From: Candidatus Krumholzibacteriia bacterium | GTDB lineage: Bacteria > Krumholzibacteriota > Krumholzibacteriia > LZORAL124-64-63 | DNA: 28,768 nt | Direction: 5' to 3' | NCBI GenBank assembly: GCA_029935695.1 | Contig: JAOZJV010000001.1 | Coordinates: 1 to 28,768, forward strand | Part shown: piece after piece, positions 1 to 28,768 of the stretch | Position numbering within the stretch: the stretch's first letter is position 1 | How the letters are laid out: every line of letters begins with the position of its first letter | Made by a program: the position numbers and the translations under genes | Notes under the pieces: model-generated | The model's database searches: none | Seen by the model: the letters and a program-made list of their open reading frames with translations, nothing else | What the model was told of the DNA's origin: nothing

Positions 1-246
1 GTTGCCAGAATAAATCTGGGTCATAGCCCCTTCAGCTTCTGGATCAAAGGCCAGGGCTGAATCCTGCCAGGAAACAAAAACATCCACCTCGGCGGTGAAA
101 GTATTGCTGATTTCATCAATCCTGGTGATATCAACCAGGTAAAAACCAACAGCCACTTCACGCTGCTCGGAAGATCCGGATATTTCCGAAGCAATAGCGG
201 CACTGCAGATGAAAAGCAGCAACATCAATAATACAACTTGGCGCAT
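1..246 (-). CDS. Prokaryotic pentameric ligand-gated ion channel (GLIC/ELIC-like), N-terminal part only; runs off the window
   Basis: Manual translation from ATG at 246 (GAGGA upstream): MRQVVLLMLLLFICSAAIA-SEISGSSEQREVAVGFYLVDITRIDEISNTFTAEVDVFVSWQDSALAFDPEAEGAMTQIYSGN. Signal peptide, then the pLGIC beta1-beta2 pattern V.VG.Y..D...IDE...TF......W.D..LAF. Open to base 1. Not in the ORF track. Confidence 0.82.
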   Translation of the reverse strand, partial: MRQVVLLMLLLFICSAAIASEISGSSEQREVAVGFYLVDITRIDEISNTFTAEVDVFVSWQDSALAFDPEAEGAMTQIYSGN

Positions 247-299
247 CGGTACTATCCTCAAGGTCTGGTGGACTGTTCAGGGTTTGCGCCAATATTACA

Positions 300-3200
300 T
301 CAATCATCGTCGATAATCACGCCATTGTTCTCATATGGATTGCCCAGCACGGCATTGGTTGGGTCGGCCGACAACTGCAGAATGAATGCTTCCTGATTTT
401 CGTGCACGCCGTCTTCCACCGTGATAATGGTGATGGTGGTGTCCACTGTGCCTGGCATCATGGAAAGCAGGGCATTGCTCGGCGGAATAAAATCAGATAT
501 GCCGTTGGTGGACCCCTGGTCATATCCCAGACGGAAGAACACCGGCACAATAGTCTGCTCACTCAAATGGATAGTGAAATGCATGTTGTCGCCCTCGGTG
601 GCGGTGGCGCCTGAGGGGATGGTCAATTCCGGCTGGTCGGCATCCTCAATATAGCCGGTGGCAACAATGGGCATGCCCAGTACCGCGTTGACCGGAGTGT
701 GGAGCATGATGGTGAAATCTTCCAGGGTCCACTCGGGACCACCGTCGGCGATGGCCGGAACCGAAACCGTGAACGTGGTGGCTCCGGGCGGCACCACAAA
801 AGGACCGCCAAAACTATCATCGTAGTCGATACCGGCGCGCACAGCCGTGCCGTCAGTGAAGTCCACGCTGAAATTCACTTCAACTTCACTGGTCCAGCTC
901 AGGTTCAGGATGAAATCAACATTTTCGCCCTCAAGGCCGGTGGCGTCGCCATCCCAACTCAACTCAGGCGGATCCATGTCGGTGATGGTGCCGATGCCAC
1001 TGTTGTCCGCGCTGACGGTGGCATTGGTCGGAGAAACAACAGTGATGACAAAGATTTCGATGGCCGCGTCGCCCCCATCGCCGGCAAAGATTTCCACCGG
1101 AACAGTGGTGGCCGTTTCGCCTGCAAGGAAGGTGTAAGGCCCAGTGGCCGAAATATCGAAGTCGTCTCCCATGGTGGCCGAATCGTTGGCAAACTGCAGA
1201 TTGAACTGAATGTCCGCGGTGCTGGGTGCATCCAGGAAAACATCGAAAATTGCAATCTGGCCTTCATCAGCGGCAGCAGACCCGATGGAAAGTTCAGGAG
1301 CATCGACAATGGTGGCTTCCAGGTCCACCACTCCGAGGGCCACATTGGCGTTGGAGATATTGGCCCGAATAATTTCGTCCACTTCATCAGGCAACTGGTC
1401 ATCCAGGAAAGGCACGCTGAAAGAGACTTCGGTGGTCATGGCAGGGATCGTGTGCGTGCCCACACCACCAAAGGAATAGTCGACACCCTCGCCCTGGGAT
1501 GTACCCAGCAGAAGATCCAGATCGTAGGTTGTATCATCCTGCCGCGGAGTTGTCAGCAGCACTGTGAATTCCCACACCGATCCTTCATTCAATGTTGTGG
1601 CCACGGCCTGCAGATTCAGTGAAGGGTACTCGTCATCCGTCAGGGTACAGAACGCGTCGTCGGTGCCGCAGCTGCCTCCGGCGTTGACGAAGTTGGCTAA
1701 TGTCAGCACGAAAGTTTCGTTATCATCATCGTGAATATCATCCAGCAACGTGACCGGAATTTGCAAACTGCCAGACCCGGCAGCGATGGTTACGGTTTCC
1801 AGAACGGGGGTGTAATCAACATCCGCCTCTGCTGTCTGGTCTGCTGTTTCCACCTGGAAAGTAATATCGGCGGAGCTTATCACCGGAGCCAAAGCGGCAT
1901 CCCGCAGTTCGACGGTGAAGTTCACCAGACCATCAGACTCGATGGCTTCAACATCGGACACCAGCAGGCAGGGCTGGTCATCATCAATCAAAGTGCAGGT
2001 GGCGATGAGTCCCACAAAACAGGAATGGTCTGCTGCGGTAATTTCAAGCTGGAAATATTCATTAAGGGATTCGGCATCCACATCGTCAATCAACGGCACC
2101 ATGAACTCAGCGCTGGTTGAGTTGGCCGGTATGGTCCAGGTCTGGTTGGTGATGGTCGTGAAGTCGGATCCGCCCTGAGCGTCCACCTGATCGCCCGGCG
2201 GATTGACACCGTCGCCATCGCGGGTGCTGACCGTCAAATTCATGGGGTCAATGCAGGGATTCAGCAGCTCGATGCGGAAAACAGCGTTGCCTTCATTTTC
2301 ATTAAACACAACATCCGCCAGGGTTACTGTCTGGAGTTCATCATTGAGAATTGTGCAAACTGTCGGCGGGTCACTCCAGGCCGCGTTGGCGCTGATGGCG
2401 CTGAGGCTGCCTGTGAAAGTTTCATCCTCTTCAAAATATACATCGGCGTTCAGAACCACAGGAATCACACGTTGGGTGTCCCCTGCTTCCATCACGAAGC
2501 TTTGATTCAGGGCCACATAATCTTCGCCCGCCAAAGCGGTGCCGTCGGCAGTGCTGAAGGTGAAACTGATGGGCACTGTTTCGGCAAAAGGAATACTGAC
2601 GACGAAATTAGCCGCCCCCGCGTCTTCATTCACATTGGTGACACTGAGGGTCATGGGGGTCAAATCGTTATCGACCACGTTGAGAGTCACGCGGTCGTCT
2701 TCGCCGATGATCACATGCTGCAGAGGGGTGATCAGCATTTCGAAATATTCGGTCGGTTCTATTTCTGCATCATCCAGAACATGAATGGTCGTTGTCTGTG
2801 AAAGAGGGTAGCTGGGATAGAAAATAAAATCCCGGCTGACGGATACAAAATCGCTTCCACCGGTGGCGGTGCCATCGACAGAGGTGAGGCGAACCTGCAC
2901 GGTTTCCATGCTGGGCCTGTCCAGGCTGATCTCAACCTGGACCATGGTGGACAGATCATGTTCATAGAGCGTGGGATCAGTTGTCAGATGCAGCCGGGCG
3001 ATGGGTGGCAGCGTGAAATCATACGTGGTGACCACCAGAGAGGGAATTTCCAGCTCGGGGCCGTAGTTGGGATCGTCTGATGCGGCGCCATGTTCAATGG
3101 TCACAACCAAATCATCATTGTCAATTTCATCCAGTTCAATCCACAGGATAATCTCCTGCAGCTGGTTCCAGTTGGTGGCGTCGAAAGTCAGGAATTCCGG

Positions 3201-3794
3201 TTCCACATGCAAGCTGGGTTCAGCCGGAACCACCGCTGTTGAGACTGTCACCGAACTGATCGGTTCACTGCTCAAGCGCACACGGTAGGTTTCACGCACG
3301 ATGCCAGCTTCAGATTCAACCAATGTCAGGCTGGTCTCGGTAATCAATACTCCGATGGTATCATTGTCGGCGATCATCACCGGCACTGCGCCTTCGCCGG
3401 TTTGGTTGGCGTAGGGAGGGTCCAGAGATTCGCTCAGAATGGTGATAGCATCGTCATGAGGACCTTCGTGAATCTCATCGTCCACTGCAGACACGTTGAT
3501 GGTCTGGGGCGCGGCCCAGCTGTCATCCACCGGGACAAAAGTCAGCAGATCGGGTGAAAGCAGGACCTGGTCGTTGGCGCTGAAAATTCGCACCCGCACC
3601 GTATCGGTGGGCACCATGCCCAAACTGACGGCAAAGGACCCCGAAGATGCACCTTCGCCAATTCGCAGGGTGTCGGTGGCCACGGTGATGAGTTTCAAAT
3701 TCGGCTGGAAGGTATCCCAGTCGTTGTCCCGACGGTCACAACCGAGACCCGCAAGAATCAACACACACACCAGAAGCAGGATTCCCTTGCGCAT
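300..3794 (-). CDS. Lipoprotein with 10 tandem Calx-beta-like (Ca2+-binding Ig-like) domains; putative surface adhesin
   Basis: ATG at 3794 overlaps the upstream TGA (TGATG). Lipobox LAGLG-C19. Ten ~110-aa acidic repeats with E..G...F.V.L, T.DGTA..G.D(F/Y), ..DD...E..E.F and I.D.D motifs. Confidence 0.88.
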   Translation of the reverse strand: MRKGILLLVCVLILAGLGCDRRDNDWDTFQPNLKLITVATDTLRIGEGASSGSFAVSLGMVPTDTVRVRIFSANDQVLLSPDLLTFVPVDDSWAAPQTINVSAVDDEIHEGPHDDAITILSESLDPPYANQTGEGAVPVMIADNDTIGVLITETSLTLVESEAGIVRETYRVRLSSEPISSVTVSTAVVPAEPSLHVEPEFLTFDATNWNQLQEIILWIELDEIDNDDLVVTIEHGAASDDPNYGPELEIPSLVVTTYDFTLPPIARLHLTTDPTLYEHDLSTMVQVEISLDRPSMETVQVRLTSVDGTATGGSDFVSVSRDFIFYPSYPLSQTTTIHVLDDAEIEPTEYFEMLITPLQHVIIGEDDRVTLNVVDNDLTPMTLSVTNVNEDAGAANFVVSIPFAETVPISFTFSTADGTALAGEDYVALNQSFVMEAGDTQRVIPVVLNADVYFEEDETFTGSLSAISANAAWSDPPTVCTILNDELQTVTLADVVFNENEGNAVFRIELLNPCIDPMNLTVSTRDGDGVNPPGDQVDAQGGSDFTTITNQTWTIPANSTSAEFMVPLIDDVDAESLNEYFQLEITAADHSCFVGLIATCTLIDDDQPCLLVSDVEAIESDGLVNFTVELRDAALAPVISSADITFQVETADQTAEADVDYTPVLETVTIAAGSGSLQIPVTLLDDIHDDDNETFVLTLANFVNAGGSCGTDDAFCTLTDDEYPSLNLQAVATTLNEGSVWEFTVLLTTPRQDDTTYDLDLLLGTSQGEGVDYSFGGVGTHTIPAMTTEVSFSVPFLDDQLPDEVDEIIRANISNANVALGVVDLEATIVDAPELSIGSAAADEGQIAIFDVFLDAPSTADIQFNLQFANDSATMGDDFDISATGPYTFLAGETATTVPVEIFAGDGGDAAIEIFVITVVSPTNATVSADNSGIGTITDMDPPELSWDGDATGLEGENVDFILNLSWTSEVEVNFSVDFTDGTAVRAGIDYDDSFGGPFVVPPGATTFTVSVPAIADGGPEWTLEDFTIMLHTPVNAVLGMPIVATGYIEDADQPELTIPSGATATEGDNMHFTIHLSEQTIVPVFFRLGYDQGSTNGISDFIPPSNALLSMMPGTVDTTITIITVEDGVHENQEAFILQLSADPTNAVLGNPYENNGVIIDDD

Positions 3795-4879
3795 CAAAAC
3801 ACCACCAGACCAATGGAAGCCGAAGGAGCGACTCCGAACCAGTAATCATCAGGACCATTGTCCGCGAAGTAATACATCAATTCCAGCTGACCACTGACAC
3901 CAACATCCACTCGTCCCACTTCGAAGATGCGCTGCAAAGCCGACGCCCGGCAGCCCAATCCTTTGCGCCGATAATCACGACCCACATATTTGAGCATCTG
4001 GGTGCCGTCATACAAACCGCCAAAGGCCACGGTCACGCCCAAACTCCAGTGAGACCCGAAGGATTGGCTCATTTGCCCCATTCCATAGGTGAGTTTCACC
4101 CGGTGGAAAGTCACATCACTGCGGCGGCCCGGAGTGATGATTTCCCAGGTTTCATAGCGATTCTGCTGGTAACCAAAAGTGACTTCCTGGAAGAAAATCC
4201 AATGATCCCTGGGCGGCAGATGATCGGGATAGCCAAAGCGCAGGGTTCCATAAATTCCGATACCGGGGCGCACATCATCAACTCCACCGATGGCGGTGTT
4301 GTCCGTCTGAAATTTTCCACCAAGCATGAACGGCACCTGAAAACCAGCCACCAGTTCAGGATAATCTGGAGTTGAGTCCGGTCCCGCGTACTTGGGAAGA
4401 TTTTTGCGGAGGGCCCATTCGGGATTAAGGGTAGTGTCCAGACGGAATATCATGCCGCCATCTTCATTACCCTGGAAACGGGGATAGACCAGGAATTTGT
4501 CGGTTTCAACGAAACGATCGAAGGCAGGATCATATTCCCGGGGCACATAGACCCAATTGTTCATTTCGAAGTGCACGGCCACGTTGAGGTCGTAAATTCG
4601 CACGGTGTAAGCAGTGCCGGGTTGCAGCTGAGAGCTGCGCATAATAAAATGGCCGGGGAAGTCGTTTTCGATGTCCGCGTACAGACATTCACCATCAGGG
4701 GTGCAAAATTCCACTTCACCGATGGGAAAGAAATTGCCGTCTGAGTCCTGAACCGTGTATTGGATGAATCGGTGCACTCGGTCCTGGGCCTGAGCCGGCT
4801 TTGGAGCCAGCCATGGGGCCAGAACAGCGAGCATGAACACCAGTGGAATCCATGATCTTGGTTGTGAACTCAGGTGCAT
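3794..4879 (-). CDS. Exported protein: small N-terminal beta domain plus probable C-terminal outer-membrane beta-barrel
   Basis: ATG at 4879 after AAAGGA. Signal peptide ending AQA. C-terminal half has about 8 amphipathic strands (GIGIYGTLRFGY, QEVTFGYQQ, WSLGVTVAFGG, GVSGQLELMYYF, SASIGLVVF) and a terminal Phe. No family recognised. Confidence 0.6.
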   Translation of the reverse strand: MHLSSQPRSWIPLVFMLAVLAPWLAPKPAQAQDRVHRFIQYTVQDSDGNFFPIGEVEFCTPDGECLYADIENDFPGHFIMRSSQLQPGTAYTVRIYDLNVAVHFEMNNWVYVPREYDPAFDRFVETDKFLVYPRFQGNEDGGMIFRLDTTLNPEWALRKNLPKYAGPDSTPDYPELVAGFQVPFMLGGKFQTDNTAIGGVDDVRPGIGIYGTLRFGYPDHLPPRDHWIFFQEVTFGYQQNRYETWEIITPGRRSDVTFHRVKLTYGMGQMSQSFGSHWSLGVTVAFGGLYDGTQMLKYVGRDYRRKGLGCRASALQRIFEVGRVDVGVSGQLELMYYFADNGPDDYWFGVAPSASIGLVVF

Positions 4880-5126
4880 GTAACTTCCTTTCACCGCAAC
4901 CAGTTGGATTGCTGGTGAAATCTTGTAACAGCGAATATTCTGCGCTCCCGGTATGGGACTTTCGGCCTTTTGGGAAGCATCAATTGAGTGAATGACGGAA
5001 GCCTGAACTGGGCCTTATTGCATCAAAAAACAGGACCAGATGGTAATCTTTCTAACCCTAACTCCCGCACTACCATCAGGTTTTTGCAAGGGTCGTTCCC
5101 GGATGGGCAATTTTGCAACCAGCATG

Positions 5127-5164
5127 AAAAAAGGCGGCCTCTCCTGATGGAGAAGCCGCCAAAA
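5127..5164 (-). terminator. Rho-independent terminator after the DUF362-like gene
   Basis: Minus strand GGCGGCTTCTCC-ATCA-GGAGAGGCCGCC followed by TTTTTT, about 20 nt after the stop. Confidence 0.8.
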
Positions 5165-5181
5165 TCGATAATTTTTCAGCC

Positions 5182-7074
5182 TCACCGAACCAGGGACATC
5201 TTACCTGTTTCAAGAGTTGTCCCTTGCCGAATACTGTATGAATAGATTCCCGAGGCGAGACTCCGGCCACCATCATCCTGACCAAGCCAGGGAATCTCGT
5301 GTTCGCCGGCTGCCAGGTGTTCATTCAAAACCGTTGCCACACGGGCGCCGGCCACATCGTAGATCACTAACTCCACCAGCCCCTGCTCCTGCAACTCAAA
5401 GCAAATGGATGTGCGTGGATTGAAAGGATTCGGGTAGCAATAGGAAGCAAATTTCAGATTTGACCCGGGTACACCGCTCAGCTGCGGCAGGCGCACCAAC
5501 TCGATTCCCTCACCGATCCCCAGATTGCGACTGTATTGCATATTGACCGGATCGTTCCAATGCTCGTGAACACCCAGGCTGGACAAGGATTGCACGTCGC
5601 CTTCATGGTCCGGATCGTAAAAGGTGCCTGAAGGCGGGTTGGCTGCCAGAGCCGCCTCGTGCAGGTAATCATCAGTGCCTTCCTGCTGGGGATACAGCCG
5701 GGGATCTCCCTCAAGTTGCATAATATCCAAACACACCGATTCAATGGCCACCGGATCCAGAGAGGCGAAGAGGCTGTTGGTCCAGTCGTTTTCGAAAGGA
5801 TCGTTGGCCCAGCGCAAGGGCTCATGATCGTCAGGATGACAGCCAGCGTAAAGACCATCAATTAAGTACAGCAGGGTTTTCCCACCCAACTGACTGTGGC
5901 CCATCAGATCGATAATGGCACGGTAATTTTCTGAATCCGGTGTCTGGTAGGCCAAACTCTCATGCAACTCCATAAACCCGTCTTCACCAGGATATCTGAT
6001 TAGCGACCCATAGTGGTTTTTCGCGCAAAAGGTAACCCCCGCGCCCATGTGACTTTTGAAGTTGGCCAGGTTGATGAAGTAAGTGGCCTGAGCGTATGAT
6101 TCCAGAATGTAGTCCTGCTGAATCCCAGTTGGGTGGTTGCTCCAATAAAGGGAGACGGTCGAGTTTTGTGCCGCAACACGAGGATTTTCTGGCGTACCGC
6201 CCTGATGGTCCAGGTAATGTACATCAGGAAATTCTCCAGCCAGCATGGCATGATACTGGTTGGGAAAAAGGGACAGGGGATCACCGATGGTTATGTCTGC
6301 CTGCTGCACACCTGCGAAATGCACCAGCTGCCGCAGCAAGGCAAGCATCACCTGGGGAGATGTGTTCATGTAGTCCATGTTGGAGACGAGATCATAAGAC
6401 TCGGCGTCGGTCCCGCCCCACCCCGGCAAATAATGACATCCGACAAGATTGACTTTGATCATTATTTTCTGCCCTGAAGTGTAGCCGACATCACCATTGC
6501 CATGTTCAATGTTGAAATACCGAAACATGGCATCCCAGGCGGAGAATTCATTGTCCTGTCCGGCAAGAGCCAGAATATTCGAGGATAGCATTTGCCCGAC
6601 AACTGTCTCGCTAGTGTGCTCGGGTTCCCACCAATGACCATCTCCAGGTCCATCCCAGTCTGTGGCCGCAGGTTCGTGGTACCAGACAACGCGTCCCGGA
6701 TGAATGCCTTTGGCCTCACCAATCGGTTCATTTCCAATTTTCAGTGAAGCCAAAGCAGGAGAGCTGGGCTGACCAAGCCAGGTGGCAGCTCCAAAAACCA
6801 GAGCCAGGGACAGGCAAACCCACCCTGCTGCCCATCGATTCTCATTAAAACAGGTTTTTCCACGACGCAGCAGATATCCGGAAGTGAAGACACCAATGAC
6901 CCAAAGCACAAAGGCACTGGCCAGAGGAAAAGCTGCCCGCTGGCATGGATAAGCAGCACGGCTGGGCTTGGGAATAACCCGTATCAAGAACCACAACAAG
7001 GCTAAAAAGCCCGCCAGAAATGGAAATACTCGTGTACCAAAATGTCGTAGGTTTTCAGGATAACTCAGCCGCAT
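5182..7074 (-). CDS. DUF362-domain protein with N-terminal hydrophobic leader and C-terminal FlgD-Ig/Por-type sorting-like domain
   Basis: GEAKGIHPGRVVW, KIMIKVNL, INLANFKSH..AGVTFCAKNHYG and DPVAIE motifs typical of DUF362. C-terminus YPNPFNPRTSICFEL...IYDVAG...SGIYSY...KMSLVR. Confidence 0.75.
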   Translation of the reverse strand: MRLSYPENLRHFGTRVFPFLAGFLALLWFLIRVIPKPSRAAYPCQRAAFPLASAFVLWVIGVFTSGYLLRRGKTCFNENRWAAGWVCLSLALVFGAATWLGQPSSPALASLKIGNEPIGEAKGIHPGRVVWYHEPAATDWDGPGDGHWWEPEHTSETVVGQMLSSNILALAGQDNEFSAWDAMFRYFNIEHGNGDVGYTSGQKIMIKVNLVGCHYLPGWGGTDAESYDLVSNMDYMNTSPQVMLALLRQLVHFAGVQQADITIGDPLSLFPNQYHAMLAGEFPDVHYLDHQGGTPENPRVAAQNSTVSLYWSNHPTGIQQDYILESYAQATYFINLANFKSHMGAGVTFCAKNHYGSLIRYPGEDGFMELHESLAYQTPDSENYRAIIDLMGHSQLGGKTLLYLIDGLYAGCHPDDHEPLRWANDPFENDWTNSLFASLDPVAIESVCLDIMQLEGDPRLYPQQEGTDDYLHEAALAANPPSGTFYDPDHEGDVQSLSSLGVHEHWNDPVNMQYSRNLGIGEGIELVRLPQLSGVPGSNLKFASYCYPNPFNPRTSICFELQEQGLVELVIYDVAGARVATVLNEHLAAGEHEIPWLGQDDGGRSLASGIYSYSIRQGTTLETGKMSLVR

Positions 7075-7109
7075 GGTCCCCCCTTTTTGTCATAAGTATC
7101 TGCATTTTT

Positions 7110-7138
7110 ATATTACTCTACTGTATCCTTCTTTTCAA
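7110..7138 (-). promoter_or_regulatory. Candidate sigma70 promoter for the DUF362-like gene
   Basis: Minus strand TTGAAA-N17-TAATAT in an AT-rich intergenic region, about 35 nt upstream of the ATG. Confidence 0.45.
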
Positions 7139-7200
7139 CTGTCTCATGGCGTTTGTCGCTTTTATGCAATAGCGATAATACATTTGATTCGGTATAAATC

Positions 7201-7235
7201 AAAGGCGGCCCCTCCTGTGGGAGAAGCCGCCAAAA
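7201..7235 (-). terminator. Rho-independent terminator after the propeller-like gene; near copy of 5127-5164
   Basis: Minus strand GGCGGCTTCTCC-CACA-GGAGGGGCCGCC followed by TTTGATTT. Confidence 0.72.
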
Positions 7236-7265
7236 CCAGCAAAATTGATCCGAATTTTCCAGATA

Positions 7266-8333
7266 TTAACGGACCAACGCCATGCGCTGAGTTTCCACAA
7301 ACGATCCTACTTCCAAACGATAAAGATAAGTTCCCGATGGCATGGCCAAACCGCTGTCGCTGCGGCCGTCCCACAGAACTTCACTGGCGCCTGCCTGTTC
7401 GGTGGCTCCATCGCGCAGGGTTCTGACCTGGCGACCCGCCAAATCATACACCGTCAGACGAACAGCGCCGGCTTCGAACAACTCGTAACGAATCTTGGTC
7501 ATGGGGTTGAACGGGTTGGGCTGGGCGGCCATCAGACGGGCCGGAGCCTGAGGCATCAACAGGCCCTGATCCGGCGCGGCGGATGACAGGTCGTGAATAA
7601 ACGCGGCGCCGCCGGTGGAATGATACTGGGGATAAGGATTGGTGAACGGGACCCAGTCTCCACCGATTCCCTGGCTCAGGTCATAAGAGTAGCCATCGAC
7701 ACCATCATCACCACGGGTGGCCAGAATGTACACGGTGTTGTTGCCCACGGCCATGGCCCGGCCTGAAGAATTGCTGGCAGGGAAAGGATCGACAATTTCA
7801 ATCATTTCGCCGGAGTCGATGTTGATGGAATAGAGACCGGTGTTACCGTACTCGGTGTATCCGTAAAGCAGATCGTCTGCAGGGTTGTAGTCCAGAGCAA
7901 AGAAGCGGAACCCGGTGCCGGTGTAGACATCAACTGCCAGGGTTGCATCACCAGTGGCAGGATCAATGGAGTAAATTCCCTTGGGAGTGGCGTAGTTGGA
8001 GTATCCGTAAAGGGTGTCGCGGCCATAAGCCAGGCCGGAGATATCTACGCTGATGGTGGATTGCAACACGGGCGGATGACCCGCCATATCGGCAAGATAC
8101 AGACGCGTGGTGAAAGCACCGTTGCAGAGATACACCTGACCGTCTGGCCTGGACGCAGCGGCGCTGACATCAAAAGAGAAGCCAGAAGTCCATTGTACAT
8201 TGGGAAAACCATCCAGATCGGATGTCTGGGTGGCGGCCGTGTTTCCTTCCAGTCCGACGAAGAGGGTTCCCGCACCGAAAGCAGGGATCGCCACGGTGAG
8301 AATGCAGGCTGTCAATAGGATGCGAGTGAACAT
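7266..8333 (-). CDS. Secreted beta-propeller-like protein with FlgD-Ig/Por-type C-terminal domain
   Basis: Signal peptide (..AIPAFG). Blade-like repeats ISGLAYG..TLYG..GIYSIDPATG, FALDYNP..LLYG..GLYSINIDSG, RAMAVG..VYI. C-terminus QPNPFNPMTKIRYEL...SGTYLYRL...RMALVR. Confidence 0.72.
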   Translation of the reverse strand: MFTRILLTACILTVAIPAFGAGTLFVGLEGNTAATQTSDLDGFPNVQWTSGFSFDVSAAASRPDGQVYLCNGAFTTRLYLADMAGHPPVLQSTISVDISGLAYGRDTLYGYSNYATPKGIYSIDPATGDATLAVDVYTGTGFRFFALDYNPADDLLYGYTEYGNTGLYSINIDSGEMIEIVDPFPASNSSGRAMAVGNNTVYILATRGDDGVDGYSYDLSQGIGGDWVPFTNPYPQYHSTGGAAFIHDLSSAAPDQGLLMPQAPARLMAAQPNPFNPMTKIRYELFEAGAVRLTVYDLAGRQVRTLRDGATEQAGASEVLWDGRSDSGLAMPSGTYLYRLEVGSFVETQRMALVR

Positions 8334-8508
8334 GAGTGTCCTCCTGTTGATGCAGAAAACTAGAATCTAAACTGCTTGATTAAGCTGAAGGAACATACCA
8401 TAACCTGGCGGGCATGTCTATGGGGCCGCGCTTCATCCAGCGTATGGGCGGCCGGCAACCAGACCAGGGAAGTAGCCGAAGAATTCTCGGTCATGATGGT
8501 GGCCACCA

Positions 8509-9114
8509 CTAACGAAAAACCAGTAAAGGCTTCAAAACCCTCGATGAAACAACCCCAGGTATAGCTTCAAAATCCGTTGTACCAGGCTTCGTAAAACAAT
8601 CTGAAAGAAGCCCCCAAAAAGTACCATGCAGAACCGCCTCCAATGATGTTGCATTGACCCGTGGCAGCTCTTTCAAGTCGCGAGCCTTCTCAAGGAGTTC
8701 AACATCCTGGTTCCGGTGCAAATCAATTCTATCTTCAATCCAAGGGTCAATTTCTGATAGATTCTCCATGTATGCTTGAAGCGTTCCCCGGTGTTTGCTC
8801 ATATACACCAGGAGAAGCTCCAATTCCCTTAGATAGCTCTGTAAAGGAGAAAGGGCTGGATCGGTACGTGTGAATGCCCTAATACCCTCACGAACATGGA
8901 GGTGATGGCCGACTAAATCATTCAGGATTTGTTGCTTATTTGGATAGTGCTCTGCCAACTGCTCAACAGGAATTCCTGCTCTCTTTGCCATCATGTTCAT
9001 AGTAATTTGTTCATAACCAAATTCTGCAATAAGGCCATTTGCAGCAATCAGGATTATCTGCCGAACATCTTTAATAGAGTCAATATCCTCAGAAAACGGG
9101 TCTTTAACCATCAT
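8509..9114 (-). CDS. TetR/AcrR-family regulator with atypical recognition helix
   Basis: N-terminal IILIAANGLIAEFGYEQITMNMMAKRAGI...YPNKQQIL. Start placed at ATG 9114 after AAAGGA; ATG 9177 is an alternative. Confidence 0.7.
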   Translation of the reverse strand: MMVKDPFSEDIDSIKDVRQIILIAANGLIAEFGYEQITMNMMAKRAGIPVEQLAEHYPNKQQILNDLVGHHLHVREGIRAFTRTDPALSPLQSYLRELELLLVYMSKHRGTLQAYMENLSEIDPWIEDRIDLHRNQDVELLEKARDLKELPRVNATSLEAVLHGTFWGLLSDCFTKPGTTDFEAIPGVVSSRVLKPLLVFR

Positions 9115-9475
9115 TGCCTGATTATCCTTTGTCGAAGTTCTGCCTTGCCATAACCCTGGCCATGGCTTTGTCCTCATAATTCAGGGCTTGACCCTGGCCA
9201 GAAAAGTTGCCTTTTCATGGAGACAAGCACCCAACTGGTAGATGTCACCAGTAAAATCAACAACCGCCAAAGACTCCTTGAGGTGGATGCAATAGCAGGC
9301 AGTTTTGCAATCTGAATTCGAAATCATGACCTACTCCCTTCACATGAAAACCACGAAGCTTCAGAATCTGCCCTCATTAATTGAATCCATATTCACAACA
9401 ATATCAAACTAACCACAATCATGGGCAGTGTCCAGCTTAATCAATTACAAATTAATGCATTTACAAAATAAACAC

Positions 9476-9503
9476 TTGAAACCTGAGCTAATTTTCATAT
9501 TTT
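9476..9503 (+). promoter_or_regulatory. Candidate sigma70 promoter of the tetR-tolC-MFP-RND operon
   Basis: TTGAAA-N16-TATTTT, flanked by the direct repeat ATAAACACTTG at 9468 and 9522. Confidence 0.35.
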
Positions 9504-9548
9504 GAGGCAAGATTCATTTCCATAAACACTTGTGCCTTGGAGAACTTA

Positions 9549-10193
9549 ATGAACGACCAAAACACCCCTTCGATGCGGGAGTTGCGTAAAGAAAGATCCA
9601 TGGAAGCTGACCGTGTGGATATCCTTGATACTGCCTCCAGGCTGTTCGCATCAAAAGGCATTGAGCAGACTTCCATGTCTGACATTGCAGACGAAACAGG
9701 TTTCTCTGTCGGGAAAATCTATAAATTTTTCCCCAGCAAGAAGAGCCTGTTTTTACACATTGTTGGTGCTTTCCTGGAGCATTTGCACAACTCCACTTTG
9801 CAGGTAAATGACCCAGACCTGCCGCCCCTCGACCGACTGAAAAACGTCCTGCGTGCAGCCATTGACGTAGCCAATTCTGACCCGAATCGAGTCCTTATTC
9901 ACTTGCGCGAAAGCCCCTCACTCTTTGCCGAGCTTAAGATTCACTACCAGGACATCTACGTCACCACAAACTATGAGTTGCTTAAGGAAGCCATGCAGGC
10001 TGGTCAGCTGAAACCTCACGACCCAAAACAACTGGCAATTATGTTGGTCGGTGCTGTTGATGCACTCTTTTCACACCTTGCCAACTCTGGCCAGGAGAAC
10101 CCCTTCACCCCCATTCCATCCCTGGTTTTTAACCACATGATTACACCGCTAATGACAGACCCTGCTGCAATGGACGAGGAAAAACAAAAATGA
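9549..10193 (+). CDS. TetR/AcrR-family transcriptional regulator
   Basis: Canonical HTH ILDTASRLFASKGIEQTSMSDIADETGFSVGKIYKFFPSKKSLF. ATG 9549 after TGGAGA. Stop overlaps the tolC-like ATG (ATGA). Confidence 0.9.
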   Translation: MNDQNTPSMRELRKERSMEADRVDILDTASRLFASKGIEQTSMSDIADETGFSVGKIYKFFPSKKSLFLHIVGAFLEHLHNSTLQVNDPDLPPLDRLKNVLRAAIDVANSDPNRVLIHLRESPSLFAELKIHYQDIYVTTNYELLKEAMQAGQLKPHDPKQLAIMLVGAVDALFSHLANSGQENPFTPIPSLVFNHMITPLMTDPAAMDEEKQK

Positions 10194-11623
10194 AAGATCA
10201 ACATACCTTAGCGTGCATATCACCTTCTGCACCGCGGGCATTTACAATCGTATTGGTTCTTCTGGCCATTACGACAAGTAGTGTCGGAGCGGCCCAGGAA
10301 CCTGATATCGATTTCAACCATTTCACCCTGGACCAGGCTGTTAAACTGGCCCTTGGCCAAAGTGAATTCCTTCAGCAGGTCCAGGCAGAAATTGAAGGGT
10401 CGAAGGGGTCATTACTTGCCACAAAAAGCGGCCAGTTGCCTCATTTGGACTTGACCGGCCAGTATGCCAGAAACCTTAAAAAACCAGCATTCTTCCTGCC
10501 TCCTGACATGGGTGATGCCTTTGGTGTTTCCGGCCCCATCCCCATGGGCAGTGACAACGATGTCATGGCTGCAGCCACTATCAGTTACAACCTTTGGACT
10601 GCAGGCCGCTTATCGGCAGCAGAGGGTGTGGCTTCTGAAATACTGGCAGCAACACAATACAAGGAGAAAGCGGTAGCGGACGGAGTTTTGTTCAGTGCCG
10701 TCATAGCCTACCACGATGTATTGCTGGCCGAAGAAAATCTTAAAACAGCCCAAAAGTCACTCGCTGCAGCAGAAGAATCACAAAGAATTGCCAAGGCCGG
10801 TTTTGAACAGGGTACTTTAAGCAATTTCGACCATCTTCGTGCCCAGGTGGAAGTTGCAAACCGCCAGGCTCCCCTCATCGCGGCTCATAATAATCTGGCC
10901 CAAACCATCCTGGTTCTTCAACGGCGTTGTGGCTTACCAGCAGACTCCATTGTTGTATTGGCTGATAGTTTGGGAGGGGTTTCCATTCCTGCAGATCAAG
11001 ACTCGCTTGTTGAACAAATGCTCCACAGCAGTGCTGAAATTCAAGTCCTTAACCACACTGTTGCCGCAGCCAAACAAGGTGTATTGCTCCGCGAAGCAGG
11101 AAGCAAACCCATGCTCTTACTCAGTGGCAACTACGCTCTTCAGAGCCAGTGGGACACCGGTTTGTACCCCAATGAAGACGAGATGGCAGCCAGCTCCAAA
11201 GTGGCCCTCGGTTTGGCCTTCCCTATCTTCGATGGGAAAAGGACATCTGGATTGGTTTCCCGCGCTTCTGCCGACCTGCGCAAGGCCGAGCTGGAGCTTG
11301 AAAGAGTCACCCGGGAAAAAGAACTTTCAGTTCGTCAGGCATGGTTGGGTTTAGCCAACTCCCTGGCTGCCCTGGAAGGCCGTACTGAAGCAGTATCCCT
11401 TGCCGAGGAAGCTTTTCGCCTTGCGGTGGTTCGGGTAACCAACGGCCTGGCCACACCTCTGGAACGGTTGGACGCTGAAGTGGCTATGACTTCTGCCCGA
11501 GTCCAGAAATCTGCCGTTGAATACGCTTGCAATATTGCTGAGGCCCGTCTGGCACTTGCCATTGGAAATGCCTCCACAGCTTACCTTGAAACAACTAATT
11601 CACAGGAGATAGATAATGAATAG
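10190..11623 (+). CDS. TolC-family outer-membrane efflux protein
   Basis: Signal peptide, TLDQAVKLAL, two OEP helical repeats (GFEQGTLSNFDHLRAQVE; GLATPLERLDAE). Confidence 0.9.
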   Translation: MKDQHTLACISPSAPRAFTIVLVLLAITTSSVGAAQEPDIDFNHFTLDQAVKLALGQSEFLQQVQAEIEGSKGSLLATKSGQLPHLDLTGQYARNLKKPAFFLPPDMGDAFGVSGPIPMGSDNDVMAAATISYNLWTAGRLSAAEGVASEILAATQYKEKAVADGVLFSAVIAYHDVLLAEENLKTAQKSLAAAEESQRIAKAGFEQGTLSNFDHLRAQVEVANRQAPLIAAHNNLAQTILVLQRRCGLPADSIVVLADSLGGVSIPADQDSLVEQMLHSSAEIQVLNHTVAAAKQGVLLREAGSKPMLLLSGNYALQSQWDTGLYPNEDEMAASSKVALGLAFPIFDGKRTSGLVSRASADLRKAELELERVTREKELSVRQAWLGLANSLAALEGRTEAVSLAEEAFRLAVVRVTNGLATPLERLDAEVAMTSARVQKSAVEYACNIAEARLALAIGNASTAYLETTNSQEIDNE

Positions 11624-12722
11624 TCAGGCACGCGGCCCAGCCCGCATCATTGGCACCGTAGTCTTTGTCATTGTTCTGGTAGCTCTGTTCGCCTGGCGTT
11701 TCCAGGTGCTGGGAGTTACCCACTCAGTGGCCAGCATTCGCTCTATTCACGAAGAAGAAGGCAAACCCATCGAAGTGGTTTCAGTAAGGCGGGACAACCT
11801 TACAAACCATGCCATCCTGGCTGGAACGGTGGAAGGAATCGAACAATACTCCCTGGTATCGAACAACCGTTTGCGAGTAGACAAAGTCGTCCACTCAGCA
11901 GGCGACATGGTTGAAGCAGGCGATCCAATCATTCTTTTGGAAAAGACCGCCTCCAGCCCCATGCAGCACTCCTACAACAAGTATCTCGCACTCTATGAAG
12001 ATGCAGAGCGAGACTCCGAACGGATGGCTGTTCTGTTTGCTGAAGGTGCTGTATCGGCCCAGGCACTGGATAAGGCCAAAATGCAACTCCAGGTTGCCCG
12101 CACGAACCTGAATGATGCCAAGGAAGCAACCGATCTGCACGCCCCCCTTGCAGGCCAGGTGATGAGTGTTCTGGTCAGTGCTGGTGAAACCGTCAAACCC
12201 GGCAACCCACTGGCCTGGGTGGCCAGAACCGATACGGTAAGGGTTGTGTTCCAGGCAGGCAGCCGTCAGGCTCTGTCACTTAATGTTGATCAACCCGCAA
12301 TCTGGCGCAGCCCGGTTGCTGGCGATATCCTTTCCGGTTCCATCGACCGTCTGGATCTCGCCGCAAACCCAAAAACTCACCTCCTTGAAGGTGATGCCCT
12401 CTTCCACAACCTCAATGGTCTGCTGCTTCCAGGTATCCTGGTATCCATCGAAGTTGAAACCGGAAACCGCCAGAATGTCTTGACCATTCCCGTGGGTGCG
12501 ATGGAGAAAACGGCCAACGGTTACGCCGTATATGTCCTCGTTGAAGATGGATCGGGCGGTAAAGTTGTTCGCTTCCAGGAAATCCAAATCGGAATGCAGA
12601 CATCAGACCTGATCGAAGTTACAGCTGGATTAACCGAAAACGAACAGGTGGTTGTTTTTGGTAAATCAAACCTTAAGGACGGCGATCTGGTTCAAGTCAT
12701 CGACATGCGGGAGGAAGGATAA
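11616..12722 (+). CDS. RND efflux periplasmic adaptor (membrane fusion protein)
   Basis: N-terminal TM, lipoyl half-motifs (GDMVEAGDPI; LHAPLAGQV..V.AGETVKPG), C-terminal IEVTAGLTENEQVVV.G. Confidence 0.92.
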   Translation: MNSQARGPARIIGTVVFVIVLVALFAWRFQVLGVTHSVASIRSIHEEEGKPIEVVSVRRDNLTNHAILAGTVEGIEQYSLVSNNRLRVDKVVHSAGDMVEAGDPIILLEKTASSPMQHSYNKYLALYEDAERDSERMAVLFAEGAVSAQALDKAKMQLQVARTNLNDAKEATDLHAPLAGQVMSVLVSAGETVKPGNPLAWVARTDTVRVVFQAGSRQALSLNVDQPAIWRSPVAGDILSGSIDRLDLAANPKTHLLEGDALFHNLNGLLLPGILVSIEVETGNRQNVLTIPVGAMEKTANGYAVYVLVEDGSGGKVVRFQEIQIGMQTSDLIEVTAGLTENEQVVVFGKSNLKDGDLVQVIDMREEG

Positions 12723-12723
12723 A

Positions 12724-15700
12724 ATGGGCTTGATACGCACTCTTGTTGACAGGCCCGTCCTGTCCACCATGATCGTTCTGGCCCTTGTTGTCATGGGCCT
12801 CAACGGTTATCTGAAACTGAATCTGGAATTGATCCCCCGCGTCGACTATCCGGTCATCGTGGTCACAACTGTATACCCGGGAGCCTCCCCTGCCGAAGTG
12901 GAAAGCCAAATAACCAAACGCATCGAAGATCAGGTGGCCACTCTGGCCAACATTGAAGAGCTAATTTCCGAATCCCGGGAAAGCGTCTCCATTGTTACTG
13001 TTCAATTCTCCCTGGAAATGTCTCAGGACCAGGGTGCCATCGACGTCAAGGATAAGGTGGACGCCATCCGTGGCGACTTACCCGATGCCGCCGAAGACCC
13101 TGTGATTGCCAAGTTTGAACTTGGCGGTGGAGCGGTGGCCCAGATTGCAGTTTCCGCATCACGCCCCATGGCTGAAATTTATCGGGTTGCTGATGAAGTC
13201 ATTAAGGAACGCCTCAGCCGTATTGATGGAGTGGCCGGTGTTGTCATCACAGGCAAGCGCCAGCGTGAAATACGAGTGACGGTCAAACCTGAACGGTTGC
13301 GAGCCTATGGGCTTACTCTGGGCGGCCTGCGTCAGGTTCTGCAAGCTGGAAACCTGACTATCCCCGCAGGTAACATCACCCGTGGTGGCCATGAAGTCAC
13401 TTTGCGGCTTAATGGTGAAATCGAAAAGCCATCTGATTTGGAATCTTTCAGAATTCCGTTGCCAACAGGGGGAACGATAGTCCTTTCAGAGATTGCAGAT
13501 ATCGTTGATACAACCGAAGAATTGCGTGAATTCACGACCCTGAACCGGAAGGAAGTCATCGGCATCAACGTTATGAAGCGTTCTGATGGCAATACGGTCA
13601 AAGTAGTTGATGGCGTGGAAGAAGTGCTTGCAGAGCTGCGGACAGAACTGGGCTCTGATTTCACCATTGAAGTTGTTACTGAGGGCCGTTCCTTTGTTCA
13701 GGCTTCAGTCGATGATGTGATTAAAAACATCGGGATCGGAATCCTCCTTACGGGAATACTACTGTTTATTTTCCTTCATGATTGGCGGCAGACTCTTATT
13801 GCTGCCCTGGCCATGCCAGTGTCCGTTGTGGCAACATTCCTCTTGATGGAAAGCAATGGATTCACCCTGAATGTCATGACTTTGATGGCACTGGGTATAT
13901 CAATTGGTACCCTTGTGACAAACTCCATTGTTGTACTGGAAAGCATCGCCCGACGGATTGCCGATGGCGAGAACCCACATGAAGCTGCAATCATAGGAAC
14001 GCAGGAAGTTGCTGTGGCTGTGTTCGCATCGACCCTGACAAACATCGTTGTATTCACGCCAATCGCCTTCATGTCTGGAATCATTGGCCGCTTCTTTTTC
14101 CAGTTTGGCCTGACTGTTGTGTTTGCGACCCTCTTCTCTCTGGTGGTCAGTTTCTCTCTGGTACCAATGTTGGCAGCAAGGTTGCTTAAACCTGGCAAAG
14201 GCATTGGTTCAGGTAATAGTCTTGGAGCCAAACTGGCCCGTTCATGGGATGGCTTTTACGGAAGCCTGGAAAATGATTACCGCCAGGCATTGACCTATGC
14301 TCTCAAACATCGGTGGCAACCTCTGGTTTTCACCTCCATTCTTCTGGTCGGTTCTTTTTACCTGCTCAGCTGGGTGGGTGGAGAGTTTATCCCCGTAACG
14401 GATCAAAGTAAGTTGTTGGTCAAGGTTGAACTCCCTGAAGGCACAAGCTTACACCGAAGCAGAGAAGTCTCGGCGCGTATTGAGAACATCCTCTGGCAGC
14501 AACCGGAAACTTCTGCCGTTCTATCGCGGGCAGGAGGAGGCCAATTGGGTGTCGAGGATATTGAGATACTTGTCCGTATGATCCCTCCCGTTGAGCGTGA
14601 AATCAGCTTGATGGACTTCATTGCCCGGATCAGACCGACCCTGGCTGTGATACCTGACGCTAAGATCAATGTCATCGCCTCTGGTGAAGGAAAACGGCCT
14701 GAACCGGAGCTTATTTTAGAAGTGCTGGGAGACAATCCGGAAACTCAGGTAGCAGCTGCTGAATCCCTTTTTGGAATAATGAGAGGGATTCCTGGCTTGG
14801 TTGACGTTACATCAAGCCAGGCCACAGGGAAGCCTCAAATTGAGTTTATACCCAGACGACTTCAACTGGCGGCCCATGGACTGACCGCAGCTCAGGTGGG
14901 CTTTGACCTGCGCACCGCTTACGAAGGTGAGAAAGCGGGTGTCTTCCGGCAGGACGGAGAAGAGTTCGACGTGGTTGTGCGTTACCCAGCATCTTCACGT
15001 CAGGACCCTGCAGACTTGTCTGACCTTCCTGTTGCCTCACGCAGCGGGTATATCGTGCCATTGGCTGATGTGATGGAAATGGTAGAGGGTGTGGGCACCC
15101 CCACTCTTTACCGAGCGGACAAGCAACGCAAAATAGAAGTGACCGCCAATATTGGATCAGGCAGCCTCAGTGGAATGAGGAAGATCATTGACAGCGGGTT
15201 GGCGGAGGCTGACATCCCCGATGATGTAACCATTAAATACGGTGGAAACGCAGAACATCAGGATGAGGCCTTTGCTTCTATTATCGGGGCACTTATTCTG
15301 GCCATTATTCTGATCTACATTGTTATGGCTGCCATGTTGGAAAGTTTCATTCACCCCATGACGGTTATGGTGACCTTGCCCCTGGGATTGATTGGACTTG
15401 CTGTGGCGTTGTTCTTCACTGGCCAGACGATTAATATCTTCTCACTGATGGCCATGATCATGTTGATTGGTATTGTGGTGAATAATGCCATCCTGCTGCT
15501 GGATTACACGGGGCAACTGAGGTCCAAGGGGATGTCGTTGACGGAGGCTTTGCTTGAGGCCTGCCCCACTCGTTTGCGGCCCATCATCATGGCTAATCTG
15601 GCCATTGCCATTGGGATGATTCCGCAGGCCATGGGAGGTGCCGGGTCGGAGTTCAGGACACCCATGGCTGTGGTTCAGATTGGTGGTGTGCTTATTTCGG

Positions 15701-15783
15701 CGGTGTTTACTCTGTTTGTTATTCCTATTGTGTACTCGCTTTTTGATGGGATGACTTTTGCTGGGCGGAAGTCTGAAAAGTAA
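12724..15783 (+). CDS. AcrB/AcrD/AcrF-family RND permease lacking the canonical proton-relay residues
   Basis: RPVLSTMI, YPGASPAEVESQIT..IE, PDAAEDPVI, GGEFIP..D, ESFIHP, RLRPIIM motifs. ATG 12724 directly after the MFP stop. Confidence 0.93.
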   Translation: MGLIRTLVDRPVLSTMIVLALVVMGLNGYLKLNLELIPRVDYPVIVVTTVYPGASPAEVESQITKRIEDQVATLANIEELISESRESVSIVTVQFSLEMSQDQGAIDVKDKVDAIRGDLPDAAEDPVIAKFELGGGAVAQIAVSASRPMAEIYRVADEVIKERLSRIDGVAGVVITGKRQREIRVTVKPERLRAYGLTLGGLRQVLQAGNLTIPAGNITRGGHEVTLRLNGEIEKPSDLESFRIPLPTGGTIVLSEIADIVDTTEELREFTTLNRKEVIGINVMKRSDGNTVKVVDGVEEVLAELRTELGSDFTIEVVTEGRSFVQASVDDVIKNIGIGILLTGILLFIFLHDWRQTLIAALAMPVSVVATFLLMESNGFTLNVMTLMALGISIGTLVTNSIVVLESIARRIADGENPHEAAIIGTQEVAVAVFASTLTNIVVFTPIAFMSGIIGRFFFQFGLTVVFATLFSLVVSFSLVPMLAARLLKPGKGIGSGNSLGAKLARSWDGFYGSLENDYRQALTYALKHRWQPLVFTSILLVGSFYLLSWVGGEFIPVTDQSKLLVKVELPEGTSLHRSREVSARIENILWQQPETSAVLSRAGGGQLGVEDIEILVRMIPPVEREISLMDFIARIRPTLAVIPDAKINVIASGEGKRPEPELILEVLGDNPETQVAAAESLFGIMRGIPGLVDVTSSQATGKPQIEFIPRRLQLAAHGLTAAQVGFDLRTAYEGEKAGVFRQDGEEFDVVVRYPASSRQDPADLSDLPVASRSGYIVPLADVMEMVEGVGTPTLYRADKQRKIEVTANIGSGSLSGMRKIIDSGLAEADIPDDVTIKYGGNAEHQDEAFASIIGALILAIILIYIVMAAMLESFIHPMTVMVTLPLGLIGLAVALFFTGQTINIFSLMAMIMLIGIVVNNAILLLDYTGQLRSKGMSLTEALLEACPTRLRPIIMANLAIAIGMIPQAMGGAGSEFRTPMAVVQIGGVLISAVFTLFVIPIVYSLFDGMTFAGRKSEK

Positions 15784-15900
15784 TAACGGTGTTTTGATGG
15801 AGATTGCTGGCGGCGATTGAAAACCATTGAGGAATTCAGTTGTCGTCAGCAGCCCTTCCCAGCTGGTCAAATGAATTCAACCAGGACAAACAGGTGCAAT

Positions 15901-16374
15901 ATGATTTTAAAACCAATAGGCACAATCCACAGTCCTTTCACCAACCTGAAAGGCATGCCCATCCAGCCCACTGGCGCTTCCGGCGTCAAAGGAACTGTCG
16001 AGGTCTTTGAAGAATATGCCGACGGCCTGCTGGACCTTGATGGCTTTTCCCACATCATCCTTTTGTATCAGTTTCATCGCAGTGACGGGTTCAAACTGAG
16101 AGTGGTCCCCTTCATGGATACCGTGCAGCGGGGCATCTTTGCCACCCGCGCTCCCAAAAGGCCCAACGCCATTGGCTTGTCCATCGTTCAGCTGGAAAAA
16201 ATTGAAGGCAGGATTCTTCACATTGAAGGTGTGGATATTCTTGATGGTACACCGGTTGTTGATATCAAACCCTACGTGCCGGACTTTGATTATCCGGAAA
16301 ATGTTCGTGCGGGCTGGCTGGACAGTTCACCTAAAACAGTGACTGAAAAGCGATCGGATGATCGGTTTATTTAG
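15901..16374 (+). CDS. trmO: TrmO/TsaA(YaeB)-like SAM-binding tRNA t6A37 N6-methyltransferase, single-domain form
   Basis: LKPIGTIHSPF, GLLDLDGFSHIILLY.FH, GIFATRAP.RPNAIGLS.V, GVDILDGTPVVDIKPY. Start uncertain (15871 or 15901). Confidence 0.8.
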   Translation: MILKPIGTIHSPFTNLKGMPIQPTGASGVKGTVEVFEEYADGLLDLDGFSHIILLYQFHRSDGFKLRVVPFMDTVQRGIFATRAPKRPNAIGLSIVQLEKIEGRILHIEGVDILDGTPVVDIKPYVPDFDYPENVRAGWLDSSPKTVTEKRSDDRFI

Positions 16375-16379
16375 ATTAA

Positions 16380-16407
16380 GGCCGCCAACCCTCCCAGGTT
16401 GGCGGCC
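16380..16407. terminator. Hairpin between convergent trmO-like and 1003-aa genes
   Basis: Perfect 11-bp stem GGCCGCCAACC-CTCCCA-GGTTGGCGGCC; no strong U tract. Confidence 0.6.
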
Positions 16408-16425
16408 AACAAAGACCTCAAAACA

Positions 16426-19400
16426 TCACTTCACCAAAGCCATTTTCTGAACCCGGACCTCGCCCCCGGCCCGTACTTCATAGAAATAAACTCCTGATGA
16501 AACCTCGCCGCCCTGGCCGTTGGTGCCATTCCACATCACCTGTCCTGCCCCCGCGTCATGTTGCTCATCCAGCAGGGTTTTGACCAGATTGCCGCGCATA
16601 TCGAAGACTTTGATGCTCAGACGACCATCCCTTGGCATCATAAATTCGATGGTCGTATTGGGGTTGAAGGGGTTCGGATGATTCACGGCCTGCAGCGTCT
16701 CCAACCCGGGAGTGTCAGCAATAATATAAGGGATTTCCTGCCCAAAATTATCCAACACCTGGCGCAGCAGATACGAGCGCGCCGACATGCCAAAACTGTT
16801 GCCTTCGCTGCCAGGGTCAGTTCTCACAAATTCGAAAGCGAATGGCAGTGAGATGACTGTGCCCTGGTTCTGGCACAAGGTGGCAGCCGAATAGTTGTAG
16901 TCCGGGTTGCCCTGAGGGTTGGTGAATGAAGCCAGCCGTTGGGCTCCTTCCAAAGGCACCACCGCGTCAAAGCTTTTAAAACCAGGACAGCCACCATAGG
17001 CCAACCAGGAATTGTCCGCTTCAAACACCGGGTTGCCGTCATCAACTCGCACAACGGATGACGACTGATTATGAATCATTGGCCGGATGTTGGAGTTCAG
17101 CACCTGCAAACCAAATGTCTCCGCCAACACCTGTTGGGTGAAAGCTGAAGTCAGGTTGAGCTGGGACAGGAAGTTATCTCCGGTAGCAAAAAGATGCTTG
17201 TCCTCCATTTGCAGCCATTGGGAGATCAACCAGGCATCGGCCTCGGTCATGACTTCGCTGTAATATGAACCGCTGCTGTAAAGGATGATGGAATACCCGG
17301 CCAATTGGGCGGGAGTTGCTCTCTGGCCCAGTCCATTACCCAGGGCGCTCCATGGAGCAGAAGTATCATAAACATCGCAGTTCTCGCCGACTGTCAGATC
17401 ATTATTCCGCAGGGCTGAATACCAGGCGGCCCGGCCATCTTTGCCCCCGTCATTCCAGAACAGAACCGAAGCACTTTGAACCAGGTCGTCACCCTCTTGC
17501 ACCACCGACGGCAAGGCGCGCACGGTGAACAGTGGATCGTAGGCCATGGGGCTGTCCATGCGGCTGAAACCGCTGGTGTCCGCGGGCATGGTGGTTGTTT
17601 GATACTCGCCCAGATAATCGTCGGTGCCGGAGATGAAATAGTGCAGGATATCCCCTGGAAAAAGAAAACCGGTGTCTGGTAAATCGAAGGCAAAGCGGTC
17701 GGGAATCAGCTCGCCTTCTTCGTTGCGAACCTGCCATCCTTCGGTGGCTCCCACATTGGGCAAACCACTGGTGCGGTAGGGGTCGAAAGCAGGGTTGGCT
17801 TTCAGGCGGTAATTCAAGAGCGGCTGTCCGTACAGCACCGAATCTTCACGCAGCAGTGTGACGTTGGCCACGATGGAGTCGCCGGCCTGCGTGAGATACT
17901 GACCGCCGATTTCCACACCGGTGGCCATGTCGAAACGCACACTGTTGGATGCAGGGTTTTCCAGATCAAGCTGACCGCTGGCTGGCAGGGCATCCTGAGC
18001 CATATGTTCCGGGTGCGCTCCAATGGCAGGACCATAAATCTCATAAGCGCTCAATCGCACATTGTCGTAATAGGGTGCCGGAGTTCCGTTGAAACCACAC
18101 CAGCCCCAGGAATGGCCAATTTCAATCAACCCCAAAGAAACCTGGACATATTTGGCGCCGGTTACGACCAAAGGCGAAATGTCCATTCTCTGCCGGGAGT
18201 ACCCGTGACCGTAATATAAATAACCAAGGTTATCCCACGGTGCGTTTTCAATATCCCCGGGATTTTCGGACGTGGTGGAGCGCACATTCCACAATCTGAA
18301 AATTCCTGGTTCATCCCAATCCAGACTCATATGGGAATAGACATCGTATTCCAGGTAATATCCATTGGTTCCCAGGGACGAAACATCAATCACCGGAGAG
18401 AGCACCAGATTATCCAGATGGTGTGCCATCCCCAGCAAACCACCGGTGTTGTTGACAATGAACCCAAAGGGGCCATAACACCAATCGAGGCACATGGTGC
18501 CGCCGGTGCCGGGAACAACCTGTCCATCATCAATGAAAGCGACCTGGGAAGACGAGTTTTGCTGGCAGGTATCAATGTCATCCAGGTTCATCCAGAGTTT
18601 GGAAAAATCTCCCACACCCTGCACAATGCCATGCTGCCAATCACCCATGGTTCCGTCTTCAAAATCAGAAAAGGAATTGATGTCGCCGTTGTCCATCTGA
18701 ACGCGAATGTCATCCACCTGGCAGGCACCAGACCCGGCATAATAACAGTCTTCATCGGACCAACCGCCGTCCGATTGCACAATAAACTGCAGACGCACCT
18801 GATCGCCTGCGGGGCCGAAGTAATCATTGGGTTGATAGGTCACCGATTCCTGCAGATGATAGTTGGTGGCCTGGCCATCAGTCTGGAACAGATAAACAAA
18901 ATCTCCGCCGGAAAAATCGGCACGCAGATAAACATAGTCATAGCCATCTTCCACATCGTAATTCAACCAGGCATCAACTGTTACCTGGCAAGGCTGCCCA
19001 GGGTCAGCCACAGTTCCCTGCCATTCGATGATTTCATGGTAGTTGTTGCCGTATCCACCCTCCACATCGGGCGAATCACAGGCTGGATACTGCAGGCTGC
19101 CGCACCAAACAGCGTTGTTGCCTGCTCCATGGCCATTCAAACCCTCTGCGTGATAAGTGGCAACATGCCAGGCATTGCCTTCGGGAACTGTCTGGTCCAG
19201 GCCGGTCCAGCCATTCCAGTCGGTGGATCCAGACGGAGTTTCGAATTGGCCATTGTGCCAGGCTCCTGAACCGTGAGGCCCTATGAGCAGGACCGTATCG
19301 ACGACAGTTTTGGCATGATCGGCAGGCCCGCCTGTGATGTGGTTTTCGGTATTTGAAAATTTCCATTGGGGTGTGGCGGAAAACGCCAGGGCAGGCAGTG

Positions 19401-19437
19401 CCAGAAGTAAGATGAGAGCCAGGTGTAAAATTTTCAT
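16426..19437 (-). CDS. Large secreted multidomain protein with FlgD-Ig/Por-type C-terminal domain
   Basis: Signal peptide MKILHLALILLLALPALA. Two jelly-roll-like segments (GQFETP..WNGW; SFSDFEDG.MGDW). Alpha/beta segment (VLFWNDGG, YSIILYSSG, HLFATGDN). C-terminus HPNPFNPNTTIEF...SGVYFYEV...KMALVK. Confidence 0.8.
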   Translation of the reverse strand: MKILHLALILLLALPALAFSATPQWKFSNTENHITGGPADHAKTVVDTVLLIGPHGSGAWHNGQFETPSGSTDWNGWTGLDQTVPEGNAWHVATYHAEGLNGHGAGNNAVWCGSLQYPACDSPDVEGGYGNNYHEIIEWQGTVADPGQPCQVTVDAWLNYDVEDGYDYVYLRADFSGGDFVYLFQTDGQATNYHLQESVTYQPNDYFGPAGDQVRLQFIVQSDGGWSDEDCYYAGSGACQVDDIRVQMDNGDINSFSDFEDGTMGDWQHGIVQGVGDFSKLWMNLDDIDTCQQNSSSQVAFIDDGQVVPGTGGTMCLDWCYGPFGFIVNNTGGLLGMAHHLDNLVLSPVIDVSSLGTNGYYLEYDVYSHMSLDWDEPGIFRLWNVRSTTSENPGDIENAPWDNLGYLYYGHGYSRQRMDISPLVVTGAKYVQVSLGLIEIGHSWGWCGFNGTPAPYYDNVRLSAYEIYGPAIGAHPEHMAQDALPASGQLDLENPASNSVRFDMATGVEIGGQYLTQAGDSIVANVTLLREDSVLYGQPLLNYRLKANPAFDPYRTSGLPNVGATEGWQVRNEEGELIPDRFAFDLPDTGFLFPGDILHYFISGTDDYLGEYQTTTMPADTSGFSRMDSPMAYDPLFTVRALPSVVQEGDDLVQSASVLFWNDGGKDGRAAWYSALRNNDLTVGENCDVYDTSAPWSALGNGLGQRATPAQLAGYSIILYSSGSYYSEVMTEADAWLISQWLQMEDKHLFATGDNFLSQLNLTSAFTQQVLAETFGLQVLNSNIRPMIHNQSSSVVRVDDGNPVFEADNSWLAYGGCPGFKSFDAVVPLEGAQRLASFTNPQGNPDYNYSAATLCQNQGTVISLPFAFEFVRTDPGSEGNSFGMSARSYLLRQVLDNFGQEIPYIIADTPGLETLQAVNHPNPFNPNTTIEFMMPRDGRLSIKVFDMRGNLVKTLLDEQHDAGAGQVMWNGTNGQGGEVSSGVYFYEVRAGGEVRVQKMALVK

Positions 19438-19528
19438 TGTTTCCCCCCAGGGTATTGAGAACTCGGTATGACTGTGGTCTTATTACTTTGGACACGCGTC
19501 TTCTGTTTTTTAAAAATCTTTTTGAACT

Positions 19529-20290
19529 TTATGTTGTTGGGCTGAGTCGCTGGCGTGAAAAAAGACTCAGACCCAATAATAAAACCCCGCTGACGATAAA
19601 CAGCAGCATCCACAAGGGAGCTTTTAGCATGCGGTCCTGAACCATCTGGGCCCAGTTGCCTGTATTGAAGCACACACTGATACGGCCGGGAGCAACCAGA
19701 TCGGCAGGCACCGTAGCCAGGACAGCGCGTAAAGTTTGCGGGTCTTCGTTCAGAGGGGGAAGCTGGATTTGGGTGTTTGAGGTGGTACCAACCCAATTAA
19801 AATCACTGGCCACATCCGAAAGGGTGATCCGATAGCTGGTGGCGCCATCGACAGGTTGCCAGGTGAGCAATGTGTTTTCGGCGATCACCATTTCGCCTTC
19901 TACGGGCCGGATGAAATGCGGGTCGTCATGAGCACCGCGCAGATGAACAAAATCACCTGAGGGAGCCGGAGGCAGAAGCATTAAAAGAGCAAGGCAGGCT
20001 GCGATGAGGGCGGATCCAGCGGAAGCCTGAACAGATGAACGCTGCCACCAAATTCGTTTGGAGGCTGGAGGCAACACCAATGCTCCAGCTTGCAGACCTT
20101 GCTCCAAACGAGTGTTGAGCGCTTGATCAAGACGGCAGGCATCGCACAGTTGCAGGTGGGCCTGTAATTGTTGTGAGCGCTCTTCGGTGGTTTCATCCAC
20201 TTCGAGCTCCCACAGACAGTTGCCCATTGCCGGGTCAATGCATTCCCAGCTGCTATTGACTTCAGTTTTTGAATCCCTACTGTAATTCAT
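19529..20290 (-). CDS. Membrane anti-sigma factor (ZAS, HxxxCxxC) with extracytoplasmic Ig/Fn3-like domain and second C-terminal TM
   Basis: AHLQLCDAC motif; TM ALIAACLALLMLL; PVEGE..LTWQPVDGATSYRITL; C-terminal TM WMLLFIVSGVLLLGLSLF then SRQR. Overlaps the sigma stop by 14 nt. Confidence 0.78.
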   Translation of the reverse strand: MNYSRDSKTEVNSSWECIDPAMGNCLWELEVDETTEERSQQLQAHLQLCDACRLDQALNTRLEQGLQAGALVLPPASKRIWWQRSSVQASAGSALIAACLALLMLLPPAPSGDFVHLRGAHDDPHFIRPVEGEMVIAENTLLTWQPVDGATSYRITLSDVASDFNWVGTTSNTQIQLPPLNEDPQTLRAVLATVPADLVAPGRISVCFNTGNWAQMVQDRMLKAPLWMLLFIVSGVLLLGLSLFSRQRLSPTT

Positions 20291-20933
20291 TATCTACCTC
20301 GTCGCTTTGGCGCCCTCTGGAGGTTCTCTTGAGCTTCCCATGTGCAGGACTCCCGAATCCCGCCTTTTCAAAAATCTTTTTTATTCTGCCCAAACACTGG
20401 TTCCGGCGGTAATACACAGCCTGAACTGTTTTCAGGCCCAATTGCCGGCTCAAATCCTCCATGCTGCGATGTTGCAGGTAGATGCCCCGCAACAGGTTTG
20501 CGCACACCTCATCGAGATGTTCAAGGGCAACTCTCAGCCCCTCCATTATTTCATCATCCAGCAGAAGATCCAAAGGGCTGGCATTGGATGATTCATACAG
20601 GTTTTCCACCTTATCCAGATTGGTGGTGGGCCGGTATTTCCGCCATCGATAAAGATTGCGGCAGCGGTTGCGGATGATGGTGGAGGCAAAAGACTGGGGA
20701 TTTTGGGGAAGAGCCCCTCCCTGGCGCAAATAGGCCAGCAAGGCGATCAAAGCATCCTGGACCAGATCTTCACATTCCAGATCGCCCGGGCCCAGAAAAC
20801 CTTCGGCCACCTTGCGCAATTCGGGTTGCAAGTGCGAGCAGAGGGCTTCTCCTGCATCATCCTGCCCGCTTTGGTAGCGGGACATAAGATTATGCAGCCT
20901 GGAGGTATCAGGAGTTTGAGTCTGTTCGGGCAT
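20277..20933 (-). CDS. ECF-family RNA polymerase sigma-70 factor
   Basis: Region 2 EDLVQDALIALL...FASTIIRNRCRNLYRW; region 4 LEHLDEVCANLLRGIYLQHRSMEDLSRQLG...VYYRRNQCLGRIKK. Confidence 0.88.
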   Translation of the reverse strand: MPEQTQTPDTSRLHNLMSRYQSGQDDAGEALCSHLQPELRKVAEGFLGPGDLECEDLVQDALIALLAYLRQGGALPQNPQSFASTIIRNRCRNLYRWRKYRPTTNLDKVENLYESSNASPLDLLLDDEIMEGLRVALEHLDEVCANLLRGIYLQHRSMEDLSRQLGLKTVQAVYYRRNQCLGRIKKIFEKAGFGSPAHGKLKRTSRGRQSDEVDNELQ

Positions 20934-20978
20934 GACTATTCCATGGAGTGCTTGTGGATCCCTTTGAACGAGGGCATA

Positions 20979-21008
20979 AGTATACAGTGCGAGCTAACCC
21001 TAAAGCAA
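20979..21008 (-). promoter_or_regulatory. Candidate sigma70 promoter for the ECF sigma gene
   Basis: Minus strand TTGCTT-N18-TATACT, about 45 nt upstream of ATG 20933. Confidence 0.4.
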
Positions 21009-21761
21009 CAGGCCATGGGTTTTGAGCCGGAATCGGGCCACGCCTTTGCGGCCTGGCATGGGTTTGTAGAGAACATCCTTCAGAGAATTTTCCACCTGTT
21101 CGGCGGTGGCACCCCGCATGGTAAATGCCGCCACATGCACGGTGGGCAGGAAGGGTGCTCCTGCACCAAGGTCTCCGGCGGGCTTCAACTCAATGGTGGT
21201 GTCGAATGTGGATTCCAGTTTGTTTTTTACATTCAGATATTTATCGTGATAAAGGCCGGCGGCGAGATCGCAGGGGAGAAAGAAACGGATCGCCTCAGGA
21301 TCGGGAAGCAGCTCGGTGGAAAATAATTCCACGGCATCTTCGAGCAGGTTTTTGAGGGACGAGGCTTGTTGTGGGATGGGCGGAGCATCTTCGGCATCAT
21401 CCAGGATTTTGAGATCGCCATGCCACAGCAAAGTGTACAAGCGGCCCTGGGTGGTGGTGATGGTTTCTGAATTGTTCTTCTTTAAATTCTGCAGTTCGAA
21501 GATGACTTCTGAATTCCAATTGTCGGCGAAAGCTGAGTCGTCCTGGCCTGGGGTTTTGCTCATTACGCCTTTTGAGGGAGATAATATTTGGATGGCTTGG
21601 ATGGAGGATTTTCGGGCTTTAGACCAGGGAAGTTTATATGCCTCTTTTTGATTGTATAAGGTATCGCCCTGTTCGAAGCGGCAGGTGCTGATGGGGTCGG
21701 CAAAGGCTTTGGGGATAGCCCAGGTGAAGTTTGGAAAGAAGTTTGTTTTTGATGAGGCCAT
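21000..21761 (-). CDS. Hypothetical cytoplasmic protein (253 aa) directly downstream of mazE-like
   Basis: Long ORF with AAGGGA RBS, fills the gap between flanking genes; no signal peptide or TM; no family recognised. Confidence 0.7.
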   Translation of the reverse strand: MASSKTNFFPNFTWAIPKAFADPISTCRFEQGDTLYNQKEAYKLPWSKARKSSIQAIQILSPSKGVMSKTPGQDDSAFADNWNSEVIFELQNLKKNNSETITTTQGRLYTLLWHGDLKILDDAEDAPPIPQQASSLKNLLEDAVELFSTELLPDPEAIRFFLPCDLAAGLYHDKYLNVKNKLESTFDTTIELKPAGDLGAGAPFLPTVHVAAFTMRGATAEQVENSLKDVLYKPMPGRKGVARFRLKTHGLLL

Positions 21762-21798
21762 GGTTTTCCCTTGAATAATTTTTCACCCTATGAGGGCG

Positions 21799-22041
21799 CT
21801 ACCAATTTTCACCACCAACTGGATCACCTGAATCGATTTTCCGATGGATGTTTTTTTCTGTAATTCCAATGAGCAAGTCTTCAAGGTTGTTGGACTTTGA
21901 GGGAATAACCCTGATGACCAGATGGCCATTTTCAAGATTTAAACCAACTTCTGTCCCTTCGGAAACCTGAATTTTCTCAGCCAGAGCTTTGGGAATTATT
22001 ATTCCCAAGCTGTTGCCCCATTTTACAACTTTTGTACGCAT
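21799..22041 (-). CDS. mazE: AbrB/MazE/SpoVT-family antitoxin
   Basis: MRTKVVKWGNSLGIIIPKALAEKIQVSEGTEVGLNLENGHLVI, and MazE-like tail LEDLLIGITEKNIH..IDSGDPVGGENW. Confidence 0.88.
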   Translation of the reverse strand: MRTKVVKWGNSLGIIIPKALAEKIQVSEGTEVGLNLENGHLVIRVIPSKSNNLEDLLIGITEKNIHRKIDSGDPVGGENW

Positions 22042-22089
22042 ATTGACTCCCTTACTTGATGCTAAGAATATACTAAGCGAGGGATCTAT

Positions 22090-22512
22090 TCAAACCGTCA
22101 AAAGAATAATCCCCCCAATAGTCATCACCATGCCGGCAATGGTCTTGATGGTTACCGGCTCTCCCCCCAGAGTCATTGCAAGGGCCGCACCAAATAATGG
22201 TGAGGTGAAAGCTATGGGCATCACCTTGGAAAGTGGCGCGCCTTTCAGAGCAGTGTAAAAACACAACATTCCGATGGACCCGGCCACCACTCCGCCACCA
22301 ATAATCATGTAGGCAAGAGCCTTGGGCGAGGCCTGCGTAACCATCTTCCATTGGGGAGCACTGACAAATCCAAGGATTATCAAAGCCACGGCCGTGCGGA
22401 TGGTGATTCCCAATTGAGGAGGCAGATTTCCCAGGTGCAGTCCCTTTTTTTCAAAGTAGCCACCAAAGCCCCAGGCGGCGGCAGTCAGCAGAGCGAAGAG
22501 TTGGGGTTTCAA
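22090..22512 (-). CDS. Single-domain EamA/DMT-family membrane transporter
   Basis: [61 protein letters not shown] start after GGAGG. Confidence 0.85.
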
Positions 22513-22664
22513 AAGTCATCCTCCGGGTCAGGGTGCGCGAGTGTTATGCAGGAAATTTAAGACCCGACAGCCAGTCAGGAAAGCAGTATCCGGCACACTG
22601 GTTGCTGTTCCGGGTGGTATGCCTTACCCTGGTCCGAACCCAACCTTGCAGGAAATGGAAAAAC

Positions 22665-24497
22665 ATGACCCCTCGTGCATTGGAAATCCTCAACAATGTC
22701 TTTGGCTATGGCACCTTTCGTGGCAGCCAGGAAGCCATCATTAAACATCTTATCGGTGGTGGACATTCCCTGGTTTTGATGCCCACCGGTGGCGGCAAAA
22801 GCCTGTGTTATCAAATTCCCGCCATGGTCCGAAAAGGCACCGGGTTAGTGGTTTCACCCCTGATCGCCTTGATGCAGGACCAGGTCGGAGCCCTGCTGCA
22901 AGTGGGAGTCAAGGCGGCCTGTTTGAACTCCAGTTTGCCCCTTGAAGAAATCCGCCGTGTGGAATCTCAGCTGGTTCGTGGTGAATTGGATCTGGTTTAC
23001 CTGGCTCCTGAACGTTTACTGCAGGATGGCACTTTGGAAATGCTGGACCGGTGTGAGCTCTCTTTGATCGCTATCGACGAAGCCCATTGTATCTCCCGCT
23101 GGGGACACGATTTCCGCCCGGAGTATCTGCAGCTTGACACTTTGCGCCAGCGCTGGCCTCAGTTGCCCATGCTGGCCTGCACCGCCACGGCGGACGAGCG
23201 CACGCGAACTGAAATCGTAAACAAGCTGGATTTGGGAGATGGCCGCGTCTTCATCACCGGATTTGATCGGCCCAATATTCGTTACAGAGTCACCAGCAAA
23301 GAAAATGAAAAAAAGCAGCTGTTGGACTTTATTAAAAACGAACATCATAACGATGCAGGCATCGTCTATTGCCTCTCCCGCAAACGAACAGAACAATTCG
23401 CAAAATTCCTCAACGAAAACGGTCTCAAGGCCCTGCCCTACCACGCCGGTTTGCCTGCGTTGGTCCGCCAAAAAAATCAAAACCGGTTTCTTACTGAGGA
23501 GAGCCTCATTATCGTCGCCACTATCGCCTTCGGCATGGGCATCGACAAACCGGATGTGCGCTTTGTGGCCCACATGGATTTGCCCAAAAGCATCGAGGCC
23601 TACTATCAGGAAACAGGACGCGCCGGCCGTGATGGATTGCCTGCCAATGCCTGGATGACCTACGGCATGCAGGATGTCATCCTGCAATCGCGATTTACTG
23701 AAAACAGCGATGGCGATGAAAAGCATAAACGCAGTGAAAGACAAAAACTGGATACCATGCTCGGCTATTGCGAAACGGTAACTTGTCGAAGGCAACTTCT
23801 TCTCGAATACTTTGGCGAAAAATTATCAGAACCATGCGGAAACTGTGACACCTGTCTTGAACCTGTGGATACTTTTGACGGCACCGAAGCAGCTCAAAAA
23901 TTGCTCTCTTGTATTGTGCGCACCGGACAAAAATTTGGTGCTCTCTATGTCATCGATGTTCTGCGCGGCAGCGAGAGTGAACGCATTGGAAAGTTTGGAC
24001 ACGACCGTTTAAGCACCTACGGCATCGGCAAAGAATTTGATGCATGGCAGTGGCGCTCCATCATCCGGCAATTAGTCACTAAAGGAATTCTGGCTGTAGA
24101 TTTGGAAGGCTATGGCGGACTGCGACTCACACCCAGCGCGCGACCCATTCTGCAAGGTGAAGAAAGCCTGATGCTGCGCAAAGAGGCTGCGGCCGCCAAT
24201 CGCCCCAAAAAGGTTAAAAAGAAGAAAGCCACCGCCGCTTTGTTGCTGGAATCCGGTACTGATGCTGAGGGTGAAGCCAACCAGGCCCTCTTTGAAGATT
24301 TGCGGGAATTGCGTCGGGCTATTGCAACTGAGCAGGAAGTTCCGCCCTACGTCATCTTCCATGATAAAACTCTGGCGGCCATGGCTCTGCACCGACCTGT
24401 TGATGAAGGGGGTTTTCTGCAGATCAGCGGGGTTGGGCAGGCGAAACTGGAGCGGTACGGAGAAAAGTTTTTGGCGGTGATTCGGGAAAGCAGTTGA
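22665..24497 (+). CDS. recQ: ATP-dependent DNA helicase RecQ
   Basis: [67 protein letters not shown], Zn site CRR..CGNCDTC, RQC and one HRDC domain ([12 protein letters not shown]). ATG 22665 fits typical RecQ length. Confidence 0.96.
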
Positions 24498-24506
24498 GAC
24501 GATCTC

Positions 24507-24932
24507 TCAACATTCTTTTTGCCGGTACTCCAGGGAGCTTACCAACAAAGCCACCGCCACCATCACATCAATAGCTCCCAGTACTCCCAGCCCAACCGCA
24601 TTACCAACCAGGATCCTCTTGAGCACAAACATCATCACCATCATGGACAGAACAAAAACAGCCAGCTGGGGAGGATAAATCTGCCACGGCCACAACTTGC
24701 CCTCGACCGCACATAACCGGGCAATGTTTACACGCAGGCGTTTGCGCATCACAAAAACAGCCTTGGATGCTCCAAGTGCCACGGCCACGGGAATGACCCA
24801 AAACAAATGCCAGATAGGCATGCCAGCATTGAAAGCCCGCAGGAACAGCCGGGCTGAGGCATAGACCAAAGAGAAACCACCCATAACCAAAAGGCTCTGG
24901 GCCAAAATCAACATCACTCGGGGAGATAGCAT
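24507..24932 (-). CDS. Small hypothetical integral membrane protein (about 4 TM)
   Basis: Four hydrophobic segments. Start moved to ATG 24932 because the ORF-track start lies inside the upstream terminator. Confidence 0.6.
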   Translation of the reverse strand: MLSPRVMLILAQSLLVMGGFSLVYASARLFLRAFNAGMPIWHLFWVIPVAVALGASKAVFVMRKRLRVNIARLCAVEGKLWPWQIYPPQLAVFVLSMMVMMFVLKRILVGNAVGLGVLGAIDVMVAVALLVSSLEYRQKEC

Positions 24933-24990
24933 CAATATTCCAAAAATCTGAAGGACAGGGTCTTTTCTACACCAGCAATAATACACCAAA

Positions 24991-25029
24991 ATGAAAACCC
25001 CGCATCCCAAAGGATACGGGGTTTTTCAT
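24991..25029 (-). terminator. Rho-independent terminator after the RRM gene
   Basis: Minus strand AAAACCCCGTATCC-TTTG-GGATGCGGGGTTTT followed by CATTTT. Confidence 0.8.
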
Positions 25030-25049
25030 TCATGTGGAATGGGACTGGC

Positions 25050-25364
25050 TTACCAGCGACCGCCACCGCCGCCGCCGCCGCCACCGTAGCCGCCGCCACC
25101 GCCGCCACCGCCGGTGCGACGAGGACGTTCCTGGGCTTCGTTCACACGCAGGGCACGGCCACCCATTTCGAAACCGTCGAGAGCCTGGATAACTTTGTCC
25201 AGAGATTCGTCGTCAACTTCGACAAAACCGAAGCCACGGGGGCGGCCAGTTTCGCGGTCGTTGATCAAGGCAACACTGTGCACGGTACCGTGCTGACCGA
25301 TGAGGTCGCGAATTTGGTCTTCAGTTGCACTGAAAGGCAGGTTGCCGAGGTAGATCTTCTTCAT
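25050..25364 (-). CDS. RRM (RNP-1) RNA-binding protein with glycine-rich tail
   Basis: RNP2 KIYLGNL, RNP1 RGFGFVEV, DRETGRPR, ALRVNEAQER, tail GGGGGGGGYGGGGGGGGGRW. Confidence 0.95.
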   Translation of the reverse strand: MKKIYLGNLPFSATEDQIRDLIGQHGTVHSVALINDRETGRPRGFGFVEVDDESLDKVIQALDGFEMGGRALRVNEAQERPRRTGGGGGGGGYGGGGGGGGGRW

Positions 25365-25621
25365 TTTCCATCATCTCCAAGTGCCGGATTTCCGGCAAAC
25401 ACAAGACATCGGGAACCCAGGTATCTCCGGCGAATCCTTTAGTCTCGAACTAGCCCGACCAGTTGCCGGACTCAATCCCCCGATTGTCGGGAGAGTATCT
25501 GAATGTCCCCCTGCGCAGTTGACGCAACTGAACATTGTCCTCCAATTTGGATACAACGCTAACCGATGCGACTGCCTAAGACAACTCTTTTTTGCTCTTC
25601 AAGTAAAGAAAGCTCAAGCGT

Positions 25622-26515
25622 TTAATGGACTATTTCCACTTCTCCATATTTGGCCCTGGTGTTTAACCACAGCACTGGGCCGGGTGTTTCGGCATTGGCG
25701 TTTGTCCCCATGGACGCTTTGTTGCTGAGATTATCAACATTGATACTCTTGGGAATAATCACTGCCATTCCACCCATTTTGGCTGAAAGATTTACGTCGC
25801 AATCATTGACCCAGGCACCACCAAGATCTACCTCGGCTCCACCCATGGAGCTGGAAATATCCAAAATGGCAGGGCTGGCATTGCCCACATCTTCGATGGA
25901 TCCACCTCCCATTGCAAACCTGATACGCAAGTTGGACATAGGCTCTTTAGTGGGCTCGCTGAACTCAATCATACCGCCGCCCTGGCGCATCGAAACATCT
26001 GCAGATGTCAGCCAAAGACCGCCTAAATCTCCCTCAAGCCCCCCCTTTGAGACCCTGGCCACTAACTCCACTGGAACATCCGGAGGTAAAAATACATGAA
26101 TTTTTGTGGATGGTCCCTGGGAGAACATCGATTGCATAAAAGCACGCATGCCGGAACCTGTGCGCTTGAAATCCAATTCAAACTGCCAGGAAGAGTCCGG
26201 AAGAGTGGAAAAATGCTGCTGCAGATCATAGAGTTCACCGTCGTAAACGGCTTCGACGCGTAATCCTTCCCCCGGTTCGGCCGATTGAATCTGGAATTCA
26301 CCCTGGGCCATATCCAAAACCACCCGCCCGGGATGGCCAGCAAGCATGACACTGCTGTCAGCCTTCAGCGGAGTTAGCACTTCAGAGGTCGGATCACTCT
26401 TTTTGACATCATTCCAGGCCAACAGTGCGGTTATTCCGACAATGAGCAAAAGCAAAGCCGATGCACCAAGGCAACCAAAACAGCCGGTTTTGAAACAACC
26501 ACGTGGGCTGGGCAT
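25622..26515 (-). CDS. Membrane-anchored protein with toast-rack/LiaF(DUF2154)-like beta-repeat domain
   Basis: N-terminal GCF..GCFGCLG and one TM, then repeats SKGGLEGDLGGL, AMGGGSIEDVG, SMGGAEVDLGG, KMGGMAVIIP, KYGEVEIV. Confidence 0.62.
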   Translation of the reverse strand: MPSPRGCFKTGCFGCLGASALLLLIVGITALLAWNDVKKSDPTSEVLTPLKADSSVMLAGHPGRVVLDMAQGEFQIQSAEPGEGLRVEAVYDGELYDLQQHFSTLPDSSWQFELDFKRTGSGMRAFMQSMFSQGPSTKIHVFLPPDVPVELVARVSKGGLEGDLGGLWLTSADVSMRQGGGMIEFSEPTKEPMSNLRIRFAMGGGSIEDVGNASPAILDISSSMGGAEVDLGGAWVNDCDVNLSAKMGGMAVIIPKSINVDNLSNKASMGTNANAETPGPVLWLNTRAKYGEVEIVH

Positions 26516-26685
26516 AGAAAAATCCTTTCAAAAGTAAAAACAAAATGGAGGTGATGAAGATACGGCATTCTTACGACAAAGTTACAGCACCTTCAGATCA
26601 GGAACCACTCAAACTTTCCCTGTTCCAGCCGATAAAACAACACACCCCTTGATGTCTCTGGAACCCAAGCGATCGGGCAGCTGCT

Positions 26686-28768
26686 GTGAAAAAGTTCAAA
26701 CCCACTCTCTGGATTATTGTCGCCCTGGTTGTGTCTGTGCCTCTGGTGGGACCATCTGTCTGGCAACAAATGTCCAAGCAATCTCCCGAAAGCAATGTGC
26801 TGCTGGGCACCATGGCCGACTTCCCGAATTCATCCAAATGGATTCCCATCACCGGCGAGCCCCAGGACATCGCCCTGTTGGGCTATTCCCAGACCGGTGC
26901 CCTGGGTGATGCTTTGTATTTCAAAAATCCTGGATTCTATCTGGAACAGGTGCTGGTCGGAGGCGTGAAATGCAGCCGCGTGTCCATGCCCAAGCAAATC
27001 ATGCTGAAAACCGAAGGCCTGCCCGAAGTGCCGGTCATGTCGCGCAGCATCCTGGTTCCACCGGGCAGCAAAACCACCTTGAAAATTGTGGAGCACATAA
27101 CCCGCCAGATCAAAATGGATCCGGTGATTCCATCGTTGGGTCACCTGACCCGTGATATCAATCCCCTGGGATTGGTTCCCCGGTTTGATGAATTCTACAA
27201 ACGCAACGAAGTCTGGCCCAAAAATGTGGTGGAAGTGGGGAAAGTTTTCACCCTGCGCGAGTACAGCGGGGTGAATCTGCGTTTTTATCCCCTGCGTTAT
27301 GATGCCGGCAAGGGTCTGCTTCTGGTCACGGAAAAAATCACTGTTGATATCATCACTGAAGAAACTGATGCCACCATCAAAACAACCACCCTTGAGTTGA
27401 AACCCGGTGGGCAGGAATTCCAAACTGTTTACCAACGGATTTTTGGGGACGACCTGCCGGTTGACTCGGCCAGCAAGTACAATAGCCTGCCCACCCGGGG
27501 CCGCATGCTGATCATTGCCCATGAATCGCTGGCCTCATCCATGGGAGATTTTGTCGCATGGAAGCAGCAACTGGGTATTGATGTGACCTTGCGCACCACG
27601 GCGGAAATCGGGAACAATGCCACCAACATCGGCACCGCCATCGCGGACATGTACAAAGATGATGAAGGCCTGACCTGGGCCATTCTGGTGGGCGACATTG
27701 ACCTGGTGGCCACCCACAGCGGCGGCTACGATGGATCCGATTCCGACAGCCGCTACGCCATGATCGACGGCCCCGACCTGTATCCCGACATTTATGTTTC
27801 CCGCATTTCAGCCAACAACACAACGGAGTTGCTCACCCAGTTGAACAAGTTCATTGCCTATGAAAAATCACCATCCACCGGCGATGAAGCCAGCTGGTAC
27901 CGGCGTGGTGTAGGCATCGCCAGTGACGAAGGATCTCCCTCGGATACAGAGCGGGCCGAGCTGTTGCGGACCGATCTTCTGAATTACGGCTTCCACACCG
28001 TGGATGGAATATACCAGGGGCAAGGCGGAAACTCATTGGCCATCACCACTGCCCTGAACGAGGGTGCCAGCATTGTGAATTACCTCGGTCACGGTTCGGG
28101 CACCAGTTGGGGAAGTGTCTATTTCAGCCGAGCTCAGGTGGCCGCACTGGACAACGGCCCACGCTGGCCCTGGATTGTGGATGTGTCCTGCTCCAACGGT
28201 GATTTCAGTTTGGACGAATGCCTGGCCGAAGCCTGGCTGCGCGCGGGAACTCCCGATGCTCCCCAGGGAGCAATTGGAATTATTTCCGCATCTTCACTGG
28301 CCCCCTGGGTGCCGCCTACGGTGATGCAGGCAGAAGTGATCGACCTGATCATCGGCGAAGAATCCTTCACCCTGGGCGCCCTGTTTTACTCGGGATTGAT
28401 GAAAGTTCTGGACCAGTACACGGGCGTTCCGGTGGCCGAACAGGTCATCGATCAGAACGTGGTGTTTGGCGATTGCTCCCTCATGGTGCGCACCAATACT
28501 CCCGGCACCTATGCCGTCAGCGGTCCTGAGGATTTGTCTTCGGCAGCCACGGTCTGGACCGGGACCATCAACGGCCTTGAAGGCTCGGTGGCAACCCTGA
28601 CCTGGGATGGAGTTTTGTATGGCATCGGCATTGTTGGCGCAGGCGGCAGCACTTCAATTTCCCTGACTGCGTCCCTTGTGGATGTTGAACAGATTCGGCT
28701 GACGGTTTCGGGCTTCAACATGGTCCCGCATCAGGAATTGTTGAGCATTGACGGCAGCCAGGTCAGTG
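26686..28768 (+). CDS. Peptidase C25 (gingipain-like cysteine protease) with C25 propeptide; runs off the right end
   Basis: Manual translation from GTG 26686: MKKFKPTLWIIVALVVSV..., propeptide GLPEVPVMSRSILVP..GVNLRFYPLRY, catalytic domain MLII, ILVGD, YPDIYVSRISA, GIASDEG, NYLGHGS (His 28090), VSCSNG (Cys 28189), NVVFGD.S. No in-frame stop found. Not in the ORF track. Confidence 0.9.
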   Translation, partial: MKKFKPTLWIIVALVVSVPLVGPSVWQQMSKQSPESNVLLGTMADFPNSSKWIPITGEPQDIALLGYSQTGALGDALYFKNPGFYLEQVLVGGVKCSRVSMPKQIMLKTEGLPEVPVMSRSILVPPGSKTTLKIVEHITRQIKMDPVIPSLGHLTRDINPLGLVPRFDEFYKRNEVWPKNVVEVGKVFTLREYSGVNLRFYPLRYDAGKGLLLVTEKITVDIITEETDATIKTTTLELKPGGQEFQTVYQRIFGDDLPVDSASKYNSLPTRGRMLIIAHESLASSMGDFVAWKQQLGIDVTLRTTAEIGNNATNIGTAIADMYKDDEGLTWAILVGDIDLVATHSGGYDGSDSDSRYAMIDGPDLYPDIYVSRISANNTTELLTQLNKFIAYEKSPSTGDEASWYRRGVGIASDEGSPSDTERAELLRTDLLNYGFHTVDGIYQGQGGNSLAITTALNEGASIVNYLGHGSGTSWGSVYFSRAQVAALDNGPRWPWIVDVSCSNGDFSLDECLAEAWLRAGTPDAPQGAIGIISASSLAPWVPPTVMQAEVIDLIIGEESFTLGALFYSGLMKVLDQYTGVPVAEQVIDQNVVFGDCSLMVRTNTPGTYAVSGPEDLSSAATVWTGTINGLEGSVATLTWDGVLYGIGIVGAGGSTSISLTASLVDVEQIRLTVSGFNMVPHQELLSIDGSQVS

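Follow-up and report, generated by a model that had tools for sequence, protein, structure and literature searches.

To our knowledge, the ways in which lipoproteins arrive at the cell surface and are retained there are poorly known outside Proteobacteria and Bacteroidota. In Slam, or type 11 secretion, systems, the gene of a DUF560 barrel adjoins that of a surface lipoprotein (PMC5449769, PMC8406197), while PorP/SprF-like barrels of the T9SS anchor large, repeat-rich surface proteins that possess a type-B CTD, the two genes again being adjacent (PMC9143113). The lipoprotein export signal (LES) of Bacteroidota, with the consensus C-x-K-(D/E)2 or S-D-D-D-D (+2 to +6), is found on many lipoproteins (PMC5080379).

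The window analysed here is a whole contig (C352 of genome G000), a stretch of 28,768 nucleotides from Candidatus Krumholzibacteriia bacterium. Its first part carries three open reading frames on the minus strand, 4879..3794, 3794..300 and 246..1, which encode a barrel-like protein, a Calx-beta protein and the N-terminus of a pentameric ligand-gated ion channel (pLGIC), as the original prediction had it. The features are as follows:

5133..5160, minus strand: terminator-like hairpin of the intrinsic type (12-bp stem, 9 G-C pairs, T run)
3794..4879, minus strand: barrel-like outer-membrane protein, 361 aa counted from the ATG
4774-4400, minus strand: predicted beta-sandwich domain of the barrel protein, aa ~36-160 (AF2 model)
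4354-3797, minus strand: predicted 8-stranded beta-barrel, aa 176-361 (AF2 model)
300..3794, minus strand: Calx-beta lipoprotein, 1164 aa
3717..3740, minus strand: codons of the mature lipoprotein N-terminus, C-D-R-R-D-N-D-W, right after the lipobox
247..299, minus strand: pLGIC leader/spacer of 53 nt, conserved in the alignment
1..246, minus strand: first 82 codons of the pLGIC (signal peptide and beta1-beta2 of the ligand-binding domain), the gene being cut by the contig end

These three genes had originally been joined into a single co-expressed envelope system. We consider it likely that the locus is made up of two independent units instead, a cassette of barrel and tagged lipoprotein (4879..300) and a pLGIC unit. 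The hairpin at 5160-5133, a strong one, lies upstream of the barrel gene and forms the end of the preceding gene; past it a new transcription unit, headed by the barrel gene, is predicted to begin. The stop codon of the barrel gene and the start codon of the Calx gene share TGATG (ttTGATGcgc), and 53 nt lie between the Calx stop (302-300) and the ATG of the pLGIC (246-244). Both the overlap and a terminator-free gap had been claimed, and both were recovered, a scan of the 299..247 spacer for terminator-like hairpins finding none. The remainder of the pLGIC gene is located on a second contig of the same genome (G000:C202:10130-9339), which overlaps the window in frame by 17 nt; this junction is bridged base for base by two independent assemblies (L045, L046). 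An EEP-family (phosphatase-family) lipoprotein gene starts 12 nt after the pLGIC gene.

The Calx protein matches the Pfam Calx-beta model (PF03160) at 6e-50 over five stretches, in agreement with its earlier identification, and matches to the CBD of NCX1 were also found. Its AF2 model (pLDDT 80) is all-beta, with approximately ten tandem beta-sandwich domains; self-BLAST returned no internal repeats at E 1e-3, which suggests that these domains are old and divergent. The composition is strongly acidic (D+E 16.9%, K+R 2.1%), and most of the domains end in invariant acidic clusters, for example D341 D342 E346 E349 and D685-D691 E693. If the model is followed, ten acidic Calx-beta-like sandwiches would make a rod of ~40 nm, which the putative binding of Ca2+ probably stiffens. 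The signal peptide ends in a lipobox, MRKGILLLVCVLILAGLG/C (..AGLG/C), whose G-C is invariant across 15 orthologues, and acylation is predicted. The C-terminus reads ...VIIDDD and bears no CTD.

The octapeptide that opens the mature lipoprotein, hereafter the tag, is invariant at its C, D and D-N-D-W positions in the 15 orthologues. The tag pattern matches once in the whole G000 genome (control, 0). Over 91 genomes of the family it produced 33 matches, 25 of which represent lipoprotein N-termini (20 matches for the reversed-pattern control), and every one of these 25 lipoprotein-type matches adjoins a barrel homologue. Furthermore, at all 30 barrel loci examined, the gene directly downstream encodes a lipoprotein with C-D-x-x-D-N-x-W or a close variant. 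The passengers behind the tag vary, and include the ten Calx-beta-like sandwiches described above, a 387-aa Calx paralogue (G004), 13 DUF11 repeats (G023) and DUF11-like repeats (G113, G190). By comparison of these sequences, barrel and tagged lipoprotein are a conserved two-gene cassette, predicted to be translationally coupled, and to this extent the proposed system is supported. An EEP gene was also considered as a universal third partner and rejected, given that it follows the Calx gene only inside the genus; in distant relatives, the genes downstream of the lipoprotein gene encode a Na/H exchanger, an S9 peptidase or a fumarase, or are unannotated.

We propose that barrel protein and lipoprotein are cognate partners, that the former would recognise and bind the N-terminal tag of the latter, and that it may dock its partner at the outer membrane or sort it there. 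A co-fold of barrel residues 36-361 with the first 342 residues of the mature lipoprotein, made with our own alignments and without controls, scored 0.00 and is evidence neither way. The barrel protein consists of a signal peptide (aa 1-35), a beta-sandwich and an 8-stranded beta-barrel that ends in ...LVVF, the C-terminal residue being an aromatic F. In the AF2 model (pLDDT 84), DSSP assigns eight C-terminal strands at 176-360, and the best Foldseek hits by target coverage are OmpX, OmpA, NspA, Ail and OmpW (TM by target 0.47-0.63), with a probability of 1.0 for OmpX, OmpA, NspA and Ail. The outer-membrane barrel of the original prediction is present, but needs refining: the protein has two domains, and its barrel is small, with eight strands, rather than a large pore.

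No Pfam or NCBIfam family was assigned to the barrel in 27 homologues (E <= 0.01), the top model being OMP_b-brl_2 at E 0.11, so that sequence places them in none of the OMP_b-brl, OmpA_membrane or similar families. AFDB clusters show 'PEGA/caspase/SH3b + OMP barrel' architectures, and the ESM Atlas returned weak CarboxypepD_reg/PEGA leads for the N-terminal domain (score 0.83) and nothing stronger. By an established topology rule, a domain that precedes a barrel with an even number of strands should face the periplasm, and the modelled beta-sandwich is probably a periplasmic, CarboxypepD_reg/PEGA-like domain. The protein is rare: 37 homologues were found among 5.8 billion proteins, and its HMM matches 27 of the 86 genomes of family f1 and none of 114 genomes from other families of the same phylum. 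On this distribution the cassette is lineage-specific, apparently confined to one Krumholzibacteriota family.

The pairing of a short conserved tag with otherwise unrelated passengers, the same barrel family alongside, is the pattern to be expected of a signal and its machine, and Slam genes likewise adjoin the genes of their lipoprotein substrates (PMC5449769). The barrel might thus be a dedicated, Slam-like exporter that carries tagged lipoproteins across the outer membrane, C-D-x-x-D-N-x-W being the secretion signal. However, the model has eight strands and is closest to the pore-less barrels of OmpX/OmpA type, and no match to DUF560 or another translocator family was obtained. A larger pore formed by oligomerisation is conceivable, yet we regard an exporter as unlikely. 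We favour a docking or sorting partner because an 8-stranded barrel is too narrow for a pore; the protein would serve as an anchor rather than as a translocation pore. The barrel had been proposed to export or anchor the adhesin, and it is the first of these roles that the OmpX/OmpA-like strand number makes improbable.

The docked lipoprotein would most likely be found on the cell surface, a placement suggested by the length of the rod and by a loose resemblance of the N-terminus to the Bacteroidota export signal (PMC5080379). A periplasmic lipoprotein, tethered to the outer membrane by its inner leaflet and bound to the beta-sandwich of the barrel protein as an envelope scaffold or divalent-cation buffer, would account for its extreme acidity and for the good conservation of the N-terminal barrel domain (22 of 125 columns invariant), which is expected on that side of the membrane. 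Such a location is nonetheless decidedly improbable. Ten sandwiches as modelled (~40 nm) would exceed the usual width of the periplasm, and the predicted extracellular loops of the barrel (10 of 44 columns invariant; strands, 10 of 123) appear to be conserved at least as well as the strands, which is unusual. Calx-beta and DUF11 repeats, moreover, are typical of surface proteins. Finally, the acidic N-terminus bears a loose likeness to signals for surface export in Bacteroidota, which are related (PMC5080379).

Joining of the two contigs yields a complete pLGIC of 339 aa (P0041), with the ligand-binding domain (LBD), the FPFD Pro-loop and the four transmembrane helices (M1-M4) that had been anticipated from its first 82 codons. 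PF02931 (Neur_chan_LBD) matches an 87-aa fragment at 1.3e-6, which bears out the earlier identification, and the other half at 5e-10, both above the cut-off; PF02932 scores 28.3 bits, with a cut-off of 28.1. The NCBIfam model LGIC_1 matches at 2.8e-39 (135 bits), below its curated cut-off of 500 bits, and the subfamily assignment is therefore loose. The Pro-loop reads YRNFPFDTQ, and FPFD is present in all of the commonest variants among 93 homologues, 92 of which possess the 9' Leu. P0041 aligns over its full length, M1-M4 included, with GLIC and ELIC chains and chimeras (E 1e-26 to 1e-36 for GLIC/ELIC). It shares with these minimal pLGICs the signal peptide, LBD, FPFD, M1-M4 and 9' Leu, and has no extra N-terminal domain. 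In contrast to GLIC and ELIC, which are cation-selective and have Glu at -1'/-2', its M2 entrance presents Gly-Arg-Arg at -2', -1' and 0', and its TMD scores highest against a chimera bearing the TMD of the glycine receptor. The channel is probably a minimal, anion-selective pLGIC of the inner membrane, and the conserved Arg-Arg pore entrance marks a clade of bacterial pLGICs that are probably anion-selective.

The leader of the channel gene contains an extended -10-like element, TGTAATATT (299-291), followed by GGCGCA (290-285) and an SD-like GAGGA (259-255); the GGCGCA is complementary to UGCGCC at 245-240, which overlaps the start codon. In an alignment that took in L053, L054 and G004, the leader is 63-72% identical, whereas the fourfold-degenerate sites of the genes on either side reach 41-54%, and in L054 it stays with the channel behind another upstream gene. 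It is this conservation alone that leads us to read the leader as the channel's own promoter-like element, which seems to move with the channel gene, since a consensus scan of the minus strand of the spacer gave no sigma-70-like site at threshold; the consensus may not be that of this phylum. The GGCGCA/UGCGCC stem is invariant in RNAalifold and so receives no covariation support, and an Rfam search over 1-5400 gave no family for the leader and nothing besides a chance match to IRES_Bip (E 0.42). The second unit would be the pLGIC gene with this leader, the EEP-family lipoprotein gene following it.

Should the three genes form one module after all, the channel would provide ionic or Ca2+ signalling tied to the adhesin. 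The genes share a strand, the gaps are short, and the terminator-free interval between Calx gene and channel makes read-through co-transcription possible; all of the products are envelope proteins, and certain bacterial pLGICs, such as DeCLIC, are modulated by Ca2+ (PMC9897478). The order Calx-pLGIC-EEP of G000 recurs on one further contig (L053), and in the L055/L056 lineage the channel again lies between the Calx and EEP genes, though only near-adjacent to the former, which rules out that it is unique to G000. However, a MBOAT gene and a 325-aa gene are inserted there between Calx gene and channel, and the conserved barrel-Calx-pLGIC order that was sought goes no further than G000, L053 and, nearly, L055, the channel being absent or elsewhere in the others. 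(In the L054 lineage, that of P0044, the contigs end before the Calx gene could show.) Four lineages near G000 (G004, P0010, P0009, P0007) have barrel-Calx-EEP without the channel. In G004, the channel leader plus ATGCGCCA is fused to the EEP gene, evidently a deletion scar. Similarly, PF02931 has no match in five genomes of the same genus that hold the barrel-Calx pair, while the same model detects the channel in G000.

More broadly, the channel is absent from G004, L049, L050, P0007, G001, G003, G005 and G007, and is located elsewhere in G002, G026, G006, G024, G030, G057 and G059. In the Calx tree, lineages with the pLGIC (G000, L053, L055) are interleaved with lineages that lack it (G004, L049, L050). 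There is no co-occurrence at genome level, as 12 of 61 genomes have the barrel, 8 the pLGIC and 3 both, adjacent in G000 only. Channel orthologues at 31-75% identity reside in unrelated neighbourhoods, those of the distant ones comprising an M16 peptidase, PIN/MazE, HAD, a histidine kinase, an esterase and a Ser/Thr kinase. A literature search on the genomic context of prokaryotic pLGICs gave nothing useful. Taken with the channel's own conserved leader, these data make a three-part module very unlikely, and the pLGIC is not retained as a third component. As judged from gene order, the channel adjoins the cassette through shallow genus-level synteny only and appears as a self-contained neighbour, lost or kept elsewhere in close relatives.

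A signalling module of channel and adhesin would have placed a bacterial pLGIC in a physiological context, which is seldom possible; the comparative evidence takes this away and leaves the channel an orphan. What is left is a tiny family without a family model, paired without exception with lipoproteins that have a common 8-residue tag and differing passengers. It is possible, and we advance it tentatively, that this is a lineage-specific sorting and display system described nowhere before, in which a two-domain barrel reads the tag and displays interchangeable Calx-beta or DUF11 passengers. If true, the cassette would serve a function like that of Slam or PorP/SprF with a different set of parts, and would be a compact two-gene case of lipoprotein surface placement that is testable in a heterologous host.

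In comparison with known systems, residues 176-361 of the barrel protein have the predicted fold of OmpX, OmpA, NspA and Ail, with long strands that would project past the membrane and a C-terminal aromatic residue. Unlike these proteins, it adds an N-terminal beta-sandwich, is obligately paired with a lipoprotein gene and matches no sequence family. As in Slam systems, a barrel gene stands beside a lipoprotein gene, the N-terminal domain is probably periplasmic and the clients are diverse; Slam barrels, however, are larger, proteobacterial members of DUF560 with a TPR-type N-terminal domain, whereas the cassette barrel has eight strands and a beta-sandwich, and its putative recognition element lies beside the lipid anchor. 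PorP/SprF, from the same superphylum (FCB), likewise has a dedicated outer-membrane barrel gene next to that of a large repeat-rich protein. None of the 27 barrel homologues matches the PorP_SprF family, and the cargo here carries an N-terminal lipobox and tag in place of a C-terminal sorting domain, beside a barrel of eight strands. The tag, finally, resembles the LES in being a short, charged, acid-rich stretch after the +1 Cys that would decide the fate of a lipoprotein. C-D-R-R-D-N-D-W is first basic and then acidic, and does not match the published LES consensus (PMC5080379). Whereas the LES occurs on many lipoproteins, C-D-x-x-D-N-x-W has a single occurrence per genome and none away from the barrel gene.

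Three minus-strand genes occupy positions 1-4879, as had been noted, and the second and third flank a short spacer:

4879..3794, minus strand: barrel-like protein, 361 aa
3794..300, minus strand: Calx-beta protein, 1164 aa
247-299, minus strand: pLGIC leader, conserved, with counterparts at L053:4117-4169, L054:1695-1747 and L017:4652-4705
246..1, minus strand: first 82 codons of a pLGIC, cut by the contig end

The barrel stop and Calx start indeed share TGATG, and exactly 53 nt separate the Calx stop (302-300) from the channel ATG (246-244). A terminator scan placed a strong terminator at 5160-5133, immediately upstream of the barrel gene. This terminator abuts one breakpoint of a 3.3-kb segment (window 5165-8468) with two T9SS-CTD-type genes (630 aa, DUF362; 355 aa), which is missing in a same-species assembly (L046) where the shared flanks are 96.6-98.5% identical and a TetR gene immediately precedes the barrel gene.

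The window is an entire contig (C352) of a genome bin of 978 contigs that is 94% complete, and a genome-wide Neur_chan_LBD search located the rest of the pLGIC at the end of contig C202. The two ends have 17 nt in common, in frame, and the junction is bridged at 98.3-99.9% identity by two independent public assemblies, L045 (a 34.7-kb NCBI contig) and L046 (ENA). The assembly break falls on a short repeat within the pLGIC gene, CCCAGATTTAT, present twice in 60 nt (window 1-20 and G000:C202:10110-10131), and the last base of either contig end differs from the bridging assemblies. Joining the contigs yields the following:

L045:9100-10119: full pLGIC (P0041), 339 aa
G000:C202:8469-9326 (L037) and L045:10132-10989: Exo_endo_phos-family lipoprotein gene (EEP), 12 nt after the pLGIC, with a lipoprotein-type signal (..LVMQG/C)

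P0041 begins with a signal peptide and a ligand-binding domain, which carries the FPFD Pro-loop and is followed by M1-M4; since M1-M4 are present, the concern that this ORF might lack transmembrane helices no longer applies. Pfam recognises both the LBD and the membrane domain, NCBIfam LGIC_1 matches at 2.8e-39, which is under that subfamily model's own cut-off, and GLIC and ELIC chains align over the full length (E 1e-26 to 1e-36). The channel is thus an ordinary minimal prokaryotic pLGIC. Residues -2' to 2' at the entrance of M2 are G-R-R-A-G, Glu being absent from -1', and Arg-Arg at -1'/0' is kept in 87-90 of 93 homologues, whereas cation-selective pLGICs carry Glu at this position. As the transmembrane domain also scores and aligns best against a glycine-receptor TMD chimera, anion selectivity of P0041 is suggested, and the Arg-Arg homologues may represent an anion-selective clade of bacterial pLGICs.

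Does this channel belong with the barrel-Calx pair? Each protein was searched in 61 related genomes: the barrel occurs in 12 and the channel in eight, the two together in three (G000, G002 and G026), and adjacent in G000 only. In the closest sequenced relative, the sister species G004, whose Calx protein is 84% identical, barrel-Calx-EEP runs on into the genes known from contig C202, and a pLGIC is absent from the whole genome. Three further lineages (P0010, P0009 and P0007; barrel 78-80% identical) likewise show barrel-Calx-EEP devoid of the channel, and a PF02931 search of five same-genus genomes carrying the pair gave zero matches with a model that does detect the G000 gene. Within the genus, EEP is the gene that stably lies downstream of Calx, channel present or absent.

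The nearest channel homologues retain adjacency (P0043, 81% identical: barrel-Calx-pLGIC-EEP) or near-adjacency (P0046, 73%: barrel-Calx-MBOAT-325aa-pLGIC-EEP), and the arrangement therefore recurs within a shallow clade. In the P0046 lineage, the Calx gene and the pLGIC are separated by an inserted MBOAT acyltransferase gene and a 325-aa gene of no matching family (L055:4439-6900). At P0044 (74%) the order is x-323aa-pLGIC-EEP, the contigs ending before further upstream genes. In a maximum-likelihood Calx tree, which groups G000, L053 and G004 with full support, channel-positive and channel-negative lineages are interleaved, a pattern attributable to deletion, as the junction sequences indicate: the EEP gene of G004 (L017:4640-4706) has the pLGIC leader and first ORF bases (ATGCGCCA) fused to its start, which, as read from this junction, is a deletion scar. 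Orthologues at 31-63% identity have unrelated neighbours, as does the G002 copy (75% identical), which lies on another contig; these include:

M16 peptidase with a PIN/MazE pair; HAD hydrolase and histidine kinase
glycine-zipper protein; esterase; Ser/Thr kinase

These losses and unrelated contexts mark the channel as a dispensable, relocatable gene. Its position beside the pair is, by these gene orders, inherited synteny with no conserved partnership, and the proposed three-part system of barrel, Calx protein and pLGIC finds no support.

The 53-nt spacer itself is, judging from its conservation, no neutral gap. Its identity between lineages is 63-72%, versus 41-54% at fourfold-degenerate sites of the flanking genes. 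G000 and L053 have, ahead of the channel, a block of the form (A)TGCTAT(A)ATTGGCGCAAA...CTGAGGA...ATGCGCCA; L054 has it too, though the upstream gene there differs, and it persists in G004 despite the missing channel. The block's elements include an extended -10-like box of the type TGnTATAAT (perfect in G004, TGTAATATT in the window) and an SD-like GAGGA. An invariant GGCGCA is complementary over 6-7 bp to the start-codon region (UGCGCC), a pairing that could mask the channel start codon and, being of invariant sequence, shows no covariation. We read the spacer as the channel's own putative promoter and 5' UTR, driving pLGIC-EEP. Read-through transcription from the Calx gene, as the original prediction of co-expression would have it, is possible, and the scan detected no terminator in the spacer.

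The pair itself forms a recurrent two-gene cassette. The mature lipoprotein begins C-D-R-R-D-N-D-W, of which C, D and D-N-D-W are invariant in 15 of 15 orthologues, and more divergent barrel homologues have other lipoproteins downstream, with this tag in common:

L028:3156-5447 (G004:C67): paralogous second cassette, barrel paralogue (~30% identity) and 387-aa lipoprotein, a paralogue of Calx, with tag CDETNSDW, one Calx-beta match and a ...DDD C-terminus as in the Calx lipoprotein
L027:3595-9734 (G023:C66): barrel homologue, then 1738-aa lipoprotein with tag CDTEDNDW and 13 DUF11 repeats in place of Calx-beta domains

A degenerate DNA pattern of the tag matched G000 once, at the Calx lipoprotein gene (control zero), and 91 family genomes 33 times (reversed-pattern control 20). 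Lipoprotein N-termini account for 25 of the 33, all 25 just downstream of a barrel-HMM match; seven of the remaining eight were examined and are ORF-internal, not after a signal peptide and lipobox, with no barrel nearby. Five barrel loci missed by the pattern have near variants (CDRQDNHW, CDQEDNNW, CDKNDGEL), the latter two with DUF11-like passengers. The tag or a near variant is thus present in 30 of 30 barrel loci examined, a count that leaves out two further partial barrel matches. The barrel family turned up in 27 of 86 genomes of family f1, whereas 114 genomes of the phylum's other families had none; by the names that homologues carry, the lineage belongs to Candidatus Krumholzibacteriota. 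The barrel and tagged-lipoprotein cassette is a new, lineage-restricted feature, which an orphan pLGIC-EEP unit adjoins.

The AF2 model of the lipoprotein (15 orthologues, pLDDT 80) is all-beta, with ~10 sandwiches in tandem, five of them recognised as Calx-beta by Pfam. The lipoprotein's composition is extremely acidic (D+E 16.9%, K+R 2.1%), and acidic clusters at domain ends are invariant; orthologues are of equal length and alignable domain by domain, and self-BLAST revealed no recent internal repeats. The rod length, and a loose likeness of the tag to the Bacteroidota lipoprotein export signal (PMC5080379), suggest surface exposure.

No Pfam or NCBIfam model matched any of 27 barrel homologues, and the 37 homologues among 5.8 billion proteins are all annotated hypothetical. 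The barrel model (27 sequences, pLDDT 84) comprises a beta-sandwich (residues 38-151) and eight long strands (176-360). Foldseek gave best target coverage on OmpX, OmpA, NspA, Ail, OmpW and PagL (TM by target 0.47-0.63), while AlphaFold DB clusters of like architecture are 'PEGA/caspase/SH3b domain + OMP barrel' proteins. Invariant columns number 10 of 44 in the predicted extracellular loops versus 10 of 123 in strands. Export through the barrel, one of its predicted roles, is unlikely, since eight strands leave no lumen for a 1164-aa client.

A fixed tag by the lipid anchor, swappable passengers, an obligate adjoining barrel gene and translational coupling together point to a barrel protein that would recognise the short tag beside the anchor. 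It may then dock or sort the lipoprotein at the cell surface, a role favoured over that of a pore because the strands are eight in number and long, and the loops at least as conserved as the strands. Family matches and architecture rule out membership of either PorP/SprF or Slam. Functionally, these two are the nearest systems: PorP/SprF barrels anchor type-B-CTD proteins (PMC9143113), and the genes of Slam barrels adjoin those of their surface lipoproteins (PMC5449769).

Follow-up and report, generated by a model that had tools for sequence, protein, structure and literature searches.

How a permease of the RND superfamily may be energised when the residues that relay protons in AcrB are missing is the question raised by a gene at positions 12724..15783 (+) of the DNA studied here, a stretch of 28,768 nucleotides from a Candidatus Krumholzibacteriia bacterium (the window). 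According to the original prediction, the permease has lost the proton relay within an otherwise intact tripartite operon, and another coupling ion, a heterotrimer with a permease encoded elsewhere or a non-pumping conduit or scaffold was offered as explanation. The gene is full length, as had been claimed. Its product of 1019 aa matched Pfam ACR_tran (PF00873) with 808.6 bits (cut-off 28), residues 4-1007 covering profile positions 2-1020 of 1021 in one stretch. By this full-length match to a profile that spans 12 TM segments and two large periplasmic loops, it belongs to the AcrB/AcrD/AcrF family of the RND superfamily.

Upstream of the permease gene and on the same strand (+), the window contains a gene for a TetR-family regulator as gene 1 of the cassette (9537..10193; Pfam TetR_N, 2.1e-15), a gene for an outer-membrane factor (OMF) of the TolC/OEP family (10190..11623; Pfam OEP, 1.5e-48, in two stretches) and a gene for a membrane-fusion protein (MFP), the periplasmic adaptor (11616..12722; NCBIfam RND_mfp, 167 bits with a cut-off of 94.9; Pfam HlyD_D23). 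The OMF was also matched by NCBIfam type_I_sec_TolC (3.1e-32, under the cut-off of that model), and the N-terminus of the MFP is an uncleaved membrane anchor. All four genes abut or overlap: the 3′ end of the TetR gene and the start of the OMF gene share 4 nt, while the ATG of the RND gene lies 1 nt past the MFP stop and has GGAGG upstream. Permease, MFP and OMF are thus encoded together as a tripartite RND efflux system, and gene order and Pfam matches in the window bear out the predicted coupling to an MFP and a TolC-type OMF with no second permease in the operon. The same TetR-OMF-MFP-RND cassette was found in three distant genomes (loci L015, L016 and L017) with different flanks, the TetR gene holding the same position; furthermore, homologues of the OMF, MFP or TetR genes resided upstream of the RND gene in 26 of 30 loci with enough room. 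No additional conserved cassette gene was detected in the window and L015-L017, the flanks of which vary; the TrmO gene downstream is not conserved. When positions 9100 to 16500 were scanned for promoters and terminators, the number of sites did not exceed that in shuffled sequence.

The relay positions were determined by a MAFFT alignment of the permease with AcrB, MdtB and MdtC of E. coli K-12 (from NC_000913), to which it aligned end to end, and HMMER alignments to PDB chains concurred. Both methods place T399 (13918-13920, +) and N400 (13921-13923, +) on TM4 at AcrB D407 and D408, within the core S393-I-G-T396-L-V-T399-N400-S401 (13900..13926, +). On TM10, N920-N921 (15481..15486, +) correspond to K940-N941. 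TM11 contains R950-L-R952-P-I-I-M-A957-N958 (15571..15597, +), in which R950 (15571-15573), R952, A957 (15592-15594) and N958 align with R971, R973, T978 and S979. The substitutions had thus been read correctly from the sequence (T and N for D407 and D408, N for K940, A for T978, R971 kept), and their codons lie exactly where they had been placed. Since the motifs flanking the relay (IG.LV..SIVV.E, GIV.NNAI and R.RPI.M) are identical or near-identical to those of AcrB, MdtB and MdtC, an error of register is excluded. Of the canonical HAE-1 relay (D407, D408, K940, R971, T978), only R971 is kept. It is well founded that AcrB transport depends on the missing residues: substitutions at D407, D408 or K940 are inactive, T978 is also essential, and every RND transporter characterised so far has one or more acidic residues for ion binding in the middle of its membrane domain (PMC8277102), a feature that the permease does not share.

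We also asked if charged residues elsewhere make up for the loss. A scan of every alignment column did not reveal an acidic or basic residue that the acid-less group had acquired; compensating residues, which would have spoken against the original prediction, were thus not seen. A comparison of the charged content of 39 acid-less, 21 D-N/N and 89 DD/K representatives revealed the loss of D407, D408 and K940 as the sole changes, and none of the 39 contained a relocated acid. In the permease the spans of TM4 to TM10 do not contain any charged residue, and charges are located no more than 5 residues from the span ends. Provision of an acid in trans by the membrane anchor of the MFP was also considered and rejected, as the N-terminal helix of this protein has neither D nor E.

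One might suppose that selection on the gene is relaxed and that it is decaying or was inactivated recently. Beyond the absent relay residues themselves nothing speaks for this, and we regard its probability as negligible. The frame is open over its full length, and all of 117 homologues (117/117) with identities of 56-98% keep T-N, N920, N921 and N958. The trait is thus invariant across this whole range, and several phyla possess it. The common possession of T-N and N920 also means that these residues result neither from chance nor from a sequencing error. Comparison with an 87%-identical orthologue yielded a dN/dS of 0.047 over the entire gene; in the membrane domain, where constraint is strongest, it was 0.026. 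A pseudogene or relaxed selection is therefore rejected, and close orthologues with DD/K next to a relaxed copy, the other finding that would have contradicted the prediction, were not encountered. The acid-less relay is a lineage trait under strong purifying selection.

To delimit this lineage, an acid-less clade was defined (AcrB numbering) by a non-acidic residue 407 along with N408, T448-N449, T478, S481 and V939-N940-N941, and by placement in a tree with the trait columns masked. The permease carries T, N, T-N, T, S and V-N-N at these positions and was placed inside the clade, whose support with masked trait columns was 99 (SH-like, FastTree) and 97 (SH-aLRT, IQ-TREE). Nearly all acid-less relatives fall into this one clade, which is essentially monophyletic and spans Krumholzibacteriota, Fibrobacterota, Lentisphaeria, Planctomycetota and Sumerlaeota. 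It includes a cultured member, Victivallis vadensis DSM 14823 (Lentisphaeria; locus L063), which makes the question of energisation directly testable. A motif census of 185,579 species genomes gave 90 matches, and all fetched ones (80/80) were located within RND ORFs of five or more phyla; in the phylum of the host, 60 of 201 genomes contained the motif in one copy, while control matches amounted to 0. The permease thus belongs to an old and widespread clade of several phyla. The anatomy of the relay loss was predicted correctly; its interpretation as an event in this gene was not, as the loss is a hallmark of the whole clade. A search of full-text literature, with most subscription journals outside its reach, yielded no description of such a clade, and this branch of the RND permeases is apparently undescribed so far. 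Among NCBIfam models, NF033617 RND_permease_2 was the best match (747.5 bits) without reaching its curated cut-off of 1250, and the MdtB/MuxB model (cut-off 1584) gave 473 bits; the clade is therefore not covered by any equivalog model. Annotation is affected, because such genes are now labelled ordinary multidrug RND permeases.

The closest paralogues of the permease (32% identity) are found in the D-N/N branch, to which most paralogues in the genome belong (e.g., on contigs C356 and C834). This branch has in common with the permease N408, V-N-N on TM10, the motif LVxNSIVVLE and T at AcrB position 449 or nearby polar residues, but it keeps D407, T978 and an invariant R971 and is devoid of the clade's signature T351, N449, T478 and T884. 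D408N and K940N, which had been counted among the relay losses, are hence ordinary in this much larger branch, and what distinguishes the clade is D407T, as had been noticed, together with relaxed positions T978 and R971. What is special about the clade is that its last Asp is gone as well. In 51 acid-less rows, position 971 was K in 27 and R in 21, and position 978 was T in 17, A in 15, S in 12 and M in six, while neither residue varies in the DD and D-x groups. Such a relaxation is expected if the old relay is out of use.

The best solved relative of the permease is E. coli MdtB (PDB 9lyq; 9lyq_B, 1.7e-125, residues 4-1011, 27% identity). MdtB and MdtC resemble it in architecture, in the motifs flanking the relay on TM4, TM10 and TM11, in H877, T880 and T884 on TM9, and in E976 and R978 ahead of TM12. 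However, they retain D-D, K-K, R and T where the permease has T-N, V-N, R and A, and they form a tandem-encoded heterotrimer, whereas the permease has no partner gene. According to MdtB2C logic, an Asp-bearing paralogue encoded elsewhere might supply the energy coupling as an obligate partner subunit. The relationship to MdtB and the approximately 20 RND genes of the genome, most of them D-N/N and some arranged as tandem pairs (contigs C356, C834 and C587), would suit such an arrangement. Yet the gene lacks the two tandem paralogous permease genes typical of MdtBC, MuxBC and SmeJK; a further RND ORF was absent from 80 loci of the motif class (at least 1.5 kb were available upstream in 48 and downstream in 36 of them), from L015-L017 and from the window. 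Where a locus contained several RND ORFs, these were complementary pieces of one gene. Moreover, the permease has its own MFP, OMF and regulator beside it, and the known heterotrimeric pairs are all tandem and keep DD/K in both subunits. We therefore consider a heterotrimer highly unlikely; of the three explanations that had been offered, this one is without support from synteny.

What the clade has in place of the relay is a set of Asn, Thr and Ser residues of its own on TM2, 4, 5, 6, 8, 10 and 11. T343 on TM2 (13750..13752, +; AcrB V351) is T in 44 of the 51 acid-less rows; the D-x and DD groups have A or V instead. The pair T439-N440 on TM5 (14038..14043, +; AcrB V448-L449) occurs as T and as N in 50 of 51 rows each, while DD relatives have I, D or L. 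On TM6, T469 and S472 (14128..14139, +; AcrB M478 and S481) are kept in 45 and 50 of 51 rows, respectively; S481 of AcrB is a hydrogen-bond partner of D408 (PMC4359379). On TM10, N is present in 50 of 51 rows at each of the positions 920 and 921. N408 is kept in 49 of 51 rows, whereas a few members have A, V or I at position 407, which can therefore not be an obligatory ligand. The clade-specific polar residues of TM2, 4, 5, 6, 8 and 12 are spaced i+3/i+4 and thus lie on a shared helix face. From the helix positions and the published AcrB contacts we infer that the polar residues cluster in space, and the helices that bear them are those flanking the water channels of AcrB (PMC4359379). We are thus dealing with a natural, strongly conserved multi-phylum lineage without D407, D408 and K940, which yet possesses a full pump cassette and new invariant polar residues.

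With a probability that falls just short of even, the clade as a whole has given up carboxylate proton coupling, either in favour of Na+ or another cation at an all-neutral Asn/Thr/Ser site or in favour of no ion coupling at all. If so, it would be the first class of RND transporters operating without a membrane-embedded acid. As the best explanation for the permease itself we tentatively propose, at somewhat less than an even chance, cation (Na+) coupling at a rebuilt neutral site of a functioning tripartite efflux permease. Judged from the sequence, the gene product would be the working inner-membrane permease of a TetR-regulated OMF-MFP-RND efflux system, in which a cluster of uncharged side chains, amides and hydroxyls, may replace the AcrB-type carboxylate/lysine relay. 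The putative cluster would comprise N400 (TM4), T439/N440 (TM5), T469/S472 (TM6), N920/N921 (TM10) and N958 (TM11), while T399 varies across the clade. This site may still bind the coupling ion, which, with neutral oxygen ligands only, would more likely be a cation bound there (Na+ or perhaps a hydronium-like species) than a carboxylate-borne proton. By binding and leaving, the ion would switch the TM4-6 and TM10-12 repeats in the way that protonation does in AcrB. If the pumps are active, such a coupling chemistry would be one so far undescribed for RND proteins, with implications for the way in which ion binding is converted into functional rotation and for efflux by gut and sediment anaerobes that rely on Na+.

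Cation coupling has to be weighed against a permease that is still driven by protons without a mid-membrane carboxylate, an alternative that we consider unlikely. Protons might pass along a water wire lined by Asn, Thr and Ser and be coupled by E406 (AcrB E414), D927 (E947), R950 and R952 near the cytoplasmic face, or hydronium might be held in a polar cage. Consistent with this idea, E414 is kept in 51/51 clade rows and D/E947 in 50/51, the polar residues of TM4, 5, 6 and 12 run from the centre towards the periplasm, and a few clade members (P0198, P0160 and P0140) have an acid at 408, 940 or 941, as if the site were still able to handle a proton. However, DD/K pumps conserve E414 and E947 just as well, without their replacing D407/D408 there, and R971, which partners them in AcrB, is relaxed to K or R in the clade. 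AcrB and MexB of P. aeruginosa, the canonical HAE-1 proton antiporters, resemble the permease in fold, length and MFP and OMF context, and AcrB N941, E414, R418, S481, R971 and R973 are conserved in it, but identity is 24% and D407, D408, K940 and T978 are T, N, N and A. The central acid common to characterised transporters and the inactivity of AcrB with substituted D407/D408 (PMC8277102) also argue against proton coupling.

The permease might also be a conduit or scaffold that is not energised. Its porter domain would then be cycled by thermal motion, and periplasmic amphiphiles exported by other transporters would exit via the OMF down their gradient, or the permease would merely hold the MFP-OMF channel together. 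The absence of a titratable residue from the core and the relaxation of R971 and T978 agree with this, and neutral Asn-Asn contacts could conceivably engage and disengage the two membrane repeats without ion binding (our reading of PMC4359379). But the membrane domain is more constrained than any other part of the protein, and a passive anchor would hardly be expected to gain approximately ten polar residues that have become invariant. This role thus appears quite improbable. We know of no precedent for it.

In favour of cation coupling, VexEF-TolC of Vibrio cholerae is the sole RND drug pump reported to need Na+ (PMC8277102, PMC10872679), and an involvement of Na+ has been suggested for an entire clade of RND proteins, Clade H or the proposed HAE-4 family, which is enriched in saline habitats (PMC10872679). 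The likeness of VexEF/HAE-4 to the acid-less clade is a functional analogy only. Eukaryotic examples are also available. Dispatched and Patched are presumably Na+-driven proteins of the RND fold, whose central TM4/TM5/TM10 site we take to bind Na+ and not H+. They are monomeric lipid or sterol transporters without MFP or OMF, with Asp or Glu at the core of their sites; against a Na+ reading, even the known Na+-coupled RND proteins such as Dispatched would accordingly still use Asp ligands. In the host genome, one Rnf/Nqr-type cluster is the only hint at Na+. The c subunit of its F-type ATPase is devoid of what we take to be the Na+-binding signature and looks proton-type, which suggests that the host runs a proton economy and also fits the proton-driven alternative. 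The hosts of the motif include soil and freshwater MAGs besides those from gut and saline habitats, which likewise does not favour Na+.

The AcrB, MdtB and MdtC proteins of E. coli K-12 were aligned with the RND permease of the window (12724-15783, + strand) and its homologues to establish the register of the relay. At the positions of AcrB D407 and D408 the permease exhibited T399 (codon 13918-13920) and N400 (13921-13923), at K940 N920 (15481-15483) and at T978 A957 (15592-15594), while R971 was retained as R950 (15571-15573). The original prediction was thus borne out for all five residues, and its codon coordinates were exact. The register was identical in HMMER pairwise alignments, and the motifs flanking the relay were near-identical. 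Charges in the twelve hydrophobic spans of the permease were confined to at most five residues from the span ends, and the TM4-TM10 spans contained no charged residue at all.

The permease (1019 aa) is the last gene of a cassette on the + strand, preceded by the genes for a TetR-family regulator (9537-10193), an outer-membrane factor (OMF; 10190-11623) and a membrane-fusion protein (MFP; 11616-12722). Its ATG at 12724 lies one base past the MFP stop and follows a GGAGG sequence. The Pfam profile ACR_tran matched in a single stretch with 808.6 bits (residues 4-1007, profile 2-1020 of 1021), in agreement with the claim of a full-length permease with MFP and OMF partners. The protein belongs to the RND/ACR_tran family, and the cassette is a tripartite RND system. 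The permease scored under the cut-off of every NCBIfam model. Among solved structures its best relative was E. coli MdtB (9lyq_B, 1.7e-125); many AcrB, MexB and AdeB-type chains ranked next. Upstream of the cassette, a second TetR-family gene (8509-9177, - strand) diverges from the cassette's TetR gene.

Over 20 genes or gene fragments for RND permeases are present in the genome (978 contigs, 94% complete). Aligned with AcrB, most of these paralogues were of the D-N / N / T type (motifs LVDNSIVVLE, GIVVNNAI and RLRPILMT) and a few were DD/K or DD/R (residues at AcrB 407, 408 / 940). Since most paralogues are of the former type, D408N together with K940N is ordinary in a large branch. Among the aligned permeases of the genome, the Asp was absent from the window gene only; the distinctive step is the disappearance of the last carboxylate, along with that of T978. 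Contigs C356, C834 and C587 (L003 and other loci) carry tandem RND permease pairs; on C356, for example, a gene of 1145 codons adjoins one of 1096 codons. Such pairs resemble MdtBC in layout, on a D-N background.

An exhaustive HMMER search covered 1.84 billion cluster representatives, and the 150 nearest of these were grouped by residues 407/408/940. The DD/K group comprised 78 representatives plus a few DD variants, the D-N/N group 16 plus D-x variants, and about 40 representatives lacked an acid at 407, where T, N, S, A, V or I was followed by N, with N at 940. A column-by-column comparison of 39 acid-less, 21 D-N/N and 89 DD representatives revealed the loss of D407, D408 and K940 as the sole charge difference of the membrane domain; compensating acidic or basic residues, named at the outset as an outcome against the original prediction, were not gained in any column across the 39 acid-less representatives. 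The N-terminus of the MFP is an uncleaved membrane anchor without acidic residue, and therefore no carboxylate is supplied in trans by this protein.

Conserved polar residues were tallied in the alignment used for the trees, which has 51 acid-less rows. The signature consisted of T at AcrB position 351 in TM2 (44/51), S401 (37/51) and N408 (49/51) in TM4, T448 and N449 in TM5 (50/51 each), T478 (45/51), S481 (50/51) and S485 (44/51) in TM6, T884 in TM8 (45/51), V939, N940 and N941 in TM10 (50/51 each) and N979 in TM11 (29/51). The new polar residues on TM4, TM5 and TM6 are spaced i+3/i+4, and they lie on helices flanking the water channels of AcrB; on the cytoplasmic side these channels are at TM5/TM10 and TM4/TM11, and on the periplasmic side at TM2-TM4/TM11 (PMC4359379). 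D408 of AcrB is in contact with S481 and with the L442 backbone (PMC4359379). We infer that the new residues may surround one common site in the permease. Both AcrB partners of the acids, R971 and T978, were relaxed in the acid-less group. R971 was invariant in the 118 DD and D-x rows and was K in 27 and R in 21 of the acid-less rows; T978 was T in 117/118 of the former and T (17), A (15), S (12) or M (6) in the latter. Such a relaxation would be expected if the old relay were no longer in use and selection now acted on another polar network.

A search of 5.8 billion proteins yielded at least 120 homologues with 56-98% identity. Among the 117 full-length homologues listed, which were used for residue counts, T399, N400, N920, N921 and N958 were invariant (117/117). 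Position A957 had A (107) or S (10), and position R950 had R (63) or K (54). Against the orthologue of L016 (87% identical), Nei-Gojobori dN/dS was 0.047 over the whole gene and 0.026 within the membrane domain, the permease's most constrained part; these values are approximate as dS was near saturation. Close orthologues keeping DD/K beside a copy under relaxed selection, the other outcome considered at the outset, were thus not encountered. By these comparisons, the missing relay residues are neither decay nor error, and decay in particular is hardly conceivable.

For phylogenetic analysis the trait columns were masked ahead of tree building. Of the 51 acid-less rows, 50 formed a single clade in FastTree (169 rows; SH-like support 99), which also included the D-N protein P0141. 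The same clade was obtained with IQ-TREE (LG+C20 PMSF, quick search; 66 rows; SH-aLRT 97), where P0165 (D-S/S) was its sister and a DD/K group next out. A further acid-less protein, P0242 (S-N/N; entry P0242 / P0245) was placed within the D-N branch beside a D-N sister (support 100, both trees), and therefore the last TM4 Asp was lost at least twice. A few clade members had an Asp at a neighboring core position, namely at 408 in P0198 (N-D), at 940 in P0160 and at 941 in P0140; such proteins, which may represent naturally occurring intermediates or revertants, would be of use in comparing mechanisms.

The motif G-T-L-V-T-N-S-I-x-x-x-E was back-translated and scanned in one genome per species. 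The 185,579 species genomes gave 90 matches, and all 80 fetched resided within RND ORFs. Judged by record titles, the hosts belonged to Krumholzibacteriota, Fibrobacterota, Lentisphaeria (including Victivallis vadensis DSM 14823), Planctomycetota and Sumerlaeota, besides one Flavobacteriaceae MAG. In the window's phylum 60/201 genomes contained the motif, one copy each, with a patchy distribution by family (32/42, 25/86, 2/8, others 0); a reversed control pattern gave 0 matches.

The order TetR-OMF-MFP-RND was shared by three homologue loci, L015-L017 (60-87% identity), on long contigs with unrelated flanks; L017 likewise has two TetR genes ahead of the cassette. Of the 30 loci that leave 3.2 kb or more for such genes, 26 have homologues of the window OMF, MFP or TetR upstream on the same strand. 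The statement that the operon lacks a second permease gene also applied to its relatives: none was present in L015-L017, nor a second RND gene in the 80 motif loci (at least 1.5 kb upstream in 48 and downstream in 36), seeming extra matches being complementary fragments of a single gene. Unlike MdtBC-type pumps, the permease is not one of a tandem pair, and assembly into a heterotrimer with an Asp-bearing paralogue from another locus is very unlikely.

In contrast to AcrB-type proton antiporters, the permease lacks the defining relay. AcrB is inactivated by substitution of D407, D408 or K940, and the RND transporters studied each retain at least one central acid (PMC8277102). Na+ is used by one RND pump, VexEF (PMC8277102), and in a phylogenomic study a role of Na+ was proposed for the entire HAE-4 clade (PMC10872679). 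The acid-less permease would still bind a coupling ion, because its membrane domain is the most constrained part and has gained coherent oxygen-bearing side chains; a passive conduit or scaffold is, by this constraint, quite improbable. An all-neutral site suits a bound cation, most simply Na+, better than a proton, and the ion would be such a cation; coupling to protons in some other way appears rather unlikely. We tentatively favor coupling by a bound cation, although several points count against Na+. The genome's ATP synthase c subunit (G000 C782:4329-4508) lacks what we take to be the Na+ signature, and the sole hint of Na+ cycling is one Rnf/Nqr-type cluster (C440:1762-3968; RnfD-like, 408 bits). 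Moreover, some members of the clade have an apolar residue at 407, and hosts occur beyond saline or gut habitats. The ion-site residues of the F-type c subunit look proton-type (IEALTIY; helix 1 without Gln).

An acid-less RND clade was undescribed in the full-text literature searched, a scope mostly outside subscription journals. Such a permease contradicts the field's stated rule of a central acid and is testable in a cultured organism.

Three otherwise unrelated proteins of the window, all on the - strand, carry a FlgD_ig / Por_Secre_tail-type C-terminal domain, a type IX secretion sorting signal (5182-7074, with DUF362; 7266-8333; 16426-19437); T9SS machinery genes were absent from the window. 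The window also encodes a very acidic 1165-aa protein (300-3797, -), whose N-terminus resembles that of a lipoprotein and which contains five or more Calx-beta domains (Pfam 6e-50), and a gingipain-like cysteine peptidase (26686-28767, +; Peptidase_C25, propeptide and C-terminal Ig-like domain), which is open at the contig end.
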